Positions 1 to 52,397 of a DNA stretch of 52,397 nucleotides are shown one piece after another. The stretch lies in IMG/VR virus record IMGVR_UViG_2690316086_000018. One strand, written 5' to 3'. Source of the DNA: a virus. Lineage: Duplodnaviria > Heunggongvirae > Uroviricota > Caudoviricetes. Numbering within the stretch: position 1 is the first letter of the stretch; the number at the start of each line of letters is the position of its first letter. Below the pieces are notes generated by a model, which had not been told where the DNA came from, ran no database searches, and saw nothing but the letters and a program-made list of their open reading frames with translations. Both the position numbers and the translations under genes were made by a program.

Positions 1-219
1 ATGAAAGAAAATATTGAAACCAGCGTAAAACGATTTATCCGCGTTCCTGATGTTTTAAATCGAGTGGGATTCAGTCGCACGACCTTATATGAGCGTATTA
101 AGGAAGGGAACTTTCCAGACAGAGTAAAAATAGGTCCGAGGTGTGTCGCTTTTGTTGAAAGTGAGATTGATGAATGGATTGACTCGACTATTCGAAACTC
201 ACGCCAGAACGCTGCATAA
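1..219 (+). CDS. alpA: AlpA-family regulatory protein (excisionase-like HTH)
   Basis: 72-aa ORF; R-V-P-D-V-L-N-R-V-G-F-S-R-T-T-L-Y-E-R-I...G-P-R-C-V-A-F-V-E-S-E-I-D-E-W-I pattern typical of AlpA/Vis-like proteins; AT-rich context. Confidence 0.6.
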   Translation: MKENIETSVKRFIRVPDVLNRVGFSRTTLYERIKEGNFPDRVKIGPRCVAFVESEIDEWIDSTIRNSRQNAA

Positions 220-288
220 AAACAGATACAAGATCTCGTGTCGAACAGATAACTGTTCGCACAGGGCATCTTATTATCCTAAACAATA

Positions 289-591
289 ATGGAGAAGAAT
301 ATGAAGATAGAACTTATTACGACAAAACAGTTTATTGAACAAGCCGAATGTTATTTCAGGAACTATATGGACGGATTGCGGAGGAATGCACCAGATGATT
401 TTTATTATTTTATCAACAATAAATACAATATGAATGACATTATGGAAAGTATCATTAAAAAAACGAGATATCATTTTTACGATGACACAGAAGAAGGCAA
501 AAGGAATCGGATTTATGGAGAAGTAAGCCACAGTAAGGTAAAGCAACACCTTCGTCAGCTTTGGATTATCTATAAGTGTGTATACCGCTAA
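289..591 (+). CDS. hypothetical protein
   Basis: 100-aa ORF directly downstream of alpA on same strand; no recognisable motif. Confidence 0.35.
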   Translation: MEKNMKIELITTKQFIEQAECYFRNYMDGLRRNAPDDFYYFINNKYNMNDIMESIIKKTRYHFYDDTEEGKRNRIYGEVSHSKVKQHLRQLWIIYKCVYR

Positions 592-676
592 TACTGCAGC
601 ATTTCATTTTTAATATTAACCAAAAGGTAAAACTAATGAATACATTTAAGAATAAAAATACTAAATCTTTTATGTT

Positions 677-931
677 GTGTCCTTGCATATCTATGCGGAG
701 CTTTTTAACTCAAAGGATAAAACAACCAGCAATATGATTATAACGCATGTAATGGATCATGAGTTTGTCTTTAGGCTAATCGATCTGGCGATGAGAAATG
801 CTGAGAAACATCTTCTGAAAAAAGCATGGAAAAAGAATGCTGCTGAAAAACTGTCTGAGGTGGATTTTAAAGGGGTTAAGCAGGCATTAGCCAAAATGCA
901 TTACACTGTTCTGGCAGAATCAATATGTTGA
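677..931 (+). CDS. hypothetical protein (start uncertain)
   Basis: 84-aa ORF, same-strand run of small genes. Confidence 0.25.
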   Translation: MSLHIYAELFNSKDKTTSNMIITHVMDHEFVFRLIDLAMRNAEKHLLKKAWKKNAAEKLSEVDFKGVKQALAKMHYTVLAESIC

Positions 932-1004
932 TATGTTCTGACGTCTATCGGCCCCGTTATGGGGCTGAGAACAAATCTTATTTGTCTATCCAAGGAGCAA
1001 AAAA

Positions 1005-1247
1005 ATGATTGATGAATTTCATGTGATGTATATGTATAAAAAAATCCAAGCAGAAGCCGCAACTACCGACATCAAAACACTTGAACAGCTTTTGAAAAAG
1101 TTCAGGAGCGTGGTTCACGAACGTCGTGAAGAATACTATCAGGAAGTTGGTGAGAAAAAAGCGCGTAAGTTGAAAATGAAAAGAGCACAAAGAATGCTTG
1201 AGAAAATGGAATGTGACCGGGTCTCGCCAGAAGATCTCATTGACTGA
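1005..1247 (+). CDS. hypothetical Lys/Glu-rich small protein
   Basis: 80-aa ORF preceded by aaggag RBS at ~990. Confidence 0.4.
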   Translation: MIDEFHVMYMYKKIQAEAATTDIKTLEQLLKKFRSVVHERREEYYQEVGEKKARKLKMKRAQRMLEKMECDRVSPEDLID

Positions 1248-1284
1248 TAAGAGTTCTGTATAATAATGTATCTACATCAAAAAC

Positions 1285-1692
1285 ATGGAGGTGGTTATGG
1301 GCTGGGAGCTTCACATAGTAAGAACGGAACATTGGTTCGATAGCGCAAGTGTTCCAATCAGTAGTGAAGAATGGCTCCAGCTTGTTAATGATGATAAAGA
1401 ACTCTCCATAGATAACAAGAATGGTGATTTTTTTGCTCTATGGAGTGGTCAAAGTGAACTCGATGAACCTTGGCTTGACTGGAGTGATGGAAGGATTTCA
1501 ACAAAGCATCCTGACGAAGCCCTTTACTGTAAAATGTTGCAGATAGCTGAGAAGCTACATGCTGTAGTCGTTGATGAGGATGATCATAAATATTCGCTAC
1601 CAAGTGACCTGATGAATCCTTCATGGGCGAATTCATCACCAGTTGGTAAAAAACAATCTTTATGGGAAAAGTTAATTTCAAAACTAAAATAA
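1285..1692 (+). CDS. hypothetical protein
   Basis: 135-aa ORF; ggaggtg RBS before internal ATG at 1297. Confidence 0.4.
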   Translation: MEVVMGWELHIVRTEHWFDSASVPISSEEWLQLVNDDKELSIDNKNGDFFALWSGQSELDEPWLDWSDGRISTKHPDEALYCKMLQIAEKLHAVVVDEDDHKYSLPSDLMNPSWANSSPVGKKQSLWEKLISKLK

Positions 1693-1697
1693 TGTTC

Positions 1698-2168
1698 TTA
1701 TATAGTTTTCGTCGGGTCATTATCAACCACTGTTGCTTTCAAAGCATCAAGCTCTGAGATATAAGAGTCCAAAAGTTGAATGCATTCTCTTGCTAATTGT
1801 AAGGCATCATATATTTTGCCATCACATAAAATAGTATATTTGCATGTCATTACTTCACCACCACCTGTTCCTGAATACCAAGTAGATGTTTGTTTTTGTT
1901 TAGCTGCGATGTGAGGTTGGCGACTAGTTCGCATTGAGCGAGTTAATTTGCAATGTTTAGAACCATTAGCTAAATCAGCGCAAATCTTCAATGCTTGGTG
2001 TTCATTGATGAATATATCCACATGACTTGCTCTGATATTCAAAGTGTTAAGGTGAATGATCCAATCTCTAATATGATAGCAATGGATGAAAAATGAAATA
2101 ACATCATCATCGTAGTCTTCTTCGTTATGTCCTGAAGAAGAAATAATACCCGAGTAGATTTTCTCCAT
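1698..2168 (-). CDS. hypothetical protein
   Basis: 156-aa ORF, last gene of minus-strand run downstream of rep. Confidence 0.4.
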   Translation of the reverse strand: MEKIYSGIISSSGHNEEDYDDDVISFFIHCYHIRDWIIHLNTLNIRASHVDIFINEHQALKICADLANGSKHCKLTRSMRTSRQPHIAAKQKQTSTWYSGTGGGEVMTCKYTILCDGKIYDALQLARECIQLLDSYISELDALKATVVDNDPTKTI

Positions 2169-2273
2169 TCGATTAAGATATTTTTGCTTCTTTTAACCTG
2201 TTCCATTTATCGTTTCCATCATCAGTATTAACAATTGATAAGATTGCTAATATTATATTATGAAGGTTTGGAT

Positions 2274-2753
2274 TTAGATAGACATTTTCCTGCTCTTCTG
2301 GCTTGATGGTTCGAACTCTGACGAGATACGAGATAGTTGCTCAAGACTCTGTTCAATTGAACGCTGGAACTCCATAGCGGCTTCTGTGCGTTGTTTTATG
2401 ACTAAGGCTACTATTTCTTCATCACTCTTTTCTGAAATGGCCTTACGGTATAACACGCGTTCGTTAAATAAATCGAGATTACCAGTTGATCTCGCTGATG
2501 TGTTAGCTTTTGAACTGCTGATAGGATTTAACTCGTCAATAAAGTATTCAATAAGAGATCCTCTCTTTTTTTCAAGTCTGCGAAGTTCGGTATGTGCAGA
2601 CTTAAATTTTTGAGCCTTAACCAATGGAATGTCATCGGAACGCAGTTTGCGATATTCATTTCTGTATTCTTCTATAGAAATATGATTTTTTAGTTCTTTG
2701 ACTGTATTTACGTATTCGATTAAATCACTGTTGTCTGTTTTTACTTTTCTCAT
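2274..2753 (-). CDS. hypothetical coiled-coil protein
   Basis: 159-aa ORF immediately downstream of rep on minus strand. Confidence 0.4.
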   Translation of the reverse strand: MRKVKTDNSDLIEYVNTVKELKNHISIEEYRNEYRKLRSDDIPLVKAQKFKSAHTELRRLEKKRGSLIEYFIDELNPISSSKANTSARSTGNLDLFNERVLYRKAISEKSDEEIVALVIKQRTEAAMEFQRSIEQSLEQLSRISSEFEPSSQKSRKMSI

Positions 2754-2842
2754 AAGAAATACCTCGTAGATAAAATAGGGGATATGTTTATATTACGATA
2801 TATGGTGTAAGTGTCAAATGGCCTAATATATAGGCAAAAGTT

Positions 2843-3550
2843 TTATATGTTTTCTTCTTCATCAAACTCATCTTCTTGAGAATAATCATCAAATATGTTG
2901 TCTTCTGAAAAAGAGTCCCAATCAATATCCTCATCGGGTGTGGAAAGCAAAGGTTTATCATCTTCTTTATTGATTGATTTCTCTTCGTGGTTTTTAAATA
3001 TCCTATCTTTATAAACGGTGACGAATACGTCCTCGATGCCTTCACTGGTTGTTCTCAGCGACTTCTGAACATATTCTTTCCTTATTGGATTTAATGTTCT
3101 GTATTGGCCTTTCAGGAATAGATTGGCGTTTATTAAAGTGTGTTTACCGTCTTGAATAAGAATGCCTTTATTGATAAGTTTTTTCCAGCATTTGCACACA
3201 TTAGATTTGCTCATACCAAGCTCTTCTGCGAGTGCTGACTGAGATATACTGGCTATCAGATTCCCATGCTGCATGAGTTTACACAAACGGATCATTATTG
3301 TGTATTCAGCACCAGACATATTTTTACCAAGCTTTTCCAGATTATCGACAAAAGCATGAACATAGGCTATTCCCGGCTGTATATCCGAACTTCGTTCCTT
3401 TTTAATATTGACGGTTATTTTATCTTTTCGGTTTCTGTTATAAAAACTGTAAATCTCTAGTTTCTGTTTATCGGTAAAATCATTTTTGTTGATATAATCT
3501 TCCAATTGTTCACTACTTGAGGTCATTATTGTGTTGTAATCAATGCTCAT
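2843..3550 (-). CDS. putative iteron-binding replication initiator (winged-HTH, acidic C-terminal tail)
   Basis: 235-aa ORF with HTH-like segment ISQSALAEELGMSKSNVCKCWKKLINKGIL; AT-rich region and iteron array immediately upstream. Confidence 0.45.
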   Translation of the reverse strand: MSIDYNTIMTSSSEQLEDYINKNDFTDKQKLEIYSFYNRNRKDKITVNIKKERSSDIQPGIAYVHAFVDNLEKLGKNMSGAEYTIMIRLCKLMQHGNLIASISQSALAEELGMSKSNVCKCWKKLINKGILIQDGKHTLINANLFLKGQYRTLNPIRKEYVQKSLRTTSEGIEDVFVTVYKDRIFKNHEEKSINKEDDKPLLSTPDEDIDWDSFSEDNIFDDYSQEDEFDEEENI

Positions 3551-3689
3551 GGTTTTTCCTTTTATTATTATTGTTGTTTTTTATATATAATGCAGTATGT
3601 GCTTTTGTCAAAAATAAATGTGAAAAAAAGAAAAATAATACACTTTTGCGAAATAGCGTCCACTGCTTGCTTGCGGATTTTAACTATTG

Positions 3690-3790
3690 AAAGTTTCCAC
3701 GGAAGAAACTTTGGTTTCTGTACAGGAAACTTCGGTTTCCATAGAAGAAACTTAAATTTCCGTACAGGAAACTTTTTCCGTAAAATCTCC
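3690..3790. repeat. iteron-like array, ~4 direct repeats of ~21-22 bp (GAAACTTnnnnTTTCCGTACAG-like)
   Basis: direct repeats visible: ggaagaaactttggtttctgtaca / ggaaacttcggtttccataga / agaaacttaaatttccgtaca / ggaaactttttccgtaaaatc. Confidence 0.55.
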
Positions 3791-3915
3791 TTTAAAAATA
3801 ATGGTTTATGCTTCCTTAATACTATAATATGTTTAATAACTTTAACGTGGAGTGTGCCGGATAAATGGCACCGTTTGGTTTTTTTATTATTTTTACTTTA
3901 TGTTATGAACAGCCA

Positions 3916-3947
3916 GTGATTGTTTTGCACAATCACGAAATGCTGCT
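3916..3947. repeat. partial third copy of palindrome-containing repeat (GTGATTG..CAATCAC..GAARTGCTGCT)
   Basis: gtgattgttttgcacaatcacgaaatgctgct matches the core of the repeats at 4015 and 4516. Confidence 0.5.
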
Positions 3948-4014
3948 TTTATTGTGAGAGCTTATTTAAGATTTCTTTTACTTTATATGCGTCTTCGATG
4001 CGATCTTTTTTGGA

Positions 4015-4150
4015 TAAATCCATCATTAACAGGGGCAAGCCCTGTCCAACAAAGTGATTGGTGTGAACAATCACGAAGTGCTGCTACTAAATATATAGTT
4101 TTCCTATGTGTTTAAGAGCAAATGCTATATGTCAGAGGGGAAATGCTATG
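4015..4150. repeat. ~135-bp direct repeat copy A with two internal hairpins
   Basis: ~90 percent identical to 4516-4650; contains CAGGG-gcaag-CCCTG and GTGATTG-n7-CAATCAC inverted repeats. Confidence 0.65.
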
Positions 4151-4515
4151 TTCGAACATAGGATCTGATGTTAACTTGATAGAGTGAATAGTGAGATTAA
4201 GATCATGTTGTTTTCCATTGATAAAATAGTAATAACTTATAAGTGAACAAGAAAAATAGTTTTATACCAGTATCAGGGGCGTAGCCGTGCGCCAGCACAA
4301 TGTATATATTTTCAAAAAAAATAATTGAATGTATCAGGTAAGAATAAATATCAATAAATATAAGTAATAGTGTTCTATAAGCTGTTAATAAACCGCACAG
4401 GAAGCTTGCTAAGACGTTGGAAGCAGGAAGATGACACATATAACCATCTTCATACTTAAAACGCTTATAATTGATTACAGGCAGTAATTTATATGGAAAA
4501 AATCATTAATTGAAA

Positions 4516-4650
4516 AATCCATCATTAACAGGAACAAGCCCTGTCCAGCAAAGTGATTGTTGGCAACAATCACGAAGTGCTGCTACTAAAGATATAGTTT
4601 TCCTATACATTTAAGAGCAAATGCTATATGTCAGAGATGAAATGCTATTT
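4516..4650. repeat. ~135-bp direct repeat copy B
   Basis: near-identical to 4015-4150. Confidence 0.65.
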
Positions 4651-4748
4651 TTAATTATTTAGTGTTATGAAAAACTAGATCCTGTTTATATCCGCTTGGT
4701 TTCAGCACTCACACAGATGTGTGAAGAAACTATAAAATCACAGATGTT

Positions 4749-4795
4749 ATAAAATATCATAAATATCATAAATATCATAAATATCATAAATATTT
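4749..4795. repeat. tandem 9-bp repeat (ATCATAAAT) x4 plus partial copy
   Basis: atcataaatatcataaatatcataaatatcataaat read directly; ~80 bp upstream of operon start. Confidence 0.75.
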
Positions 4796-4873
4796 TTGAT
4801 ATTACGACTGGTTGCATGGTATTAAATAAAAATAATAACAAAAATCTACTTGGCTACAGCTTTGACAGGAAAC

Positions 4874-5227
4874 ATGGATAAACACTATATCCCTGTTTTA
4901 CAGGATTTAAGAAGAGTGATATACAGCGACAGAATGTTATCAAGGCTTGCAGATAGCGGCAATATTGTTATCCATAGTTCAGTTGGGTATCCGGTTGCTA
5001 AATACAAAAACACGGGGATTAGCATAGGTATAGAACCATTGAATCCAATGATAAGACAAGATCTGACTCTTGGATATATAGTGGTCGTCAGAAACGGGAA
5101 AACATCACAGGAGATTAATGGTTTACTTAACAGGTCATTGCCAAAAGCAATAAGCACTTTTAAGGATCACATCAATGAATATGAAGCAGTAAAAAGTAAA
5201 ATGCGACAACAAACTATGATCTGGTAA
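4874..5227 (+). CDS. hypothetical protein (first gene of unknown operon)
   Basis: ATG at 4874 preceded by AGGAA; track ORF begins at TTG 4850. Confidence 0.4.
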   Translation: MDKHYIPVLQDLRRVIYSDRMLSRLADSGNIVIHSSVGYPVAKYKNTGISIGIEPLNPMIRQDLTLGYIVVVRNGKTSQEINGLLNRSLPKAISTFKDHINEYEAVKSKMRQQTMIW

Positions 5228-5264
5228 AATATTTAGTCTGATAACTTCAGGAGGAGGATGAGCG

Positions 5265-6227
5265 ATGGAAGGTAAGTTAATTTTTTGTTCCGATGCAATA
5301 CTACGGTTTCAGTCCGATTACGATGAAACCGCTGCCGTTCCATTGCTATCCATCCAGAACGTCATAGCCGATACCGATCCGTTTTTTCTTCTCCGTTTCT
5401 TCCACCATACCGTTCTGATTGAAGAAGGAACAACGCTGGCAAGTATCTTTCTGGCAATAGAACCGTGGAAGGCTTTGTTAGCGGCTTATCTGGACAGAGA
5501 TGTTGGTGCTTATATAGATGAGGTAAGAAAACCGTCCGGGCCAACGACATGGGATATTGAATGGATTGGGATTGATCGTCGTAGCATGGTTTACCGTGCT
5601 TATAAACGTCAGGAGATGCAAGATGATGAGGACGTTTCTGACTATTTAAACCGGGAACGCGTTCTGACCGATGAATTTGAGATTGAAAGTGGCTGTGAGG
5701 CTTCTGGCTTCATTAAAGGTGATAAAGAACGCTGGAGCATCAGTGGTGATGTTCACGAGATAAAGAATCTGCCTGTAATCCTCTATAGCAAACAGACATT
5801 GATGACTTCACCGAAAGACGGTTTGCTGAAGAAAAACGTATCGGGTGTGAAGAGTTCCAAGCACAGTTGCTTCGTTTATGGCGATACCTCGTTTTCATTG
5901 AGAGAGGTTATGGAAGCCATCTTCATTAGCGGGCTGTTCTTCTATGCGCCAAGAGACGCCGCCAGTAGTCTTGATGAGCTGAAAGCGAGTGTGGCTGAAC
6001 TGGAAGAAGAACGCGCTGAAAATCCAAATGCGGAGTCGACTGGCAATGAAACAGAGGAAGAACCTACCATCGTCGTAGCCGAAGGTGCATTTGATTCGCT
6101 CGCAGCTCACATGGAGTCTGAAAACGCGGAGTGGCAATACATTAAGAAGTTGTGCCAGCAAGAAGGTGAGCTGCCCATACGTATTGGCAACATCAAAATG
6201 GCTGAGCCACCAGAGTTTCATTTTTAG
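5265..6227 (+). CDS. hypothetical protein, 320 aa
   Basis: strong RBS aggaggagg before ATG; acidic C-terminal region; no recognised motif. Confidence 0.5.
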   Translation: MEGKLIFCSDAILRFQSDYDETAAVPLLSIQNVIADTDPFFLLRFFHHTVLIEEGTTLASIFLAIEPWKALLAAYLDRDVGAYIDEVRKPSGPTTWDIEWIGIDRRSMVYRAYKRQEMQDDEDVSDYLNRERVLTDEFEIESGCEASGFIKGDKERWSISGDVHEIKNLPVILYSKQTLMTSPKDGLLKKNVSGVKSSKHSCFVYGDTSFSLREVMEAIFISGLFFYAPRDAASSLDELKASVAELEEERAENPNAESTGNETEEEPTIVVAEGAFDSLAAHMESENAEWQYIKKLCQQEGELPIRIGNIKMAEPPEFHF

Positions 6228-6278
6228 TTTAAAAGCAATAATCTACCACTTAATGATTACGAAACTATAAGTCGAAGG

Positions 6279-7460
6279 ATGATTCACATGCCGCATAAAA
6301 AAGTAGCGCTACAGCTTATTGAGGAAACGCTTAAAGAACTTGAGTCCCCAAAAGGCTCTTTGTTATCGGCTATACAAAAGCTCCAAAGGACCGCAGATAT
6401 CATTAATGATGAAGATACAAAAATATGGTGTGCTATTCAGTTGGGGGACGATAAATACACAACACCACTTAAATTATTTTTAAAATTCTTAATCGATAAC
6501 AAAAATACAACTACGAAGACTTATGAGGAAAAATTAAGCAAACATATAAAAGTGTTATCTGATACAGGAATTAAGTCTGGAGTTCACTATTCTAACGAAG
6601 AACTTACGTTAAAAAGTAATGAAAGTGGTGGTGGATATAATAATATCGGGTTTATTGAAGAGAAATATGCAGATCTTGTAAGAAAAAAAGAAGGTAATGA
6701 TGGGACATACTATAAAAATAACTTAAACCAACATATTAATTATGTGAGAAAAAAAGCACATGAGTTAGCATCACAAATATTTAATCAACTAAAATTCTCA
6801 GGCACTGTCAGTAACTGTTTTGATATACTAAAAAATGCTGTCGATGATAAACTATTAGATCTAAATCCAGTGATCGCAGAACAGCTAATGTTGGCATTTA
6901 AAGCCATCTCTTCTGATAAAGAAGAAGAATGGTCTCAAGCTTTAACTACATGCCGTCGACTTCTGGAGGGATTGGCTGATGAACTTTACCCTGCATCAAA
7001 GGAGAAATTTAATGGTCGGGCCGTTGGGCAAGGTCAATATGTAAATCGCTTGTGGGCATTTATGGATGGGGCTATTCAATCCGAAAGTAATAAAGACCTT
7101 GCCAAAGCTCATATAGATTTTCTTGGATCATGGTTGGATAAAGTTAACAAGTTAACAAATAAAGGTGTTCATGCCGAGTTAAATCGGATTGAAGCTGTAA
7201 AGTCAGTATTTCATACGTATTTAGTTGTGGCAGATTTGCTTGAGTATATGTCAAATACTAAGATCACTGTCTCTAAGCCTGATATCAATAAAGCTACTTT
7301 AGATGAACTGGAGGCGTTGTTAAATATAAATAGAGCAATCGCTAAAGAAATTGTTAAAGCACGAGTTCGTGAAGGGAAGCTTGATCTGGATATTTTAAAA
7401 AATATAAAAGGTATAGGTGCCAAGACACTTAGTAATATACAAGAAGTGTTTGTTTTGTAA
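6279..7460 (+). CDS. hypothetical protein with C-terminal helix-hairpin-helix (ComEA-like) DNA-binding motif
   Basis: 393-aa ORF ending LDLDILKNIKGIGAKTLSNIQEVF; alternative start ATG 6288. Confidence 0.5.
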   Translation: MIHMPHKKVALQLIEETLKELESPKGSLLSAIQKLQRTADIINDEDTKIWCAIQLGDDKYTTPLKLFLKFLIDNKNTTTKTYEEKLSKHIKVLSDTGIKSGVHYSNEELTLKSNESGGGYNNIGFIEEKYADLVRKKEGNDGTYYKNNLNQHINYVRKKAHELASQIFNQLKFSGTVSNCFDILKNAVDDKLLDLNPVIAEQLMLAFKAISSDKEEEWSQALTTCRRLLEGLADELYPASKEKFNGRAVGQGQYVNRLWAFMDGAIQSESNKDLAKAHIDFLGSWLDKVNKLTNKGVHAELNRIEAVKSVFHTYLVVADLLEYMSNTKITVSKPDINKATLDELEALLNINRAIAKEIVKARVREGKLDLDILKNIKGIGAKTLSNIQEVFVL

Positions 7461-7499
7461 TTTATTTAGCATTTGATTGATATAATATTATGAAATAAA

Positions 7500-7534
7500 G
7501 TCGGGAGTTCATACGTAGCAACTCCCGATTTTAC
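7500..7534. terminator. bidirectional rho-independent terminator-like hairpin
   Basis: cgggagtt / aactcccg 8-bp stem followed by T-run, between convergent genes. Confidence 0.5.
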
Positions 7535-7551
7535 GATGATACGTTGTATTA

Positions 7552-7929
7552 TCAATCCATCAAACCGCGTGAAGTCTTACTTGCAGTATGACGAAAATCA
7601 TAACGTTCCACAACATCACCCTTAAACCAGATATCCAGAGATTTAATGTGCGCCGTGCTGCTATTGGTCAACAGAGCAAGGCCCGGTATATAGTTAGATA
7701 GTTGGTTTTCTCCCGTCATACTTGAGTAGTTCCACATCTCCTGCCCATCATTCGTAGCGCGTGTCTGAGGCTCTCCAAAGGCAGCAAGAATTTCTTGTTG
7801 GGTAGTTTTTCCCTTGACGATTTTAACTTTAACCGTCTGATGATTTTCATCAGTTAGGGATTTATTGCCATGAACGGTACAGCCACCAAGCGGAAGTATG
7901 ATAAAAATAGCAAATAATAAATTTTTCAT
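7552..7929 (-). CDS. putative lipoprotein
   Basis: MKNLLFAIFIILPLGGC signal peptide plus lipobox; track ORF extends to 8001. Confidence 0.5.
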   Translation of the reverse strand: MKNLLFAIFIILPLGGCTVHGNKSLTDENHQTVKVKIVKGKTTQQEILAAFGEPQTRATNDGQEMWNYSSMTGENQLSNYIPGLALLTNSSTAHIKSLDIWFKGDVVERYDFRHTASKTSRGLMD

Positions 7930-7960
7930 TTTTGTTCCATAAATAGATGAAAGGTGAGAC

Positions 7961-8449
7961 TCAGAAAACATACTTTTTAAATACCAGCATCCATCGCTCA
8001 CAAAGTTCGTGATTTGAAGTGCTTTTATTTTTCAGGGGAACATTAACTTTCCACATGGGATTTTTAATATCATCGGTTAAAATATTTAGGCCAGACCTTT
8101 TATTCGCTGAAAGTTGTTCTTTCCAGTTAGCAATAGCCGCATTATTCATACCTCGTAATGTTCCATTGCCGTAAAACTTACCACCCTCTGAAAGCGTGTA
8201 ATTTATTTCCCGGATTTCATCAAAAGTATATGTGCTGTCTTTATTTTTATTGAAAATACGGATAGTATGTTTTTGAGTATCAATTACAATACCTGTCTGC
8301 TGGCATTCATACGAAAGAATGTCGCCGTCCAGAACTTCTGTGAAGTTGTTGTAGTGCTTTTTCTTCTGTATATCTGCTGCGGTCATGATAATGACGAAGA
8401 GCACCACTAAAAACACGATACCTGTTGCTTCCACTCTTACTTCCTCCAT
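7961..8449 (-). CDS. membrane-anchored hypothetical protein
   Basis: 162-aa ORF with N-terminal hydrophobic helix GIVFLVVLFVIIMTAA; upstream of lipoprotein on same strand. Confidence 0.45.
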   Translation of the reverse strand: MEEVRVEATGIVFLVVLFVIIMTAADIQKKKHYNNFTEVLDGDILSYECQQTGIVIDTQKHTIRIFNKNKDSTYTFDEIREINYTLSEGGKFYGNGTLRGMNNAAIANWKEQLSANKRSGLNILTDDIKNPMWKVNVPLKNKSTSNHELCERWMLVFKKYVF

Positions 8450-8569
8450 GTAAATGAGTTAAAGAGACTGAACCCGCTCACAGAGCTTTGCTTCGTTTTA
8501 TACGTCCTACAGCACCAAACTCATGGCGTCGGTCTCGGCGTTGCAAGGCTATCAGAACTTGAAATCATG

Positions 8570-8707
8570 ATCGATATAAAAGATCGATAATGAGTTATTG
8601 ATAGATTTTAACGATTAAATAGATGATATCGATCGGCAATTAATTGTTATTATCGATCGAATATCAACTTATGATAGCTACAAGCTATCATGTGGTCGTT
8701 TTTGATC
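8570..8707. promoter_or_regulatory. GATC / ATCGAT-rich divergent intergenic region (possible Dam-sensitive control region)
   Basis: 5 GATC sites in ~140 bp (8570, 8583, 8631, 8656, 8704) plus 9-bp-arm palindrome atgatagct-aca-agctatcat. Confidence 0.4.
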
Positions 8708-8854
8708 GTTTTAAACGATATGACGAGACGCTAAAAGAATTGAATCCTATCAATTGGTTAAGCGGTGGTTTTGCCATGTGATATTAGCCGGATCCCGCAA
8801 CAACTCTAGCCCTGACCGGATTAGGTCAAAAATTTAGGCACTTTGATTATCAGG

Positions 8855-9397
8855 ATGGATAAGCAGATGAAGAAGATTTTACTCGTTGCTGGCGCAGCTC
8901 TGGCACTGGCGGGATGTGGTGAGAAAGGTGATTTTGAGAAAGCGATCAATGCCAAGATTGGGCAGGACAAATACTGCTTCTCGCTGGATAACAATAACAC
9001 CAGCTTCCCCATCCGTCTTGCCAAGCCACGGCTTGATTCGACTGGCACAGGAACGAATTCAGTGATCCTCGATGGATTTGTTGAACAGGGAATGATGGTC
9101 TTTGAACAGGGCTATGACTCGAACGTCTTAGGGATAACAGAGGAAGGCAAAAAAGCCAAAGTCTGGAGCACACAAGATGGTGCCTGTGTTGGTCGTCGTG
9201 CCGTTGACGAAATTAAGGAATGGACGGAACCGGGTGAAGGTGGTCAGAAAGTTGTTCGCGTATCTTATACATGGAAGCTTACTGACGTTCCGAGCTGGAT
9301 TGACAAAAAAGTGTTCGCCAACGTTAAAGGGATGAATGAACCTGCTGATGGCGTAATGAATCTCTTTAAGACCAGTAATGGTTGGAAAGCTAACTAA
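8855..9397 (+). CDS. putative lipoprotein
   Basis: MKKILLVAGAALALAGCG signal peptide plus lipobox; track ORF starts at TTG 8843. Confidence 0.55.
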   Translation: MDKQMKKILLVAGAALALAGCGEKGDFEKAINAKIGQDKYCFSLDNNNTSFPIRLAKPRLDSTGTGTNSVILDGFVEQGMMVFEQGYDSNVLGITEEGKKAKVWSTQDGACVGRRAVDEIKEWTEPGEGGQKVVRVSYTWKLTDVPSWIDKKVFANVKGMNEPADGVMNLFKTSNGWKAN

Positions 9398-9826
9398 AAG
9401 GATACTGGATCGTTAAATGCCCCTGTTGCTTTGTAGAAGGTCAGAGCCGGGGCATGTTTGCACAGGTTGAATAACCACGGTTTTATATGATGTGTATCCG
9501 CAGTGGTATGTCATCATGATCAATTTATTGTTTTTTGGGCGGTCTTCTCTCATTGGGATGTCAACAGGAATGGCTGATGCTGCTATTAGCTTTCCGAGAA
9601 TTACTATCGTGGGATTTGTTTCTGGTAAAGCTATTTACTCTGATAATGTTGCGTTCAGGTGATTAATGTAGAATCATTTGTAATGACCCATGCTTTTTGT
9701 TACTAGCGTGGGTTTTTATAGATGTCCTTGTTTACAATCAGACTGTAAATAATATTATCTTTACATTTTGTTTGGTATGTGATAATGAATTTATTCCTGT
9801 CTTATGGTCATTGTTAAGGATTTTTT

Positions 9827-10795
9827 ATGAAGGATAGAATAAAAATAACAATCCCGTTCTCAGAAGAGAATAAAGCTTTCCTTGAGTTTGTTGATGCTTG
9901 GGATCAAATAATTCCAACATGCTATTTTGTCGATATATGTTGTGTTGGTAATATAAAAAATAGCGCTAAATATCTTCTCGAAGAAAATGTAGGTACGAAA
10001 AAATTTTATTTTATAAAATCATTAGAGAGAATAGACCTAAAGCATAACACAATTTCATATTTCCCAGCCTTGATGGAAAAAGTAAGTGATTTTTATAATG
10101 ATAAACCAATTCAGAGATTGAGAGAAGAAGCTAAAGAAGACCTTAATGCGCTGCGATGTTTTTTCAAAAATGTTAGAGTTATGGAGGATACTGATTTTAC
10201 TAACATGTATATTGAAGGTATGAAGTCTCATCACCCTGAAGTTGATGGTGAAAAATATCATCAATTTCTCTCCTTTATTAATGAAAGTGGAATAATCGAC
10301 CCTGTTTCTCCTGACGAAAGATTAGATTTTGTAAGGTTATTCTGTGAACAAGCAAATAGATTGACTCTTGATAAAAGAAGTGTTGTATTTGTTTCGTCTG
10401 TAGCTTGTATTTATGGATGTTTACCTGCAAGAAGATTAATGAAATTCAAACGAGATCCGACTAAATTCAATAGTAGTAACGTGTTGGCAGATTTGCAATC
10501 GGTAAGTCGAGTTGCTAGGTTGTCATCTGAAATCGAATGCACTGGAAGGTCTGCTTTCGCTAGATTCTCATATCTGACTGAGGATAATAACCTTAAAATA
10601 TTATCTGATTGTTTTTTTGTAAGGAATGTCGAGAGAGAAACTATACCAAATGGTATATCTAATAAACTAACTACAACCATAGATGGAAAAAGATTGTTTC
10701 CGGCTCTTTTCAATAGTGATGGTTATTTAATTAATGAGAAAGCAGAACAGGAGTTCAATGAACTATTAACGCTGTTAGGAGTCGATGTACCATAA
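9827..10795 (+). CDS. hypothetical protein, 322 aa
   Basis: AT-rich ORF with aagga RBS; convergent with AbiGi-like gene. Confidence 0.45.
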   Translation: MKDRIKITIPFSEENKAFLEFVDAWDQIIPTCYFVDICCVGNIKNSAKYLLEENVGTKKFYFIKSLERIDLKHNTISYFPALMEKVSDFYNDKPIQRLREEAKEDLNALRCFFKNVRVMEDTDFTNMYIEGMKSHHPEVDGEKYHQFLSFINESGIIDPVSPDERLDFVRLFCEQANRLTLDKRSVVFVSSVACIYGCLPARRLMKFKRDPTKFNSSNVLADLQSVSRVARLSSEIECTGRSAFARFSYLTEDNNLKILSDCFFVRNVERETIPNGISNKLTTTIDGKRLFPALFNSDGYLINEKAEQEFNELLTLLGVDVP

Positions 10796-10848
10796 ATTGA
10801 GAATGTGCTATATAAAAATAACTCTCTTAGCTGATTATGATATATTCT

Positions 10849-10886
10849 ATAGCCTTGTTTTATACTATGCCAAGGCTATATTTATT
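10849..10886. terminator. hairpin between convergent genes
   Basis: atagccttg ... caaggctat inverted repeat followed by A/T-rich run. Confidence 0.35.
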
Positions 10887-10891
10887 AATAA

Positions 10892-11656
10892 TTATAGATC
10901 ATCATTGTTCTGGGAAGAATAGAAAATTTTACTTATTAATTCGTTGCTGACCTCTAGGCCTTTCTTATCAAGATTTTTAATGAATGAACTTAATTGGCTT
11001 TTGTTTTTTAGTATTATATAGTTAATGTCATTTATCCCAAAATCAAGATGAATACTATTTATTTTATCATTATATTCATTCTTTTTTTCAGTGCTTTTTA
11101 TTTTACTGAGTAATGCTATTGGTATTATCCCCTCTTGGTGGGTAGGAACAAATCGCCACTCCATTTCATCTGCAAAACAATAGTCAATTTCTTTTTTGCC
11201 TTCTCTCGTTAGTGGTCCTGTATGATTCTTCATATAACGGAGTATATTTATCAAAGACTGATAATCATTATTTTTGGAATATTCATTCGCAATATCTTTA
11301 TCGTTCTTGAATTTTCTAATCTGCTGATCAAGTAAGGTGAATACATCCGAATATCTACTCATGTATAATACAGGGTTTAAATTGTTTTTTGAGGCCCAGT
11401 CGTCATTAAGACCAATTCCATAATGTCCATACTTCTTTGTATGTTCAGATAACAAAGATAGCCTGATATTACAAAAGGAAACCATTGGTATTCCAAAACG
11501 TCGAGCTACACCATCTTTATTATATATGGTCTCTCTGGCATATGAGGGCCGAAAATATCCATCAGTTAAAATTGATTCCAGCTTGGATTTTTTATCCGTA
11601 AAGTGTAAAAATGTTTTTGGATATAGACTTTTAGTCAATTTCATGAGCCTCGTCAA
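10892..11656 (-). CDS. possible AbiGi-like abortive-infection protein
   Basis: 254-aa ORF; N-terminal FLHFT...LESIL, IPMVSFCNI and YGHYGIGL motifs resemble the AbiGi family as I remember it; not verified by search. Confidence 0.4.
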   Translation of the reverse strand: MTRLMKLTKSLYPKTFLHFTDKKSKLESILTDGYFRPSYARETIYNKDGVARRFGIPMVSFCNIRLSLLSEHTKKYGHYGIGLNDDWASKNNLNPVLYMSRYSDVFTLLDQQIRKFKNDKDIANEYSKNNDYQSLINILRYMKNHTGPLTREGKKEIDYCFADEMEWRFVPTHQEGIIPIALLSKIKSTEKKNEYNDKINSIHLDFGINDINYIILKNKSQLSSFIKNLDKKGLEVSNELISKIFYSSQNNDDL

Positions 11657-11772
11657 TTAATAATATGAAATATTATATATCAAAATAGTTGCTAAAGGAA
11701 CTCATGACTTTGTTAATGATAATAACATCACTTTTCCCACAGGGTAATCATGGCATCCTTGTGCTTCCATAG

Positions 11773-12465
11773 TTATTTAAATCTTGAATTTGGCTGTTTT
11801 GATTTTTGTGATTGTTTACTACTATGTTCAAACAACATTAATGGTGTCACTTCTATATTGCTATCGGTAGAATTCTCTCCCTTACGAGGACGACTTGGGA
11901 AACGAACGGTCTTGTCATTATCTGATACGTTTCCACAGAAGTCTGCTTCTGATGATTTTTGGTCATTGTTAAATTTAGCTCGTTTTTCAAACTCTGAACG
12001 TGGAACATTGACACCCAACACTTCATCAAAGATATAGTTTTCTGCGATACGCTTATCATGATCAGCATCAGTGGTATCGGGCTTCCTTCTGGCCCATACG
12101 AATCTCTCTCTTATATATCCTACCACCAGTAGTGTGAAACGCTTAAACAAACTACTCTGACGCGGCTTAATCTGTTTCCTACTACTCATGGGAGCACGGT
12201 TCATCACTTTGGTGTTTTGAAGAGATGGGGTTTTCAATTTAGTGGATGCATTTGGTTCAGGAACAACCAGAACAGGGGATTTCTTCCCTGAAACATTTAC
12301 TTTACTGACCTTATTAGGATCACGGTAAGATTTTGCTGCTGGTCTTCTGCTTGTAGTTGCTGTTGCCACAATCGGCTGCTGTTCTTCTACTGTCGGGAAG
12401 TCAGGGATAACAATCTCTTCGGGTTCAGCAAGATGTGTAATCGTAAAGCTTCTGACATCAACCAC
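11773..12465 (-). CDS. hypothetical basic low-complexity protein (GTG start) just downstream of reconstructed mobA end
   Basis: 230-aa K/P/S/T-rich ORF; starts at GTG. Confidence 0.3.
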   Translation of the reverse strand: MVDVRSFTITHLAEPEEIVIPDFPTVEEQQPIVATATTSRRPAAKSYRDPNKVSKVNVSGKKSPVLVVPEPNASTKLKTPSLQNTKVMNRAPMSSRKQIKPRQSSLFKRFTLLVVGYIRERFVWARRKPDTTDADHDKRIAENYIFDEVLGVNVPRSEFEKRAKFNNDQKSSEADFCGNVSDNDKTVRFPSRPRKGENSTDSNIEVTPLMLFEHSSKQSQKSKQPNSRFK

Positions 12466-12515
12466 GATCTCAAGTGGTAGCTCACTGAATGTGGTGTATA
12501 TAGCGCGGCGATTTT

Positions 12516-12581
12516 TTTGATACCGATTTGCATTTCATTTGATACCGCTGAAAAACGCCGATACGCAACTTATTTGATACT
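12516..12581. repeat. prophage-end repeats, three direct copies of TTTGATAC(C/T) (putative transposase-binding sites, mom end)
   Basis: copies at 12516, 12538, 12573; same motif in inverted orientation at the other prophage end. Confidence 0.5.
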
Positions 12582-12626
12582 AAATCGGCGCTTTTCTTTT
12601 GAGTTTTAGAATGAGTTTTTAAGCGC

Positions 12627-13364
12627 TCATTCACTCTCTTTCAAACCAGTTTTAACTGTTTGTGGTTTTGGGTAAGGCTGGACTTTGAATAGCTTTGTGT
12701 TGAGGCGTTTTCTGGCCCTCTTGTTCAGAAACCGGATGTAACGAAACTGTCGGAACTTATGCACACTGGCTCTGTCGATATTAGCCCTCAGATGTTCACC
12801 TCGTTGTCCGCCTCGTTTAATGGCACTCCTGCAAATCTCGTGATACCACTCGCCATCAAGTTCATAGAATGTTGATTCATGGCTGCCTACATAATCAAAA
12901 TTGCTTGCCTGATACACGACACCAAGACAGCCACAACGCTCATCTGCAAACGACTGAACCCACTGTACCTGCGGATAAAGCTGCCTGATTAGCTTGAGCG
13001 CGTAACTGATTGCCCTTGATTCGGAGTTTCTCGGCATACAGTCATGCATCCATAGCCGGTTAAGCTCCATATATTCTCGGTTCTGCGTACCCGTTACGAC
13101 GCGTGCACCACTGTTTGGGTTAAGGGCGTAACCCCATTGCATTACGCCAACAAGTTCCCGTTCTGAAAATATACCCAGATGAAGGTAGGAATTATTTACG
13201 AAACGGTGGCTGTAATGTTTATTGACGATAACCAGTCTGGCCAGCCAGCAACTTATTGTCTCAACCCGCAACTCACGGGAGCCATAACCAACGATATTGT
13301 CGTTATAGCGAATAAGTTCAGGCGTGCTGATGATACGGGATGTGACTTGCTTTCTGTTCCCCAC
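12627..13364 (-). CDS. mom: Mom-like DNA modification protein
   Basis: 245-aa ORF overlapping the 3' end of a Com-like gene, last gene before prophage end, GATC cluster upstream: the Mu com-mom arrangement. Confidence 0.6.
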
Positions 13365-13518
13365 GACAGGATTTCCTTGTGTATGTGGGGTGCTCTGTGG
13401 CGCTCGGAGATGTGATTTGATTGAGGGTTTTACAGCGCGGACATTTTACTTCCAGATAACTGAAACTGGCCCGTGCCAGTAGCTTATTGCAGTGTCGGCA
13501 CCGTATGTTTCGATACAT
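13318..13518 (-). CDS. com: Com-like zinc-finger translational activator of mom
   Basis: [15 protein letters not shown]...EVKCPRCK...EHPT closely matches remembered Mu Com; start taken at internal ATG. Confidence 0.7.
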
Positions 13519-13565
13519 GGCCGCATAACCTCCTGCTTTGTTGTTGATGCCTTTCTCATGCAATC

Positions 13566-13703
13566 GATCGACAAAAACGATCGATTCGATTTGTTTAATT
13601 GATACAACAAATAGATTTAAAAGTCATCAACAATGATTCAGGGCGGTGATTATTTACTTAAAGAAACGAAGAGTTAGGTGGTGAAAACGATCATAAAATG
13701 ATC
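13566..13703. promoter_or_regulatory. GATC cluster upstream of com-mom (probable Dam-dependent regulatory region)
   Basis: GATC at 13566, 13579, 13689, 13700 embedded in ATCGATCG-type motifs. Confidence 0.5.
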
Positions 13704-13924
13704 ATTTTATTGACTTTTTATACAGTGAAGGTAGGATCGCGCGTATATGTAGTATGTTTCAAATCAACAGGATACTACATAAAAGGGAAACCCAGCATAG
13801 CTGGAACTATGCTGGGTCAATCTGTAAAAACTTGCATCAATGCTTTACTTCGAGCTCGTGGCGTATCCTATGATATTCCCCGGTCTCCTGTAAAGCAGAG
13901 ATGCATAAAAAGGAGATCTTTATC

Positions 13925-14095
13925 ATGGATAAAGAGCCTGTTTGCCCTGCCTGTAAGACTCCCTTACAGCTCATCTATCGCCGTTCTCGATCTCAAAATG
14001 GCAAGACATACAAACCAAAAAATGCTTCCTGTTTCAGGATGCTGATATGTCCTGCCTGTTCTCCCCGGAGGGAAAATACACAAAACGTGCATTAA
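13925..14095 (+). CDS. small zinc-ribbon protein (CPAC...CPAC), possibly Ogr/Delta-like
   Basis: 56-aa ORF with strong aaaaggaga RBS; two CxxC pairs; divergent from com. Confidence 0.3.
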   Translation: MDKEPVCPACKTPLQLIYRRSRSQNGKTYKPKNASCFRMLICPACSPRRENTQNVH

Positions 14096-14133
14096 CAAAT
14101 TCACCCGGCAGGGAAACCTGCCGGTCGGTATTG

Positions 14134-14379
14134 TTACATCATAGTACCGTCAGTTCCGGGCTGAACCGGCTCTGGTTGCTCTACGGGTTGAGGCTCATTT
14201 TCCGTGCTGTTTTCAGCCGGAGAACGACCAACCATTCGGGCCAGCACTTCATCAACATATGCGTCGATTTGTGCCTCAAAATCCTTGCGAACCTGCGCCT
14301 TCAGCACGCGGTTCACTTCTTCAGAATAAAGTGCCTGTTTGACAAGCTCTTCAGTAACCGTGCCTTTAATCTCTGGCAT
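14134..14379 (-). CDS. hypothetical protein
   Basis: 81-aa ORF with aaggag RBS; acidic/Pro-rich C-terminus. Confidence 0.45.
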   Translation of the reverse strand: MPEIKGTVTEELVKQALYSEEVNRVLKAQVRKDFEAQIDAYVDEVLARMVGRSPAENSTENEPQPVEQPEPVQPGTDGTMM

Positions 14380-14414
14380 GAATATTCTCCTTTCCTTTTC
14401 TGGTTCACAAAAAA

Positions 14415-14594
14415 TTAAATCTGACCGGAGTCTTTCGGCTGCGGCATTACAGCACCGCTTTTTATCTTTTCCTCGGCAGCTGCATCAATTTTATTTCGAA
14501 AATAATTGCGAATAATTTTATAACCACCGCTGACAAGCAACAGACAACAAACCACCGTGCAGAAATACAGCAGGCAGACGTTTATATATGTCAT
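14415..14594 (-). CDS. small membrane protein, 59 aa (not in ORF track)
   Basis: hand translation MTYINVCLLYFCTVVCCLLLVSGGYKIIRNYF...; GAGG RBS; one N-terminal TM helix. Confidence 0.3.
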   Translation of the reverse strand: MTYINVCLLYFCTVVCCLLLVSGGYKIIRNYFRNKIDAAAEEKIKSGAVMPQPKDSGQI

Positions 14595-14651
14595 ATAAGC
14601 CTCACTCTTATTAACTGATGTTACAGCCGGATAAATTCCCGGCCGTCACGA

Positions 14652-16709
14652 TTATGCCGCAGGGGTATTAACCTCAAGGACAACGCTCTCAAAAGACACG
14701 CCATAAGTTGCCCCTTTGGTGACATCTGTCAGTGTCAGCGTATCTTTGGCAGGGGAAAGTGCATCTTTCACCATCTGGAATGCCTGGCCCGGAGTGCCAT
14801 CCAGCACAGGCGTTACCTGGGCACTTCCCGCCGTAAACTTCAGGACAAGTGTATGCCACTGGTTATTGTAGGCTCCAAATGATCCCAGTTTCGTATTCCC
14901 CCCTGTTTTATGGTGCATCAGATTTAACTGGCCGCCTGTTGTCTGGAGATAATACGCCATCAGGAACGGTGTGCCTGTACCACTCATGGTTACACCTTCC
15001 GGGACCGTATCGGTGTGGAGGTAAATACCCAGAGCAAACTGGCCTTCTTTTACTTCACCTGACAGACGGAATTTACAGGTCAACTGACCACCATGCTTCA
15101 GAAGTTCACCGGCTGCATCAGTTCCATGGGTAAGCGCCCAGGTTTTTCCGCTTTGTTTGGATACGGTCAACGCTTTACCTTCGTCCGTCAGCTGGATTGT
15201 ACCATCTGTAATTTTCCAGCCCTGAGCCGGGGCTTCTCCTGCTGATGCTTTAAGTGAAAGCAGCGTACGGAGTGACGGGGATGTCGGATGGGGGGACTCA
15301 CTGCCTCCTGGCTGACTACCTGTCGGCGCTTCCGGTTTCCCACCCGGCGCGGGCTGAGGCAGGGCTTCACCATCAGGGGCCACACCGGCAATAAATGCAG
15401 AGGTCAGACCTGCATATTTAAGAATTGCTGATGCAAAACGATCTGAGACCAGAAAACGGCGCGCCCAGGAGCTAAAATGGGTTGCCCTGGATGCTGTTGT
15501 CCAGTTGCCATCTCCCCGTGATTCCGCACCATAATACCCGGCAGAAGCGATATCCGGGTCGTGCTCCGGCAGGTTGGTCGCGGTTTTATTACCGAACTCA
15601 TCGTGCATCAGTGGAACAAAGTGAATGTTCTCGGAAGCCCGGTTTTTATATCCGCTATAAATGGTTTCATATGCCGCCGGGTTCTTCTCTTTCCAGTCAT
15701 AGGTTGTGTCACCACATAACCACGGCACACTGTCTGATGAACCACCAATACACTGACCGGAGAAAGCACCAAGATCCGCACGGAATTTTTTCACCATCGC
15801 AGTAAACTGGGCACCATGCTGGGCCGGGGTCGCTTTAAGGTCTCCTTCCCCCTGAATCCATACGACAGATAACAGCACATTCTTTGGATTCGCCTCAAGT
15901 GCCGCTTTAGTTCGACTGACAAGATCCTGATACAGTGGGGTATCCACTCCCCAGCGTAGTGACGCCTCGGCTGCACCACTTGCCGGATCGAATGAGCCAA
16001 CTGCGCCGGTTGTAAAAGCAGAGCCGCCACGGGCACAGGGAACCAGTAAAATCCCGGCATCAGCAGGAATCACCGGTAATACTTTTTTCGCAATATGAAG
16101 TCCCTGCCCCACACAACCATACTGCCCTTTTTTCAGGTCTGCTTTTGGATGGTTCAGCAGACTCATATTCTGAACATCATGAAGGCAGTGATCTGCTGGA
16201 ATGATTTCATTGTATTTGCAGGGAATACCTCCGGGGGTTTGTGTATTCCTGCGTGCCAGCTGCATAATACGTGGATCAGGACGATCATAAGAATCCGGAA
16301 GGGGCAACCCTTCACCATAAGATGAAGCATTGGACTGGCCGGCTATAACAATCACGTAATACCAGGAAGGGGAGCTGGAAGCCGTTTCATTTCCTGCCGG
16401 ACGGGTATGTGTTTCTGCATTATCCCAGTCTGACGGTTCAGTAGTACCGGCAACATCAGCACTTAACGGAATGACAGCACCAATACCCGCTCCGGTAATT
16501 TCCACGTTCGGATCACCGGATACTGGCCTTACCCACAGGCAATCCTGTGTATTAAAACTGATGAGACAGTCAGCAAATGTCATTCCTCCTTTCGTTTCAG
16601 CAGGAGGAAAGGGAGCCTCAAGAAATGCCGCTGTACCACCGGAAACTTTAACGGTAAAGTTTCCGGGCATTGATGATAGTTGAACCCATTTGGACGTCAT
16701 AATATTCAT
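14652..16709 (-). CDS. SGNH/SASA-type carbohydrate esterase-domain protein with C-terminal beta-sandwich-like domain (prophage cargo gene)
   Basis: 685-aa ORF with VIVIAGQSNASSYGEG (GQSN serine motif of sialate-O-acetylesterase-like SGNH hydrolases); lies between gin and com-mom. Confidence 0.6.
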   Translation of the reverse strand: MNIMTSKWVQLSSMPGNFTVKVSGGTAAFLEAPFPPAETKGGMTFADCLISFNTQDCLWVRPVSGDPNVEITGAGIGAVIPLSADVAGTTEPSDWDNAETHTRPAGNETASSSPSWYYVIVIAGQSNASSYGEGLPLPDSYDRPDPRIMQLARRNTQTPGGIPCKYNEIIPADHCLHDVQNMSLLNHPKADLKKGQYGCVGQGLHIAKKVLPVIPADAGILLVPCARGGSAFTTGAVGSFDPASGAAEASLRWGVDTPLYQDLVSRTKAALEANPKNVLLSVVWIQGEGDLKATPAQHGAQFTAMVKKFRADLGAFSGQCIGGSSDSVPWLCGDTTYDWKEKNPAAYETIYSGYKNRASENIHFVPLMHDEFGNKTATNLPEHDPDIASAGYYGAESRGDGNWTTASRATHFSSWARRFLVSDRFASAILKYAGLTSAFIAGVAPDGEALPQPAPGGKPEAPTGSQPGGSESPHPTSPSLRTLLSLKASAGEAPAQGWKITDGTIQLTDEGKALTVSKQSGKTWALTHGTDAAGELLKHGGQLTCKFRLSGEVKEGQFALGIYLHTDTVPEGVTMSGTGTPFLMAYYLQTTGGQLNLMHHKTGGNTKLGSFGAYNNQWHTLVLKFTAGSAQVTPVLDGTPGQAFQMVKDALSPAKDTLTLTDVTKGATYGVSFESVVLEVNTPAA

Positions 16710-16799
16710 CCTGTTCCTGAATAAACAGAATTATCATATCCACAGACCGATAAACGCCATTTTGCGTTAATTCAGTAAAGGCCCAACAAAGGGAGCGTC

Positions 16800-17360
16800 T
16801 TATTTTTCCGAAACGCTCGCAGGATAATAACGATAAAGGGTTGAAAGGCCGATATCAAAAATAAGTGCCACCTGTCTTCGACTGACACCCCCGGCCAGTA
16901 AACGCCCGACCTGCTCGTATTGTTCCTGCGTGAGACGACGGGGTCTGCCGCCGGTTCGTCCCCTTTCACGGGCAGCTGCAAGACCAGCCCGTGTCCGTTC
17001 GACAATTAATTCACGCTCCATTTCTGCCAGCGCACCCATTATGTGAAAAAAGAAGCGCCCCATGGGGGTTGACGTATCAATGTTGTCAGTAAGACTACGA
17101 AAATTTATCCCCTGTTGCTGTAATTCATCTGTCAGCGCAACAAGGTGGCGCATACTGCGCCCCAGCCTGTCCAGTTTCCAGACCATCAGTGTGTCACCGG
17201 GTTTTAGTTTCTTCAGTGCCCGCTTCAGTCCCGGCCGCTGTGTCGTTTTACCACTCATTTTGTCTTCAAAAATCTGCTCACATCCTGCACATTCCAGCGC
17301 ATTTCTTTGTAAACCGGTGTTCTGGTCATTTGTTGATACGCGTATATAGCCAATCAGCAT
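16800..17360 (-). CDS. gin: Gin-type serine DNA invertase
   Basis: MLIGYIRVSTNDQNTGLQRNAL...DRLGRSM...; near-identical in pattern to Mu Gin/Hin/Cin. Confidence 0.9.
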   Translation of the reverse strand: MLIGYIRVSTNDQNTGLQRNALECAGCEQIFEDKMSGKTTQRPGLKRALKKLKPGDTLMVWKLDRLGRSMRHLVALTDELQQQGINFRSLTDNIDTSTPMGRFFFHIMGALAEMERELIVERTRAGLAAARERGRTGGRPRRLTQEQYEQVGRLLAGGVSRRQVALIFDIGLSTLYRYYPASVSEK

Positions 17361-17414
17361 GTATTTACCTTCCTTAAAAAGAGGTGGAAAGGCCTTTTAA
17401 AGCAGATATACGGC

Positions 17415-17440
17415 ATCCCTGAAACCTCGGTTTACGGGAT
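17415..17440. other. gix-like invertase crossover site (left)
   Basis: ATCCCTGAAACCTCGGTTTACGGGAT; core AAACCTCGGTTTAC matches the Mu gix core. Confidence 0.7.
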
Positions 17441-17785
17441 ACTGTAAACAGGGCCGCGAATGCCCTGCCATCGAACGGAACGGCTGTTGCAGCGAATAAA
17501 CTCGCCACTCCAAGAAATATTAATGGTGTCCCATTTGACGGAACGCAGGATATAAATATTACATCGGGGATGACGCAGTCTGTGGCTGACTCACGTTATG
17601 TTCAAAGCATTCGAAGAGGTTCAAGGTCAACGATTGGAATGCAATATAATATTTTTGAAGTTCCTGACGGATGCGTACTTACAGGGCTTGATGTCGCTGG
17701 TGATGGTAATGCAACGGTAACCGCATATTATCGACCTGTTCAGTTTCTGATAGATGGTTCGTGGAAAACAGCTTCCAGCGCATAA
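17423..17785 (+). CDS. alternative tail-fibre C-terminal segment (promoterless in current orientation)
   Basis: in-frame translation from the gix site gives NLGLRDTVNRAANALPS...RPVQFLIDGSWKTASSA, homologous to residues ~176-303 of fibre 18421-19332. Confidence 0.6.
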   Translation, partial: NLGLRDTVNRAANALPSNGTAVAANKLATPRNINGVPFDGTQDINITSGMTQSVADSRYVQSIRRGSRSTIGMQYNIFEVPDGCVLTGLDVAGDGNATVTAYYRPVQFLIDGSWKTASSA

Positions 17786-17864
17786 AAGTGCAGTAGTTCA
17801 AAAAACAGATTATCTGAATAAATATATGATGATTTTGTCTTTTCAACAAAAACAAGGTGAAATA

Positions 17865-18386
17865 ATGGAGCTTATTAACGTAAAACGATATTACCCGGAA
17901 CACAAACCCTATGGTGAGGATGTTCAGTATTTCCAGAGTGAGGACGGAAGGGATTTTTATGAATCTATCCCGCTTTTCACAAAGAAATACAAACTCTGTA
18001 TTTCGCCTGTAACGGGTATTATCTGCTCTGTTGCTGAAGATGTCTCTGCTTTATATCCGGCAGGTTTTACTGTTGTTGAAGTGGACGAACTGCCGGAAGG
18101 TGTGAATATTGACGGTAACTGGCAGTGTTCTGATGGCCTGATATCAAAGGTGCCGGTAAACTGGAAGACGGTTGCTGAAAAGCGTCGCTCATCGCTGCTC
18201 CAGGAAGCCAACGAAACCGTGGATGACTGGAAAACAGAATTAAAACTGGACATGATTAGCGATGAAAATAAATTACAGCTGACGCGCTGGATGGCGTATA
18301 TCCGACAGCTTAAAGAAATGCACTTTAATGATATTGCCAGTGAGGGGCATTACCAGGCGATTCCCTGGCCGGAAAAACCGGAATAA
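17865..18386 (+). CDS. tail fibre assembly protein (chaperone)
   Basis: MELINVKRYYPE...QLTRWMAYIRQLKEM...WPEKPE typical Tfa family; aaggtga RBS; track ORF starts at 17754. Confidence 0.85.
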   Translation: MELINVKRYYPEHKPYGEDVQYFQSEDGRDFYESIPLFTKKYKLCISPVTGIICSVAEDVSALYPAGFTVVEVDELPEGVNIDGNWQCSDGLISKVPVNWKTVAEKRRSSLLQEANETVDDWKTELKLDMISDENKLQLTRWMAYIRQLKEMHFNDIASEGHYQAIPWPEKPE

Positions 18387-18391
18387 TTCAG

Positions 18392-18415
18392 AGGGTGCAT
18401 TCAGCACCCTTTTCT
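18392..18415 (+). terminator. rho-independent terminator after tfa
   Basis: agggtgc-attca-gcaccct hairpin followed by TTTT. Confidence 0.55.
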
Positions 18416-18420
18416 GTGGT

Positions 18421-19332
18421 TTACACTGAACTTACCGTTCTCCAGGCATTATTAATATAAATCTGAACCGGGCGATAATAGACCCCACCGATATTGTCCG
18501 CAGACCGGGAGCCGGTTTCCTGCACGTTAATACCGGAAAGCATACAACCGGAAGGTGCGCTGTAATTCCATGATATTTCATTGCCTCCGGGTGAATGATA
18601 GCTCTGTGCTCCAAGCTGAACATTCTGTACATACCGGCCATCTGCGGTTGACTGCGTCATTCCTGACGTGATGTTGATATCCTGCGTTCCGTCAAAAGGA
18701 ACGCCATTAATATTTCTTGGGGTGGCGAGTCTGTTTGCTGCCACGGCGGTTCCACCCGATGGCAGGGCATCAGCAGCCTTATTTACCGTTTCCCGTAAAC
18801 CGACGTTATCGATAAAAGCGCCTTTATCCGGAATGTCTGCGCCGTTCTGCTCCCTGCGCAGGTAACGGTTATCACCTTCGCTTTTGCTGTAAACATCCAG
18901 ATTATTACGGGCGGTTCCCGCATTCTCCAGGTCGGCAAGGTTCTGATCCTTCGCCAGAGCATTAACGTCACCGGGACCAAGACTGTTTTTTGTGGCAAGC
19001 GCCCCAAGACCAAGATAACCACGGGCAAGACGCTGGGCTTCCGCACCGGCATCAGCAATTTCTTTCAGGTTGTTTTTCCGGGAAAAGGCATTCGCAGCGA
19101 TAATGGCTTTAATGGACAGCGTAAGCTGGTTTAACTGCGCCTTATCCGGCTGAATACTGGCTTCAGCCAGAATATTCAGCAGTTCGGCCTGGAGAATATT
19201 CAGCCAGTCCTGACCAATCCAGCTGATACCTTTTTGTCCGTCACCTTCGGTAAACCAGGTGGTGGTATTACTCTGCGCCGGTGCCAGCGCAGGCATATTC
19301 GCCACGCCGGAATTATTATCAACATGAAACAT
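18421..19332 (-). CDS. tail fibre protein (constant N-part plus currently attached variable C-part)
   Basis: 303 aa; gix site inside the gene at codons ~176-184 (IDNVGLRETV). Confidence 0.8.
   Translation of the reverse strand: MFHVDNNSGVANMPALAPAQSNTTTWFTEGDGQKGISWIGQDWLNILQAELLNILAEASIQPDKAQLNQLTLSIKAIIAANAFSRKNNLKEIADAGAEAQRLARGYLGLGALATKNSLGPGDVNALAKDQNLADLENAGTARNNLDVYSKSEGDNRYLRREQNGADIPDKGAFIDNVGLRETVNKAADALPSGGTAVAANRLATPRNINGVPFDGTQDINITSGMTQSTADGRYVQNVQLGAQSYHSPGGNEISWNYSAPSGCMLSGINVQETGSRSADNIGGVYYRPVQIYINNAWRTVSSV
18790..18815. other. gix-like invertase crossover site (right, inside tail-fibre gene)
   Basis: TTCCCGTAAACCGACGTTATCGATAA, ~22/26 identical to remembered Mu gix TTCCTGTAAACCGAGGTTTTGGATAA. 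Confidence 0.75.
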
Positions 19333-19892
19333 TAAATAGTCTCCTCTTCATGGCTGTTTGCATACACGTAAATAAACGTCTGCCATGCAGGCTTATAACG
19401 GTTCAGAATACATTCCAGCGCACCGCCTTCATAAATACGCAGCGGCGTGAGAATATCATCCAGCACATTCATATTCCGGTAGCCGGTTTCACTGTTAATC
19501 GTGACAATACTGACCCACTGTGAATCCGGTGATGGCTGAATATCTATTTCATAACCAAACTCTGCCGCAAACCGGATATAAAATTCACGGTTAAGAGAGG
19601 GTTTCATCCGGTATTTATTCCCGGCATAACGCTGACGCTCCTGAATTGTTGCGCCGGTCATATCACATTCCGGTAACCCCAGATAACGCTCCCAGTCTTC
19701 CAGCAGCAGACGGGATGAATCAGGAAAACGTTCTGCCAGCATCTGGTTACCGGTCCAGGAAACACGCTCCGTGGAATGACTGAGGCCCAGGCACAAAGCC
19801 GCAAGAACGGATGACGGCCGCTTATCCCATGCCAGCCCGTCAGGCAGCAACTGCAACAGGGCACGCTGATGCGGGGTCAGGGTTACAGCCAT
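19332..19892 (-). CDS. Mu gp48-like tail/baseplate protein
   Basis: position between baseplate J-like and fibre genes; 186 aa. Confidence 0.6.
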   Translation of the reverse strand: MAVTLTPHQRALLQLLPDGLAWDKRPSSVLAALCLGLSHSTERVSWTGNQMLAERFPDSSRLLLEDWERYLGLPECDMTGATIQERQRYAGNKYRMKPSLNREFYIRFAAEFGYEIDIQPSPDSQWVSIVTINSETGYRNMNVLDDILTPLRIYEGGALECILNRYKPAWQTFIYVYANSHEEETI

Positions 19893-20968
19893 GTGATTTC
19901 CCCCACGGTCAGCAACTCTGTATCTCCGGCCATCACGGACTTCAGCGGGCTGCGAACTTCAAAATCCTCCAGTCCTTTCACCCCTGCAACAGCCCGCCAG
20001 AATGATGAAGGCAATACAAGTCCACCCGGCCGCGATTCGTTATAAAGCAGGTCCGTTAATGCCTGTTTTACGGCAGCCTGATTTTCCGGCGTTTTGGGTA
20101 CAATCCTGATCTCAAACGCCACCGGCTTATTGGTCAGCTTAAACACGCTGATTGTCGGCCCAAGTGGCTGACCAACGGGCTGGCCCGTCGCCGGATCATC
20201 ATGACTGCGGATATAATCCGCCACCCGCTTCACATCACCTTCTCCGGGGAAAATGTCAGGGTTATTATCCTGAACAAAAGTCACACCAACACTACCCGCC
20301 TCAGGCCATTCAGGCTTACACCATGCCCGCGTCACGCCCGGTACTTCCCGTGCCCAGCGTTCAAAATCATACTGTGTTCCCCCTGATGGCGGGTTCTGTA
20401 CCCGGAATACCAGCCTGGACAGCAACTCCGGCACCGTTTCCACATCCGCACCACCGGTGAGTCCCGTGCCGGTGACCGTGGCTGTCTGGTTGATGCCCGC
20501 CTGTGGCGTGATAAAGGACAGGCGGGTTCCGGTCGGGGTATTTCCAGCGCGCCCCGCACTTTCCGCCTCCACATTAACATTCAGTGTTCCGGCTTTTCCG
20601 GTCGCAGAGCCGGTGATGCGGTACACAACACCATCGCTTCGCTGAAGGAGTACGCCTTCCGTGATCCCTGCATCCGTGGTCAGCATCAGTTGTACCGGTC
20701 CGTCAGCGCGGGAAGCCGGTTTACGGATGACACCCCAGAATGCGCAGTGTTTCAGGAGTTCGGCTTCATCAGCTTCTGTCGGAATTATCTGCCGGGAGAT
20801 CCAGGCCAGATGTTCATGCTCCTGTGCTGACAGACCCGCCAGTGCATACGCAATGGCATTCAGGGTGGTTTCATTCACGCCCGGCTGCGAACCGGGCAGG
20901 CGCTGGCTGATATCCTGTTGTGTCTGTGTGATCAGTTGCGCCAGTGGTAAGGGCTGATAAGGCATCAT
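19883..20968 (-). CDS. baseplate J-like protein (Mu gp47-like)
   Basis: 361 aa; order in baseplate module. Confidence 0.7.
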   Translation of the reverse strand: MMPYQPLPLAQLITQTQQDISQRLPGSQPGVNETTLNAIAYALAGLSAQEHEHLAWISRQIIPTEADEAELLKHCAFWGVIRKPASRADGPVQLMLTTDAGITEGVLLQRSDGVVYRITGSATGKAGTLNVNVEAESAGRAGNTPTGTRLSFITPQAGINQTATVTGTGLTGGADVETVPELLSRLVFRVQNPPSGGTQYDFERWAREVPGVTRAWCKPEWPEAGSVGVTFVQDNNPDIFPGEGDVKRVADYIRSHDDPATGQPVGQPLGPTISVFKLTNKPVAFEIRIVPKTPENQAAVKQALTDLLYNESRPGGLVLPSSFWRAVAGVKGLEDFEVRSPLKSVMAGDTELLTVGEITWL

Positions 20969-21402
20969 TCCCCCTTCATATCAGCATAAAAAATCATCGG
21001 ATGTCTGCTTCCGTCCGGCAGGGTGATTTTCACGGAAAGCGAAAGGCGAGCATGCCCCACACGCATGGCATGACATACCACGGATGTGGCAGCACCGCTT
21101 TTATGCAGCCACGCCAGCGCTTCATCAGCATAGGCCTGTGCACGGCTGACCACGGAGGACAGCGTCTTTTCACGGCTTAACAGCCAGAGACGGGAGCCAA
21201 CGGGGCGCTCCCGGAAACTGTCTCCCCACCATCCCCGACGGTCACGGGTGCCGTCAGGGATTTCATCGGAATCCAGCGCCCGCCTGTCCGTAAACAGTGA
21301 AATAATGACCGCAGTCAGCAGGCTGTTATCCGTCAGAAGATCTGCGCCGTTCAGTTGCAGGGAACCGCAACCCTGATCCCAGACGACAGCAATATCAGCC
21401 AT
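20965..21402 (-). CDS. Mu gp46-like baseplate protein
   Basis: likely start MADIAVVWDQ at 21402; track ORF extends to 21615 overlapping upstream gene. Confidence 0.55.
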   Translation of the reverse strand: MADIAVVWDQGCGSLQLNGADLLTDNSLLTAVIISLFTDRRALDSDEIPDGTRDRRGWWGDSFRERPVGSRLWLLSREKTLSSVVSRAQAYADEALAWLHKSGAATSVVCHAMRVGHARLSLSVKITLPDGSRHPMIFYADMKGE

Positions 21403-22009
21403 TCTCTGGTCCTCCCGTTTTGCTGCCTTCACCGTTATCGTGATGCACATGACCTGAATAGGTGATCCCGGCAATAACCGCTTCGGACATCGTGAACGTC
21501 CCCTGTGATCTTCCGGTGCCGTCAATGGACACATTGCCTTTGACATGCAGGTTCTTATCCACTGTGACATTACCGGTAAAGTGAGCCTCCGGTGTATCCA
21601 CCTGAACACCTTCATCGGCGTAAATCTCCAGCGTCTTACAGGTCACAATGATCCGGCCGTTCTTTGTCAGACGTATACGGTGCCCCTCATGGTGATACAC
21701 GCCGGTATCTCCGGCGGTAAGTCCGGTCGGGCGACTGCGGCGGTCTTCCACCACAAGCACCACGGCCTGATCCCGTTGTCCGCCAGCACAGGCCAGAAAA
21801 ACTTCCGCACCAGGCAGGGGGACGCTGATTTGCCCGTACTGCTGGGGGCGTTCAACGTCATCAAAGGTTTCACCATCCATACCGGTGATTTGCACATTCT
21901 GGATTTTCATCGTGTCCGTTGTGCCGGTCAGTACACCACGCCCGAACAGCAGACGAACACCCCGCATCACGGGGGCCAGAAGGCGGCTGATGACTTCGTC
22001 ATTCATCAT
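21395..22009 (-). CDS. baseplate assembly/spike protein (Mu gp45 / gpV-like)
   Basis: 204 aa; position and size. Confidence 0.6.
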   Translation of the reverse strand: MMNDEVISRLLAPVMRGVRLLFGRGVLTGTTDTMKIQNVQITGMDGETFDDVERPQQYGQISVPLPGAEVFLACAGGQRDQAVVLVVEDRRSRPTGLTAGDTGVYHHEGHRIRLTKNGRIIVTCKTLEIYADEGVQVDTPEAHFTGNVTVDKNLHVKGNVSIDGTGRSQGTFTMSEAVIAGITYSGHVHHDNGEGSKTGGPENG

Positions 22010-23123
22010 TGAATTTAATCCCCTGTTTTTTCATCTGTGCCCGCACGAAGGCGTCCACGTCACCCGCATTTCCGCTTCCGCTGTTTCCCGGCTCTGCCGG
22101 AACAATAAAGCCGTCACGGGGTGCCAGAATCAGACGGGTGGTTTCGCCGTGATTTGCATCCAGCGAAAACTCCACCTGACAGACAAGAAGATCACGCTCT
22201 TCCACTCCGGTGCGGGGAGCCGTGACAGCCGTCAGCAGGTTGATATCCCACAACTGGCCGTTCTCCCGAAACCAGTGCCGCACGGTGGCTGTCAGGCGCA
22301 CAGAGCGGGCAACCGCCCGGCGCATTTCCCGGACAGCCCTCTGGCGTGCACCGTCTGCATCAACAGCATGATCCGCCAGCACAATTTTCGGTCTGTAACG
22401 GTGGATGGCACTGTCTGTCACCGTACCAACGGGTGCGGCCAGCGTTCCGGCTGTCAGTGCATCCCCGGCATGACCACCACCACGCCCGTGCCCCCGTACA
22501 CGGTATTCACTGTGGCGCAGATGGTGATCCACGTTGTGATCCAAATCCAGCAGATTTTCGCCCAGCGTCAGCGTGTCGCCACGCTGACTGCCGGCCTGAG
22601 TGAAAACCAGTTCACCGGCGGCATTACTGGTTACCAGGACGCCTCTGTGTCTCGCGGCCCGTGTCAGCGCATCTGCCACGGTTTCTGAGTTTTCCAGTGT
22701 GAAGGTGGAAAAGGGCCGGGCTGCCGTTGCATCATTTACCTGCCAGCGCACCGTGACCCCGAACGGAGCACACAAATCTGAAGCAATGTGCTCCAGCGTG
22801 CGGTTCCTCCACTGGCTGCCCGGATGAATGGCTGAACAGTCCACCAGGTCACCGGTTTTATCCCGTCCGCTGAGCGTGATCTGAAAACGCGTGGCGCTGA
22901 TGCGCTGCCGGACCTGATCCAGCCAGCCAGTGATCACAGGCTGACCGTCAATGCGCAATTCCAGAGACTGACCGGCACGGACGGATGACGGAAGGCGTAC
23001 ACCGGGCATCATTACCCCCAGTTCAAAGGAGCCCGCCAGATGTTCAAGAGAGCGACGAACACTCACCGTCAGCCAGCCGGAAAAAATCTCACCGCCCAGA
23101 TACAGTTCAACCCTGCTGCTCAC
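21999..23123 (-). CDS. Mu P-like baseplate hub protein
   Basis: 374 aa; gene order after DNA circulation protein. Confidence 0.65.
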   Translation of the reverse strand: MSSRVELYLGGEIFSGWLTVSVRRSLEHLAGSFELGVMMPGVRLPSSVRAGQSLELRIDGQPVITGWLDQVRQRISATRFQITLSGRDKTGDLVDCSAIHPGSQWRNRTLEHIASDLCAPFGVTVRWQVNDATAARPFSTFTLENSETVADALTRAARHRGVLVTSNAAGELVFTQAGSQRGDTLTLGENLLDLDHNVDHHLRHSEYRVRGHGRGGGHAGDALTAGTLAAPVGTVTDSAIHRYRPKIVLADHAVDADGARQRAVREMRRAVARSVRLTATVRHWFRENGQLWDINLLTAVTAPRTGVEERDLLVCQVEFSLDANHGETTRLILAPRDGFIVPAEPGNSGSGNAGDVDAFVRAQMKKQGIKFNDE

Positions 23124-24477
23124 TAATCACCTCCACTGAATGGCCTCCGGGAATGAACAGCGGATCAACAATACCGTTACGGCGCACAAAACGTTGCCAG
23201 CCGGTACTGTTCCCGGTGGCACGGTACAGGGTCACCAGTGCAGGCTCGGTGGTACGTACAGTCACTACTGTTGCACCGGGTAGCTGAACTCCCCGTGTAT
23301 TCAGATCCTCTGTCAGTGCCAGTCTGGCATCACGAAGCGTCAGCGCCGTGGCGGTATACCCCTGCCCGGACAGTGTCATCACCTGCCGTTCGAGCGCTTC
23401 GCTTAAGTCACGGTTAATGCGCTGAAGATCAACTGAACTTTCCAGCCAGACAGGCCAGGTACGGTGGGCTGCGTCACTGTCCGGCAGGGTTTCCTGACTG
23501 AGAACCTGATCCAGCAGTTTTCCCACGGTCTGTGCCTGGGCCACCACGGCAGCACTCTGCATTACCGCCCGTATCAGACGAATATTCTTTTGTGCTGCCG
23601 GTGTCAGACCGATGAGAGTCTGCGGATTATCCTGCTCATCCAGCACGTAACGCAGGGAAGATAATGTCCTGTACAGTTGCGGCATTCCCTGAGAGACGGC
23701 GGATGTCGTCCGGCCGATACTGCCACCGGGCCGGGTATTCAGGCCTCCTGAAGACAGTGACGGCAGCGATGGCAGGGTGATCAGGGCACTGAAAAGCCCC
23801 GCAAAAGATGAGGCCATGCGGGAAGGTGCTGTCAGTAATGCCGTGGCATTCCCTTTCAGCGCCGTGAACGTGGCAGTAAAGGCACTGATATCCTGTACAA
23901 TCCCCATGCCGGAAACGGCATTTTCCAGGGCGGACACCTTATCGCTGATGGTTTCGGTCATTGCCTGGACATCGTGCATTCCGTCAGAAATCACCGTCCA
24001 GCCCGCTTCCAGGGTTTCAAAAACCTTCCCGAGCGCGGTGGTACTCTTCTGCTCCAGAATGGCGGCCGTGTCCTGTGTGACAGCAGGTGCGGTATCATCA
24101 CTTACCGGCGTGACATTAATGGTGAACTCAACCACGCCCTGTTCAGCAGCGTTATAACGACTTTCAAAGCTGTTTATCAGCACATTTAACGTGCCGTAAT
24201 CCGGGTGAAGCAGCTCCCCGGCACCGGGTGCACGAAGGGCATCACGCAGACGATTTCGCTGTGTCTGAACATCATCCCCCATCACAAGTACACTGAACGT
24301 AAATTCAGCCAGTTTAGGTCCCAGATCGTCTGCACCACCGGTTTCCCGTAACGGATATTCCCGACGGACAATGTTTCGCCCGCCACGTTCGCGCTGCTCA
24401 CGCCAGACGAGGAACGGCACACCACGGAACGCACCACGACCGTCACCAGAGGCCATAATTCCCTCCGTTCCAGACAT
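23107..24477 (-). CDS. Mu N-like DNA circulation protein
   Basis: 456 aa directly downstream of tape measure, as in Mu. Confidence 0.65.
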   Translation of the reverse strand: MSGTEGIMASGDGRGAFRGVPFLVWREQRERGGRNIVRREYPLRETGGADDLGPKLAEFTFSVLVMGDDVQTQRNRLRDALRAPGAGELLHPDYGTLNVLINSFESRYNAAEQGVVEFTINVTPVSDDTAPAVTQDTAAILEQKSTTALGKVFETLEAGWTVISDGMHDVQAMTETISDKVSALENAVSGMGIVQDISAFTATFTALKGNATALLTAPSRMASSFAGLFSALITLPSLPSLSSGGLNTRPGGSIGRTTSAVSQGMPQLYRTLSSLRYVLDEQDNPQTLIGLTPAAQKNIRLIRAVMQSAAVVAQAQTVGKLLDQVLSQETLPDSDAAHRTWPVWLESSVDLQRINRDLSEALERQVMTLSGQGYTATALTLRDARLALTEDLNTRGVQLPGATVVTVRTTEPALVTLYRATGNSTGWQRFVRRNGIVDPLFIPGGHSVEVISEQQG

Positions 24478-26518
24478 TCACATCCAGTCCGTGACCGGAC
24501 GTGTCATCAATATCAATACTGCGAGCCTGCCACCCTTCCGGGGCAACCAGCTCCACACGGGCAGAGGCTTTTTGTACCGCCTGTCCACTGCTTTCATCAT
24601 CACTGCCCCGTAATTTCTGCCAGGCTTCAGTCAGCCATCCCCCCAGATAGTTACCGAGATAGCTGCCCACCGTAGAACCAATGGCAATCCCCACAGGTCC
24701 GGCTGCCGCCCCCAGCGCACCACCGGCAATACTGCCTGCAAGAGAGCCGACCGCTTCTCCCTTGTCTGTGGCACTGGCGCTGCCATCCAGCAGAACCGGG
24801 GCTGCCATCGCGCCAGCCCACAGGGCACCTCCACCCAGCCGGCCGGCCAGTCCACCGGCACTGCGGAAAAAGCCGGAGAAACGCCCCAGCCCCATGCGGC
24901 TACCGACAGACGAAAGTAACCCACCGGCGCGCCCCATCATGCGCCCCCAGAACCCTGCCCCACCAGAAGAGGGAGACGGTGGCACTGGGGACGGTGGCAG
25001 GGGAGGCGTGACCGGTCTTCCGCGCCCCGGTCCGCGTTTCCTGCGGCCCCGCCCCTGACGTCCGCCTGAGGATGTATCGGTCGCGCCGGTGCCGGACAGT
25101 CCTCCTGTGGGCCAGTTTGTTACAAGTACTGGCTGAACGGCTGCCGGATTTACCCCGGTAAGAAAGTTTATAAAACGTTGCCCTCGTCCCTGAGATGTGC
25201 CTGGTGGTGTTCCGGCCGGAGGAGAGCGCCGGAAAGGTGAAGTCAGGAAGGCCGCCGCTGATAATCCGTATCCCAGCAATGCAGCACCCGGACGTATAAT
25301 CCCCGTTCCGACAGCCCGCGCCATTTTCAGGGCACGGGTGGCGAGATACATGTACAGCAGGTATTTCGCGGCAGTCTGTGCCCCCTGACCAATGCGATCC
25401 AGCGCATCACCATAGCCCGCATCCCGCAGAGCCTGAAGCGTGTCGCGTACCTTTCTGATCGCCTGATAAAACCCTGTCACTGCATCACGGGCATACTCAA
25501 AGCCCTGGTTCATGGCTGATGCCGTGCTTTCCGCCAGGGAATGGTAACTGCCATCAGATTTGGCACTGTCAACCCATGAAAGAAATCCCCTGAGATTACC
25601 CTTCAGTTTTTCAAATGGCCCACTGTCCATCACATCCCGGGCAAACTGGTCCCAGACGTCACCCATCATGGCCGTCAGGCCACTCCAGGAATTCATTGCG
25701 TCCTTTTGTGCTCCCCTGGCCTGTTCCGCCAGCGTCTGAAATAACAGGCGAATACTGTCCGGCCCAAGCAGCCCTTTTTCACCAAGTTTTCTGACCACTT
25801 TCTGGTCCACACCCAGACGATCAGCCAGCACGCGGTAGGCATTAATGCCGTAGGTGGCAAGAATATTTGCATCCGCCGCCTGAATACTGCCTCTTGCATA
25901 CATCTGTTTCAGTTGCAGGGATGCCCCCTGTGCATCGGACAGTGACCAGCCGCCCACGGCCCCCTGATCCTGAAGCATGGTGACAAAATTTCGGGCCTCC
26001 CTGTCACTCATACCAAAGCCCAGACTGGACGTATATTCCTGCATGACGCCAGCCAGCCCCCAGGTGGTTTCCTTCGCATTCTGTATTGCCCACCTGCGGA
26101 CATCATCAGTTTTCGCCCGATCCCCTTTGTAAAGGGAGTTCAGGCGAATCATATAGGTTTCCATCTCCGCTGCCGGGCGAATAAATCCCCGGTTAAAGCC
26201 ATATACAGCAGCACCACCGGCCAGCATTCCGTAAAGATTGCTGATCCGCCCGATGGTGCCGGTAATACTGCCCTGAAGACGGTCAAAATCAGAAGTGACA
26301 TGGCGGATACTGCCCCGCACCCCGGCCAGCGTGCGCTGCATCCTGCTTCCGAGTACATCTGTTTCCTGCCCGGCACGGCGGGCAGCATTTCCCAGGCCAC
26401 CCAGCCCCGCCTGGCCGGAGCGTGAGAATGCCCCCAGCTCCTGTGACCACTGGCGGGATTTGGCTGAGATATTGCCGAGCAAATCAACTATCAGAGATGC
26501 TCTGAGATTTCGGGCCAT
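24443..26518 (-). CDS. tail tape measure protein
   Basis: 691 aa, Gly/Ala-rich low-complexity C-terminal region, follows chaperone. Confidence 0.75.
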   Translation of the reverse strand: MARNLRASLIVDLLGNISAKSRQWSQELGAFSRSGQAGLGGLGNAARRAGQETDVLGSRMQRTLAGVRGSIRHVTSDFDRLQGSITGTIGRISNLYGMLAGGAAVYGFNRGFIRPAAEMETYMIRLNSLYKGDRAKTDDVRRWAIQNAKETTWGLAGVMQEYTSSLGFGMSDREARNFVTMLQDQGAVGGWSLSDAQGASLQLKQMYARGSIQAADANILATYGINAYRVLADRLGVDQKVVRKLGEKGLLGPDSIRLLFQTLAEQARGAQKDAMNSWSGLTAMMGDVWDQFARDVMDSGPFEKLKGNLRGFLSWVDSAKSDGSYHSLAESTASAMNQGFEYARDAVTGFYQAIRKVRDTLQALRDAGYGDALDRIGQGAQTAAKYLLYMYLATRALKMARAVGTGIIRPGAALLGYGLSAAAFLTSPFRRSPPAGTPPGTSQGRGQRFINFLTGVNPAAVQPVLVTNWPTGGLSGTGATDTSSGGRQGRGRRKRGPGRGRPVTPPLPPSPVPPSPSSGGAGFWGRMMGRAGGLLSSVGSRMGLGRFSGFFRSAGGLAGRLGGGALWAGAMAAPVLLDGSASATDKGEAVGSLAGSIAGGALGAAAGPVGIAIGSTVGSYLGNYLGGWLTEAWQKLRGSDDESSGQAVQKASARVELVAPEGWQARSIDIDDTSGHGLDVNVWNGGNYGLW

Positions 26519-26520
26519 AC

Positions 26521-26703
26521 TTACTGCTTCGTTCTGATGATTTTTTCTGTCTGTCGGCAGTGCCGGTAAAGTTGCGACAGGGGGAGGTTAAGCGCCCATT
26601 CCGGACCGCTTTTTGTCACCATCCCCAGGATAATTGCCGCTTCTTCAATCTGATCCCGACACTGCGCCTGATCGCCCCCGGTCAGCTGCCAGCTTTCCGG
26701 CAA
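26521..26703 (-). CDS. probable frameshift extension of tail assembly chaperone
   Basis: overlaps the 3' end of 26645-27139 in another frame and stops immediately before the tape measure start. Confidence 0.35.
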   Translation of the reverse strand: MPESWQLTGGDQAQCRDQIEEAAIILGMVTKSGPEWALNLPLSQLYRHCRQTEKIIRTKQ

Positions 26704-27139
26704 GCGCGGTATCCAGCAGGCTGACCGCTGCCATCAGGCGGGAGAGATCGCGCTCGCTTAACTGTCCAATCTGACGGGGTGACAACGGACCTTCAATGTC
26801 TCCCACTGCGGCAATCTGACGGCGCAGCAGTGCAACACCGCGTAACGACGGAGACGCTATCAGCATCGGGCCATTGTTTGTCTCCACCACGCGCTCGGCT
26901 TCTGCTTCTGCGTCAATACTGTCTTTCGCTGTCAGTTCCCGGAACGTGACACGATATTCACGGGTCTCACCAAACGGCAGACCATCAAGCAGATCCACAT
27001 ATCCCTTTGCCAGTTGCTCTGTCAGCCCGGCAGTGCGTGGATCAGCCCCCTCAAGTGCTTCCCGGATTGCCTCCATCACGGCTGCCTCGGAAACTGCCGT
27101 TTTTTTCTTACGTGTGGTCATTTTATTTTTCCTGATCAC
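26645..27139 (-). CDS. tail assembly chaperone (Mu gp41-like)
   Basis: 164 aa between tube and tape measure. Confidence 0.55.
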   Translation of the reverse strand: MIRKNKMTTRKKKTAVSEAAVMEAIREALEGADPRTAGLTEQLAKGYVDLLDGLPFGETREYRVTFRELTAKDSIDAEAEAERVVETNNGPMLIASPSLRGVALLRRQIAAVGDIEGPLSPRQIGQLSERDLSRLMAAVSLLDTALAGKLAADRGRSGAVSGSD

Positions 27140-27501
27140 TGAACACGGGTACTGGTGGCGCTGGCGAACTTCACGGAGATCTCCCCGCCACCGTCAAGCG
27201 AGGCCGGTTCACTGCTCCAGGCCTTCGTCATCATGTGGACTTCGCCGGTATCCGCCACAAACTCGATAGTGACCGCAGTCCAGTTGTTGATTTCATCAGC
27301 GGCTGGTGAGCCTTCTCCGCCTGCCGGAAATTTGCAGTCCAGCGTCGCTTCACGTGGTTTCTGGCGGTAACCATAGACTTTCGCGCCTTTCACCACTTCA
27401 CGTTCAAAACCTGACGGAGAAAATGTAGCCCCCTCAAGCGTCTCGTATTCCTGACCGTTCACACGGATAGTGGCCGTGCCCTGATACTGTTTTCCGCTCA
27501 T
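27136..27501 (-). CDS. tail tube protein (Mu M-like)
   Basis: 121 aa immediately after sheath. Confidence 0.7.
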   Translation of the reverse strand: MSGKQYQGTATIRVNGQEYETLEGATFSPSGFEREVVKGAKVYGYRQKPREATLDCKFPAGGEGSPAADEINNWTAVTIEFVADTGEVHMMTKAWSSEPASLDGGGEISVKFASATSTRVQ

Positions 27502-27509
27502 GCCTTACC

Positions 27510-29012
27510 TCACAAAATGAAACGGATCTGTGCTGCCAGGAAGCGGAACTGGTTAACCAGATCCGGCGTGCATAACACGTCAAGACGGTTTCGATCTGAC
27601 GCATTACGCTCCACAAGCAGATTCTTTTTAAAGGTGTCCAGATTTTCGACCAGCCCGAGTTCCACCCACTCTTCACCCAGCGAAATTAACTGAAGCTTCA
27701 TGATCTCCGGCGTCACGATATTCTGACCGGCACGAACGGGCGTCCCGTCATCAGCCAGTTTATGGCGCGGAAAACGTTGTGTGATAAAAGTACGCAGGGA
27801 ATAACGCAGCCAGGAGAGGGTGTAGATGGTTTCCACATCCAGATAGCTGGGATCACTTTCGCCGTACACGTTCTGGCGATACATGGTCACCTGACGTTCG
27901 ATCTGAACCACATCACCGGCAGCCACACTGACCGTGGCAATCCCTCCCCACAGCAGACTGTTACGCTCTTCACGCGTCAGACGATCGGCCGGAGCCGGGG
28001 CCATGCGTGACGGAAGCGCCAGCGTCTGAAGCGGACGCGCAGGATCTGCTCCCAGAGAGGGTGCACAGGTGGCACAGACCGCCGCTGCCCAGAGGTAATC
28101 CGGTTCAGGGGCTTTGGGAATGGATGTGCAGGTCGCCAGAAAATCATTGCGTTTTGCCCCGAATGCCTGCACCTCACCAAACGTGCCGGTATGTGCCAGC
28201 CACAGCACGCCGTCAGACATTTTGGCCGGTCCCCAGCGTTTCAGAAGCTCATCACTGATGATTTTCAGGTTTGCATCATCCTTATAGGGCATGACGACAT
28301 AGTTGTACTGGCGATCGCCCATCCCCGCCACGCTTCGGGTGATATCCGGGTTAGCCGCTTTTTGTTTCGGATAGGCTATAGCGACCTGTATTCCTTCCGG
28401 GGTTGCTTCCCCGTCGTGATAGTTCAGGCGCACATCATGAACGGAGCATTCACCGGTAAAGCGGGCGGTGATCCCCAGAGACCCTTTCAGACCTGCGCCA
28501 TTATCACCACTTCCTGCACCAGAGGAGGCCGTGAAGGGCGCGTCAGGATCGGCATTGATCAGCGCGGCCAGCTCGTCGGTCAGTTCTTTGCCTTTCTTAC
28601 CTTTTGGTGCCGGGAGTGTATAACGCCGCCCCCCCACGCAGGCATAAACAATCCCGTCACGGGTGACCGTTCCGGTCAGATTCATGGCCGCAGCCGTTGC
28701 CTGTCCGGTGCCGTTCCCCTGAGCAATGGCATACAGTTCAGCATCAGGATTGATGGCGATAAATTCCGCCACCATCAGGGCAATCATGGAACCGCGCCCC
28801 CAGAGTTCTGTTGCCTGAGACGCACGGGTGATCCTGACCGGAACATCCAGAACACCGGCACCGTCCACGGCATTCTCTTTCATTCTCGCCTGACCAAACA
28901 GCAGCACACACTGACGCTGTGCCGGAGTGCCGGTGACAGCCATGGAGTTATTAAACTCAACCTCAATCAGCGGTATACGGCGGTCATTACCGATCCCGTC
29001 AAAATTAATCAT
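27510..29012 (-). CDS. contractile tail sheath protein (Mu L-like)
   Basis: 500 aa; position and size. Confidence 0.8.
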   Translation of the reverse strand: MINFDGIGNDRRIPLIEVEFNNSMAVTGTPAQRQCVLLFGQARMKENAVDGAGVLDVPVRITRASQATELWGRGSMIALMVAEFIAINPDAELYAIAQGNGTGQATAAAMNLTGTVTRDGIVYACVGGRRYTLPAPKGKKGKELTDELAALINADPDAPFTASSGAGSGDNGAGLKGSLGITARFTGECSVHDVRLNYHDGEATPEGIQVAIAYPKQKAANPDITRSVAGMGDRQYNYVVMPYKDDANLKIISDELLKRWGPAKMSDGVLWLAHTGTFGEVQAFGAKRNDFLATCTSIPKAPEPDYLWAAAVCATCAPSLGADPARPLQTLALPSRMAPAPADRLTREERNSLLWGGIATVSVAAGDVVQIERQVTMYRQNVYGESDPSYLDVETIYTLSWLRYSLRTFITQRFPRHKLADDGTPVRAGQNIVTPEIMKLQLISLGEEWVELGLVENLDTFKKNLLVERNASDRNRLDVLCTPDLVNQFRFLAAQIRFIL

Positions 29013-29254
29013 TGCGGTTTCTCCTTATCGGATGCCGGTTGGGCGACCGGTTTTTCTGTCGCAGTCGTTGCATCCGCAGATACAGCCGGAGCCTCTTCAG
29101 CGGCTTTTTCAGCCTGAATGACATCGCCGTCATCAAGACGCCGACACCAGAACGGCGTAAAGGGCTTTTCCTCCCCCTCCTGTGCCAGCGGGCGCATTGT
29201 GTCGGGATCACGAATCAGGCGTCCCGGCGCGGGTTTGATAAAGATGGTTTTCAT
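29009..29254 (-). CDS. hypothetical head-tail joining protein
   Basis: 81-aa ORF in conserved position. Confidence 0.4.
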   Translation of the reverse strand: MKTIFIKPAPGRLIRDPDTMRPLAQEGEEKPFTPFWCRRLDDGDVIQAEKAAEEAPAVSADATTATEKPVAQPASDKEKPQ

Positions 29255-29815
29255 TTACAGTTCCTCCGGCGGTTCGACCGCCGTTGTCGTGTTCCCCGGC
29301 AAATCAATATGTGCCTCAAACGGCGGCGTACCGGGCGGCTCCACAAAGGTTTCGTAATGACGCAGGAAGTCGTCCAGCGAGCTGGTATCGGTCAGCGGTG
29401 CGATCATTTCCTCGCAGGAGAAATAAAGCGCATACATCACCGCACCACTGTCCGCCTGGGTTTCGGTGTAACCGTTGACCGCCTTTTCAAAGTAAAGCGG
29501 TGAGGTTTTTTCTGTTCTGAAGCCGTTAAGCACGGCAATCAGCCGGGCCACAATCTGATACAGTCCGGGACGGCTGGCCTCACGCCCGTTGAGCATGTCG
29601 CCGATGACGTAGAACACCCAGTGACTGACCAGGCGACCACGGGTACGGCCTTCACCGGCACCCAGCCAGGCAACGTAGATCGCCGGGGCGTTAATCAACA
29701 TGGTGCGCAGTACGCTGTCGCTCCAGTCGCCGGGATGCGTGTCAACAGACACCAGTTCATTCCCGAAATACTCACGGATACGGGCGATGTATGCCTGTTC
29801 GGTTTCCGTAATCAT
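29255..29815 (-). CDS. Mu gp37-like virion protein
   Basis: 186 aa; position. Confidence 0.5.
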   Translation of the reverse strand: MITETEQAYIARIREYFGNELVSVDTHPGDWSDSVLRTMLINAPAIYVAWLGAGEGRTRGRLVSHWVFYVIGDMLNGREASRPGLYQIVARLIAVLNGFRTEKTSPLYFEKAVNGYTETQADSGAVMYALYFSCEEMIAPLTDTSSLDDFLRHYETFVEPPGTPPFEAHIDLPGNTTTAVEPPEEL

Positions 29816-30231
29816 ATGAAGCCCTTCTGGTTGCGCCCGAATACCGCTGCATCAGACTGAACCTGTGGTAAATCCCCGGATTCAGGGGCCGCACCGTTCG
29901 TATCCACACCGACCGGCACATTGCCGTTCATGACATCTTTCAGCCAGGCCAGCGCTTCACGGTAACGGTCACGCGCCTGATCGGAGGCTCGCTGATCGCA
30001 CAGGTAATAAAAGGCAATCGCGCAACAGTGCTGAACAAGAACGGCCGGAATAACCTCCAGCGGCAACGTGTAACGGGCGGACAGATAGCTGTCGATAAGG
30101 GCTGACGCATCTGTCAGCGCCCGGTTCAGCTTGCGCGTGTCCGGCTCATCCGAACGGGGCACAGCCAGTAACGGCCTGAGCAAATCCTCGCGGTAACGCG
30201 CCCGCATATCGGTTTCAGTGGCGTAATTCAT
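29812..30231 (-). CDS. Mu gp36-like virion protein
   Basis: 139 aa; position. Confidence 0.5.
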   Translation of the reverse strand: MNYATETDMRARYREDLLRPLLAVPRSDEPDTRKLNRALTDASALIDSYLSARYTLPLEVIPAVLVQHCCAIAFYYLCDQRASDQARDRYREALAWLKDVMNGNVPVGVDTNGAAPESGDLPQVQSDAAVFGRNQKGFI

Positions 30232-30581
30232 GCGCGGGCCTTTTTCGCCTGTTTCGCTTTGTTACCGGTCTTTTTCCGGGGAGTATCCTGTCCGGCTTCG
30301 GCTAAATCTGTACCGGCCACTGCATGAACCACACCCGCCACGCTCCCCGCATCATCAGCAGGCGTCTGTAGTATTCGCACAGTGAGGCATGGCTCCGCCT
30401 CCAGTCGGGCAAGCTGCTCCGGGGAGACCTCAACCTGCTGACGTCCACGCGTGAACAGGAACCCCGCACGACGAAACGCCGAACGACTGCAACGCACTTC
30501 TGCCAGCACTGTGACAGAATTGTCACCACTGACCTGAAGACCTGAATCATCTGTTGCTGCCACAGTGTGATGTTCATTCAT
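30228..30581 (-). CDS. hypothetical head protein
   Basis: 117 aa downstream of major head gene. Confidence 0.4.
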   Translation of the reverse strand: MNEHHTVAATDDSGLQVSGDNSVTVLAEVRCSRSAFRRAGFLFTRGRQQVEVSPEQLARLEAEPCLTVRILQTPADDAGSVAGVVHAVAGTDLAEAGQDTPRKKTGNKAKQAKKARA

Positions 30582-30624
30582 ATTTGCCCTCCGCAGGGGC
30601 CGGGCCGTAAGCCCGGCTCACCGT

Positions 30625-31572
30625 TTACAGATAATCCGCGACAACCAGCTCCAGCTTGCCCTTCATCTCGTTAGAGACGGTTGCGTTTCCGTCTGCGAAC
30701 AGTTCACGCTCCAGCAGCTGCACCGCCTGTTTTTCCAGCGAGGTGGGGACAACAATATGGGTGGGTTTGATGCCGAGTTTGCGGCCACCGTCAGCGGTAA
30801 ATTCGCGCATGGCTGACCAGCCGTGCCACAGTGCATCCAGCGTCAGCGGTGACTGCATCATGTAGGCCATCTGCCAGAAGCCGTAGCCCACATTGCGACG
30901 GGCGGATGCACCAAACACAAATTCGTTATCGGTGAATGCGCGACCTTCATCGACTTTGGTCTGGGCAACCAGTTCAGCCTTACGGCGATCCTGATAAATC
31001 AGCGGTTTGATTGCGCGTGAACAGTCGAGCAGATACCAGGCAGGACCGCTGTAATCCGCTTGTGCACCGACAGAGCCGGTTTTTGCCACAAACATATTGC
31101 TGACCATCTGCGCATCCCCGGAGCCATCCACTTTGGGGTAAACAGGATGTTCGGTATCAAAGAAGTTCTGGCCGTCATAGCAGGCCGCATTAATCCCGTC
31201 ACGAAGAGCAGCAAAGACCAGTTCATCCGGTTGTGCCGCAGCAGCGCGCCCCATCTCCTGGAACAACGGGGAATAAATACCGAGGTTATCGTCTTCGAAG
31301 TCATCGCGGTTAATGGCGACGGTGCCTTCAAAGGTTTTGTTCACGATGGCATAGCCATAGGCCTTCATCTTCTCGATGACGCGGGAGCCGATCCACTCAC
31401 GGAACTGCGGGAACTGCCCCAGCCAGCCGTAGGTGTTGGATTTCGACGTGGACGGTACGGTCATCGCAATTTTTTTGTACTGCGACGGGGCCATGGACAT
31501 CCCGGCCTGAAAATCAGAACGGTAGCCCGTCATCAGGGCGGTGATCATCGCCGGTGTAATCGGGGTAGGCAT
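30625..31572 (-). CDS. major head subunit (Mu T-like)
   Basis: 315 aa immediately after protease/scaffold gene. Confidence 0.8.
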   Translation of the reverse strand: MPTPITPAMITALMTGYRSDFQAGMSMAPSQYKKIAMTVPSTSKSNTYGWLGQFPQFREWIGSRVIEKMKAYGYAIVNKTFEGTVAINRDDFEDDNLGIYSPLFQEMGRAAAAQPDELVFAALRDGINAACYDGQNFFDTEHPVYPKVDGSGDAQMVSNMFVAKTGSVGAQADYSGPAWYLLDCSRAIKPLIYQDRRKAELVAQTKVDEGRAFTDNEFVFGASARRNVGYGFWQMAYMMQSPLTLDALWHGWSAMREFTADGGRKLGIKPTHIVVPTSLEKQAVQLLERELFADGNATVSNEMKGKLELVVADYL

Positions 31573-32696
31573 TATTGCATTTCCTCTTTCATTTTCAGGA
31601 ACTCGGCTTCGGTTTTACCCAGCAGTTTGGCGGCCGCGATATCTTCAGCCGACAGCGCAGCGGTGGCAGTCTTTTTATCCGGCACGGTCACGGTGTCGGT
31701 CTGAAGAGAGGTCAGGGCCGCAACCGGCTGGCGGGCGTCAAGCTGTGCAGAAAGTGCCGCAACGCCAATCTGCCCGCCCAGTTGTTCCAGATAGCCGCGT
31801 TCGCTTTTGAAGATGCGCCCTTCGGATTCAGCCTTGTCCAGCACCTGCTCCAGCGTGGTGCTGCCGTGCTGCGCCGACAGCGCAACGTATTCGGTACGCA
31901 GGGCGTTATACGTTTCAACGGGCACGTATTTCGTCAGATCAATACTGCCGCCAGCCGGTGTGCCTTTTGCGGTTTCCAGCTCTGCCGACAGACTGGCGAC
32001 CTGTGTTTTCAGGTTGTCGTGTGCATCCGCACGGGTTTTGATCCCGGTGAGGGCAGACAGCGCCGCCGTGCCCAGCTCCGGCGTAAATTCGTCACCGTCA
32101 GCCACGGTCAGACCGAGCGCCGTCAGCAACTGGCGTAATTGCTCATTCATGGAGGTATCCTTTAAAGGAGGGTTTAAGGCGTTATAAAGGTCATCCGCCG
32201 ACAGTGCGGCGACAGGATTCATGCCGGTCAGACCGGGGTCACCGGTAATAGCCAGCATCCGAAGTTCGACAGGTTCGCCGGTGCTCTCGTCATAGCCAAT
32301 CACCGGTGAAAACCAGGGGAATTCGTTATTACGCAGATGTTCAAGGGCCGGAGGGTTCCACTTCGGGCGCACCTCGAAACCTCGCTCTTCACTGAAGCGA
32401 AAATTCTCCGGTGAGGCCATCACAAAACCGGCAGCCGGTGCCGGATGTCCCTCAATCAGGGTCTGGTGGTTGTAGTCAATTTTCACCGGCTGATTGAGCG
32501 CCACAACACGGGAGACCATGCGCTCAACGGCTGCATGGTTGATCAGCCAGCCCTCGGCCGGTTTTTCCGGGCGACCGTCACGGGCCTTTACCCGACCGGC
32601 TGGCATGATCTGACACCAGTCACCGTCCCCGTCTGCGGACAGGCTGATGGCATTCAGAATGGCATAAGCAAGTTTGGGCGTGTTTTTCGTCTTCAT
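31572..32696 (-). CDS. head maturation protease/scaffold (Mu I-like)
   Basis: 374 aa; Ala-rich coiled-coil C-terminal half. Confidence 0.75.
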   Translation of the reverse strand: MKTKNTPKLAYAILNAISLSADGDGDWCQIMPAGRVKARDGRPEKPAEGWLINHAAVERMVSRVVALNQPVKIDYNHQTLIEGHPAPAAGFVMASPENFRFSEERGFEVRPKWNPPALEHLRNNEFPWFSPVIGYDESTGEPVELRMLAITGDPGLTGMNPVAALSADDLYNALNPPLKDTSMNEQLRQLLTALGLTVADGDEFTPELGTAALSALTGIKTRADAHDNLKTQVASLSAELETAKGTPAGGSIDLTKYVPVETYNALRTEYVALSAQHGSTTLEQVLDKAESEGRIFKSERGYLEQLGGQIGVAALSAQLDARQPVAALTSLQTDTVTVPDKKTATAALSAEDIAAAKLLGKTEAEFLKMKEEMQ

Positions 32697-32872
32697 TCCG
32701 GCAGCATAGGCCGGGAATTTTCAGGGCGGGTTTTGCGGGATTTCAGGAAGTGCTTCCAGGGGAAAAATACAAAGGCGCTTCACGCAGATTTTAAAGCCCG
32801 TTAAATACAGGTTAGAAAATCACGACACGCGCCTGAAGGGGGTAAGGTAATGCATTTGCATACCTTAAACAA

Positions 32873-33346
32873 TTAAGGCGTTTCTGTGGCCTTTTTAAAG
32901 CGTTTTCTGATTTCGTCCATGATCTCCTGCTCTGCCACCTGATCAAAGCCCATATACGGACGTGCACCAATGGCCGCCGGTCCCGGCGGCATACCTGGCA
33001 GGCCACCCCACTGATGAATGGCCGCATAAGGCTCATTTGATCCAATCAGCGCCCAGGTGTCGCCATAATCCGTGGTCAGGCGTCGGGCCAGATCGCCGTT
33101 CAGCGTCAGGATTTTGCCGGGCATGTATCCCTTACGGGTACGCCACTTGCGGTAAGGATCTGACCAGTCATGCCAGCGTTCGCCGTCCGGCTCTTTTTCC
33201 TGTTCAAACGCCATTTCTGACGATGACAGAAGGCTGGACGCCACACTGCGGGCCAGGTCTTTTCCGCCACCCACAAACTGAAGCCGGGCAAAGACCCGCT
33301 GGAGACGCGTAACGTCAACAACGACGGCGGCATCAATGGATGACAT
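32873..33346 (-). CDS. virion morphogenesis protein (Mu G-like)
   Basis: 157 aa between F-like and I-like genes. Confidence 0.65.
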   Translation of the reverse strand: MSSIDAAVVVDVTRLQRVFARLQFVGGGKDLARSVASSLLSSSEMAFEQEKEPDGERWHDWSDPYRKWRTRKGYMPGKILTLNGDLARRLTTDYGDTWALIGSNEPYAAIHQWGGLPGMPPGPAAIGARPYMGFDQVAEQEIMDEIRKRFKKATETP

Positions 33347-33467
33347 ATTGCCTCCGTATAAAATATGAATATAAAATAAGCAGGCGGTCAGTGTACGCTT
33401 AACTGGTAAAGTCGGTGCCTGCCTCCGGGTGGATCATGTATGCGGGTTCGACCCCCGCCACTGACCG

Positions 33468-34799
33468 TTAATCAATATCTCCTTCCAGTACCTCAAGCAT
33501 TCCGCCCCGGATATCCGATTTCAGCTTATCCATATTGATAACCCGGTAAGCATTCACAATCACATCCAGTTTATCCGGCTGACGCTTCAGGCTGTACGGC
33601 GCATTAACGGCAATCTGCACACTGCCATCCTTACTTTCCACGATATACATCAGATTGTTGTGGCGTTTATCCCACAGTACCGCTTTTGGCTTTGCCAGCA
33701 TTGCCGGTAATCGCCCGAAATCCTCCGGCGTCAGGGCAATGCCGTCATTCTGATGTTTCATGCTGTCCGCATGGAGCACATTTTTACCGCTCATCGCCAG
33801 CAGGCGGGCCGGTGGCGTTCCCGTCCGGCTTTCCACCGCCTGCGCAATACTTTCGGTCATAAAGCCCAGCGTGCGGATATCGTTACCGCCTCGCCGGGTT
33901 TTCATGATGTTTTTTGCCCAGATGCGGAACGCCAGCTGCCGCTCCGGGCTGTTGTTCATCTCCTGAACCACCATTTCCCGTAACGCCGGGCTTTTCACCT
34001 CGATCAACTTGCGGAGCAGCGCCTGGTCTGTGCCGAACGCCGCCGAACCGGGGTTATATGACCAGCCCACATCCGGTGTCATGGTTCTGGTGCCATCTGA
34101 ATATGTGGTCACCGGCATTTCTCTGACTTCTCCGGTCTGCTTATCCACGCCAGCCTCAACATTGCGGGTGGAAAGATGATCCTGACCGGATGAAACGGAT
34201 AACCCCATTGCATCCAGACGGGCCTGAGACAATGGCCGGACACGGCAGCGGCAGTTCCAGCCATTGGGTGGGTAGTGTGTATTCCAGAACGGATCGTCAT
34301 AGCGGAATACCAGCCCGTTAAGGGCGGAATGCGCCGGGCGGGTGCGGCTGTCCATCACCGCCACATACTGCCAGAACGGATGCGTGTCCGTGTTGTTCAT
34401 CATCTGCGTGTAACGCCCGGCATTGTAAGCCACGCGGGTGTTCACGTTGTAAATCAGCGCCAGACGGCGGGGACTGCCCAGCTGCACTTCTTCTGCGTTA
34501 CCGGCGCTGTCCACCACAATCTGCTTTCCCCACCATCCCAGCTTTTGCAGGCGGGGTGTCAGTGTGCGGATAAATGCTTTCTGTGAAATCCCCTCATCAA
34601 CAGCACGCTGCACTTCCGCCTGTAGTGTGGTCAGTACGTCCAGGCGTGCCACTTTTGCCGCCGTGAATGAACGGGCATGAACATCTGCGTTTGTTTCGAA
34701 CCAGTTCCAGCTGATATGCGCCCCTTTGGCGCGGAAGTATGCCACCGCCTCTTTTGAGGGAAGGGTGGCGGCATAACCTAAATCAATCCCCTGTGCCAT
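33468..34799 (-). CDS. head morphogenesis protein (Mu F-like)
   Basis: 443 aa following portal. Confidence 0.7.
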   Translation of the reverse strand: MAQGIDLGYAATLPSKEAVAYFRAKGAHISWNWFETNADVHARSFTAAKVARLDVLTTLQAEVQRAVDEGISQKAFIRTLTPRLQKLGWWGKQIVVDSAGNAEEVQLGSPRRLALIYNVNTRVAYNAGRYTQMMNNTDTHPFWQYVAVMDSRTRPAHSALNGLVFRYDDPFWNTHYPPNGWNCRCRVRPLSQARLDAMGLSVSSGQDHLSTRNVEAGVDKQTGEVREMPVTTYSDGTRTMTPDVGWSYNPGSAAFGTDQALLRKLIEVKSPALREMVVQEMNNSPERQLAFRIWAKNIMKTRRGGNDIRTLGFMTESIAQAVESRTGTPPARLLAMSGKNVLHADSMKHQNDGIALTPEDFGRLPAMLAKPKAVLWDKRHNNLMYIVESKDGSVQIAVNAPYSLKRQPDKLDVIVNAYRVINMDKLKSDIRGGMLEVLEGDID

Positions 34800-36381
34800 C
34801 CAGCATCCCCTTCATTTCCGCAGCAAACATGGCATCACTGAGCAGCGTCATCAGGCGGGAATCATCCATTTCACGGTAAAGGGCAGGCAGGTCTGCCAGT
34901 GCCTCCGCCAGCCCCCGCGTTCTGATGGCTTCAATGACCGGCTCCAGTACCGGGTCGATGGCCTCCTGTAACCGGCGGGCAGGCACCGCATCCCCCATGT
35001 CGTCCAGTTCATCTCGGGGGCTGCTCTTCGCTTCCGGCAGTCTGGCAGCCAGCGCTGTCTGCTCTGTCTTTTCCTGTTTTTCCGGTGGCATCTCTTTGTC
35101 TGTCTGAGCAGGTTCATTGCCACTCTGACGGACACGGAAGATGGCTTCACCGGGGGCAGGCTGTGGAATACCGGTCTGCTCCCGTACCCAGGGATCAGGA
35201 ATATCCATCCCCGTACTGAGCTGCATCACCGCACTGGTGATTTTGGTGATATCCCCCGGCTCTTTTGTCTGGAAACAGATACGCGGCAGGCGACGGATAT
35301 CAATGGCGTGGGCGGTGTTCAGGGCATACAGCGGATACACCAGATCGCGGTTCAGCGTGGCGGCCAGCTGACGTAAATCAGAATCCCTGATTTCCCGGCG
35401 CACCTCGTTATGCACTTCACCCAGCGAACGTGCGCCCTTGTCTCCGGCTTCCGTGGTCAGCGTGCCGCCGAGGATAGCTTTGGAGATGGAACGCTCCCCC
35501 CACGAAATCATGGTTTCAAACGGATCGGCCTGACCGTTCGCTGCCGCCTGAAACTCCAGCGACATCCCGGCCGGGATGATCCCGCCTGTACGTCGCCCGA
35601 TATCCATCACCGCCCGCATCAGGGCGCTTTTCTGCTCCGGCGTTGCCCCGGACGGGTATTTACCGACCTTCATCGGCAGGCCGTACACCTCCAGAAATTC
35701 AGCCAGATCGCGCACGGAATAGTTTTTGAAAATGAACGGCCAGATAAGCGTCCTGACAAGCCCCGTTGCGCCGCCGTAACCGGTGCGTGAACGTGACTGA
35801 TGCACTATCCAGCCAAAGGGCTGAAACGCCACCCCGGCATGGCTGCCGTCACGCAGCCGCAGTTCGCTCAAATCATCCGGGTTAAGGCAGAAATGCCCGC
35901 TGTCACGCCAGCGGATGGCGCGGATGATGTGCATTTTACCGAGCATCCCGTGCTCAATCTCCATGCAGGAATAGCCTTTCAGGATGGCATCGGTGGCATC
36001 AAACAGCATGGCATCAAACCAGTCGGCGGAATGCAGATATTCGTCGAGCATTTCCGCGTCCTTTTTCTCATTCGCGCTGGCGTTCGGTGGCGGCTCAATA
36101 CTCCAGGGCACCCCCTGAATGGCAAGGCGTCGCTTGCCCAGCTCTGCAAAAAGGTGGGTATCCTTTTCTTCAATGTCAGCGGCCAGATCGGACTGGGCAA
36201 TCAGATCGCCACGTTCAGCCCCGCGAAGGCACTGTGCCGCCCGGTTCGGGGTGATACCCGAGGCCGGATGTTCAATATAACGGCTGGCAATCTGCGGAAT
36301 ATCCAGCGCGGCGCTCTGCATCTCCGGGTCAAAGGAGAAAGGTTTTCCGTCAAGATCAATTATACGTCCCACTACCAGCAC
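34783..36381 (-). CDS. portal protein (Mu gp29-like)
   Basis: 532 aa directly after large terminase. Confidence 0.8.
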   Translation of the reverse strand: MLVVGRIIDLDGKPFSFDPEMQSAALDIPQIASRYIEHPASGITPNRAAQCLRGAERGDLIAQSDLAADIEEKDTHLFAELGKRRLAIQGVPWSIEPPPNASANEKKDAEMLDEYLHSADWFDAMLFDATDAILKGYSCMEIEHGMLGKMHIIRAIRWRDSGHFCLNPDDLSELRLRDGSHAGVAFQPFGWIVHQSRSRTGYGGATGLVRTLIWPFIFKNYSVRDLAEFLEVYGLPMKVGKYPSGATPEQKSALMRAVMDIGRRTGGIIPAGMSLEFQAAANGQADPFETMISWGERSISKAILGGTLTTEAGDKGARSLGEVHNEVRREIRDSDLRQLAATLNRDLVYPLYALNTAHAIDIRRLPRICFQTKEPGDITKITSAVMQLSTGMDIPDPWVREQTGIPQPAPGEAIFRVRQSGNEPAQTDKEMPPEKQEKTEQTALAARLPEAKSSPRDELDDMGDAVPARRLQEAIDPVLEPVIEAIRTRGLAEALADLPALYREMDDSRLMTLLSDAMFAAEMKGMLDGTGD

Positions 36382-38036
36382 CCCCGATCAAATTCATGAT
36401 ATGCCTCATCGTCATCACGATAACCGCCCTCCATGGCCCGCGACCGCTCCGGCAGCGCCTGGCAGGCTGATTCATCCAGGATAAAGCCCTCCATGTATGA
36501 CGCCCGGTTTGCCATACAGAGCGCCACGGCAAAATCACCATGGCGGCGGGCGTTCACAGCCGTTGCGTTCTGGTCCTTCGTACGCCCCTTGTCGATTTGC
36601 GGGATACCGTTCACCACCTTCACATGGCGCAAATCATCAAGCGTGGTCTGATGGCGGGCGACGAGGATATTCTGATCCTCAAACTCGGCCTTCAGTTTTG
36701 GCATCCACTCGCCGTACCACTTCGGCGATAACATCACGCAGTCGATGATGTCCGGGCCAAAGGCCAGCAGCGCGGCTTCGGCCAGATAGCCGCCGTTACC
36801 GGTGGCGTCGAACGCCGCACCGACCAGCGCCGGAACGCGGGTCAGGATGTACATCATCACCTGCTCCTGCTGGGCATACGGCAGGTTGCGCAGCTCCACG
36901 CGAAACACCTCGCGTTTTGCCAGGGATTCAGTGATTTCCAGCAGCACAAAACAGGACAGGTCTCCGGTGCGGGCAAAGTCTTCCCCGAAGCTGAATCGGG
37001 AACGGGGATTTAACGCCTCTAAAAGCGGTTTTAAATGTTCTTCACACCAGGTTAAAACCTCCGATTCACGCAGCCATGCGGCACGGCTGATGAAGTCGTC
37101 CGGGGCTTCAAACGTCAGAATCGGGATGTCGCGGATCATCGCCATTTCAATAAGCGCGTGAGGAATATAGGCACCGCCGGATTTTTTCGGGATACAGCCG
37201 TATTCCTCGTCGGCATCCTCACGGGTCGGGGCGTTTTTGTAGAGATCATCACGCCACTTCTGCTCGCTTTCCGGTGACCATTCGCGGCCGGTGACATAAC
37301 AGATACGACGGTACAGCCCGTCCGCAATGGCATCATCCAGGGTAATGCGGTGGACGCTGTAATCCTTGCGCCCTTCGCGGGCTTCCTGAATGTACTGATT
37401 AAACAGATTATCGACGCCGTTATGCGTGGAGATAATACGCACGCGCGCGCCCCACATGGTAAGCGCCATTGCCGCCTTGAGAAGCTCATCCAGTGACTCG
37501 TGGAACGCGGCTTCATCAATCACCACATCCCCCTGAAGGCCGCGCAGGTTTGACGGACGGGAAGACAGTGCCTGAATTTTGAATCCACTGTTCGGAAAGC
37601 GGATCATGTAGGTCAGAATTTCTTCTTTTTTATCCCGATCCCAGAAGGTCTGCTCATACACATCAGCATCTGCCAGCTGGTTAAAGGCACGGGAGAACAG
37701 TGCACAGGCAGAAATATATTCCAGCGCCATCTCCTGCTTTGACCCCACATAAAACACATTGCGGCCACCGCGCCGCTTCGGTTTTGCAGCGGTAATGACG
37801 TTACGCCCGGCTTCCGCCCAGGTAAGCCCGGTGCGGCGGGATTTTTCCGCGATGCAGACCTCGCTTTCATCCTCAAACCAGCGGGCCTGATAATCCAGAA
37901 ATACCGGCATATCACCGGGCAAATCAAGGCTGTCCGGCACATCCACGCCCAGCAGGGCTTTTTCACCGGCCAGATCAATTTTGCGGGTGGAGACGGTATT
38001 CGTCAGTAAGGGGGAGAGTTCTTCGGCGTTATTCAT
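36372..38036 (-). CDS. terminase large subunit (Mu gp28-like)
   Basis: 554 aa; size and position. Confidence 0.85.
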   Translation of the reverse strand: MNNAEELSPLLTNTVSTRKIDLAGEKALLGVDVPDSLDLPGDMPVFLDYQARWFEDESEVCIAEKSRRTGLTWAEAGRNVITAAKPKRRGGRNVFYVGSKQEMALEYISACALFSRAFNQLADADVYEQTFWDRDKKEEILTYMIRFPNSGFKIQALSSRPSNLRGLQGDVVIDEAAFHESLDELLKAAMALTMWGARVRIISTHNGVDNLFNQYIQEAREGRKDYSVHRITLDDAIADGLYRRICYVTGREWSPESEQKWRDDLYKNAPTREDADEEYGCIPKKSGGAYIPHALIEMAMIRDIPILTFEAPDDFISRAAWLRESEVLTWCEEHLKPLLEALNPRSRFSFGEDFARTGDLSCFVLLEITESLAKREVFRVELRNLPYAQQEQVMMYILTRVPALVGAAFDATGNGGYLAEAALLAFGPDIIDCVMLSPKWYGEWMPKLKAEFEDQNILVARHQTTLDDLRHVKVVNGIPQIDKGRTKDQNATAVNARRHGDFAVALCMANRASYMEGFILDESACQALPERSRAMEGGYRDDDEAYHEFDRGCW

Positions 38037-38617
38037 CAGACTTTACCCAACAGAATCCCCTTAATACGGGACTCAAGCTGTTCACTCATCCCGTCCACGC
38101 CGCGCAGCTCGTCGGTGACGGCGTTTGCCATCTCTTCAGCAAATGCAGCCCTGATTTCTTTTTCACGCTTAATGCTGCGCTCGGCGGCACTTTCCGCACG
38201 CTGTGCTGACAGGAGGATGTCCTTAATAAGACGCATATCCACGTCGCTGTCACTGTTCAGGGATTCGGTCGCGGCACGCAGACGGCGGTACATCAGGGCG
38301 CGGGACATCTCCAGGATCAATGCAGTGGTTTCACCGGTTGGCTTGTCCCCCAGTTCGGCCATCATGGCTTTTGTCTGCTCGCGTAAATCACGCAGGTTAC
38401 GGGCAATCAGCTCATTACGGGAGGCTTCCCGGCTGATGGCCGCCGGTGAAAGCTGCTGCTCTTCCGGCAGGCCCGCCTCACGGATCAGACGGTTGATTTC
38501 CTCGCGTATCTGGACCTGCGTCAGACGTTTTTCACGCAGCATTTCCAGCAGTGGCTTACGGATGCTGTCGGGGAGCAAATCCACCTTGCGCACGCGTCCA
38601 CGCGTCGGCTTGTCCAT
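38036..38617 (-). CDS. terminase small subunit-like protein (Mu gp27-like)
   Basis: 193 aa immediately upstream of large terminase. Confidence 0.55.
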   Translation of the reverse strand: MDKPTRGRVRKVDLLPDSIRKPLLEMLREKRLTQVQIREEINRLIREAGLPEEQQLSPAAISREASRNELIARNLRDLREQTKAMMAELGDKPTGETTALILEMSRALMYRRLRAATESLNSDSDVDMRLIKDILLSAQRAESAAERSIKREKEIRAAFAEEMANAVTDELRGVDGMSEQLESRIKGILLGKV

Positions 38618-38619
38618 CG

Positions 38620-38910
38620 TTACCCCCTTGCGCGTGGTTTCTTCACACCCGGAACGCTGGCGCGGCCTTCCGCCACATCCTGCCCCCGGCCGGTCAGTTC
38701 CGCGATGAAATAACCGTTAATCAGAACGCGTTTGCGCACCAGTCCCTGCTCGGCAAGCCAGGCAATGTGGGTGTGAACGGTGTCGCGGGACACGCGGTGG
38801 CCGTAATCATCCAGACAGTCCTGGAGCACGGATTCACCCAGTTCACCGTTGTAATCTGCCAGCGACCGCAGAATGACCAGACGCTGATCTTCAGTAATGA
38901 AATCACTCAT
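38620..38910 (-). CDS. Mu gp26-like protein
   Basis: 96 aa; position. Confidence 0.4.
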   Translation of the reverse strand: MSDFITEDQRLVILRSLADYNGELGESVLQDCLDDYGHRVSRDTVHTHIAWLAEQGLVRKRVLINGYFIAELTGRGQDVAEGRASVPGVKKPRARG

Positions 38911-39214
38911 TCGTTTTTTTCCTTACCGCCTGCTCCAGCAGCAGTTCGTTCTGATAGGAGACAGAGCGGAGCGTGGCGTTCGTGGTTTTCAGTTCACCCC
39001 GCAGGGTCACGATTTCCACATTCAGACGGTTGACCTCAGCTTCTGTCGGCAGTGACGACAGGCGGGTTTCCACCTTCTCAACGCGGTCGGAGAGTTTTTC
39101 AAAGGCCTCGCGGGGGACAAACGTTTTGCGCATCAGCGCCATGAATATCCCGCCAGCGGTTGCCGTCGCCGAAAGGATCGGCACAACATAATCTTTAACG
39201 ATGCTGACCCACAT
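38903..39214 (-). CDS. Mu gp25-like small membrane protein (possible releasin of the lysis cassette)
   Basis: 103 aa, N-terminal TM segment then coiled coil. Confidence 0.4.
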   Translation of the reverse strand: MWVSIVKDYVVPILSATATAGGIFMALMRKTFVPREAFEKLSDRVEKVETRLSSLPTEAEVNRLNVEIVTLRGELKTTNATLRSVSYQNELLLEQAVRKKTNE

Positions 39215-39422
39215 GACGGGCCTCCATGATGTTCTGGCAGTTCACACAACGGATGGCATCCGGCACAGCAACAAGACGTGCGGCGGGGATCTCTCCGCCA
39301 CAGTCCGCGCAGACACGTCTGCCCGGAGCATCCATTGCCCGGCGCTTACGTGTCAGCCGGTTACAAAGGGCGCGTTCTGATCCCCGCTCCATCACAGCCT
39401 GAGCACGATCTGAATCATCCAT
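39195..39422 (-). CDS. TraR/DksA-family C4 zinc-finger protein
   Basis: CADCGGEIPAARL...CVNCQ motif; start at ATG 39422 with aaggaaaaagg RBS. Confidence 0.6.
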   Translation of the reverse strand: MDDSDRAQAVMERGSERALCNRLTRKRRAMDAPGRRVCADCGGEIPAARLVAVPDAIRCVNCQNIMEARHVGQHR

Positions 39423-39432
39423 ACCTTTTTCC

Positions 39433-39804
39433 TTACTTCGTCTTTCCTGCCGGAACAGCAGGCGTTCCGGCCATATCAGTAAATTCATGTTGTCGCCGCG
39501 CCTCCAGACGACGAATACTGGCCTTGTCCACGTTGCAGTTCTTGATCACCGCCAGCAGTTGCAGGTTGTAAGTGACCGATGCCCCAAACGTGAACGGCTC
39601 CGGCACAGGAGGGACCAGGCAGTCAGCCAGCCATTCAGCGGGGATCGGCACCGGCTTCACAGGCACGTATTTCACAGACGGCCCGGCGCACCCGATCAGC
39701 CACATCATCAGGAACAGGGGCAGAGGCCGCAGGCACCGCTGCCAGCGACCGGCGGACAACGCTCTGCTGTCCCTCGCTGTGCTGAATGTTCTGTTGTTTT
39801 TCAT
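39433..39804 (-). CDS. o-spanin-like outer-membrane lipoprotein (start uncertain)
   Basis: lipobox LIGC followed by proline-rich segment; overlaps end of i-spanin frame. Confidence 0.45.
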   Translation of the reverse strand: MKNNRTFSTARDSRALSAGRWQRCLRPLPLFLMMWLIGCAGPSVKYVPVKPVPIPAEWLADCLVPPVPEPFTFGASVTYNLQLLAVIKNCNVDKASIRRLEARRQHEFTDMAGTPAVPAGKTK

Positions 39805-40135
39805 TCGTGGCCGCCTCACTGATTTGTGAAATGAGTTGCAGGGTGTGCTGCTGATTTGCCAGCACCTGACGCGCCTCATCCCGCTCACGCACAAGCACCT
39901 GATTATTGTCTTCAAGGCGCTGCGTCTTCTGGTGCATTCCCCATATCGCGGCAACCAGTACAGCGATAATCCCCAGCGCCGCCATGCACGCCCCGGCAAT
40001 CAGGGCCGGTAAGGCATTATTCACCGCAGCCACAGGACACCCCGTAACAGCAGTACCGCACACAGCAGCGCTATCATGAGCGGTCGCCAGAAGCGGTTCA
40101 GACGTTCGGCAAGTCGTAGCGACATAACCATTCAT
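39635..40135 (-). CDS. i-spanin-like protein (start uncertain)
   Basis: TM helix LPALIAGACMAALGIIAVLVAAIWG followed by coiled coil; directly after endolysin. Confidence 0.45.
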   Translation of the reverse strand: MNGYVATTCRTSEPLLATAHDSAAVCGTAVTGCPVAAVNNALPALIAGACMAALGIIAVLVAAIWGMHQKTQRLEDNNQVLVRERDEARQVLANQQHTLQLISQISEAATNEKQQNIQHSEGQQSVVRRSLAAVPAASAPVPDDVADRVRRAVCEIRACEAGADPR

Positions 40136-40598
40136 CCGCCGAACGGCGGGCCTCAAGGCCGGGGAGTTTCACCCCCTTTGAATAAATCCAGCGGATATAC
40201 TGCTTACAGGACGCGGGCATCTGCCCGGCATTGATCAGGCGCAGAAGCGTGGAGTTGCGGAAGTTCGTTTCACCGGCCCAGAAGATCCACGAAGCCAGCG
40301 CCACAGTCTGACCACGGGTAAGCGGCACCTGAACACGCCGATCAATGGCCGCAAAGGCCCATTTCATGTCCTTTTCCAGTAGTTCCAGGCATTCTTCATC
40401 CGTCAGGGTCATACCCGGTTTCACATCCGGGCCGGTATGGCCGTAACAGATGGTGGGTGTACCGGTGGGATCGATATACGTGGAGTTTTCTTTCCCTTCC
40501 CAGTAACCGGTGTAATGCGTGGCAATCGTGAACGTCCCGGCACCGGCCAGAACAAGGGCAATCAGCTTTTTACGCAGTGGTGCGGGGAGTTTTGGCAT
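40098..40598 (-). CDS. SAR-type endolysin (T4-lysozyme-like)
   Basis: N-terminal hydrophobic SAR-like segment LIALVLAGAGTFTIA then E-x8-D-x5-T catalytic pattern (EGKENSTYIDPTGTPTICYGHT). Confidence 0.8.
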   Translation of the reverse strand: MPKLPAPLRKKLIALVLAGAGTFTIATHYTGYWEGKENSTYIDPTGTPTICYGHTGPDVKPGMTLTDEECLELLEKDMKWAFAAIDRRVQVPLTRGQTVALASWIFWAGETNFRNSTLLRLINAGQMPASCKQYIRWIYSKGVKLPGLEARRSADEWLCRYDLPNV

Positions 40599-40669
40599 TG
40601 TTACGCTGTCTCATGATGTTCTCTGAGTCAGCGTAACGGTGAAGGAAAGGCGGCAGGCTTTGCGGAATA

Positions 40670-41095
40670 TCAGAAAAGTGGCGGTTGCGTTCTTGCCAGA
40701 TGCAGACGGCGCTGTTCACGTATGACGGTATAAATCTGGGTTTCTGACATCCGGTAATGGCGGCGAAGGGATTCAATTTTCTCGCCCCGGTCCCAGCGCG
40801 AAAATATCTCATTGTTTCGCAGCTCGGCAAAGAGAGATTCCCCGACCGGCAGGTAATAACCCCGTCCGCCCATATAGGCTGCCTGAGCCGCAGCCACCTT
40901 GCGTGCCAGTTTACCGGCCAGTACCGGCTCAATCCCCTGACGCTGAAGTTCTGCGCCGGTGACTTCAACCAGTTCTGACAGGGTCCGCGGCCAGTTCTTT
41001 TTGAGAACATCATCAGGGATGTCATCAAGGCGGTCGATAAGGGCGTGCAGTTGCTCACTGTCACCACCAAACATGCTCATCTGAGTTTCTGCCAT
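40670..41095 (-). CDS. mor: Mor/C-family transcriptional activator
   Basis: 141 aa with C-terminal HTH (MSETQIYTVIREQRR); between gemA-like and lysis genes. Confidence 0.65.
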   Translation of the reverse strand: MAETQMSMFGGDSEQLHALIDRLDDIPDDVLKKNWPRTLSELVEVTGAELQRQGIEPVLAGKLARKVAAAQAAYMGGRGYYLPVGESLFAELRNNEIFSRWDRGEKIESLRRHYRMSETQIYTVIREQRRLHLARTQPPLF

Positions 41096-41164
41096 ATCAG
41101 CCTCCGGTTCTCGCGTTCCCGGTAAGTTTAAAATAAAAATCCCGCGTTGTGGCGGGATTTGGAG

Positions 41165-41674
41165 TTAACGGGGAAGTGATTTTTCATACTGCCTGCAAAC
41201 GGCGTCATACCCCATCAGCGTGCGTTCGGGCATTCCCATCGCGGCCAGCATTTTGCGGCGGTGCCATCGCTTGAGACGCTCCAGCACATCTGAGGCCAGG
41301 GCGGGGTGTTGCTCCAGCCACTGCCAGTTTGCCACACCTTCGCCGCCGTTCTGCGCGGCCGTCTGCGATTTCACCCAGCGGTTAAGGGCGGTTTCCGCAC
41401 CATCGGTGATAAAGCCCTGCCGGTGCATCACCTTCCAGATGGCGCGAATTTTGGCGGTCACCGTACCCGGTTTTAAGGCCCGGTTAACCGGGTTCTGACG
41501 CACTTTAAAACCGCGTTTTTTGAAAACATCCAGCACGCGGGATAACTCATCCGGTGACATATCCCGGCAGCTGGTTTTGCCGGTGGCTGCCAGCAGCGCG
41601 GATGTATAAGTCTCATCATCCAGGGCAAGCTCGCGCTTTGCCACATGAATGGCGGATATCAGTTTTCCTCTCAT
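41165..41674 (-). CDS. gemA: GemA-like protein (Mu gp16 family)
   Basis: N-terminus LISAIHVAKRELALDDETY typical of the gp16/GemA family. Confidence 0.65.
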   Translation of the reverse strand: MRGKLISAIHVAKRELALDDETYTSALLAATGKTSCRDMSPDELSRVLDVFKKRGFKVRQNPVNRALKPGTVTAKIRAIWKVMHRQGFITDGAETALNRWVKSQTAAQNGGEGVANWQWLEQHPALASDVLERLKRWHRRKMLAAMGMPERTLMGYDAVCRQYEKSLPR

Positions 41675-41967
41675 ACCGTATTTACCTTTTTACGGACATG
41701 GAAAGCCTTTTCTGCCTCATCCCACCGGGCATGGTGTGTTGGTGGAATAATCATTATGTGCCAGCCATCTCTGGTTGTTATCCGGCAGAAAAATTCACCG
41801 CTATATAACACAATGGCCTGCTGAATGAGCGCATCAGCCGCCCGTTCAACCGGATGTCTTTTATCAAAAAAGCAGATGATTTTTCGACATAACCACCGGG
41901 TAATAACAAATGCGCCGAAAAAGGATGTGATATATAAGCACCAGAACAACAGAGAACTATTGTCCAT
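41671..41967 (-). CDS. hypothetical membrane protein (early region)
   Basis: 98 aa, hydrophobic N-terminus. Confidence 0.4.
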   Translation of the reverse strand: MDNSSLLFWCLYITSFFGAFVITRWLCRKIICFFDKRHPVERAADALIQQAIVLYSGEFFCRITTRDGWHIMIIPPTHHARWDEAEKAFHVRKKVNTV

Positions 41968-42154
41968 TATCTTTCTCCTTATTCACTCTTCTGCGGCATT
42001 CGGCACAGTCATCAGGGCTTTCAAATGTATCCGGCTCGCGATTATGAGCCAGATATAACCACCGTCCACATATACTGATATTTTCGCCTGTTTTAAAAAA
42101 ATGATGCTTCCTGGCCATTAGTGGCCGCGCCCATCCAGCGGGTAGACTATTCAT
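41957..42154 (-). CDS. hypothetical small Cys-containing protein
   Basis: 65-aa ORF in early operon. Confidence 0.35.
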   Translation of the reverse strand: MNSLPAGWARPLMARKHHFFKTGENISICGRWLYLAHNREPDTFESPDDCAECRRRVNKEKDNGQ

Positions 42155-42482
42155 TTGCTTTATCCTCCATGCTGGACAGAATCATATGTATTAATGTCGG
42201 GCGTGGAGATATACGCATTTCATTAAGCGTCTGAAGGGCAGCAACAGCTGCCTGTTTATCGGTGCCTTTGGCAATTTCAGCAAGAGAATGCACAATCCAT
42301 AACGGGCTTAACGCTACGGCTGAATGCAGAATCATGTCATCCATAATAATTTCTGGCATATCCCGTTTGTCACATTCTTTATCCATAAAAGAAACGATTT
42401 TTTCTGCATCTTCCGGTTTCATGCCTCCGGCGATGAGAATTTTACGATATTCATAAGACGATCTTAATTCAATACTCATCAT
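42147..42482 (-). CDS. hypothetical early-region protein
   Basis: 111 aa, translationally coupled run. Confidence 0.4.
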   Translation of the reverse strand: MMSIELRSSYEYRKILIAGGMKPEDAEKIVSFMDKECDKRDMPEIIMDDMILHSAVALSPLWIVHSLAEIAKGTDKQAAVAALQTLNEMRISPRPTLIHMILSSMEDKANE

Positions 42483-42494
42483 TCACCTGCCTGT

Positions 42495-42887
42495 TTAATC
42501 AGTTTCCAGTGCTTTGCTACGGGCAACAGCCTCACACTCAAAAAATACCGACTCCGGCACACGCTCCTTTAATTCACGAACAAGAAAATCATTAACGAGT
42601 TCATGACGTCTTATATTTCTTTCCTTTTCCTCCTGGCGCAATACAGCAAGGCGGTATTCAACAGTCCGGCGTTGTTTCTGAAAGACAGCCAGTGCTTTTC
42701 TGGCAGAGTTACGCCATGTATCATCGCCACAGGGTTCGTATTCAAGCTGAAATTTAATCTCTTCAATGGTTTCTTTTATTTTTGCCAGCAAGCTAAGACA
42801 GTCGCTGATTGTCTTCAGTTTTTCATTATCAATATAACTTCTCACGCACTCACCTCCCGTCATTCCGGTAAAGCTGAAATATGGCAC
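42495..42887 (-). CDS. hypothetical early-region protein
   Basis: 130 aa. Confidence 0.4.
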   Translation of the reverse strand: MPYFSFTGMTGGECVRSYIDNEKLKTISDCLSLLAKIKETIEEIKFQLEYEPCGDDTWRNSARKALAVFQKQRRTVEYRLAVLRQEEKERNIRRHELVNDFLVRELKERVPESVFFECEAVARSKALETD

Positions 42888-43171
42888 CAGTGCGTCACCT
42901 GTCCGTCCTCATCTTCAAGGCAGGCTCCGGTTTCTTCATCAATAAAAAAGCCTTCATACCCCATATGGCCGATGCGCAGTTCCTGTTGGTCACCATACTG
43001 AACAATCAGCACGACAGCCTCCATATCAGGCGGAAATGCGTCATCCAGTGAATGCCAGGGATAACCGCGCAAATCCCCGAAATAAACACCGGTCAGCGTT
43101 CCGCCACAAACCGACATTCCGGCGGCACATACCAGAGGCTCGTCTGATTCAACAAATAATGTCGTTATCAT
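42860..43171 (-). CDS. hypothetical early-region protein
   Basis: 103 aa. Confidence 0.4.
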   Translation of the reverse strand: MITTLFVESDEPLVCAAGMSVCGGTLTGVYFGDLRGYPWHSLDDAFPPDMEAVVLIVQYGDQQELRIGHMGYEGFFIDEETGACLEDEDGQVTHWCHISALPE

Positions 43172-43719
43172 GGCATTAACTCCCGTAATACAACATCTTC
43201 GGCAGTCCGGCGATGGTGATAAATAAAATTCACCGTACTCTCGGATAATTCAAATTTCTCGCCTATTTCCCGGAAGGTAAGACGTCGTGGTGATTCAGCA
43301 TCCCGTAATTCACGAATAAGATGAACATCATCATCAGGTATACGGGTGAAGGGCAGCAACTCTCCGTATTTTTTCATGCTTACGCCAATATATCGCGCCC
43401 GTTTGTGGACAGAATCCCGGTCTCGCCCCAGATATTCTCCTATTTGCTTACCGGTCATCGTTCTGGCATTTTTTCGGATAAATTTATCTTCATCATGTTT
43501 AAATCTTGGACGTTTGCATTTGAGCAACTCCGGGTAAGTACCGCGTAATAAAACAATCCGGTTATGTACACCCCAGAAACTTCTTTTTACCCTGACAGCA
43601 ATATCCTTAACCGGGGTGGATGGATAAAGCGCAATCAGCAGTGCATCTTCTTCAGGTGTCCACGCACGGACATGAGCGGGTGCACGGCCTTTTCGCCCCA
43701 TGGGTTGTAAAATCATCAT
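43168..43719 (-). CDS. hypothetical early-region protein (possible DNA-binding)
   Basis: 183 aa, basic. Confidence 0.4.
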   Translation of the reverse strand: MMILQPMGRKGRAPAHVRAWTPEEDALLIALYPSTPVKDIAVRVKRSFWGVHNRIVLLRGTYPELLKCKRPRFKHDEDKFIRKNARTMTGKQIGEYLGRDRDSVHKRARYIGVSMKKYGELLPFTRIPDDDVHLIRELRDAESPRRLTFREIGEKFELSESTVNFIYHHRRTAEDVVLRELMP

Positions 43720-43722
43720 ACA

Positions 43723-44238
43723 TCACCCCCTGACTCGCTTTTCAGCAGCATAAAACTCATCAGACAGAATTTCGGTCATTTTCTGTTTTGCGGGTTTTAC
43801 GCCGCACTGAAGGTAAATCACATCGTCAACGCAGAACCACTCCACAGGGCCAAACAGGATTGCCGAGAAATCAATACCCAGCCAGAACAACAGGGCATCG
43901 GTTCTGGCATACGTGACGGGCGAATATTCACGCCACAGACTGTTAAGTTCGTCAGAGGCAGCGCACAGGGCTTTGGGAATACACGATGTGCGCGGCGTGC
44001 AGCTCCAGCCATTCGACGCAGTCGGTTTTCGCCATAAGTCGCGATGAAAAGGATATTTGTTATCCGTAAAACGCAGTCCTTTAAAATAAAAACCATTGAT
44101 ACCGGATACAAATACCGACCGACAATCAACATTCAGCACGGCCTCAAGACGTTTTGCCTCATCCTTAACTTTCTTGTAGTCCTGCTGGTATTTTTGCCAC
44201 GCAGCCAGCGCGGAAGGGTTTGATGTTTTAAAGAACAT
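43723..44238 (-). CDS. hypothetical early-region protein
   Basis: 171 aa. Confidence 0.4.
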   Translation of the reverse strand: MFFKTSNPSALAAWQKYQQDYKKVKDEAKRLEAVLNVDCRSVFVSGINGFYFKGLRFTDNKYPFHRDLWRKPTASNGWSCTPRTSCIPKALCAASDELNSLWREYSPVTYARTDALLFWLGIDFSAILFGPVEWFCVDDVIYLQCGVKPAKQKMTEILSDEFYAAEKRVRG

Positions 44239-44771
44239 TACGCCACCTCCGCAGATATCCCGGCAGGCGCAGCCGTCCGGTCAACAATCAGGTAACGCAG
44301 AACATGTTCGGTGATATTCCAGCCGCTTAAACCGCAGATAATGACACCCAGGCGAATGTCGATATACGCCATCACAAACTGGGGCACGCCTTCTTTCATG
44401 GCCTGCTCATCAACTTCAGCCACCACATAAACGGTTTCGCAGGTCAGTACGCCCTGAGCAAATTCCCACGCCATCGACGGAATATCATGCCCCTCAATCC
44501 ACGGCAGGGACTTTCTGAAGCTGCACCACTGAACATCATCAGCCGCACCTTCCTGGCTGCATTTGCGACGAACCGGCTGCACCGGGCGGGGACGCGGAAT
44601 ATCATAAAAACCGTTACATTCCGTCAGCACCCCGGCATCGACCGCATCACGCAGAAAATAAACCATCGAGGATGGCGGCATATTCATTTTTTCAGCCAGA
44701 ATGCCGCAGGTCAGACGCCCGTAAATACTCAGCCAGTTTTTAACCCCTTCAAGCACTTTTGCATCAATCAT
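44238..44771 (-). CDS. hypothetical early-region protein
   Basis: 177 aa. Confidence 0.4.
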   Translation of the reverse strand: MIDAKVLEGVKNWLSIYGRLTCGILAEKMNMPPSSMVYFLRDAVDAGVLTECNGFYDIPRPRPVQPVRRKCSQEGAADDVQWCSFRKSLPWIEGHDIPSMAWEFAQGVLTCETVYVVAEVDEQAMKEGVPQFVMAYIDIRLGVIICGLSGWNITEHVLRYLIVDRTAAPAGISAEVA

Positions 44772-44774
44772 GAA

Positions 44775-45317
44775 TTATTCCTCCGTCAGCGCCACATATT
44801 CAGAATGTTTAATTTCCTGGCATTCTTCAGGAATACACCCTTTTATTTCCCTGCCATAAGCGCCTACTTTAAACACCACGCACAGGGCATCACGGGAGAG
44901 CGACGGGGTCCACCAGGAGTCCGTGTTAAACATGGAGGGGATTCTCATTACCCCCAGCTTTTCACAGAGCCAGACAAGGAAATCAGGACGCTTTCTTAAC
45001 TCGCGTTCAGCGGCTTCAATCATTGCGGCAATCGCCGGTCCTTCAGGGCATGACTCATCAGGTCTGGCAATAAAGCACGGTCCGTCCCCGATAAAAGCCA
45101 CATCATCGCGCTTACGCCAGCCCGCAGGCAGAGCACCAGAAAAATAAAACTCACTGATTACGTCCATGGCAAACGGCTTTAAGCGCAATCCGGCAGCGCC
45201 TGTATTTTTCAGTAATGCCCGAAGAATACTGTTGCGTAGCGGTAAAACAGTCTGTTGATATTTGGTGAAATATTTATTTGTCTGCACACGGTCTAATTTG
45301 AAATAAAAATATGCCAT
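44775..45317 (-). CDS. hypothetical early-region protein
   Basis: 180 aa. Confidence 0.4.
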   Translation of the reverse strand: MAYFYFKLDRVQTNKYFTKYQQTVLPLRNSILRALLKNTGAAGLRLKPFAMDVISEFYFSGALPAGWRKRDDVAFIGDGPCFIARPDESCPEGPAIAAMIEAAERELRKRPDFLVWLCEKLGVMRIPSMFNTDSWWTPSLSRDALCVVFKVGAYGREIKGCIPEECQEIKHSEYVALTEE

Positions 45318-45414
45318 ATATCCTGTTCCTTATTTTCAGTTTACAGGCGCAGGCAGTCCCCTGACGCGAGCGCCATAATTAAAACGAAGTGATATTTAAT
45401 TGATTAATGCGGTG

Positions 45415-45945
45415 TTATTTATTCAGTCCGGCGTCCTGTTCAAAAGGCTCGACATAAAAACTTTCAGCGCCTTTATTCACCTTAATACCGGCAATCCCTT
45501 TCACCGCATCCGGCTCCGCCAGGACCGCTTCCTTGTTCACTTCCTCTTTCGTGCGGATAAAACGCTCAAGGCCCATACGGCGCAGCATTTCAATCACACC
45601 TTCCACATCACGACTGACGCTGCATGATGGATTCCCCAGTCGCCATGACACCGTTCCGGTGGTCAGATTGGCAGTTTTGGTTTTGCCGCCGTTCGTCAGC
45701 TCATCACGGTTGGTTTTGCACCAGTCCTGAATCCCCTTAAAAAGCACTTTGATTTCTTTTTTAAGGTTTTCAATCTGCGGCGTATAACGGGCGGTGATTT
45801 CTGCCACTTCATCATTCATCGCTGTTTCCAGGCGCAGCGCCTCTCGCTGAATATCGCCCAGGGTGCGGATATCGCGGCTGACCTCTTCACGGGTCTGCGG
45901 TGCCGCCTCTGCTGCGGCCTTTAATTTTGTAACGCGTTTTGCCAT
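45415..45945 (-). CDS. gam: Gam-like host-nuclease inhibitor (DNA-end binding)
   Basis: near-collinear match to Mu Gam: RLETAMNDEVAEIT...NRDELTNGGKTKTANLTTGTVSWR...ERFIRTKEEVNKEA. Confidence 0.85.
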   Translation of the reverse strand: MAKRVTKLKAAAEAAPQTREEVSRDIRTLGDIQREALRLETAMNDEVAEITARYTPQIENLKKEIKVLFKGIQDWCKTNRDELTNGGKTKTANLTTGTVSWRLGNPSCSVSRDVEGVIEMLRRMGLERFIRTKEEVNKEAVLAEPDAVKGIAGIKVNKGAESFYVEPFEQDAGLNK

Positions 45946-45956
45946 TTTGTTTTTCC

Positions 45957-46277
45957 TTATTGCAGTGTGCCTGATGCTTTATGCACGCGGTGGCGTTTAA
46001 TGATGGCATCCGCCCCAAAAGCCTGTACAGATGCCTGAAATTCCGCTGAGAGAAACTGAATAATTTCAGGGCTGTGATACTGGAGAATACTTGCATAAAC
46101 GTCACAGAGTGACGTCGGCCTGTTATTCGTATCACGTTCTGTTTTTACATCCACACCAATCTTTTCATGCACTTCAACACAGTCATTGCCTGCCGGTTTT
46201 TCGTCATGCGAAACATGCTTAAATTCAAAAATAACGCGTACTTTGCTCATGGAATTACCCCTGCTGATTAAATTCAT
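45957..46277 (-). CDS. hypothetical protein, paralogue of 46255-46527
   Basis: N-terminus MSKVRVIFEFKHV resembles MSKVVRIIFEYKEHV of neighbour. Confidence 0.4.
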   Translation of the reverse strand: MNLISRGNSMSKVRVIFEFKHVSHDEKPAGNDCVEVHEKIGVDVKTERDTNNRPTSLCDVYASILQYHSPEIIQFLSAEFQASVQAFGADAIIKRHRVHKASGTLQ

Positions 46278-46527
46278 TACCTTTAATAACCCCGGAACGC
46301 ATGCTCATATCTTTCATGAGCGCACTGGCTTTCATTGCCACAAGTTCAGCAAAGTCTCTGCTTTCCGCGAGCATAACCACCCCAAAAATCATGGCGGGTC
46401 CATCACCTTTCTGCTTTATCCCGGTTGAACGTATGTCCAGACTTACCCCCATGCGCACTGTTCCATCAGCGTTTTTATGGATAACGTGCTCCTTGTATTC
46501 GAAAATAATGCGTACGACTTTACTCAT
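46255..46527 (-). CDS. hypothetical protein, paralogue of 45957-46277
   Basis: 90 aa; shared N-terminal motif. Confidence 0.4.
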   Translation of the reverse strand: MSKVVRIIFEYKEHVIHKNADGTVRMGVSLDIRSTGIKQKGDGPAMIFGVVMLAESRDFAELVAMKASALMKDMSMRSGVIKGNEFNQQG

Positions 46528-46805
46528 CCTCTGGTCCTCGTTCTGTTTGGATAACTGACCCGGCGTCTGACCTCACGGCAGAACCGAATCATGGCATTAA
46601 AGGCTTCTTCCTCCGTCACCGCTTCCGGTATCCCCGGAACCAGTAACTGCTCCTGTTCATCACGTCCATGACGCGCCATAACCTCAATCACATGCCGTAC
46701 CGTGGCAGGCTTTCCGGCAACTATCGGCAATGCACCTTCCGGCAGGACGTAACCAAACTCAATAAGACCACTCGACCACGCCCATGCAATGAGATTTTTT
46801 TTCAC
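46524..46805 (-). CDS. hypothetical early-region protein
   Basis: 93 aa. Confidence 0.4.
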   Translation of the reverse strand: MKKNLIAWAWSSGLIEFGYVLPEGALPIVAGKPATVRHVIEVMARHGRDEQEQLLVPGIPEAVTEEEAFNAMIRFCREVRRRVSYPNRTRTRG

Positions 46806-46806
46806 C

Positions 46807-47073
46807 TCACACCTCCCAGTAAACCGTGCAGCCGCTGATGCGGGTGGCCTTCACACGGCGGCGCAGGCCGTTGGTCTGTATGGTGATTTCAATTTCACCG
46901 GTTCCCTGCACGTTGCCTACCGGCGGCGTGGTTTTCAGTGCAAAACGTTGCGGATAGCGCTTACTGCGTTCCAGTACCGCACCGGCAAGTTCGGTCAGAC
47001 GGCGCGCGCTGTTCAGGGAGTCGAATAAATTCATTTTGTTACCGCAGGATTGCATATTCATATAACACCTCAT
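46807..47073 (-). CDS. hypothetical early-region protein
   Basis: 88 aa. Confidence 0.35.
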   Translation of the reverse strand: MRCYMNMQSCGNKMNLFDSLNSARRLTELAGAVLERSKRYPQRFALKTTPPVGNVQGTGEIEITIQTNGLRRRVKATRISGCTVYWEV

Positions 47074-47301
47074 TTAGCTGACTTGTTTCGCACCAACAGA
47101 ACGGCATATTCCGCTGTAAACGTCTGTCGCACCTTCTCGATCAAGTCCGGCAGATATCACCATTCGTGTGCGGTCATTAAATTCAAAAAGTAAATCGCCA
47201 CATTCTTTATTTTCGGCCAGTGAAATCACCTTCACGTTATCGAAATTAACCAGGTAAAAGCGTCCGTAAATATCAGGAATATTAAATACCGCCATAATCA
47301 C
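47074..47301 (-). CDS. hypothetical early-region protein (kil-position)
   Basis: 75 aa immediately downstream of B. Confidence 0.35.
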   Translation of the reverse strand: MIMAVFNIPDIYGRFYLVNFDNVKVISLAENKECGDLLFEFNDRTRMVISAGLDREGATDVYSGICRSVGAKQVS

Positions 47302-48230
47302 ACCTGTGAGAGTAATTCAGGGTTGGTATAAACCTCTTTAAAGGCCGCATTAATATGTTTTTCTGTCAGCGCCGCGCCTTCACCGCTGGCGGTGAGCCAC
47401 GCCTGGTTAAGCGTATGTGTCAGAACGCGTAACGCTCCCGGCTTTTCAGCGATAGCCTGCATGACGGCCAGCTCGGCCTCACCACTGATCCCCCACGCCC
47501 TGGCAATGGCCAGCACATCCGCCTTTTTGGCCTTGCGAAGTTGTTTTGTACGGGCAAGACGGCTGAACAGGCGCGATAAATCATCAAAGGTGCGGCGTCC
47601 ACCTTTAAACAATCCGCGCGGGTTACCAATAAGCACCATCCCGATCCCCGTGGCGTCCTGAATTGCCCGGAGTTGCTCCAGACCGTCAATACCAAGATGA
47701 TCCGCCTCATCCACAATAACCAGTCCACGCGTTCCCATCAGGCGACGGCGGATGGCGCGGGATAATGCCCCTTTGTTCGCGCGGGTGTAATCAATCCCCA
47801 GCGCATCGGCCAGCTCCAGCAGACACTCCGTGACGCTGGAGTGCGCGGGTGACAGGGTGATCATCCAGGTGTTTGGTTGCTCCTGGCAGTAATTACGGGC
47901 AGTGGCCGTTTTACCCACACCCGGTACGCCCACAATAACGTTAATACAGCCCATCAGACGAACCGCCTGAAACAGTGCGCGCAGCTCCTGGACTGTCTGC
48001 GTTTCCACAAACTGCGGCGGTTCCGGCAGTGCGCTTTGTTTATTCCAGTTCTCATACCAGGAACGCAGGGAAGCAGCCACAGCAGCGTTATCGCCTTTAT
48101 ATTTTCCCTTACGGAAAGCCGATAATGTGCCGTCGGAAATTCCCGCCTCTCTGGCGATGGCATACTGCGTCAGTACGCCGCCATCAATAAGTTCATCAAT
48201 GGTCTTGATTACATCGTTAATATCAGTCAT
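47298..48230 (-). CDS. B: MuB-like AAA+ ATPase (transposition target-DNA activator)
   Basis: near-collinear similarity to Mu B: GDNAAVAASLRSWYENW...LPEPPQFVETQTVQEL...GVPGVGKT...GLVIVDEADHLG...KPGALRVL. Confidence 0.9.
   Translation of the reverse strand: MTDINDVIKTIDELIDGGVLTQYAIAREAGISDGTLSAFRKGKYKGDNAAVAASLRSWYENWNKQSALPEPPQFVETQTVQELRALFQAVRLMGCINVIVGVPGVGKTATARNYCQEQPNTWMITLSPAHSSVTECLLELADALGIDYTRANKGALSRAIRRRLMGTRGLVIVDEADHLGIDGLEQLRAIQDATGIGMVLIGNPRGLFKGGRRTFDDLSRLFSRLARTKQLRKAKKADVLAIARAWGISGEAELAVMQAIAEKPGALRVLTHTLNQAWLTASGEGAALTEKHINAAFKEVYTNPELLSQV

Positions 48231-52397: not shown

What the first reader, a model, noticed from the sequence alone, without database searches (positions are those of the whole stretch)
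2843..3790. Putative iteron-type replicon
A wHTH protein gene is preceded by an AT-rich stretch and about four 21-22 bp direct repeats, the classic iteron oriV layout. This suggests the backbone is a plasmid or a replicative island.
Basis: partly seen in the sequence, partly recalled or inferred. Interest (0 to 1): 0.45.

Follow-up and report, generated by a model that had tools for sequence, protein, structure and literature searches.

The report
Plasmid-type replication cassette inside genomic island
The repeats and the gene are real: together they form a replication module of the kind used by tiny pHW126-type plasmids, sitting as a swappable cassette in a chromosomal ROD21-like mobile island of E. 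coli, but nobody has shown that it replicates the island.

Summary
A 235-aa winged-helix protein gene (2843-3550, minus strand) is preceded by an A+T-rich promoter region and four phased 21-bp repeats (3693-3772). Each repeat holds a dyad, GTTTCY-N5-RGAAAC.

The protein is not a classical Rep_3 iteron initiator. It is 28-39% identical to the Rep proteins of about 50 tiny (2.3-3.7 kb) enterobacterial plasmids of the pHW126/pIGRK/pIGMS31 family. In that family the mapped origin includes four 20-bp iteron-like repeats at the same distance upstream of rep.

The backbone is not a plasmid. It is a chromosomal ROD21-like (EARL) integrative mobilizable island with AlpA, an H-NS-like protein, a MobQ relaxase, a TIR protein and an integrase.

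Gene, promoter and repeats form a discrete 1.1-kb cassette (2820-3914). Sister islands carry other Rep alleles with their own four repeats at this position, including the SEN1990/"RepL" type. Protein and half-sites are under strong purifying selection.

Function is inferred: most likely a conditional replicon of the excised island that also represses its own gene. The main counter-evidence is that deleting the sister allele SEN1990 did not change ROD21 copy number. This is a new member of a known kind, of moderate interest.

The parts
2820..3914 (-). Whole rep-iteron cassette, the unit that is exchanged between sister islands
   Evidence: blastn of the window against a sister E. coli island (L006): the flanks are 96.7% (155-2819) and 86.6% (3915-4654) identical, while 2820-3914 is replaced by a non-homologous segment carrying a different Rep allele with its own four repeats.
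2843..3550 (-). rep gene, 'type A' allele, 235 aa. Predicted N-terminal helical domain (about 5-39), wHTH (about 63-140), short helix, and a disordered acidic/aromatic C-terminal tail (187-235)
   Evidence: ORF. Pfam. 28-39% identity to Rep of pHW126-family plasmids. AlphaFold model with pLDDT 69. dN/dS 0.08-0.12 overall; N-terminal domain 0.05-0.08 and wHTH 0.02-0.05.
3583..3611 (-). Putative rep promoter: -35 TTGACA at 3611-3606 and an A/T-rich -10 region (TATATA) near 3588-3583, with an AAAGGA ribosome-binding site just before the ATG
   Evidence: TTGAC is invariant in 8 type A loci and sits at the same place as the TTGAC -35 of the plasmids. The consensus scanner did not call it, so this is an inferred feature.
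3612..3692 (-). A+T-rich spacer between the promoter and the repeats, with T-tracts and a conserved box GTGRACGCnATTTCGCAAAAGTG (3640-3663). It contains one relaxed DnaA-box-like match (3619-3627)
   Evidence: Composition. Conservation. DnaA-box scan not above chance.
3693..3772 (.). Four iteron-like repeats with a 21-bp period, each holding the dyad GTTTCY-N5-RGAAAC. They lie at -223 to -143 from the rep ATG
   Evidence: The array is conserved in 8 type A loci from E. coli, Klebsiella, Brenneria, Samsonia and metagenomes (50-84% protein identity). Half-site columns are 73% invariant against 20-25% for the centre and spacer columns.
3773..3914 (.). Distal part of the cassette: a short A/T tract next to the repeats, a nearly invariant block (3813-3847, which holds TATAAT on the + strand at 3823-3828), and a hairpin GTGCC-N8-GGCAC (3854-3871) followed by a T-run on the + strand
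   Evidence: Alignment. Terminator-like call. It occupies the position of the plasmids' conserved region and A-tract, but no significant sequence similarity to them was found.

Best explanation
Window 2820-3914 is a replication (REP) cassette of the pHW126/pIGRK/pIGMS31 plasmid type, carried by a chromosomal ROD21-like (EARL) integrative mobilizable island.

Shown by sequence comparison: the 235-aa protein is homologous to the Rep proteins of that plasmid family. The cis layout is the same: four roughly 21-bp iteron-like repeats, each with an internal dyad, lie about 140-225 bp upstream of the start codon and are followed by a T-rich region and a TTGAC promoter. Gene and sites move together as one cassette and are under purifying selection.

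Inferred mechanism: Rep dimers bind the four dyads, which are phased two helical turns apart. As in the plasmids, this complex both represses rep transcription and opens or nicks the adjacent A+T-rich conserved DNA to start replication. The origin would fire only when the island is an excised circle, after induction by a helper element or after conjugative entry. That would keep the circle from being lost before it reintegrates.
For: Homology: tblastn against 72,556 plasmids finds 50 tiny (2.3-3.7 kb) plasmids at 28-39% identity, E down to 6e-16, including pIGRK, pHW126 and pIGMS31. The match to pIGRK covers residues 1-148. It therefore includes the N-terminal part that separates the initiator RepR from the inhibitor RepR' in pIGRK (PMC6854812).

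Architecture: seven plasmids of the family have four palindrome-containing repeats of about 22-bp period at about -215 to -130, preceded by an A-tract and followed by a TTGAC promoter. The window has the same layout at -223 to -143.

Experiments on relatives: the origin of pIGRK is the conserved region plus the four iterons, and Rep is needed in trans (PMC6854812). pIGMS31 RepM binds these regions (bioRxiv 10.1101/2022.12.05.519187).

Co-variation: the sister allele (type C, the SEN1990/'RepL' type, 34% identical) has four different dyads, CTATGTTYRAACATAG, at -207 to -124 in E. coli, Salmonella, Citrobacter, Pectobacterium, Dickeya and others.

Cassette: the flanks are conserved and the module is exchanged. 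Two modules occur in tandem in Pectobacterium. A true RepL-type gene sits in the same slot in E. coli 042, next to a 67-bp scar of the type A gene.

Selection: dN/dS is 0.08-0.12 at dS up to 1.2, and the half-sites are 73% invariant.

Precedent: other integrative mobilizable elements have replicons that fire only with a helper plasmid (SGI1, PMC7433901; PIMEs with repA and four iterons, bioRxiv 10.64898/2026.01.12.698999).
Against: No experiment exists for this allele.

For the sister allele SEN1990 in Salmonella ROD21, deletion changed neither the island-to-chromosome ratio (about 1) nor the amount of excised circle. The authors concluded it is not involved in replication or maintenance and found a transcriptional effect on oafB instead (PMC10655114). 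They noted that only about 3% of cells carry the excised form and that no helper plasmid or post-transfer stage was tested.

The plasmid family's conserved region and ssi hairpin could not be found here by sequence.

The cassette is never seen on a plasmid in 5,426 complete E. coli genomes.

The fold search returns only generic wHTH regulators.

This copy of the island is partly decayed, with integrase pseudogenes inside it and an IS66-family element beside it.
Confidence: 0.5

Rival explanations
1. A domesticated Rep that now works only as a transcription factor. The four dyads would be an operator array for autoregulation, and the protein would also regulate island or host genes. No replication would take place.
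For: Deleting SEN1990 gave no replication phenotype but lowered oafB expression and organ colonisation (PMC10655114). The fold is a MarR/CRP-like wHTH. Palindromic sites are typical of dimeric repressors. Rep proteins of the plasmid relatives are also autorepressors. The cassette is only ever found integrated.
Against: The array lies about 80 bp upstream of the -35 rather than over the promoter, exactly where the plasmid origins have it.

The N-terminal domain, which in pIGRK is needed for initiation and dispensable for repression, is kept under strong purifying selection, with dN/dS 0.05-0.08.

The same slot is filled in other islands by other initiator-type genes, including a true RepL.

No further sites occur in the 52-kb window except one inside the gene.
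Confidence: 0.3
2. A classical theta-type iteron replicon. A Rep_3/RepA-like monomer would bind asymmetric iterons, with DnaA boxes and an A+T-rich unwinding element.
For: There are direct repeats of iteron length, an A+T-rich stretch (22% G+C) and one relaxed DnaA-box match next to it. 2D gels of pIGMS31 show some theta-type intermediates.
Against: No Rep_3 or related family hit. One wHTH rather than two. The repeats are dyads. DnaA boxes are not above chance: 4 found against 4.97 expected, and none matches the consensus TTATCCACA. The plasmid relatives were classed as rolling-circle or mixed (PMC2831885).
Confidence: 0.07
3. An incompatibility or exclusion device. The chromosomal repeats and Rep would titrate or handcuff cognate small plasmids or competing islands, without replicating the island.
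For: The iteron regions of pIGRK and pIGMS31 are incompatibility determinants. Islands diversify the cassette into several specificities. Replicating SGI1 and PIME elements interfere with their helper plasmids (PMC7433901).
Against: No plasmid in PLSDB carries the type A specificity. The nearest plasmid Rep is under 40% identical and has different repeats. A complete, conserved rep gene with its N-terminal domain is not needed for titration.
Confidence: 0.08

Closest known systems
REP modules of pHW126-like small plasmids (pHW126 of Rahnella; pIGRK and pIGMS31 of Klebsiella)
   Same: Homologous single-wHTH Rep without HUH or Rep_trans motifs (28-39% identity, including the N-terminal domain and, for pIGRK and pHW126, an acidic/aromatic C-terminus). 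Four iteron-like repeats of 20-22 bp, each with an internal palindrome, at the same distance upstream of rep. An A/T tract beside them. A T-rich region and a TTGAC promoter between the repeats and the gene. Low G+C.
   Different: The module is chromosomal, inside a roughly 20-kb integrative mobilizable island, not on a 2-3 kb plasmid. The repeat period is 21 rather than 22 bp and the dyad is different. The family's conserved region and ssi hairpin are not recognisable by sequence. The internal GTG that gives pIGRK RepR' is GTT here. No replication data exist.
SEN1990 of Salmonella Enteritidis island ROD21 and its homologues in EARL islands (PMC10655114)
   Same: Same position in the same island family, between the DUF4756 gene and a long non-coding region. 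Same protein family: 34% identical to the E. coli copy that is 98% identical to the Salmonella 'RepL' cluster. The published second group of homologues (Klebsiella, Yersinia, Serratia, Salmonella) probably corresponds to the allele in this window.
   Different: A different allele with a different repeat sequence. The paper compared SEN1990 only with Firmicute RepL proteins. It does not mention the repeats ('iteron' occurs 0 times) or the pHW126 family, and concluded there is no role in replication.
Classical iteron plasmids (pSC101, R6K, F, RK2; Rep_3/TrfA initiators)
   Same: Tandem direct repeats of about two helical turns next to an A+T-rich region and the initiator gene. The initiator also autoregulates. 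The repeats act as incompatibility determinants in the plasmid relatives.
   Different: A different protein family, with one WH domain instead of two. The repeats are dyad-symmetric. There are no convincing DnaA boxes.
RepL family (PF05732; pSN2-type staphylococcal plasmids, phage P1 RepL)
   Same: Weak profile similarity. 19 of 35 family members hit RepL at E<0.01, and pIGRK and the SEN1990-type allele pass the cut-off.
   Different: The window protein scores 16.8 bits, below the 20.3 cut-off. A genuine RepL-annotated gene in the same slot of E. coli 042 shows no BLAST similarity to it.
Helper-triggered replicons of integrative mobilizable elements (SGI1 S004-RepA/oriV; PIME repA-oriV)
   Same: The element type is the same: integrase, AlpA-type regulator, relaxase and no type IV secretion system. 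The replicon is a Rep gene next to four iterons. Those replicons are silent until a helper plasmid induces excision.
   Different: The Rep families are unrelated. No helper or inducer is known here, and no amplification has been shown.

Membership tests
pHW126-like REP module | Rep protein homologous to pHW126 Rep, pIGRK RepR and pIGMS31 RepM (single wHTH, no HUH or Rep_trans motifs) | tested here: met
   tblastn E 6e-16 (pIGRK, residues 1-148, 33.8%), 3e-15 (pHW126) and 1e-13 (pIGMS31). Alignment. No nuclease family hit.
pHW126-like REP module | Four iteron-like direct repeats of about 20 bp upstream of rep | tested here: met
   Four repeats with a 21-bp period at 3693-3772, at -223 to -143. 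The seven plasmids examined have them at about -215 to -130.
pHW126-like REP module | Conserved region (CR, about 20 bp) next to the iterons, characteristic of all members | tested here: inconclusive
   An nhmmer profile of seven plasmid CR regions gave no significant hit at the expected place. The best hit in the window (E 0.06) lies 4005-4039, in a backbone repeat. A different, nearly invariant block occupies the equivalent position in type A loci.
pHW126-like REP module | ssi-like palindrome upstream of the CR (dispensable for replication in the plasmids) | tested here: not met
   The conserved ssi core GWRGGGTTGGCC is absent near rep, and matches in the window are below chance. An unrelated hairpin lies at 3854-3871.
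pHW126-like REP module | Supports autonomous replication, with Rep acting in trans on the repeats | not testable with these tools
   Needs cloning in a conditional-origin vector.
Classical iteron replicon (Rep_3/RepA/TrfA type) | Initiator of the Rep_3 or a related family, with two winged-helix domains | tested here: not met
   No such Pfam or NCBIfam hit. The AlphaFold model has one wHTH. Foldseek against PDB gives only CRP, MarR and ArsR-type matches, none at E<0.001.
Classical iteron replicon (Rep_3/RepA/TrfA type) | DnaA box or boxes beside the iterons | tested here: not met
   TTWTNCACA occurs 4 times in the window against 4.97 expected. The nearby one (3619-3627, TTTTTCACA) is a relaxed match in a T-tract.
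RepL (Pfam PF05732) | Score at or above the curated cut-off (20.3 bits) | tested here: not met
   16.8 bits. Relatives that pass: type C 21.5 and pIGRK 22.1.
ROD21-like (EARL) excisable island | P4-type integrase with AlpA-type directionality factor, MobA/MobL (MOBQ) relaxase, H-NS-like protein; integration at an Asn-tRNA gene | tested here: inconclusive
   The RefSeq annotation of the 99.7%-identical E. coli O103 locus lists AlpA-like HTH, H-NS-like, MobQ relaxase, TIR protein, SEN1982 and SEN1984 lipoproteins, and integrase. No tRNA gene is found in the window. The island is flanked by an IS66-family element and a prophage on one side and by yodB on the other.

The most novel reading that the evidence does not exclude
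ROD21-like islands have a dedicated, hot-swappable 'initiator slot'. It holds at least four interchangeable replication cassettes: types A, B and C of the pHW126 kind, each with its own dyad repeats, and a true RepL. These cassettes would be exchanged with the pool of 2-3 kb cryptic plasmids. The islands would therefore be conditionally replicating elements, and the published conclusion that SEN1990 has nothing to do with replication would reflect the lack of an inducing condition. Swapping specificities would let two islands, or an island and a small plasmid, coexist without incompatibility.
Probability: 0.35. Interest if true: 0.6.

Novelty: new member of a known kind. Interest (0 to 1): 0.42.

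Why it matters
ROD21-like islands carry virulence and defence genes in Salmonella, E. coli, Klebsiella ST258 and plant pathogens. What happens to them after excision is an acknowledged gap. The only study of this gene family compared it with distant Firmicute RepL proteins and dismissed a replication role.

Three findings give a concrete, cheap test of whether these islands replicate when excised, as SGI1 does: the protein belongs to the experimentally studied pHW126 plasmid family, it comes with a conserved four-repeat array, and gene and repeats are swapped as a unit. The test is to clone 1.1 kb into a conditional vector. The findings also link a family of cryptic mini-plasmids to chromosomal islands.

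If the module turns out to be only a regulator, it would be a clear case of a plasmid initiator domesticated together with its binding sites.

Tried and rejected
- Classical Rep_3/RepA identity: no family hit and only one wHTH.
- DnaA boxes: not above chance.
- Plasmid conserved-region profile (nhmmer): only weak, non-significant hits, and none at the expected place.
- Plasmid ssi core: absent.
- Solved structures by sequence: nothing below E about 0.9.
- Phage collection: no DNA or protein match.
- Rfam, at both gathering and E<1 thresholds, on the long non-coding region: nothing.
- Single-strand folding of the 150-nt repeats and of the distal cassette: not clearly better than shuffles, z from -0.6 to -2.1.
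- The hairpin at 3854-3871 is conserved, but its stem is essentially invariant, so there is no covariation to use.
- The 2.7-kb metagenomic contig carrying the most divergent type A allele (L029) is not demonstrably circular and looks like an island fragment. No free plasmid with type A specificity was found.
- The pseudogene next to the type C gene in L006 is not a remnant of the type A gene.
- The internal start that gives the inhibitor RepR' in pIGRK (GTG at V69) is GTT here. An ATG at M78, used by some annotations (158-aa products), could play that role, but this is speculation.
- The type B allele in L010 has only irregularly spaced GGTTATT-N5-AATAAC sites, not a clean four-unit array.

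Full report
**Observation**

The minus-strand ORF 2843-3550 encodes a 235-aa protein. Its only above-threshold Pfam hit is a winged helix-turn-helix (HTH_24). Phage_rep_O (24.8 bits against a cut-off of 28.7) and RepL (16.8 against 20.3) are sub-threshold.

Upstream of the gene, the DNA drops to 22% G+C at 3551-3650. Four repeats then start at 3693, 3714, 3735 and 3756. Each contains the dyad GTTTCY-N5-RGAAAC. The motif occurs 5 times in the window against 0.37 expected, and none of 100 shuffles reached that number. The units alternate in an ABAB pattern, which is why TRF also reports a 42-bp period.

**Where the window comes from**

The region is 99.7% identical to the chromosome of E. coli O103 strain ML775. 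All 1,064 matching places in complete E. coli genomes are chromosomal. The RefSeq annotation of that locus shows, in order:

- an AlpA-type HTH gene, which is the start of the window;
- an H-NS-like gene;
- a DUF4756 gene, then the wHTH gene, then 1.3 kb without genes;
- SEN1982 and SEN1984-family lipoproteins;
- a MobQ relaxase, a TIR-domain protein, integrase fragments and an intact integrase;
- core genes (yodB, zinT).

This is the gene set of the ROD21-like (EARL) excisable, mobilizable islands (PMC6035254). The backbone is an island, not a plasmid.

**What the protein is**

A translated search of 72,556 plasmids finds one near-identical copy, which lies in an island copy inside a 310-kb Klebsiella plasmid. 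It also finds 50 hits at under 60% identity (28-47% among those listed; 28-39% for the longer matches), almost all on 2.3-3.7 kb enterobacterial plasmids. These include pIGRK, pHW126 and pIGMS31, the founding members of the pHW126-like family.

In these plasmids the homologous gene is the only replication gene. Published experiments on them establish the following:

- The pIGRK origin consists of a conserved region plus four 20-bp iteron-like repeats upstream of rep, and Rep acts on it in trans.
- The repeats are incompatibility determinants.
- Rep represses its own gene.
- pIGRK makes an N-terminally truncated inhibitor, RepR'.
- The replication mode is rolling circle or mixed.

The sources are PMC6854812, bioRxiv 10.1101/2022.12.05.519187 and PMC2831885.

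The AlphaFold model (pLDDT 69) shows an N-terminal helical domain, one wHTH and a disordered acidic tail. Foldseek finds only generic wHTH regulators. There is no Rep_3, HUH or Rep_trans signature. The protein is not a classical iteron initiator.

**Same architecture as the plasmids**

I printed the DNA upstream of rep for seven plasmids of the family and for the window. All share three features:

- four repeats of 21-22 bp, each with an internal palindrome, at about -215 to -130 (window: -223 to -143);
- an A/T tract on the distal side of the repeats;
- a T-rich region and a TTGAC -35 hexamer between the repeats and the gene.

The dyad sequence differs from plasmid to plasmid, as expected if each Rep has its own specificity.

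Two plasmid features could not be found here by sequence. These are the conserved region (nhmmer) and the ssi hairpin. Type A loci do have their own nearly invariant block and a hairpin at the equivalent place.

**A cassette, with co-varying sites**

A sister E. coli island (L006) is 96.7% identical to the window up to 2819 and 86.6% identical again from 3915. In between it carries a different allele, annotated RepL, that is 34% identical. That allele has four repeats of its own, CTATGTTYRAACATAG, with a 22-23 bp period at -207 to -124. The same allele and array occur in Salmonella, Citrobacter, Enterobacter, Pectobacterium, Dickeya, Brenneria and others. The E. coli copy is 98% identical to the Salmonella 'RepL' cluster, which includes serovars Enteritidis and Dublin and so is very probably SEN1990.

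The allele in the window ('type A') occurs at 50-84% protein identity in E. coli, Klebsiella, Brenneria, Samsonia and metagenomes. In every case it has the four GTTTCC-N5-GGAAAC sites.

Other arrangements of the same slot:

- A Pectobacterium island carries two modules in tandem.
- In E. coli 042 the slot holds a CoiA-like gene and a true RepL-type gene, next to a 67-bp scar of the type A gene. That scar is present in 114 genomes.

A rough neighbour-joining tree places types A and B with pIGRK and pHW126, and type C with pIGMS31-like plasmids. This suggests more than one exchange between plasmids and islands (no bootstrap support was computed).

Among 5,426 complete E. coli genomes, 66 carry the type A cassette and 181 the type C cassette. 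All copies are chromosomal.

**Selection**

Between the window and its type A relatives, dN/dS is 0.08-0.12 with dS up to about 1.2. By region it is:

- N-terminal domain: 0.05-0.08
- wHTH: 0.02-0.05
- acidic tail: 0.15-0.28

In the non-coding alignment, 73% of half-site columns are invariant, against 20-25% of the central and inter-site columns and 34% overall. Protein and sites are therefore both functional, whatever the function is.

**Most likely mechanism**

I think the cassette is a working or recently working REP module. Rep dimers would bind the four phased dyads. As in the plasmids, this would both repress rep and initiate replication in the adjacent A+T-rich conserved DNA. For an integrated island this only makes sense after excision.

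SGI1 (PMC7433901) and the recently described PIMEs (bioRxiv 10.64898/2026.01.12.698999) have replicons that stay silent until a helper plasmid induces excision. That would explain why no replication is seen under ordinary conditions.

Three points favour an initiator over a mere repressor:

- The array sits where the plasmid origins have it, about 80 bp upstream of the -35, rather than over the promoter.
- The N-terminal domain is retained under strong constraint. In pIGRK this domain distinguishes the initiator from the inhibitor.
- The same slot is filled by other initiator-type genes.

**Counter-evidence**

The only experiment on this gene family (PMC10655114) deleted SEN1990 in Salmonella. 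It found no change in ROD21 copy number (about 1 per chromosome) or in the excised form. It did find lower oafB expression and reduced colonisation.

The authors compared SEN1990 only with Firmicute RepL proteins and did not describe the repeats. They noted the long upstream non-coding region and two groups of homologues. They also stated that a replicating subpopulation (about 3% excised) or a role after conjugation was not excluded.

A purely regulatory, domesticated Rep is therefore a serious rival, and I give it 0.3. Homology and architecture are secure (about 0.85). Present-day replication function is about even odds.

**Novelty**

The plasmid family, the island family and the SEN1990 gene family are all published, and RefSeq already labels some copies 'replication protein'. 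Three things are absent from the searchable literature: the link between them, the four-repeat arrays in the islands, and the cassette exchange. The term pHW126 occurs in 8 papers, none about these islands. 'Iteron' occurs 0 times in the SEN1990 paper. I class this as a new member of a known kind, of moderate interest.

**Dead ends**

See Tried and rejected. In brief:

- No support was found for DnaA boxes, the plasmid conserved region or the ssi core.
- Rfam, the phage collection and solved structures by sequence gave nothing.
- Single-strand folding energies were not clearly better than shuffles.
- A possibly circular metagenomic contig turned out not to be demonstrably circular.
- None of these gave support beyond what is stated above.

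Noticed in passing
window 4146-4161: A perfect copy of the repeat of the other Rep allele (type C, CTATGTTCGAACATAG; 0 expected by chance) sits alone about 600 bp upstream of the type A gene, in backbone DNA shared with type C islands. In those islands a fifth, distal site lies about 730-750 bp (up to about 900 bp) from the four-site array. Type A islands of Brenneria, Samsonia and E. coli EC36 also keep it. It could be a relic of a replaced module or a looping site.
   Followed up: partly
window 4003-4152 and 4502-4651; inverted repeats at 3916-3936, 4054-4074, 4553-4573: Two 150-nt direct repeats (88% identical) and three copies of the element AGCAGCRYTTMG-GTGATTGT-N5-ACAATCAC fill the 1.3-kb gene-free region. 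A second small hairpin (ACAGGG-N5-CCCTGT) and GGATTTATCCAAAAAAG follow the element in the two 150-nt repeats. The element is conserved next to the Rep slot whatever the allele (Salmonella L034, Pectobacterium L010, E. coli 042 L033). No Rfam match. Possible roles are oriT, a single-strand initiation site or another protein's binding site; unexplained.
   Followed up: partly
window 4752-4793: A perfect 9-bp tandem repeat, AAATATCAT x 4.7, in a 17-22% G+C stretch just upstream of ORF 4850-5227. Such a tract could vary in copy number.
   Followed up: no
window 3813-3890 (+ strand): A nearly invariant block contains a perfect TATAAT (3823-3828) with no good -35. It is followed by a terminator-like hairpin (3854-3871) and a T-run. 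This would give a roughly 50-nt transcript divergent from rep. Rep-activated promoters of unknown product lie in the origin of pIGMS31 and pIGRK.
   Followed up: partly
window 3431-3447: A fifth, one-mismatch copy of the dyad (GTTTCTGTTATAAAAAC) lies inside the rep coding region. It is present in close relatives (L032, L007) but not in more distant type A loci, so it is probably chance.
   Followed up: partly
window 3317-3319 (codon M78 of rep): Some database entries start the protein at this internal ATG (158-aa products, 99% identical, labelled MarR family). This would remove the N-terminal domain, like the inhibitor RepR' of pIGRK. However, the GTG used in pIGRK is GTT here.
   Followed up: partly
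window 2822-2888; L033 (E. coli 042): 114 complete E. coli genomes keep only these 67 bp, which are the last 15 codons of the type A gene plus 21 bp. In strain 042 they lie next to a CoiA-like gene, a hypothetical gene and a 189-aa RepL-annotated gene with no BLAST similarity to types A-C. This is a scar of cassette replacement.
   Followed up: partly
L010 2037-4693 (Pectobacterium colocasium): Two Rep modules lie in tandem in one island: type C with its four repeats, and a third allele ('type B', 32% identical to the window protein) with irregular GGTTATT-N5-AATAAC sites.
   Followed up: partly
window 2274-2753: A DUF4756 gene (Pfam E 3e-63) lies directly downstream of the Rep slot in every island examined, whatever the Rep allele. 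It is absent from the small plasmids. Its function is unknown; it may be a partner of the module or just backbone.
   Followed up: no
window 2843-2990 (rep residues 187-235): The Rep C-terminus is a disordered acidic/aromatic tail (…DIDWDSFSEDNIFDDYSQEDEFDEEENI). pIGRK (…EEENFEFGFESEI) and pHW126 Reps end similarly, but the SEN1990-type allele does not. This may be a docking motif for a host replication protein.
   Followed up: no
window about 10,000-19,900: The rest of the island carries an AbiGi-like gene, a MobQ relaxase, a shikimate-kinase-like gene, a TIR-domain gene, two integrase pseudogene fragments, an ATPase/AAA/HNH trio and an intact integrase next to yodB. ARAGORN finds no tRNA gene anywhere in the window, although EARL islands are described as inserting at Asn-tRNA genes. 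The island may be composite or partly decayed.
   Followed up: no

Follow-up and report, generated by a model that had tools for sequence, protein, structure and literature searches.

What are the directly repeated, hairpin-bearing sequences that lie beside the replication origin of this mobile element, and do they act as RNA or as DNA? The original prediction, which was made from the nucleotide sequence of the window (the whole 52,397-nucleotide stretch analysed here), left two answers standing: small structured RNA genes, or clustered binding sites for a protein. It placed the repeats between the iterons and a downstream operon, and this is correct: they occupy a 1.3-kb gap of 31% GC that has a RepL-like initiator gene with 21-bp iterons on one side and a cargo operon on the other (Table 1). 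The host element is a tRNA-Asn integrative mobilizable island whose MobQ relaxase gene is split in this window by a Mu-like prophage. Islands of this family carry TcpC, TIR and macro-domain genes as cargo, and ParA and a small partner are also encoded on the island. The presence of IncI-type pilin and PilV genes, and of DotA/TraY genes in one relative, points to an I-type helper. As argued below, the repeats are very probably a cis-acting DNA element and not an RNA gene.

Table 1. Positions of the origin-proximal features in the window.
Feature	Position	Strand	Evidence or remark
Rep1 initiator gene, 235 aa, winged-helix	2843-3550	-	Pfam Phage_rep_O 3e-5, HTH_24 9e-5, RepL 5e-3 (weak)
Four 21-bp iterons of Rep1, GTTTCC-n-GGAAAC type	3693-3774		Repeat search, 21-bp spacing
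Terminator-like hairpin GTGCC-n8-GGCAC (3854-3871), then T-run	3854-3885	+	Terminator scan; closes the AT-rich stretch between iterons and first repeat
Copy P, core only: CAGCCA + GTGATTGT-TTTGC-ACAATCAC + GAAATGCTGCT	3910-3947	+	nhmmer, profile positions 64-102, E 3e-6; inverted repeat GTGATTG-n7-CAATCAC at 3916-3936
Copy A hp0: GC-rich 5-bp hairpin GCGTC-ttc-GATGC, then ATCTTTTTT	3988-4002	+	Terminator-like site
Copy A, full unit	4003-4152	+	Repeat search; left profile E 1e-26, right profile E 2e-15
Copy A palindrome TGGATAAATCCA	4011-4022		Left half
Copy A hp1, CAGGG-GCAAG-CCCTG	4030-4044		Left half
Copy A hp2, GTGATTG-n7-CAATCAC	4054-4074		Left half; tail GAAGTGCTGCT at 4075-4085
Copy A right half, conserved 40-nt block	4093-4131		
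Palindrome CTATGTTCGAACATAG (4146-4161), then GATC	4146-4165		Closes copy A
S element between copies A and B: GGGGCGTAGCC, GTGC-gcca-GCAC, A/T run ending TTTTCAAAAAAAA	4276-4322	+	
Copy B, full unit without hp0	4502-4651	+	Left profile E 3e-22, right profile E 4e-15
Copy B palindrome half	within 4502-4651		Degenerate
Copy B hp1, CAGGA-ACAAG-CCCTG	4529-4543		One mismatch
Copy B hp2, GTGATTG-n7-CAATCAC, arms reach 10 bp	4553-4573		Tail GAAGTGCTGCT at 4574-4584
Copy B right-half block	4592-4630		

The window carries iterons, an AT-rich stretch and a core-only copy (P) in that order, followed by two full copies (A and B). Copies A and B form a real direct repeat, 88% identical (132/150) with starts 499 bp apart in a repeat search, but each is 150 nt long, slightly above the ~135 bp first given. 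The partial third copy that had been placed near 3916 was confirmed at 3915-3947, and the profile match extends a few nucleotides further to the left. All three copies have the predicted inverted repeat GTGATTG-n7-CAATCAC (hp2); the other predicted one, CAGGG-n5-CCCTG (hp1), is perfect in copy A and has one mismatch in copy B. The string GTGATTG-n7-CAATCAC-GAART occurs exactly three times in the 52-kb window (0.00 expected from dinucleotide shuffles), and a profile HMM built on 57 homologous units found no further copies there. The unit also has parts that had not been noticed before: a GC hairpin with a T-run (hp0), the palindrome TGGATAAATCCA, a conserved 40-nt right half and the closing palindrome CTATGTTCGAACATAG. 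The minimal conserved core is ~39 nt (7-nt 5' flank, 21-nt hairpin and 11-nt tail) and the whole module is ~170 bp per copy.

The hairpins are under two different kinds of constraint. Among the 57 units, four of the five hp0 pairs show compensatory GC to TA changes (in either direction) with a loop of 3 or 4 nt, and hp1 has two compensatory pairs; 94% of stem cells are paired, as against 29-51% when the partners are slid. The arms of hp2, on the other hand, are invariant in ~160 copies, its loop is free in sequence and its loop length never changes. The core of the tail 3' of hp2 is conserved as GYGCWGC, and the CT of a CTG 6 nt past hp2 is invariant in the 57 units; the first three tail positions vary among the ~160 copies (TAA, GAA, TCA, GGA, TGG, AAA). 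The hp1 loop GCAAG is one variant, the majority being ATGAA. Folded as single-stranded DNA, a consensus-like copy gives four consecutive hairpins (-26.4 kcal/mol, z = -8.7), and both window copies fold weakly (z about -2). One example of a consensus unit is at 3850-3960 of the Pectobacterium locus L009. An outer stem CAGC/GCTG around hp2 proposed by RNAalifold was rejected, the variants GCAGCC and GTACTGCT being uncompensated. The palindrome contains TTATCCA(A/T)A, which agrees at 8 of 9 positions with what we take to be the DnaA box (the E. coli type presumably equals the weak oriC R3 box), and this likeness would fit an origin-accessory role. None of the sigma-54 promoter, lambda nut boxA/boxB, Xer/cer, Tus-Ter and shufflon sfx motifs, in the forms we take them to have, fits the unit.

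Is the repeat peculiar to this element, which would have told against the original prediction? It clearly is not: the module was found in 48 loci from ~45 species of Enterobacterales and as ~100 metagenomic copies, and 395 of 5426 complete E. coli genomes have it. Strains XH988 and E2348/69 are among those that bear the island. Related plasmids had been named as a place to look for the motif, and a BLAST search of the unit and its 72-nt core against 72,556 plasmids (PLSDB, E up to 10) matched only records that carry the island; phage records gave no match to the unit. In ~50 loci all units are co-oriented, and the module always lies beside the origin; in the 8 loci where a MobQ oriT is visible, the units share the strand that is nicked there. 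From the rep start to the first core copy the distance is 350-450 bp in every locus examined, with the iterons and AT-rich stretch in between, and in relatives a P-type core as a rule precedes the first full unit by 138-142 bp. The hairpin at 3854-3871, with a variable loop, is kept upstream of P in many loci. The palindrome CTATGTTCGAACATAG also follows the last unit in most relatives.

Rep1 orthologues with 82-99% identity occupy the same position in relatives, and Rep1-type iterons also occur in two other loci (L002 and L005). Across loci the Rep/iteron cassette is exchanged among at least four types and the module stays constant: it is unchanged beside Rep1 (GTTTCC..GGAAAC iterons), Rep2 (CTATGTTnnAACATAG) and two RepL types, and also where there is a downstream + strand RepL-like gene with CTGACT..AGTCAG iterons. 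The module therefore serves something other than the resident initiator. For the same reason we rejected the units as iterons or Rep-binding repeats of the resident replicon; they do not co-vary with Rep and stay constant beside each Rep's own iterons.

Defence, virulence and resistance genes travel as cargo on integrative mobilizable islands, and how these re-establish themselves in Gram-negative hosts after single-stranded entry is poorly known. In a widespread family of enterobacterial islands, this hairpin module of ~100 nt ranks with the best-conserved sequences and persists when the initiator gene is replaced; it is thus a candidate for the missing single-strand-origin or origin-accessory function. 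A full-text literature search found no description of the repeats of this island family, and the module appears to be undescribed.

We tentatively propose that the module is a single-strand initiation (ssi) signal on the transferred strand, with an architecture like that of the IncQ oriV. It belongs to the maintenance and transfer backbone of the tRNA-Asn island and is set across the AT-rich stretch from the iterons, on the far side. The + strand, predicted to be the strand nicked at the island oriT and transferred, would become single-stranded when the origin opens or upon conjugative entry; the left half of each unit could then fold into a row of hairpins (hp0, palindrome, hp1, hp2) that presents the conserved 3' tail G(T/C)GC(T/A)GC, and this structure may be the ssi/sso-like signal at which a primase or primosome starts synthesis of the complementary strand. 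The origin-side position, Rep independence, structure, orientation, core geometry, DNA-level signals and copy number all point, if hesitantly, in this direction, and several co-oriented copies are usual for ssi sites and awkward for functional nick sites.

The ssiA/ssiB and R1162/RSF1010 nick sequences compared here were taken from an IncQ1 plasmid. In the IncQ oriV (RSF1010/R1162), as in the island, iterons are followed by an AT-rich stretch and then by ~40-nt sites made of a hairpin plus a tail; ssiA and ssiB likewise have a 21-nt hairpin set between a short 5' flank and a 3' tail of 11-13 nt (7 + 21 + 11 nt in the island), their tail GTG(C/T)AGCC resembles the unit tail GTGC(T/A)GC(T/C) over 6-8 nt only, and both elements use a MOBQ relaxase. 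Honda et al. reportedly found in 1991 that the ssi half of the origin can be exchanged independently of the iteron half, and in the island family a Rep/iteron cassette has been swapped naturally beside the constant hairpin module. The island differs from IncQ in that all of its copies are on one strand, whereas IncQ has one site per strand (the opposed ssiA/ssiB pair). IncQ has a gene for a RepB'-type primase and RepA helicase, whereas none was found for the island; in Pfam, NCBIfam and PDB searches of MobQ and the neighbouring genes no primase was detected and MobQ matched relaxase domains only. Furthermore, the ssiA and ssiB stems are unlike each other while the hp2 stem is invariant, and the island unit has hp0, the palindrome, hp1 and the 40-nt right half in addition.

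G4-type priming sites offer a second comparison. They too pack three or four hairpins into ~100 nt of single strand, and a CTG follows the last of these within a few nt on the 3' side (the G4 primer starts at a CTG 3 nt past the last of three hairpins). The G-site of plasmid R1 lies ~400 bp from oriR, and the island units are likewise a few hundred bp from an iteron-type origin. However, G4-type stems covary and hp2 is frozen in sequence, priming in the island would run towards the iterons, and the G4 oric and the phiX174 n' site showed no significant sequence similarity to the unit; in the G4 oric test the local alignments were no better than those of shuffles (459/1000, 183/1000 and 710/1000 shuffles scored as high). 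A further likeness is to the sso of ICEBs1 and rolling-circle plasmids, orientation-specific, hairpin-rich DNA through which a conjugatively transferred single strand is made double-stranded (PMC4595007). These sso are Gram-positive, are primed by RNA polymerase and have long stems with promoter-like boxes, unlike the island units, in whose short stems no -35/-10 pair can be placed.

Several further observations weigh against an ssi function. An ssi is normally dispensable for iteron replicons that rely on host DnaB/DnaG; copies A and B of the window fold weakly; and a few relatives carry an extra copy so close to the 5' end of the transferred strand (~500 nt) that it would be a poor single priming site. 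Invariant hp2 arms with a free loop fit a sequence-specific duplex reading as well as, or better than, a generic hairpin.

Could the units be secondary oriT-like sites instead? In this doubtful alternative, hp2 and its tail would be a relaxase recognition hairpin with its nick region and hp1 a distal accessory hairpin, used by MobQ or a helper relaxase for extra transfer initiation or termination, relaxase-driven replication or segmental cargo transfer; a second set of relaxase sites would bear on the shuffling of cargo between islands. The island does encode a MOBQ relaxase, related to NES (2e-24) and R1162 MobA (9e-9). The commonest tail, TAAGTGCT, abuts an inverted repeat and agrees at 7 of 8 nt with the R1162/RSF1010 stretch from inverted repeat to nick, TAAGTGCG/CCCT (the slash is the nick), and in the MOBQ oriTs (R1162/RSF1010; NES of pSK41/pLW1043), as here, an inverted repeat lies directly 5' of TAAGTGC on the predicted transferred strand of a MOBQ element. 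The hp2 inverted repeat has 8-bp arms and a 5-nt loop, every unit is co-oriented with the oriT strand (with the mobQ-proximal oriT itself in 8 loci), and in four or five relatives only (L007, L013, L017, L025) an extra unit is present ~500 bp past the MobQ oriT in the mobQ-traD gap. The motif GTGTTGCACAATTCAC in the E. coli mobQ-traD gap was considered as a decayed unit and rejected, since it is a separate conserved motif that also occurs in loci with a true extra unit.

The resemblance does not extend across the putative nick. The nick-region consensus TAAGTGCG/CCCT (MOBQ consensus NWACCNNTAAGTGCGCCCTYNN in PMC3832669) is not conserved on both sides of it, the conserved core of the units being GYGCWGC; the TAA of the tail is variable and nothing CCCT-like is conserved 3' of the putative nick. 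Moreover, mobQ has a better oriT 130-190 bp upstream, in which the invariant ATA(A/G)GTGGG CATTG comes after a covarying inverted repeat of 6-8 bp with a 3-nt loop. At 10 of 13 positions this sequence agrees with what we take to be the NES form of the MOBQ nick region, ATAAGTGCG/CCCT, and the nick-proximal arm of this oriT (AGTGT) is unlike that of hp2 (CAATCAC). Nor are the units beside the cognate relaxase gene as in MOBQ oriTs; there are 2-4 copies, 8-18 kb from it in E. coli (in E. coli XH988 and in the window, mobQ is at least ~8 kb away). If several directly repeated nick sites were functional, the DNA between them should be lost; the natural P/A fusions in L051 and L020 have their junctions inside hp2 and not at the putative nick, and the restriction of the PLSDB matches to island-bearing records also speaks against a secondary oriT.

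A similar mixture is seen with the IncI-complex oriT (R64/ColIb-P9, IncK). Its order is matched by the units, namely a small conserved hairpin followed by CCAG, 7-8 nt, a larger inverted repeat and 8-9 nt ending in CTG, and the hp1 region GGGGC-AAGCCCTGTCCA shares 17 of 18 positions with IncI1 repeat B and its flank (3/2000 shuffles as high), a match that rests on the hp1 loop variant GCAAG, the majority ATGAA matching less well. However, the large inverted repeat there (repeat A, bound by NikA) is unrelated to hp2, and the NikB nick motif CATCCTG/Y, invariant in IncI, is absent from the unit.

A second alternative, with no better than a modest chance of being right, follows the binding-site option of the original prediction. 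In it a dimeric protein of the island, for which the ParA partner and a conserved small DNA-binding protein are candidates, would bind hp2 as duplex DNA. The inverted repeat would act like an operator or centromere, each of its half-sites being 7-8 bp long and the spacer between them fixed at 5-7 bp; the CTATAYGTT repeats of the right half, which recur about every 21 bp, would add more sites, and the array would control the cargo and rep promoters, copy number or partition. Invariant arms, a free spacer and constant length in ~160 copies are the signature of a dimer site, mismatches show no strand bias, the AT-rich region lies between divergent genes, and the ParA gene and its partner are on the island. 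Yersinia RepL-type iterons (CAATCACGAAGAAAA, three copies) share the 11-mer CAATCACGAAG with the right arm and tail of hp2, and the iterons of Rep2 are the palindrome that closes the units (3-4 copies of it are the iterons beside a Rep2-type gene in L046), so Rep-family proteins can read unit sequences. The binding sites cannot belong to the resident Rep, though, because the module is constant beside four Rep/iteron types. A duplex-binding dimer also leaves the compensatory pairing of hp0 and hp1 and their tolerance of loop length unexplained; binding may apply to hp2 and does not account for the whole unit. The units are asymmetric and all point one way, and islands that have neither DUF4756 nor the H-NS-like gene (e.g., L042) still carry them. 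No co-occurring candidate binder was found apart from small proteins of unknown function, and for a centromere the spacings (138 and 499 bp) are irregular.

A broader and rather unlikely version would make the module a portable, Rep-independent "second half" of the origin that is read in hairpin form by a host, helper-plasmid or island protein. The island family would then keep the module while swapping Rep/iteron cassettes on either side of it, and the same site, by its place on the strand that is transferred, would link entry by conjugation with the establishment of the replicon. In a variant of this, the units would be relaxase or single-stranded DNA recombination sites, and directly repeated units, some of them flanking cargo and mobQ, would exchange cargo segments.

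The RNA option of the original prediction fares worse. It is very improbable that the units are small RNA genes or a structured + strand leader RNA, with hp0 and its T-run as a terminator or the units as leader/attenuator elements for the downstream operon or repL-like gene. Such a reading could point to the terminator-like form of hp0 and of the 3854-3871 hairpin on the + strand, to covarying stems, to the common orientation of the units with downstream + strand genes and to their place upstream of a + strand RepL-like gene in some relatives. The RNA family search that had been called for gave no credible match: at the gathering score the whole window had 0 Rfam matches, and at E<=10 positions 3500-4900 gave chance-level ones only. 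No sigma-70-like promoter was found inside or ahead of the units, none is conserved, and the 1.5-kb region is depleted in promoter-like sites (2 against 8.8 expected); no terminator follows the units or hp2. G:T and A:C mismatches are equally frequent in the stems (17 and 18), so neither strand is favoured as RNA. The hp2 stem is frozen and does not covary, the P-to-hp0 spacer is not conserved among relatives, and the units lie anywhere from ~300 to 1000 bp from the downstream gene but at a constant distance from the origin. Small RNA genes are thus unsupported and unlikely.

Two last candidates were rejected: an open reading frame (ATG-GAT-AAA...) across the palindrome and hp2 of the consensus, which starts with TTG or ATT in other copies, is shifted by a 1-nt indel after hp1 and has no ribosome-binding site ahead of it, and a mobile repeat (MITE/REP-like), because copies are confined to one place in the island. 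The combination GTGATTG-n7-CAATCAC-nnn-GYGCWGC can serve as a sequence tag for finding these islands. Finally, blocks like the S element follow the units in five relatives (L003, L004, L021, L042 and L046), often with an extra ATGAGC-n4-GCTCAT hairpin.

The two direct repeats described in the original prediction are present: copy A (4003-4152) and copy B (4502-4651) are identical at 132 of 150 nt, with starts 499 bp apart. An alignment of 57 non-identical units from relatives shows that the unit is longer than was first seen. The partial third copy, P, was also recovered, at 3915-3947, and a profile HMM stretches its match to 3910-3947. A profile from the 57 homologous units finds these three copies and no further ones in the 52 kb, and the pattern GTGATTG-n7-CAATCAC-GAART has three occurrences in the window where shuffles predict 0.00. 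The parts of the unit, including its successive hairpins hp0, hp1 and hp2, are listed in the table below; copy B is without hp0 and has one mismatch in hp1, and copy P is the core alone (CAGCCA, hp2 and the tail).

Positions of the repeat-unit parts (copy A numbering), candidate transfer origins and neighbouring replicons (L numbers are homologous loci in relatives)
Feature	Location	Strand	Sequence or composition
hp0	3988-4002	+	GC-rich 5-bp hairpin, loop 3-4 nt, then T-rich run
Palindrome	4011-4022	+	TGGATAAATCCA
hp1	4030-4044	+	(AA)CAGGG-n5-CCCTG(TT)
Linker	hp1-hp2 interval	+	CCAGCAAT
hp2	4054-4074	+	GTGATTGT-n5-ACAATCAC
Tail	4075-4085	+	nnnG(T/C)GC(T/A)GC(T/C)
Spacer	3' of tail	+	variable, ~7 nt
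Right half	4093-4131	+	ATATAGTTTTCCTATACGTTTAAGAGCAAATGCTATATG
End, in last unit of array	4146-4165		palindrome CTATGTTnnAACATAG and GATC sites
Putative oriT, 130-190 bp upstream of mobQ	L001 (E. coli XH988) 22392-22429		
Putative oriT, other loci	L007, L011, L012, L013, L017, L023, L025, L055, L058		
Rep1	window		iterons GTTTCC..GGAAAC, 21 bp
Rep2, ~33% identical to Rep1	L046		iterons are 3-4 CTATGTTnnAACATAG palindromes
RepL type	L003 (Yersinia)		iterons CAATCACGAAGAAAA
RepL type	L004		iterons: none detected
RepL-like gene, 600-800 bp downstream of units	L042, L021	+	iterons CTGACT..AGTCAG
Second replicon	L042 3280-3370 and 3528-4299; L021 1040-1130 and ~1280 onward		

Standard pairs fill 94% of the cells in the 57-unit alignment versus 29-51% with slid partners, and majority-base conservation is 0.94 in stem columns, 0.69 in loops and 0.73 in linkers and tail. 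Compensatory changes occur at four of the five hp0 pairs, giving four arm types (GCGGC/GCCGC, GCGTC/GACGC, TCGGC/GCCGA and GTGGC/GCCAC) with loops of 3 or 4 nt tolerated, and at two pairs of hp1 (CAGGG/CCCTG versus GGAG/CTCC). The arms of hp2 are essentially invariant in ~160 copies, while its five central bases are free and its length is constant. Folded as single-stranded DNA, a consensus-like copy forms four consecutive hairpins (-26.4 kcal/mol, z = -8.7), in comparison with which copies A and B (z about -2 on either strand) are somewhat decayed. Because G:T and A:C mismatches are equally common in the units (17 and 18, respectively), neither strand is favoured as RNA.

The repeats occupy a 1.3-kb gap of 31% GC. 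To their left a minus-strand gene encodes a 235-aa winged-helix initiator with weak Phage_rep_O and RepL matches, and it is followed by four 21-bp iterons (3693-3774), an AT-rich stretch and a terminator-like hairpin (3854-3885); to their right, from 4874 onward, lies an uncharacterised + strand operon. In the interval from the iterons to the first repeat (3826-3885), a perfect TATAAT (3826-3831) that lacks a good -35 element precedes, by ~25 nt, a conserved hairpin, GGAGTGTGCC-n8-GGCAC, which carries a T-run; the two could yield a ~50-nt transcript pointing away from rep. Just 5' of the operon is a 9-bp tandem repeat, AAATATCAT (~5 copies, 4752-4802), placed in a stretch (4686-4750) for which E. 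coli-type islands such as L004 show conservation. A second conserved structured element, the 'S' block, is at 4276-4322 in the window and 3' of the units in many relatives (L003, L004, L021, L042, L046); it consists of GGGCG(T/A)AGCC, GTGC-loop-GCAC (its loop lengthened by a 27-nt insertion at some loci), often ATGAGC-n4-GCTCAT, a hairpin missing from the window copy, and then TTTTCAAAAAA.

Conservation outside this element, which the original prediction proposed to look for, is extensive. A one-genome-per-species scan with the hp2-plus-tail pattern found 48 loci in ~45 species of Escherichia, Klebsiella, Citrobacter, Enterobacter, Salmonella, Yersinia, Serratia, Pectobacterium, Dickeya, Brenneria, Erwinia, Photorhabdus and other genera, and a scan anchored on the unit's other end (palindrome plus hp1) found ~100 further copies in metagenomes. 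The order is stereotyped: rep on the minus strand, the iterons, the P core 350-450 bp from the rep start, a first full unit 138-142 bp beyond that core and often a third unit 300-500 bp further, with all units in identical orientation. Two outlying copies were seen: in E. coli CP088875 (L058 45348-45461) an extra unit-like copy with hp0, palindrome, hp1 and right half but no hp2 core lies inside the cargo, just past a DotA/TraY gene, and in L020 an isolated right half lies 3.3 kb downstream of the units.

Are the units tied to the resident Rep? The Rep beside them varies in family from island to island, with iterons particular to each, and the units are alike beside all of them. Many relatives also have a second replicon across the units, a + strand RepL-like gene with four CTGACTnnnnnGTCAG-type iterons ~21 bp apart, so that in some islands the hairpin module lies between divergent replicons. 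The Rep2 palindrome CTATGTTCGAACATAG, present in 3-4 copies as iterons/operators beside the Rep2-type gene of Dickeya and Pectobacterium islands (L046 reverse strand, ~4785-4870), closes units everywhere, including copy A at 4146-4161, even though the window island uses Rep1. In Yersinia pseudotuberculosis (L003 4738-4792) the three 20-bp RepL-type iterons share the 11-mer CAATCACGAAG with the hp2 right arm and tail of E. coli units, which suggests either an ability of Rep-family proteins to read the hp2 half-site or an origin of these iterons from it. It is unusual for Rep cassettes to be exchanged in nature around a hairpin module that stays constant.

Of 5426 complete E. coli genomes, 395 have the repeat region, in the chromosome each time and in no case on a plasmid. 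Two island-bearing PLSDB 'plasmid' records, NZ_OL790696.1 (4.8 Mb) and CP088875.1 (393 kb), contain the chromosomal genes fli, dcm, ompC-like and zinT, which suggests that chromosomes, whole or in fragments, have been filed under plasmids. The ~22-kb island of XH988 ends in an integrase gene adjoining a tRNA-Asn gene and carries AlpA, H-NS-like, DUF4756, Rep, the repeats, cargo, MobQ relaxase, TraD, IncI-type pilin and PilV, ParA and integrase; with this gene content and no type IV secretion system it is an integrative mobilizable element, which probably rides I-type conjugative plasmids. One relative carries DotA/TraY as well. Cargo 3' of the units differs at nearly every locus, for example TIR, macro-domain and TcpC in XH988, a restriction endonuclease in CP088875 and AAA ATPase plus DUF4435 in Yersinia; that adjoining the units in L042 (4335-6275, minus strand) encodes two proteins, one of 318 aa that has a reverse-transcriptase YADD motif and a partner of 323 aa, a pair that resembles a defence system.

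A highly conserved block lies in the gap upstream of mobQ at ten loci. It comprises GCCTGCGGCAGGC and a GTTGACGTTGAC repeat, and its final part is an inverted repeat with compensated variation in the arms and the 3-nt loop; an invariant ATA(A/G)GTGGGCATTG comes next. The relaxase domain of MobQ is closest to NES of pLW1043 (2e-24) and R1162 MobA (9e-9), the R1162-type oriT is an inverted repeat plus TAAGTGCGCCCT, and the MOBQ consensus is NWACCNNTAAGTGCGCCCTYNN (PMC3832669). The site resembles the MOBQ nick region (TAAGTGCG-nick-CCCT) and is the best candidate for the island's MobQ oriT; as such it would mark the + strand as the one transferred. Every repeat unit is on this predicted transferred strand, and in four or five relatives an extra unit lies 3' of the candidate, at a distance of ~500 bp or, in one relative, 4 kb.

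We consider it highly probable that the repeats are a cis-acting DNA module of the island's replication/transfer backbone and not a gene, but what does the module do? Our preferred reading, a tentative one, is a signal like the single-strand initiation (ssi) sites. It explains why the units keep their place with respect to the origin, do not depend on Rep type, covary in their hairpins and are strictly oriented on the transferred strand, why several copies are tolerated, and why the core has its 39-nt geometry. A known parallel is the IncQ oriV, where iterons and an AT-rich stretch precede the hairpin-plus-tail sites ssiA and ssiB, whose conserved tail GTG(C/T)AGCC resembles the GTGC(T/A)GC(T/C) of the units; the G4 primase origin shares the hairpins-then-CTG architecture but no sequence. 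Three points weaken an ssi-like role: no primase could be detected, the sequence of the hp2 stem is frozen, and no characterised ssi is similar over more than 6-8 nt.

That the repeats are secondary oriT-like sites is attractive but weakened, and we think it rather unlikely: the commonest tail, TAAGTGCT, matches 7 of the 8 nt between inverted repeat and nick in R1162, and 17 of 18 positions in the hp1 region agree with repeat B of IncI oriTs (3 of 2000 shuffles are as high), but in the larger sample of ~160 copies TAA is variable and nothing is conserved 3' of the putative nick, the proximal arm of hp2 is unlike that of the mobQ-proximal candidate, the IncI nick motif is absent, the unit is on no plasmid, and several co-oriented nick sites would be self-destructive. 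The clustered binding sites of the original prediction, as a protein-bound duplex operator or centromere array, fit hp2 (invariant half-sites, free spacer, fixed length) and the overlap with Rep-type iterons; as an account of the whole unit the idea is doubtful, since it leaves unexplained the covarying hp0 and hp1 and the persistence beside different Reps and in islands without the DUF4756 and H-NS-like genes. The small structured RNA gene also proposed there is quite improbable, given no Rfam match, no promoter, no terminator 3' of hp2, no G:U bias, the frozen hp2 sequence and a variable distance to downstream genes. What probability remains goes to something other than these four.

Full-text literature searches found no description of the repeats or of the island family's origin region, and RefSeq records have no annotation beneath the repeats. 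They seem to be a variant of a familiar type of element, the hairpin-type DNA processing signal, and not a category of their own. Conservation of the module is very strong and it lends itself to testing; the function proposed for it is predicted from sequence.

The window mobQ is interrupted by a 39-kb Mu-like prophage (~12506-51625), because of which the oriT candidate falls outside the window. The relaxase is split into an N-terminal part (aa 1-261) and a C-terminal part (aa 258-476), with the gene fragments at 11851-12507 and 51615-52397 (both minus strand) on either side of the prophage, and its own relaxase can therefore probably no longer mobilize this island copy. The prophage carries genes for Mom, tail sheath, tape measure, portal, MuF, MuB and MuA, and its GC content is 53% versus 36% for the island.

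Follow-up and report, generated by a model that had tools for sequence, protein, structure and literature searches.

A GATC-rich module upstream of a SEN1982-family lipoprotein gene: a likely OxyR/Dam on/off control region related to opvAB

In the viral entry IMGVR_UViG_2690316086_000018, a stretch of 52,397 nucleotides that we analysed whole and call the window, positions 8567-8760 form a 194-bp module, oriented along the plus strand, in which five GATC sites are interleaved with five OxyR-like half-sites and followed by a putative promoter. Judging from its sequence, we consider it likely that this module is an epigenetic on/off control region, dependent on OxyR and Dam and related to that of opvAB, for the SEN1982-family lipoprotein gene that lies downstream. 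The limits of the module (an upstream activating region plus the putative promoter) are those given by homology, by conservation over about 20 genera and by alignment with the opvAB region.

Genomic setting and the GATC cluster

Positions 1-12498 and 51614-52397 of the window are 99.9-100% identical to the chromosome of Escherichia coli O103 strain ML775. The GATC-rich module belongs there to an excisable, ROD21/EARL-type island, whose genes encode an H-NS paralogue, a DUF4756 protein, a ComEA-like protein, a MobQ relaxase, a TIR-domain protein and a small helix-turn-helix protein. The same locus recurs in a strain derived from CFT073, within its tcpC (serU) island, and on an island of Salmonella resembling ROD21, and a search of a phage collection with positions 7500-9500 returned no match.

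The divergent arrangement of the flanking genes, described in an earlier note on this DNA, was confirmed. To the right, on the plus strand, the SEN1982-family lipoprotein (8867-9397, 176 aa, lipobox LAGC) represents the presumed cargo, and a member of this family follows the module at nearly every locus. The second cargo gene (9408-9662, plus strand), for a small zinc-ribbon membrane protein that we call family C, is degraded: the identical ML775 record annotates it as a pseudogene with a frameshift. Intact copies of 91 aa occur downstream of the lipoprotein gene at other loci. At those other loci a second lipoprotein gene often precedes the SEN1982-type gene, and a zinc-ribbon or multipass membrane protein often follows it. 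To the left, on the minus strand, lie the genes for a DUF4755 protein (7961-8449) and for a BamE-like lipoprotein of the SEN1984 family (7552-7929), whose control by the module is putative. One or both of these types are the divergent left neighbours at most loci, not at all of them; at four (L004, L013, L021 and L026) there is no divergent left gene.

When the cargo proteins were compared with Pfam and NCBIfam, only the lipoprotein signal and DUF4755 were recognised, and the AlphaFold model of the SEN1982-family lipoprotein was poor (pLDDT 58.9). According to a transposon screen cited in two papers (PMC10655114, PMC6968874), SEN1982 is needed to colonise mouse spleen and liver.

A site search over the whole window placed GATC at 8569, 8582, 8631, 8655 and 8704, that is, five sites in 139 bp. 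The expected number is 0.47 at the window average of 3.4 per kb, or 0.35 from the local composition (29.5% G+C), and the density between 8569 and 8707 is hence 10-14 times the expectation; the earlier figure of about tenfold, for five sites in some 140 bp, was borne out. The count by itself is weak evidence, because 16% of trials in which the 177 GATC sites of the 52-kb window were placed at random gave at least five within some 140-bp stretch. What makes the cluster non-random is its conservation among relatives. The pairwise distances between sites are 13, 24, 49, 62, 73, 86, 122 and 135.

Longer motifs are concentrated in the same spacer, which contains 4 of the 11 copies of ATCGAT in the window and 4 of the 6 copies of the 8-mer GATCGATA or its complement TATCGATC. 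Another GATC cluster (13566-13700) lies upstream of mom, a gene of a Mu-like prophage on the minus strand (12627-13364; Pfam Mom, E=8.5e-77), where the sequence carries ATCGATCG...ACGATCGAT. The mom gene is under the control of OxyR and Dam. The likeness of the ATCGAT(CG) motifs to the mom upstream region, already pointed out in the earlier note, is both real and meaningful, since the OxyR half-site scan described below also flags the mom operator. The palindrome that had been reported alongside them, ATGATAGCT-aca-AGCTATCAT at 8671-8691, does have 9-bp arms in the window; in relatives only 7 bp of each arm (ATGATAG/CTATCAT) are kept, and the centre varies freely over 30 sequences.

Distribution and conservation of the module

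A BLAST search at sensitive settings with positions 8400-8900 matched 681 of 5426 complete E. coli genomes (about 12%). Many of these matches covered only query positions 168-361, equivalent to 8567-8760, at 72-76% identity and with a different gene set downstream. Homology to these other E. coli islands thus begins exactly at 8567 and stops near 8760; within it, the five GATC sites and the palindrome arms are invariant and the palindrome centre is variable.

To reach more distant relatives, we used a search pattern free of GATC, TATGATAG-N7-CTATCA-N20-25-AAACGAT, keeping one genome per species. It returned 32 loci, of which three (in Ilyomonas, a spirochaete and Ruminococcus) were dropped as chance matches; the 29 genuine ones represent about 20 genera of Enterobacterales, including Yersinia, Pectobacterium, Dickeya, Brenneria, Erwinia, Klebsiella, Enterobacter and Kluyvera. 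Sequence L026 was left out of alignment A4.

Of the 30 distinct modules of full length, 25 have the five GATC sites at the offsets -102, -89, -40, -15 and +34, as do 6 of 7 additional copies from viral contigs. One natural variant, the Acerihabitans copy L035, lacks three GATC sites. Mean conservation over the 30 modules was 0.993 for GATC columns versus 0.797 for the others (Mann-Whitney p=1.6e-7), a supporting figure only, because the modules share descent and the search pattern itself fixes HS4 and part of HS5 (see below), so that the samples are not independent. Among close relatives the module is 3-5 times more variable than its surroundings (27 of 153 columns versus 13 of 264 in the flanks, p=4e-5), and this variation spares the GATC and contact positions, only 2 of 58 of which vary (p=1.6e-4).

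Half-sites, promoter and known Dam-linked systems

All 15-mers were scored at 10 positions against the OxyR half-site consensus ATAGnTnnnAnCTAT. As a control, the scorer gave 10, 8, 10 and 7 matches at the published opvAB positions -148, -116, -75 and -43 (PMC4856963), and 8, 10 and 8 at 32-bp spacing for P22 gtr, as published (PMC2909390); in the window itself, the mom operator was flagged. All three 15-mers of the 52-kb window that score at least 9/10 fall inside the module (starts 8601, 8619 and 8674). At a threshold of 8/10 the module contains five half-sites, whereas 2000 dinucleotide shuffles averaged 0.35 and never reached five, and the only pairs of such half-sites in the window lying 30-33 bp apart are HS3-HS4 and HS4-HS5. 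The conserved half-sites HS1 to HS5 are centred at 8577, 8608, 8650, 8681 and 8712; the resulting spacing of 31, 42, 31 and 31 bp puts all five on one face of the helix.

HS1 (ATCGATATAAAAGAT, 8570-8584, 7/10) spans both GATC1 (8569-8572) and GATC2 (8582-8585), which start 13 bp apart, the same pairing as that of P22 gtr GATC1/2 and GATC3/4 and of agn43 GATC II/III. On the minus strand, positions 8569-8588 read ATCGATCttttatATCGATC, with one mismatch in 20 to the agn43 operator ATCGATCgtttatATCGATC. HS2 (ATAGATTTTAACGAT, 8601-8615, 9/10; family mean 8.9/10) is followed by GATC3 (8631-8634), whose centre is 24.5 bp from that of HS2, an offset kept in 30 of 30 modules. Between them, a half-site-like 15-mer (ATAGATGATATCGAT, 8619-8633, 9/10) is specific to the lineage of this window, its left half showing no conservation in relatives. 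GATC4 (8655-8658) overlaps the 3' end of HS3 (ATTGTTATTATCGAT, 8643-8657, 8/10; family mean 7.8/10), which is 31 bp from HS4. HS4 (ATAGCTACAAGCTAT, 8674-8688) is a perfect 10/10 half-site and forms the core of the palindrome. GATC5 (8704-8707) overlaps the 5' end of HS5 (ATCGTTTTAAACGAT, 8705-8719), the half-site nearest the promoter, which scores 8/10 in every family member.

The best half-sites, HS2 and HS4, are therefore free of GATC, and the weaker HS1, HS3 and HS5 overlap it. In the half-sites with GATC, the mismatches to the OxyR consensus are the very ones that create it (ATCG for ATAG, CGAT for CTAT), so that GATC is retained at a cost in OxyR fit. From the match to the 10-position consensus, we infer that the protein binding these half-sites is OxyR.

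The closest known relative is the control region of opvAB, an OxyR- and Dam-dependent phase-variation switch of Salmonella enterica (PMC3350482, PMC4856963). The sequence upstream of opvAB was initially pieced together from published mutagenesis primers (Cota et al. 2012, Table S1), and then taken whole from a chromosomal fragment of Salmonella Infantis filed among plasmids (L045). The module aligns with it at 67% identity over 195 bp, with a score of 107.5 compared with 40 ± 6 (maximum 61.5) for 300 shuffles, about 10 SD above them. The highest identity to opvAB among the relatives was found for a Kluyvera locus (L012), at 82% over 144 bp.

This similarity extends to the geometry. In opvAB (STM2209-STM2208) the half-sites lie at -148, -116, -75 and -43, spaced 32/41/32, the first and third fitting the consensus best; these sites have been footprinted with OxyR, SeqA and HU are ancillary factors, and each GATC differs in methylation between ON and OFF lineages (PMC4856963). 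The opvAB GATC sites are 50/23/50 bp apart in L045, those from GATC2 to GATC5 of the module 49/24/49, so that GATC2, GATC3, GATC4 and GATC5 correspond to opvAB GATC1 to GATC4. HS2 and HS4 are the equivalents of OBSA (-148) and OBSC (-75), with perfect or near-perfect, GATC-free half-sites at both positions in either system, and in each the start of a GATC precedes the ATAG of the strong half-site by 19 nt (GATC2 to HS2, as opvAB GATC1 to OBSA, and GATC4 to HS4). At the OBSD (-43) position both have a weaker, GATC-bearing half-site, HS5 in the module, which begins at the A of the last GATC in the same register. In this shared frame GATC2 and GATC3 lie outside half-sites at fixed distances, like opvAB GATC1 and GATC3. 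Both regions, finally, are A+T-rich, horizontally acquired DNA with a cell-envelope cargo.

The two also differ. Unlike opvAB, the module has the extra GATC1, which creates the fifth half-site HS1, and its OBSB equivalent is degenerate (4-5/10; 4/10 in the window, family mean 4.9/10), HS3 taking its place one helical turn (10-11 bp) downstream of the OBSB position. The opvAB model is therefore not transferable unchanged. The cargo is a lipoprotein operon rather than an O-antigen chain-length modulator, and the module, in contrast to opvAB, occurs on excisable islands in many genera, often beside divergent genes.

The promoter could only be assigned by its offset relative to opvAB, since a promoter and terminator scan, with sigma-70 scoring over 30 relatives, gave no dominant candidate. 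In both systems the last GATC is followed after 12 nt by the -35 element (GTGAAT in opvAB, PMC3350482; putatively ATGACG, 8720-8725, in the module) and then by a 17-nt spacer. The putative -35, which reads [A/G]TGACG in the family, was recurrent in the promoter scoring. The putative -10, AATCCT (8743-8748, plus strand), is weak, with 3 of 6 consensus positions, of which A2 and T6 are conserved, and is weaker than that of opvAB. It would place the transcription start near 8755 and hence GATC2 near -172, GATC3 near -123, GATC4 near -99 and GATC5 near -50, with a 5' leader of about 110 nt. Further features setting the module apart from opvAB are this leader and a conserved IHF-like block, TATCAATTGGTTA (8748-8760, plus strand), which fits the core consensus for IHF, WATCAANNNNTTR, exactly. 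The conserved stretch 8738-8760 that contains it is outside what the switch model explains.

With HS3 in place of the OBSB equivalent, HS3, HS4 and HS5 come to lie 31 bp apart, which is the A-B-C layout of the gtr switch of P22 and Salmonella. The scores are identical in the two systems (8, 10 and 8 of 10), at 32/32 bp in gtr and 31/31 bp in the module. In both, GATC is found in the outer half-sites and is absent from the central one, and the shared central half-site provides for two mutually exclusive tetramer positions. Each outer half-site of gtr holds a 13-bp GATC pair, whereas in the module only HS1 does, HS3 and HS5 having one GATC each. Half-site C of gtr overlaps the -35, occupation of B and C being the OFF state (PMC2909390), whereas HS5, like the proximal half-site of opvAB, lies just upstream of the putative -35. 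Overall sequence similarity between gtr and the module is absent, except in two core-only variants (L023 and L038).

The operators of agn43 (flu) and mom share with the module ATCGATC-N6-ATCGATC dyads in which the GATC sites are 13 bp apart, and their half-site pairs, 31-32 bp apart, are similarly spaced (the mom operator of the window is at 13566-13612). They consist, however, of a single OxyR site at which OxyR only represses, without an array of alternative sites. The one tetramer site of agn43, situated downstream of where transcription starts, has three GATC sites within it, whereas no 45-bp stretch of the module contains three; the likeness to agn43 is limited to the 20-nt dyad.

Other Dam-linked systems were tried and rejected. 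The signature of pap is a pair of GATC boxes 102-103 bp apart together with PapI-like and PapB-like genes (PMC2909390); the module has no GATC pair at that distance and no papI- or papB-like gene is annotated nearby. The Lrp consensus found no match in the module even with two mismatches, and the one weak hit was a solitary minus-strand GATC box of pap type, at GATC2. For a Fur/Dam switch of the sci1 type, the best Fur-box match reached 13 of 19 positions and did not overlap GATC. An oriC-like origin or SeqA sequestration region was set aside as well, since positions 8540-8790 lack TTWTNCACA also when one mismatch is tolerated. Scans of the module for CRP and sigma-54 sites were negative, the only sigma-54 match having three mismatches and lying on the wrong strand.

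Proposed switch, rival explanations and implications

Taken together with the cell-envelope cargo, which is typical of the known OxyR/Dam switches, these features indicate that the module is probably a further phase-variation switch of that kind, acting on the lipoprotein gene through DNA methylation and OxyR. Reasoning from the homology to opvAB and from the parallel with gtr, we expect the OxyR tetramer to have a choice of two half-site pairs, HS3+HS4 or HS4+HS5, each with a spacing of 31 bp and with HS4 common to both; HS1+HS2 may constitute an additional pair. Bound OxyR would shield the underlying GATC from Dam, and the exposed GATC sites, once methylated, would bar OxyR from the alternative pair, so that shielding and methylation together could copy each state through replication. 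With OxyR at HS5 (near -43) and GATC5 unmethylated, the weak sigma-70 promoter would be active and the lipoprotein made (ON); with OxyR upstream and GATC5 methylated, the gene would be OFF. This matching of occupancy patterns to the ON and OFF states is a guess.

The earlier note had suggested Dam- or SeqA-sensitive control of the divergent lipoprotein genes. Its Dam component is well founded in sequence terms (GATC sites conserved in about 20 genera, their position fixed relative to OxyR-type half-sites, kinship with opvAB). The partner protein, which the note did not name, is indicated by the sequence to be OxyR, and SeqA would be ancillary at most. The rightward SEN1982-family gene stands as the target, whereas control of the leftward DUF4755/SEN1984 genes, though possible, finds no support here, and the expected behavior is heritable on/off phase variation rather than simple modulation.

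An unlikely alternative, though the best of those we considered, is that the same OxyR- and Dam-sensitive array serves as a graded regulator or silencer without heritable bistability, or that its main target is the leftward DUF4755/SEN1984 operon. The near-identity of the HS1 minus strand to the agn43 operator core would suit such a function, as would a promoter-like sequence reading leftward (TCGATA-16-TAAAAT, 8632 to 8605), just past whose start HS1 would lie, as in agn43, and the divergent DUF4755 and/or SEN1984-type genes present at most loci. The conservation of the leftward -10 is uninformative about a promoter, because its positions coincide with the HS2 contacts. The homologous opvAB region drives a downstream operon, with OxyR as an activator that gives bistability (PMC4856963, PMC3350482), which argues against this alternative; the breakpoint at 8567 and the four loci without a left gene, together with this homology, tie the module to the right-hand operon. 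Slightly less probable still is that the GATC sites are kept for a protein other than OxyR (a LysR-type factor such as HdfR, an island regulator, IHF or the H-NS paralogue) or that methylation is read mainly by SeqA at hemimethylated pairs. LysR-type factors in general share the T-N11-A dyad, the island has genes for an H-NS paralogue and for a small protein with a helix-turn-helix, the DNA around the GATC sites has 29.5% G+C, and GATC spacings of 13 and 24 bp, as found here, permit cooperative SeqA binding; SeqA and HU are ancillary at opvAB, and the exact IHF consensus at 8748-8760 is conserved. Against these points, the scores of 10/10 and 9/10 are for the specific OxyR motif ATAG-N7-CTAT, a spacing of 31 bp is what reduced OxyR typically shows, and the homologous opvAB sites were footprinted with OxyR. 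The module is found in about 20 genera on islands of differing content, which favors a universal host factor, and SeqA alone would leave the invariant GATC-free half-sites unexplained.

Explanations that do without a transcriptional switch fare worse. It is very improbable that the region serves the excisable island in DNA processing (as a replication or transfer origin, or a sequestration site) or that the palindrome is an intrinsic terminator. Origins like oriC typically show GATC clusters within A+T-rich DNA, RepL-like and MobQ proteins are among the products of related islands, and the palindrome followed by TGGTCGTTTT was listed as terminator-like by the scan. However, the module has no DnaA box even when one mismatch is allowed, it accompanies the lipoprotein operon rather than repL or mobQ, and the homologous opvAB region is in a 992-nt chromosomal insert without mobility genes. 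As for a terminator, no plus-strand gene reads into the palindrome, and its arms are invariant, without compensatory changes, meaning that the DNA sequence rather than an RNA stem is conserved. The last explanation, a chance accumulation of GATC in A+T-rich intergenic DNA, could appeal to the random placements described above; it is refuted by the conservation of the positions in about 20 genera, the significance of the half-site array and the sequence similarity to opvAB, and we give it the least credence of all.

Among the papers searched, none reported Dam or OxyR control of SEN1982, ROD21 or the tcpC island, and none gave methylome or single-cell data for this locus. The original description (PMC3350482) reports opvAB as having no relatives outside Salmonella, a 2026 paper on opvAB promoter variation is confined to Salmonella, and a 2026 review lists just agn43 and gtr under OxyR/Dam switches. 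If the phase-variation reading is true, the module would be the fourth such switch after agn43, gtr and opvAB, and by far the most widespread, being present in about 12% of the complete genomes of E. coli as well as in plant-, insect- and animal-associated Enterobacterales. It would also link epigenetic bet-hedging to excisable pathogenicity islands, and it would supply an evolutionary origin for the opvAB control region. It would offer a reason why the expression of ROD21 genes such as SEN1982 may differ between cells, and whole-culture measurements of these genes would be misleading if they are phase-variable.

More tentatively, at a little under even chances, opvAB may be an offshoot of a large family of portable OxyR/Dam cassettes carried on ROD21/EARL islands in at least 20 genera. 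These cassettes would have a distinct layout of five half-sites and five GATC sites, joining the logic of gtr to that of opvAB, and would act perhaps on both operons, with fast-evolving non-contact positions tuning the switching rates and phase-variable lipoproteins hiding cells. In that case Salmonella ROD21 and, in uropathogenic E. coli, the tcpC island would be among the carriers, SEN1982, reportedly required for systemic infection by Salmonella, would be one of the lipoproteins displayed, and part of the population would be concealed from immunity or phages. The approximately 30 natural variants of the module, some of them apparently locked, would form a series for relating half-site quality to switching rates.

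Variability of the control region among close relatives

When the conserved control region upstream of the lipoprotein gene (the module) was compared over window positions 8567-8719 with the Salmonella copy (L041) and the CFT073-like copy (L040), we found 27 variable columns of 153, versus 4 of 117 in the left flank and 9 of 147 in the right (p = 4e-5). Among close relatives, then, the module is 3-5 times more variable than its flanks, and the variation touched only 2 of the 58 positions belonging to GATC sites or half-site contacts. A similar "structured promoter variability" has recently been reported for opvAB, and the pattern seen here suggests either tuning of the switching rate or recombination between module variants.

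One OxyR-like half-site, ATAGATGATATCGAT (8619-8633, scoring 9/10 and overlapping the third GATC of the module), occurs only in the lineage of the window; its left half is different in the Salmonella and CFT073-like copies.

Variant modules in other genomes

In Acerihabitans sp. TG2 (L035, module at about 6935-7170), point changes have removed GATC2, GATC4 and GATC5, and the perfect central half-site is retained; this copy may represent a switch locked by natural mutation. Four other loci (L016, L023, L028 and L038) carry core-only variants, in which a half-site containing GATC is accompanied by the perfect palindrome and one further half-site, with unrelated small genes downstream. The first half-site of L023 reads TGATCGGTCATAACGATCA and hardly differs from OxyR(A) in the P22 gtr switch, TGATCGGTAACAACGATCA, a likeness in sequence that hints at a common ancestry of the gtr, opvAB and island switches.

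Any statement that a sequence resides "on plasmids" calls for caution, because some entries of the plasmid collection are chromosomal DNA filed as plasmids, both from Salmonella (500-kb fragments) and from E. coli (a 4.8-Mb record). The chromosomal records include L045 (CP148755.1), from which the opvAB sequence was taken, and H56 (NZ_OL790696.1).

The 8738-8760 block and the second cargo gene

The OxyR/Dam model offers no explanation for the conserved IHF-like block AATTGAATCCTATCAATTGGTTA at 8738-8760. Within it, positions 8748-8760 match the IHF core consensus (TATCAATTGGTTA) exactly and are preceded by an A/T-rich tract. The block overlaps both the predicted -10 element and the predicted transcription start.

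Next after the lipoprotein gene lies a gene for a small zinc-ribbon membrane protein (9408-9662), which is intact at other loci (91 aa). In the window it is frameshifted, and therefore the lipoprotein would be the sole product expressed by this copy of the operon.

The mom upstream region and the Mu-like prophage

As a positive control for the half-site scan inside the window, we used the region upstream of mom (13566-13612). Here two OxyR-like half-sites, each scoring 7/10, start at 13567 and 13598 (31 bp centre to centre), and the clustered GATC sites number only two, at 13566 and 13579, spaced 13 bp apart. Phage Mu itself has three.

The mom gene belongs to a 39.1-kb Mu-like prophage (12499-51613) that interrupts the mobQ relaxase gene of the island. 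Both prophage flanks are collinear with E. coli strain ML775, and the junction shows 4 bp of overlap. Among the prophage genes, those for Mom (12627-13364), a Gin-like invertase (16800-17360) and a Mu-type transposase (48302-50392) all lie on the minus strand.

Follow-up and report, generated by a model that had tools for sequence, protein, structure and literature searches.

AbiG of Lactococcus lactis, which consists of AbiGi and AbiGii, is a validated two-gene abortive infection (Abi) system that is triggered by a major tail protein (PMC12184496). Neither lactococcal abiGi nor abiGii is toxic in E. coli (PMC3985639). The AbiGi family (PF10899) has been placed among the ART-like families, where its nearest neighbours are DUF2971 and DarT (PMC12522546), and a recent review reports lactococcal AbiGi as having no PDB matches (PMC13064643). 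Aristaios, a single-gene system with the DUF2971 ART fold, defends Lactococcus (PMC11381338), and ART toxins are also behind DarTG and CmdTAC (PMC11618068). The literature that we searched contained no experiments on any solo AbiGi-type protein, that is, one encoded without AbiGii.

We have analyzed a stretch of 52,397 nucleotides (hereafter the window) from the IMG/VR virus record IMGVR_UViG_2690316086_000018, in which an AbiGi-family gene converges with the gene for a 322-aa protein. The features are collected in Table 1. Positions 1-12498 and 51614-52397 of the window together match an uninterrupted region of E. coli O103 ML775 at 99.9-100% identity. The region is an island with an integrase gene, located beside yodB/zinT; it encodes a MobQ relaxase, lipoproteins, H-NS, an ATPase/HNH pair and a TIR-domain protein. 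AbiGi directly follows the relaxase gene, on the same strand, with a gap of about 116-128 nt; in the window the relaxase gene is interrupted by a Mu-like prophage. The com/mom end of this prophage (12627-13563) faces the AbiGi side; an exact 5-bp target duplication was not found, only TGTA being common to both junctions. The prophage is context and lies outside the AbiGi module.

Both ORFs, their convergent orientation and the hairpin between them were found as a sequence-only reading of this DNA had described them. That reading began the AbiGi ORF at an alternative TTG start at 11656 (10892-11656, minus strand, 254 aa); the ATG at 11644 is the likelier start, since it is the RefSeq start in the identical ML775 locus and homologues begin there. 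The two genes are 96 nt apart, and the arms of the inverted repeat lie at 10848-10857 and 10871-10880 within this spacer. The hairpin is possibly a bidirectional terminator. However, its loop is long and the whole 96-nt spacer folds no better than shuffled sequence (z = -1.6), so that it is weak evidence of function: the hairpin is real, yet unremarkable.

Table 1. Features of the AbiGi locus and its surroundings in the window
Feature	Position	Strand	Evidence and remarks
SEN1982-family lipoprotein gene	8843..9397	+	Backbone marker bounding the variable cargo interval (lipoprotein ... mobQ)
322-aa gene, undescribed family	9827..10795	+	Convergent with AbiGi
Intergenic hairpin	10848..10880	.	Perfect 10-bp stem TATAGCCTTG/CAAGGCTATA, 13-nt loop
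AbiGi-family gene	10892..11644	-	250 aa from ATG 11644; His-type 'solo' subfamily
Candidate ART motifs of AbiGi	H14 (FLHFT); S56-F57-C58 (PMVSFC); E160-x-E162 (EMEWR)		Conserved
3' part of MobQ/MobA-MobL relaxase gene	11773..12465	-	RefSeq intact gene in ML775; tblastn to Pectobacterium/Citrobacter relaxases
Mu-like prophage, 39.1 kb, inserted in mobQ	12499..51613	-	Mom PF25680 E=8.5e-77; flanks contiguous in ML775
5' part of the same relaxase gene	51609..52397	-	Pfam MobA_MobL E=5e-55; collinear with ML775

By sequence comparison the product of the minus-strand gene is a full-length AbiGi-family protein, with matches far above chance. It matches Pfam PF10899 with E=4.3e-25 (89.3 bits against a cutoff of 22.4) and the PADLOC AbiGi model with E=9e-45 (151 bits, model positions 18-259 of 260), and these scores uphold the assignment that the sequence-only reading had drawn from the FLHFT, IPMVSFCNI and YGHYGIGL motifs, all three of which are present in the translation. 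It also aligns end to end with the lactococcal prototype AbiGI (BLASTP E=4e-16, 26% identity over 98% of the length); the motifs common to the two are PM..FC, YG, PV.Y, K, ExEWR and a C-terminal D.I.Y/ISK. A sequence-profile search of the AbiGi family against the PDB gave no match. Relatives were not found by tblastn in a collection of deposited phages, but IMG/VR viral contigs do carry them. Outside the prophage, the window ORFs of 100 aa or more, together with those of 50 aa or more near the AbiGi locus, were scanned, and none of them is an AbiGii (PF16873) or another NTase. The usual partner was thus rightly said not to be downstream, and the two-gene operon of AbiG, with AbiGii directly after AbiGi, is not found at the window AbiGi. 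Taken by itself, the locus is an unexceptional example of a family that is already annotated.

AbiGi loci for comparison were retrieved by clade-typical peptide patterns, among which motif I was not included. AbiGii follows AbiGi by 0-4 nt on plasmids of Lactococcus, Enterococcus, Bacillus and Niallia and on 8 viral contigs. An alignment of solo and paired members has 17 invariant columns; E38, P53, F57, C58, I60, H68, Y72 and G73 are invariant in both, as are P91, Y94, K139, E160, E162, W163 and R164. The two kinds differ in the N-terminal strand motif (motif I), which is FHFT in solo and F[NKRT]F[MT] in paired members. The signature of AbiGii-linked proteins combines the latter with [TLSK]CFC at motif II, whereas the window protein reads FLHFT and VSFC. 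Before de-duplication (145 loci), none of the 117 His-type loci had AbiGii and 12 of the 13 non-His loci had it. De-duplicated at 80% identity, and with room for a downstream gene required, all 85 His-type groups were without AbiGii, while 9 of 10 non-His groups (N/K/R/T) had it 0-4 nt downstream. The association of motif class with AbiGii has a Fisher p of 8.5e-12, a value that ignores kinship between what look like two clades. Non-His proteins came from Lactococcus, Enterococcus and Bacillus. The paired-type motif of one member, P0038, predicted an AbiGii, and an AbiGii_2 gene starts right after the P0038 stop codon.

No universal alternative partner of solo AbiGi emerged from the flanking genes. 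When 834 ORFs flanking 105 distinct AbiGi groups were clustered, the most recurrent family occurred in just 6 loci, all of them one phage late-gene module. In a Pfam scan of 136 immediate neighbours no family was seen more than 4 times, and AbiGii was seen at most once. Some His-type members have a tightly linked different gene downstream (403 aa, 26-nt gap), so the term 'solo' may not hold for all of them. The window AbiGi belongs to a large His-type subfamily that is always without AbiGii in our sample. This branch is widespread, in Enterobacteria, Bacteroidota and many prophages and plasmids.

The AlphaFold2 model of the AbiGi protein, built with 27 homologues, is confident, with a pLDDT of 86 and a pTM of 0.82. 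In a Foldseek search of the PDB, DarT was the sole noteworthy match (E 0.024, probability 0.75). The scores, though modest, are concordant and fit the position among ART-like families that has been published for PF10899 (PMC12522546). The model points to an ART-like fold with conserved residues for the window protein. H14 is predicted to lie in the first strand (residues 12-16), S56-x-C58 ends another (47-58) that is followed by a helix (62-72), and E160-x-E162 precedes a strand at 162-165; this is the motif order expected for an ART. From these placements, H14, S56, E160 and E162 may be regarded as candidate NAD+/catalytic residues. A conserved C-terminal region of ~80 aa follows E160-x-E162. 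The DarT-like match of the modelled His-type protein is a small addition to the negative result that the review gives for lactococcal AbiGi.

The reading that we favour, and hold to be about evenly balanced between right and wrong, is that 10892-11644 encodes a stand-alone, autoinhibited ART-type effector of abortive infection that works without AbiGii. A 'solo AbiGi-like effector' was one of two possibilities raised by the sequence-only reading, and it is supported by a family member without AbiGii, a subfamily without that partner, and a predicted ART-like fold with conserved residues. We infer an enzymatic activity, a target, a trigger and a defence phenotype as follows. Residues of about 10-170 would form the ART-type catalytic domain. 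The protein would stay inactive until it senses a phage cue, perhaps by means of its C-terminal region, and would then ADP-ribosylate nucleic acid or an essential protein. The modification would halt growth of the phage (and of the cell), as DarT, CmdT and the single-gene DUF2971 Aristaios do. The gene is exchangeable cargo of an integrative mobilizable island, carried just downstream of the relaxase gene.

The locations of His-type homologues are typical of defence cargo. One solo homologue lies in a P2-like Serratia prophage between the tail-fibre and sheath genes, a position that we take to be the Z/fun moron hotspot; others are in the late region of Pantoea-type phages, after the lysis genes. 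On the F plasmid pEQ011 a solo homologue adjoins Avs4, and the AbiGi of a Citrobacter island is near a retron-like RT. Against a solo effector is the lactococcal prototype, which was not toxic in E. coli (PMC3985639) and needs AbiGii for its described phenotype. Moreover, a lone toxic ART without an antitoxin needs a mechanism of autoinhibition.

The main rival to a solo defence effector, which we consider unlikely, is that AbiGi serves the mobile element that carries it. It could be an ART that modifies factors of the host or of a competitor while the element transfers or enters, for anti-defence or host takeover as with Alt/Mod of T4, or else an addiction or exclusion factor. Host proteins are well-known substrates of phage ARTs. 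AbiGi is always found on mobile elements, in two island variants it is directly downstream of the relaxase gene, and on an F plasmid a homologue lies close to psiB/ParB/DUF905, genes of the leading region. Homologues also occur in prophages and viral contigs, and Foldseek returned uncharacterised phage proteins of similar structure for the AbiGi model. However, the AbiGi of pEQ011 adjoins Avs4 and is encoded on the strand opposite that of the leading-region genes, and the moron positions in prophages are typical of defence genes. The sole family member that has been tested belongs to a defence system (PMC12184496).

It is quite improbable that AbiGi is a decaying or non-catalytic orphan, whether a former 'antitoxin' left after loss of AbiGii or a binding or regulatory pseudoenzyme. 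RefSeq and Pfam do label the family 'antitoxin', and the variability of motif I (N/K/R/T) in AbiGii-paired members suggests that catalysis may be dispensable in the family. But the intact ORF shares 95% identity with a Salmonella homologue, and H14 and the ExE motif are retained in 85 diverse solo groups, which argues for selection on those residues. The antitoxin label, for its part, has no experimental basis, neither lactococcal protein being toxic in E. coli (PMC3985639).

The remaining alternative is that AbiGi and the 322-aa protein form a new two-gene Abi system, the latter replacing AbiGii as effector or sensor. This was the other possibility raised by the sequence-only reading, a 'variant Abi arrangement', and it is not sustained by comparative context. 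Three versions of one island backbone, in which the relaxases are about 76% identical and the SEN1982/SEN1984 lipoproteins 53-65%, can be compared. That of Pectobacterium atrosepticum has a 322-aa homologue directly against the relaxase gene and no AbiGi; those of Citrobacter koseri and an Enterobacteriaceae MAG have AbiGi and no 322-aa gene; and the E. coli island of the window has both. No relative of the 322-aa protein was found in the 4-kb flanks of the 116 other AbiGi loci that were drawn from genomes and viral contigs, and AbiGi was in the flanks of 0 of 17 distinct loci of the 322-aa family. The family occurs without AbiGi in Pectobacterium, metagenomes (one relative is 43% identical) and plasmids. 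From the three island versions and these two counts we conclude that the two genes are independent cargo of the variable interval between the relaxase and lipoprotein genes, and the 322-aa protein is rejected as a conserved partner of AbiGi. In favour of a pair, the genes are adjacent here and in the identical ML775 locus, and their closest homologues (98% and 95% identity) are both from Salmonella, where they may co-travel. The 322-aa family also keeps company with defence-type genes elsewhere, and its four invariant acidic residues hint at a nuclease. Even so, a joint system is the least probable reading, since convergent genes form no operon, either gene occurs alone on the one backbone, neither is found near the other in the further loci, and the AbiGi/322-aa stretch is present in only 1 of 5,426 complete E. 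coli genomes.

The 322-aa protein, which was called unknown in the sequence-only reading, has kept that status: it has no match in Pfam, PADLOC, NCBIfam or PDB sequences. It is not a recognisable NTase, although motifs of that kind were to be sought in it. An AbiGii/AbiEii-type NTase was rejected, as neither PF16873 nor any NTase profile matches the protein and BLASTP against lactococcal AbiGII gives E=5.3; 76 family members were likewise without a Pfam, PADLOC or NCBIfam match. The apparent size of the family depends on the search, 4 clusters being found by a word-indexed search and 216 representative clusters by an exhaustive profile search. In an alignment of the 76 sequences D36, E84, D222 and D253 are invariant, in D-E-D-D order, and the local motifs YFLDxC, ISxxLAxxE, NALxDI and FxTxD are PIN-like. 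On these motifs we suspect a PIN-like nuclease.

Profile tests did not support PIN membership. Pfam PIN matched 0 of the 76 members, and jackhmmer found no PIN proteins in the loci examined. When the family was aligned by hhalign with a VapC profile, the probability was 0.4% and only motif 1 aligned, in a comparison of low power because the VapC profile was shallow (Neff 2.7). This profile consisted of 7 plasmid VapCs and about 40 close homologues, the added relatives all having at least 73% identity. An hhalign comparison with a single VapC (the reference sequence, PDB 3TND) was also non-significant. The family profile gave only non-significant matches in the PDB, the best (E = 0.019) to LRR proteins, and an AF2 model from a 5-sequence alignment was unusable (pLDDT 48). 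The genes of the family have integrases, transposases and defence-type genes as neighbours. In two plasmids a relative adjoins a gene of the SIR2 family, and one metagenomic copy has such a gene nearby; as a fixed partner SIR2 was rejected, being within 4 kb in only 2 of 17 distinct contexts, and it is a lead only. The 322-aa protein is possibly a metal-dependent nuclease carried as independent cargo.

These results suggest a modestly new point, a His-type, DarT-like branch of AbiGi that lacks the partner and is distinct from the AbiGii-linked branch. A broader reading, which we put forward tentatively and regard as doubtful as a whole, is that there are two functional classes of AbiGi, the His-type being autonomous NAD+-dependent ART effectors and the AbiGii-linked type having lost the motif-I His, and that the 322-aa protein founds an undescribed D-E-D-D nuclease-like family of defence islands. 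If so, His-type proteins would provide single-gene anti-phage immunity in Gram-negative bacteria and on mobile elements, AbiGii-linked members would act with AbiGii, and the 322-aa family would be cargo of defence islands, at times coupled to SIR2. The name 'antitoxin' would then be incorrect for every His-type member. In genome pipelines, thousands of such genes are annotated as 'abortive infection system antitoxin AbiGi family protein', a label that rests on analogy and is doubtful for the His-type. The motif-I rule, His versus non-His, is a simple discriminator of the two classes. Defence finders that require both AbiGi and AbiGii would presumably miss solo genes. If these proteins are autonomous effectors, they would represent a compact single-gene ART module of defence (or counter-defence), and their annotation would be corrected. 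The AbiGi finding is an incremental extension of ART-based immunity as in DarTG, CmdTAC and Aristaios, and introduces no new principle.

In comparison with known systems, the 322-aa protein resembles VapC PIN nucleases in its four invariant acidic residues in PIN order, but its motifs 2 and 3 are separated by about 80 additional residues and it has no adjacent antitoxin. In CmdTAC, abortive infection against phages relies on an ART-like toxin with an mRNA target (PMC11618068); this toxin, CmdT, depends on an antitoxin and a chaperone from accompanying genes, and nothing comparable is found at the window AbiGi. Sequence identity of the window AbiGi to DarT of DarTG is only 10-13%, and no DarG/macrodomain antitoxin gene is present among the neighbouring ORFs. 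Aristaios, from Lactococcus plasmids, is a single-gene, ART-fold, Abi-type defence whose DUF2971 family is nearest AbiGi (PMC11381338, PMC12522546). The Pfam families differ (PF11185 for Aristaios, PF10899 for AbiGi), and the likeness is by description. The closest system is AbiG of L. lactis pCI750, to whose AbiGi the window protein is a full-length homologue, encoded here without AbiGii. At motif I the window protein has His (FHFT) where lactococcal AbiG has Asn, Lys or Arg (F[NKR]FM), and at motif II it has VSFC in place of [TLS]CFC. The settings differ as well: lactococcal AbiG is a bicistronic operon, whereas the window gene is in a Gram-negative host, on an island beside a relaxase gene.

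The 322-aa protein encoded at 9827-10795, convergently with the AbiGi gene, belongs to a family of 216 representative clusters that matched no model in any library, and in which D36, E84, D222 and D253 are invariant. Members of this family are found beside SIR2 genes on two plasmids. On Acinetobacter pMRA the family gene is followed by a SIR2-family gene; on Methylorubrum pME152 a 565-aa protein carries the family unit at its C-terminus, and a SIR2 gene is divergently oriented from the gene for this protein. This may be an undescribed gene family of defence islands. The coordinates of the other features considered here are collected in the table below.

Features of the island and of comparison loci
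Feature	Locus	Coordinates	Remarks
393-aa protein gene	window	6279-7460	in island backbone
Stretch between SEN1982 lipoprotein gene and 322-aa gene	window	9409-9662	frameshifted pseudogene in ML775 annotation
Mu-like prophage, 39.1 kb	window	12499-51613	inside mobQ relaxase gene; junctions 12498/12499 and 51613/51614
mom	window	12627-13364	part of Mu-like prophage
com	window	13318-13563	part of Mu-like prophage
Continuation of intact island past the window's island part	L001 (E. coli ML775)	16892-22427	
STM3845-family gene and reverse transcriptase (RVT_1)	L006	8420-10357	Citrobacter koseri AbiGi-only island
His-type AbiGi and 403-aa protein genes	L131	3956-6015	same strand, 26-nt gap; E. coli 111-kb linear IncFIB plasmid
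AbiGi-family gene	L132	3971-4792	strand opposite to leading-region genes; F-type plasmid pEQ011

Searched by tblastn with the 215-218-aa proteins that take its place in Pectobacterium and Citrobacter, the stretch upstream of the 322-aa gene gave no match. The only domain of the 393-aa protein is a C-terminal helix-hairpin-helix of the ComEA type (HHH_3), preceded by a long N-terminal region to which no domain is assigned. Insertion of the Mu-like prophage, whose late and structural genes lie on the minus strand, has probably immobilised the island. Both prophage junctions contain TGTA, and no clean 5-bp target duplication was assigned.

The arrangement of a His-type AbiGi followed on the same strand by the gene for an uncharacterised 403-aa protein occurs in L131 and in L101/L102. 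The 403-aa protein displays a weak HSDR_N_2-like match, and some "solo" AbiGi members might have it as a partner in place of AbiGii. The AbiGi-family gene of pEQ011 is flanked by leading-region genes (DUF905, ParB-like and psiB) and the anti-phage gene Avs4.

The continuation of the intact island in ML775 contains a gene resembling shikimate kinase, one for a TIR-domain protein, and integrase remnants, together with two ATPase genes and an HNH endonuclease in a Septu-like layout, and the island integrase, which adjoins yodB. The STM3845-family and RVT_1 pair of Citrobacter koseri looks like a retron-type defence module, which supports the view of this interval as a collector of defence cargo.

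Follow-up and report, generated by a model that had tools for sequence, protein, structure and literature searches.

The region described here is the com-mom DNA-modification operon at the right end of a Mu-like (Sp18-type) prophage that is common in E. coli, contained in a 52,397-nucleotide stretch of DNA (the window). We consider it probable that the operon is functional, that a translation-inhibition structure (TIS) and Com control its translation, and that it is transcribed from a weak promoter of its own, overlapped or abutted by a Dam/OxyR element. The module is ordinary except that its GATC element lies much nearer the genes than in Mu, and as the Sp18-type prophage has already been noted in the literature, the com-mom module as such was already known. 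The features are collected in Table 1.

Table 1. Position, strand and description of the com-mom features and of the late activator gene in the window.
Feature	Position	Strand	Description
mom	12627..13364	-	CDS with GTG start, 245 aa, stop codon included; Pfam Mom PF25680
TIS	13359..13390	-	6-bp stem in predicted minimum-energy and centroid folds
com	13318..13518	-	CDS with ATG start, 66 aa; zinc-ribbon translational activator; Pfam Zn_ribbon_Com (PF10122)
Com hairpin	13390..13403	-	Short hairpin GCGC-CACAGA-GCAC with Com-binding motif CCACAGAG (13400-13393); fits SELEX motif
com Shine-Dalgarno	13529..13534	-	AGGAGG, read from sequence; 10 nt before ATG
Candidate core promoter D	13544..13571	-	-35 TCGATC (13571-13566), 16-nt spacer, -10 CATCAA (13549-13544)
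Proximal palindrome	13562..13586	.	Perfect, AATCGATCG-N7-CGATCGATT, 9-bp inverted repeat; GATC 13566 and 13579, spacing 13 nt
OxyR-type composite site	13567..13612	.	Two half-sites 31 nt apart; consensus match
Candidate core promoter C	13599..13627	-	-35 ATGACT (13627-13622), 17 nt, -10 TATCAA (13604-13599)
Mu C-box-like element	13645..13653	-	ATAATCACC, fits ATAAYCMC; weak candidate
Distal palindrome	13684..13708	.	AAAACGATCAT-N3-ATGATCATTTT; GATC 13689 and 13700, 11-nt spacing; not homologous to Mu sites
Divergent sigma-70-like promoter	13710..13737	+	TTGACT-16-TAGGAT; promoter scan
Intrinsic-terminator-like hairpin	13789..13818	-	13 pairs, 6 G-C; followed by T tract, tail TCCCTTTTAT
Late activator gene	40670..41095	-	Sole Mor/C-family late activator of the prophage, 141 aa; directly upstream of lys

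The Mom protein matches Pfam PF25680 over profile positions 1-202 of 202 (E = 8.5e-77; 257.8 bits against a cut-off of 27.1), PHROG 1384 (E = 1.2e-83) and the solved Mom structure PDB 8bv8 (chain 8bv8_A, residues 4-232; E = 5.9e-124), and is identical to Mu Mom at 183 of 231 residues (79%). Mom, which has a GNAT fold, uses Gly-tRNAGly as the donor of a glycine that it attaches to N6 of adenine in double-stranded DNA, and its product rearranges to N6-carbamoylmethyl-adenine, by which many restriction enzymes are blocked (PMC13219725). For the activity of Mu Mom, R111, S124 and R151 are essential and W48, H58, Y59, D149, Y159 and W181 important (PMC13219725). All nine residues are kept in the window protein (W40, H50, Y51, R103, S116, D141, R143, Y151 and W173) and the HTH-like insertion required for activity (Mu residues ~175-209) aligns without gaps; the same enzyme activity would be expected of the window protein. 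On identical DNA, RefSeq carries the label 'Mom family adenine methylcarbamoylation protein', and a search of NCBIfam returned no model matching Mom or Com. The GTG is the first start codon in the mom reading frame, whereas the Mu frame also offers an ATG 10 codons upstream.

Com is only 47% identical to Mu Com, and yet the Cys4 zinc ribbon is kept, with Cys7, 10, 26 and 29 aligning with Mu Cys6, 9, 26 and 29. It matches Zn_ribbon_Com (E = 3.3e-12; 46.1 bits against a cut-off of 22.9) and the PHROG entry 'gpCom control of modification', and its ORF is also called by PGAP. The gene is undisrupted and lies directly upstream of mom, which it overlaps by 47 nt (com stop at 13318, mom start at 13364) compared to 50 nt in Mu; its Shine-Dalgarno sequence is invariant in 14 variants. 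The initial annotation had recognized a Com-like zinc finger overlapping a Mom-like ORF, and both identifications are borne out, as alignment to the Mu proteins finds both homologous and the reading frames are unbroken. Compared with the sister variant JE86, mom carries 31 synonymous and 8 non-synonymous codon differences, and compared with the variant M18 36 and 7, respectively. With synonymous differences exceeding non-synonymous ones four- to five-fold, com-mom is, by this codon comparison, under purifying selection. The ORF lengths of com and mom are preserved in 25 of 29 viral contigs.

The surrounding prophage (~12499-51613) appears complete. Queries with Mu proteins from Ner through Mom found homologues along its length, only the c repressor being without a match, and a transposition-type target duplication flanks the element, which is inserted at an otherwise empty mobQ site. 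A match at 52386 considered for the left end was rejected, as it is the start of the host mobQ gene. DNA identical to the window's com-mom occurs in RefSeq E. coli genomes, where it is annotated as Com and Mom, and related DNA is found in 812 of 5,426 genomes. With Mu the module shares the right-end position in a transposable phage, the com-mom gene order and the overlap; unlike in Mu, ~3 kb of additional genes lie between gin and com. Mu has two Mor/C-family genes and the window phage one, the product of which matches Pfam Mor (E = 2.8e-32) and the PHROG entry 'late transcriptional activator' and is 39% identical to Mu C.

The RNA elements that control mom translation are present as well. In the predicted TIS, CCCCAC (13390-13385) pairs with GUGGGG (13364-13359), placing the mom GUG start within the stem and the mom Shine-Dalgarno sequence AAGGAA (13378-13373) within the loop. 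The structure is identical in M18, and Mu has an equivalent CCCAC...GUGGG stem over its mom GUG. The Com motif defined by SELEX, 5'-CCNNNGAG-3', occupies a 6-nt loop adjoining the TIS (PMC6483171) and this loop, too, is found in both phages. Where the window has its Com hairpin Mu has AUGC-CUGCGA-GCAU; one pair is compensatory (A-U to G-C) and one is broken, so that three of the four stem pairs are kept, the fold alone being not significant (z -1.0). A search of Rfam returned nothing relevant. We propose that the hairpin burying the GUG start would lock mom translation and that Com, translated first from the same mRNA, would bind the CCACAGAG loop of the adjacent hairpin, upon which the TIS would open.

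Transcriptional control was predicted in the initial annotation to reproduce the Mu arrangement, based on four GATC sites in a common motif 50-190 bp upstream. The positions are correct, GATC occurring at 13566, 13579, 13689 and 13700, that is 51, 64, 174 and 185 nt upstream of the com ATG. The motif is not, since only the two proximal sites lie in ATCGATCG-type motifs, whereas the distal two lie in ACGATCAT and ATGATCAT. A fifth GATC, at 13735, was absent from that annotation. By count alone the cluster is within chance expectation: the window has slightly fewer GATC sites than expected (177 compared to 208), and 37% of random placements of 177 sites yield some cluster of five in 180 nt, for which reason the count was rejected as evidence.

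The proximal pair is non-random, because it is invariant in 14 unique sister sequences despite differing flanks and because, of 55 unique com-upstream sequences taken from other phages and genera, 36 show the same 13-nt spacing. Sequence comparison identifies it as homologous to GATC II and III of Mu (Mu ATCAATTAAAtcGATCGgtaatacaGATCGATT, window ATCAATTAAAcaaatcgaatcGATCGtttttgtcGATCGATT), the pair lying in both phages 13 nt apart inside ATCAATTAAA...GATCG-N8-GATCGATT. We recognized this homology first by eye and then substantiated it by comparing genera; a MAFFT alignment that spanned the entire upstream region of both phages misaligned the regulatory DNA and was discarded. The palindrome formed by the pair is identical to the agn43 OxyR core GATCGTTTATATCGATCGAT at 17 of 20 positions. 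As for the distal sites, M18 has lost the one at 13689, and the JE86 and L059 types, which retain com-mom under purifying selection, have neither; the two sites are probably not part of mom control. They adjoin the divergent promoter, whose -10 is overlapped by the GATC at 13735; this promoter faces a small zinc-ribbon ORF (13925-14095) and is conserved in M18 as TTGACT-16-TACGAT. PGAP places a frameshifted hypothetical gene at 13633-14095.

The proximal pair is part of a composite site of the OxyR type. Its half-sites ATTTGTTGTATCAAT (13612-13598) and ATCGTTTTTGTCGAT (13581-13567) each match 7 of 10 positions of ATAGnTnnnAnCTAT, a degenerate consensus, and Mu likewise has two half-sites (7/10 and 7/10) 31 nt apart, at positions that we derived from the Mu sequence and its annotation. 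The corresponding values are 8 and 8 at 32 nt for agn43, and 10 and 8 at 32 nt for P22 gtr. Scored against the tetramer consensus, the window and Mu sites each reach 13/20 and that of agn43 14/20, a score of 13/20 being attained by only 44 of ~104,700 window positions. Of 14 com-mom loci, 10 have an upstream half-site that scores 7/10 or better at a distance of 31-32 nt, compared to 1.3% expected per locus. Since the proximal pair is homologous to Mu II/III and the composite site scores like that of Mu, Dam/OxyR control of com-mom is a reasonable inference. The proximal half-site of the element (13612-13567) would carry both GATCs, so that OxyR could bind when these are unmethylated or hemimethylated, shutting the promoter, whereas full Dam methylation would exclude it. 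As the sites would be methylated and OxyR excluded in a dam+ lysogen, OxyR alone could not silence a toxic gene.

Where the promoter lies is constrained by its surroundings. The terminator-like hairpin at 13818-13789 closes the tail-fibre transcription unit upstream of com and therefore com-mom should have a promoter of its own between ~13780 and 13535. In Mu, the annotated 67-bp late promoter directly follows GATC III and comprises a C-binding box TTAT-N6-ATAA/ATAACC, a poor -35, ACCACA, a T6 run and a TAAGAT -10. In the window the proximal GATC is followed after only 31 nt by the com Shine-Dalgarno sequence, so Mu's promoter cannot fit, and the block is indeed missing between the GATC pair and com. 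Relative to the com ATG, the pair is at -64 and -51, compared to -91 and -78 in Mu. The Mu arrangement is thus not reproduced. In addition, three GATCs are present in Mu, at ~-87, -69 and -56 from the start site, with spacings of 18 and 13 nt, whereas in the window the position of GATC I reads TATC, 22 nt away, leaving only the 13-nt pair, and the distal sites are spaced 11 nt. As the Mu C-box/T-run promoter is absent after the pair, the OxyR-type element would have to overlap or abut the core promoter.

Two weak candidates for this promoter, both predicted to overlap the OxyR-type site, were found downstream of the terminator, and the proposed position of the element holds whichever of them would be used. 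Candidate D has the proximal GATC as its -35 and a predicted start near 13537, a layout resembling that of the mapped P22 gtr promoter TCGATC-17-TACACT, which starts 33 nt after GATC4. Its spacer is a constant 16 nt in 14 variants, 7-8 columns varying while both flanks are conserved; the -10 is TATCAT or TATCAA in sister variants, compared to a very poor CATCAA in the window. Candidate C (predicted start near 13592) is retained as ATGACA-17-TATCAA in the JE86-type variant, where the upstream sequence is otherwise unrelated, but it is weak by PSSM, falling outside the top five matches, and its -10 lacks the invariant T. Sigma-70 scans upstream of com with a promoter tool and a PSSM gave nothing convincing, the best PSSM score, 6.1, being at an unrelated position; in the same scan the agn43 control scores 11.2 and the known Pmom of Mu no better than the window. 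In independent short-spacing lineages TATACT, TATAGT or TGnTAGATT follows the proximal GATC by 7-9 nt. A search of the phage for the late-promoter motif ATYCCGCAAARCCYGCC found it only at lys and I, with no copy upstream of com. A weak promoter needs an activator, and the absence of this motif there counts against the proposed reading, which does not account for late timing.

A promoter upstream of the palindrome, with the GATC/OxyR element in the transcribed leader as an agn43-like roadblock, is in our view rather unlikely. It could use the C-box-like ATAATCACC (13653-13645) with ATGACT as the -10 and a start near 13615, or a Mu-Pmom-like block CACCAC...TTTAAGTA (13683-13655) with a start near 13648. 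The first form gains from the similarity of ATAATCACCGCCCTG to the Mu Plys C-box ATAATCCCGCACCTG (11/15), from the fit to ATAAYCMC, a consensus that we derived from four Mu late promoters (sequences in PMC4461284), and from the resemblance of ATGACT to Mu TAGACT. Yet ATGACT begins 26 nt after the start of the box compared to 28 in Mu, the 3' part of the box (adjoining CCGCCC) varies, and JE86-type variants have no such box although their com-mom is intact and under selection. The second form recalls, with CACCAC...TTTCTTTAAGTA, ACCACA...TTTTTTAAGAT of Mu and TTTGTTTAAGTA of L009, but M18 has not conserved this block and the JE86 and L059 types lack it. The 146-nt leader is predicted to fold at -38.2 kcal/mol (z -2.95), pairing CCUG...UUGUUGAUGA with UCAUCAACAA...CAGG beside the Shine-Dalgarno sequence, with a register-shifted equivalent in M18; the leader RNA could thereby mask part of the com Shine-Dalgarno sequence. 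The three GATCs of agn43, at +1 to +33, also suit a transcribed element. What speaks against either form is that the region upstream of com lacks the late-promoter motif of lys and I. Variants that lack all DNA upstream of ~13613 or ~13650 retain com-mom under selection.

The other readings are less probable still. A palindrome that is not an OxyR site and binds a phage protein or SeqA, or serves only as a leader RNA hairpin, would be in keeping with its perfect 9-bp inverted repeat, usable by any dimeric protein or RNA stem, and with half-site scores of only 7/10. We regard it as very unlikely, since the sequences most similar to it are OxyR/Dam cores defined by experiment, those of Mu mom, agn43 and gtr, which share the 13-nt GATC spacing and a partner half-site at 31-32 nt; as for an RNA stem, the arms in other lineages are not self-complementary (Mu GATCGgtaatacaGATCG) and yet the GATCs and their spacing persist. 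A single Mu-type regulatory region made up of all four GATCs, followed by a C-dependent promoter with the Mu layout, could be argued from the four to five GATCs within 220 nt upstream of com and from the encoded Mor/C-family activator. Sequence comparison already contradicts it, making it highly improbable: the space for Mu's promoter and the 18+13 triplet of Mu-type loci are both missing, and the distal pair has the wrong spacing for that scheme, is dispensable in sisters and adjoins the divergent promoter. A silent relic, its genes intact but never expressed and its promoter decayed, would account for the degraded -10 of candidate D and for the failure to detect a strong promoter; it is scarcely credible given the excess of synonymous differences, the conserved ORF lengths, the presence of the module in hundreds of genomes and a Pmom in Mu itself that the scan ranks no higher. 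We retain a com-mom promoter overlapped or abutted by the Dam/OxyR element as the preferred reading.

For this reading agn43 and gtr offer close parallels, although the genes that they regulate are unrelated to com-mom. Both resemble the window in having an ATCG-N7-CGAT half-site whose two GATCs are spaced 13 nt and a partner half-site located 31-32 nt upstream of it. In gtr the element sits on the core promoter, TCGATC serving as the -35, but it comprises three half-sites and two 13-nt pairs, whereas the window has one. In agn43 the OxyR site spans ~-12 to +35 from the start (half-sites at 406-420 and 438-452 of L066, start at 418) and the sigma-70 promoter is strong, whereas upstream of the window com nothing scores well. 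To our knowledge, phase variation has been shown for no mom operon. FluMu (Hin1523), Pnm1 (Nma1821) and phage B3 also carry, at the right end, a com-like zinc-ribbon gene before a DNA-modification gene (PMC3299994), which encodes an m6A methyltransferase where the window has a true Mom.

Comparison of the 55 com-upstream sequences shows the putative Dam/OxyR element to be a conserved companion of com-mom. Its distance from the genes falls into two classes, long (Mu-like) and short, and by its position the element of the short class must sit on the presumed promoter. This result is the only new element here, a modest one, and offers a simple and testable example of how control of a toxic gene can be rewired. 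It would be a long shot to propose that in the Sp18-type prophage and several independent short-spacing lineages the Dam/OxyR operator replaced the C-activator box on the core promoter, creating a gtr/agn43-like geometry. If true, the methylation state of two GATCs would be the main determinant of mom expression, which could switch epigenetically, uncoupled from the late activator, and mom might be ON in a subpopulation of lysogens, modifying host DNA. A large proportion of pathogenic E. coli, O157:H7 among them, carry this prophage, which supplies an apparently working anti-restriction hypermodification system, and such a module bears on the passage of phages across strain barriers.

The com-mom module is real and intact, and it is known already: by megablast, many E. 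coli genomes in RefSeq share its DNA unchanged, with products that PGAP labels 'Mom family adenine methylcarbamoylation protein' and 'Com family' protein, and a match was present in 812 of 5,426 complete genomes. The initial annotation's Com-like ORF overlapping a Mom-like ORF was borne out, the overlap being 47 nt. The mom product matches Pfam PF25680 over the entire profile (E 8.5e-77), the PHROG 'Mom-like DNA modification protein' and the solved Mom chain 8bv8_A (E 5.9e-124), and is 79% identical to Mu Mom (tblastn); Com matches Pfam Zn_ribbon_Com and PHROG 'gpCom control of modification', and its four cysteines align with the zinc ligands of Mu Com. According to a 2026 study, Mu Mom uses Gly-tRNAGly as the donor of a glycine, which it attaches to the adenine N6 in dsDNA, and a rearrangement then yields N6-carbamoylmethyl-dA; R111, S124 and R151 are essential, and W48, H58, Y59, D149, Y159, W181 and an HTH-like insertion are important (PMC13219725). 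All nine of these activity residues are identical in the window Mom once a 10-residue numbering offset is corrected, and the insertion aligns without gaps. Because synonymous differences outnumber non-synonymous ones in mom (31 to 8 and 36 to 7 codons against two diverged sister prophages) and the lengths of both ORFs are preserved in 25 of 29 viral contigs, com and mom are judged to be under purifying selection.

The module lies in a prophage extending from ~12499 to 51613. Along its minus strand, homologues of most Mu proteins used as queries follow one another as in Mu, from Ner (near 50.6 kb) through to Mom (12.6 kb); among those queried, no homologue of the Mu c repressor was detected. 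These homologues are mostly 35-60% identical to their Mu counterparts, Mom being the most conserved. The prophage splits a mobQ relaxase gene of a genomic island, next to an AbiGi-family gene at 10892-11656, and is flanked by TGTA(T) and TGTAG, a 5-bp target duplication with one mismatch; E. coli O103 ML775 carries the intact mobQ gene and the empty site aatgtggTGTAGacc. Published work predicts that Sp18, the Mu-like prophage of O157, is intact, and notes that it has homologues of Mom and of the Mom regulators (PMC2669165, PMC3299994). Given these reports and DNA of E. coli O157:H7 genomes 98.3% identical to the window, the prophage would be of the Sp18 type.

Features of the prophage and of the com-mom region (window positions)
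Feature	Position	Strand	Description
MobQ-family relaxase gene halves	11773-12465 and 51609-52397	minus	separated by prophage insertion
mom ORF	13364-12627	minus	GTG start, 245 aa, full-length Mom
com ORF	ATG 13518, stop 13318	minus	AGGAGG ahead of ATG; upstream gene of the pair
Candidate D (putative core promoter)	within common block 13627-13519		-35 TCGATC (proximal GATC), 16 nt, -10 [C/T]ATCA[A/T]
Candidate C (putative core promoter)	within common block 13627-13519		ATGAC[T/A], 17 nt, TATCAA
Divergent sigma-70-like promoter		plus	TTGACT-16-TAGGAT; GATC 13735 overlaps -10; aims at small zinc-ribbon ORF
Terminator-like hairpin	13818-13789	minus	divides com-mom from upstream genes
lys/I promoter motif ATYCCGCAAARCCYGCC	40668-40652 and 32741-32725	minus	common to lys and I upstream regions

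The target of Mu Com is a CCNNNGAG motif in a 6-nt hairpin loop; this short hairpin stands beside a translation-inhibition structure, whose stem contains the mom GUG (PMC6483171). The window keeps this layout: CCACAGAG at 13400-13393 lies within GCGC-CACAGA-GCAC, and 3' of this hairpin CCCCAC (13390-13385) pairs with GUGGGG (13364-13359), and the loop between them contains the mom SD. The 6-bp stem, one pair longer than the CCCAC/GUGGG core of Mu, is predicted in both the minimum-energy and centroid folds; against shuffled sequences, folds around the mom start are not significant alone (z about -1). The argument that mom translation would be controlled here as in Mu rests on positional homology.

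Upstream of com, GATC occurs at 13566, 13579, 13689, 13700 and 13735, which as a number is unremarkable. The proximal pair (13566 and 13579) lies inside the perfect palindrome AATCGATCG-N7-CGATCGATT and is plainly homologous to GATC II and III of Mu, with which it shares the flanking ATCAATTAAA, the contexts GATCG and GATCGATT, and a spacing of 13 nt. The core is identical at 17 of 20 positions to the OxyR/Dam core of agn43 (E. coli K-12) and likewise similar to the GATC pairs of P22 gtr. Measured against the OxyR consensus ATAGnTnnnAnCTAT, half-sites at 13612 and 13581 score 7/10 each and stand 31 nt apart, as compared to 7/10 and 7/10 at 31 nt in Mu, 8 and 8 at 32 nt in agn43, and 10 and 8 at 32 nt in gtr. 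In 10 of 14 com-mom loci of different genera, a partner half-site scoring 7/10 or more stands 31-32 nt away (chance expectation 1.3%), and the 13-nt pair was found in 36 of 55 unique com-upstream sequences collected from GTDB genomes and IMG/VR.

The proposal that the region reproduces the Mu arrangement proved incorrect in detail. Mu has a first GATC 18 nt further upstream, whereas the window has no GATC I; and in the Mu record the annotated late promoter takes up the 67 bp that start directly after GATC III and reach the com SD, with TAAGAT, a T6 run and a C-binding box that overlaps the -35 among its elements. The window leaves just 31 nt between the proximal GATC and the com SD, the Mu promoter block is wholly absent, and the distance from that GATC to the com ATG is 51 nt instead of 78. 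Surveyed distances, which are approximate as com starts at other loci were assigned automatically, group into a long class of -62 to -83, in which an 18/19+13 GATC triplet is almost always present, and a short class of -51 to -57. Independent short-class lineages carry a near-consensus -10 (TATACT, TATAGT, TGnTAGATT) 7-9 nt past the proximal GATC, and in them the pair overlaps the -35 and spacer. In other short-spacing lineages (L094, L095, L096) the com leader has a small hairpin at its predicted 5' end, with compensatory changes (GCCAC...GTGGC vs GCCG...CGGC).

As the terminator-like hairpin separates the upstream genes, the com-mom promoter must lie between ~13780 and 13535. A promoter further upstream, placing the OxyR-type element within a long leader, is in our view unlikely: a Mu-Pmom-like block (13683-13655) does occur there, and it is missing, along with the distal GATCs, from two of the several sister architectures, while the C-box-like ATAATCACC (13653-13645) is missing from one and variable in its 3' part. 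The sole block common to all is 13627-13519, which holds both candidates, and the stretch 13642-13598 is invariant. The spacer of candidate D is constant in length in 14 of 14 unique variants, with 7-8 variable columns between conserved flanks; D mirrors the mapped P22 gtr promoter TCGATC-17-TACACT and predicts a leader of ~20 nt, like the 22-nt leader of Mu. In the window both are weak (a hand calculation with the sigma-70 matrix gives about 2 for C and a negative score for D), and in a matrix scan D of the sister variant M18 scores 6.0 and the agn43 promoter 11.2. As the true mom promoter of Mu fails the same scan, such weakness is expected and not disqualifying. Under either candidate the OxyR-type element would overlap the core promoter, a geometry that we consider rather probable. 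The GATC palindrome is flanked by the arms of an imperfect 23-nt inverted repeat (13532-13554 vs 13620-13642), whose pairing in RNA would close a structure beside the com SD (-38.2 kcal/mol, z -2.95), and M18 keeps the pairing with the register shifted by 3 nt.

The weak com promoter needs an activator, and the prophage encodes a single Mor/C-family gene. The lys/I motif, followed 13 nt on by TACGCT or TATGCT, resembles the Mu Plys C-box ATAATCCCGCACCTGCC, and the Mor/C homologue probably has its site there; a search upstream of com did not find the motif.

The distal GATCs at 13689 and 13700, 11 nt apart in a second palindrome directly upstream of the -35 of the divergent promoter, are more likely part of this divergent unit than elements controlling mom. 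The slot between the DUF826 gene and com (13633-14418, plus strand) varies in gene content among sister prophages. In the window the slot is occupied by a frameshifted hypothetical gene, part of which is a 56-aa CxxC...CxxC ORF (13925-14095) that has a good SD and gave no match in a family search; M18 has a 175-aa zinc-ribbon/TM protein and the variant JE86 an 86-aa protein. A minus-strand sigma-70-like site (TTTACA-18-TAGGAT, 13865-13894) ~50 nt upstream of the terminator hairpin could, together with it, yield a short ~70-nt transcript antisense to the plus-strand unit. About 3 kb not in Mu (14134-16709), between a Gin-like invertase (16800-17360) and com, encodes a 685-aa protein with SASA esterase and DUF6645 domains, a DUF1378 protein and a DUF826 protein.

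Elsewhere in the window, GATC sites cluster a second time at 8560-8800, in a divergent intergenic region of the genomic island with a DUF4755 gene on one side (7961-8434, minus) and a SEN1982-family lipoprotein gene on the other (8867-9397, plus): 8569 and 8582 are 13 nt apart, and further sites are at 8631, 8655, 8704 and 8791. This cluster coincides with the best OxyR-consensus matches of the entire window (16/20 at 8652, 15/20 at 8597) and resembles a Dam/OxyR phase-variation switch, on which a full-text literature search found no paper. The prophage early region is GATC-free for 4,679 bp (42460-47139), where base composition predicts 17.8 sites; the Mu early region is likewise GATC-free for 4,044 bp (3883-7927), and Mu overall has half the expected count.

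Dam-linked control, as initially proposed, is a reasonable reading for the proximal pair. The Dam/OxyR element, to which OxyR would bind, is a conserved companion of com-mom that is present in this prophage, and it is reasonable that the prophage may modify its own DNA against restriction.
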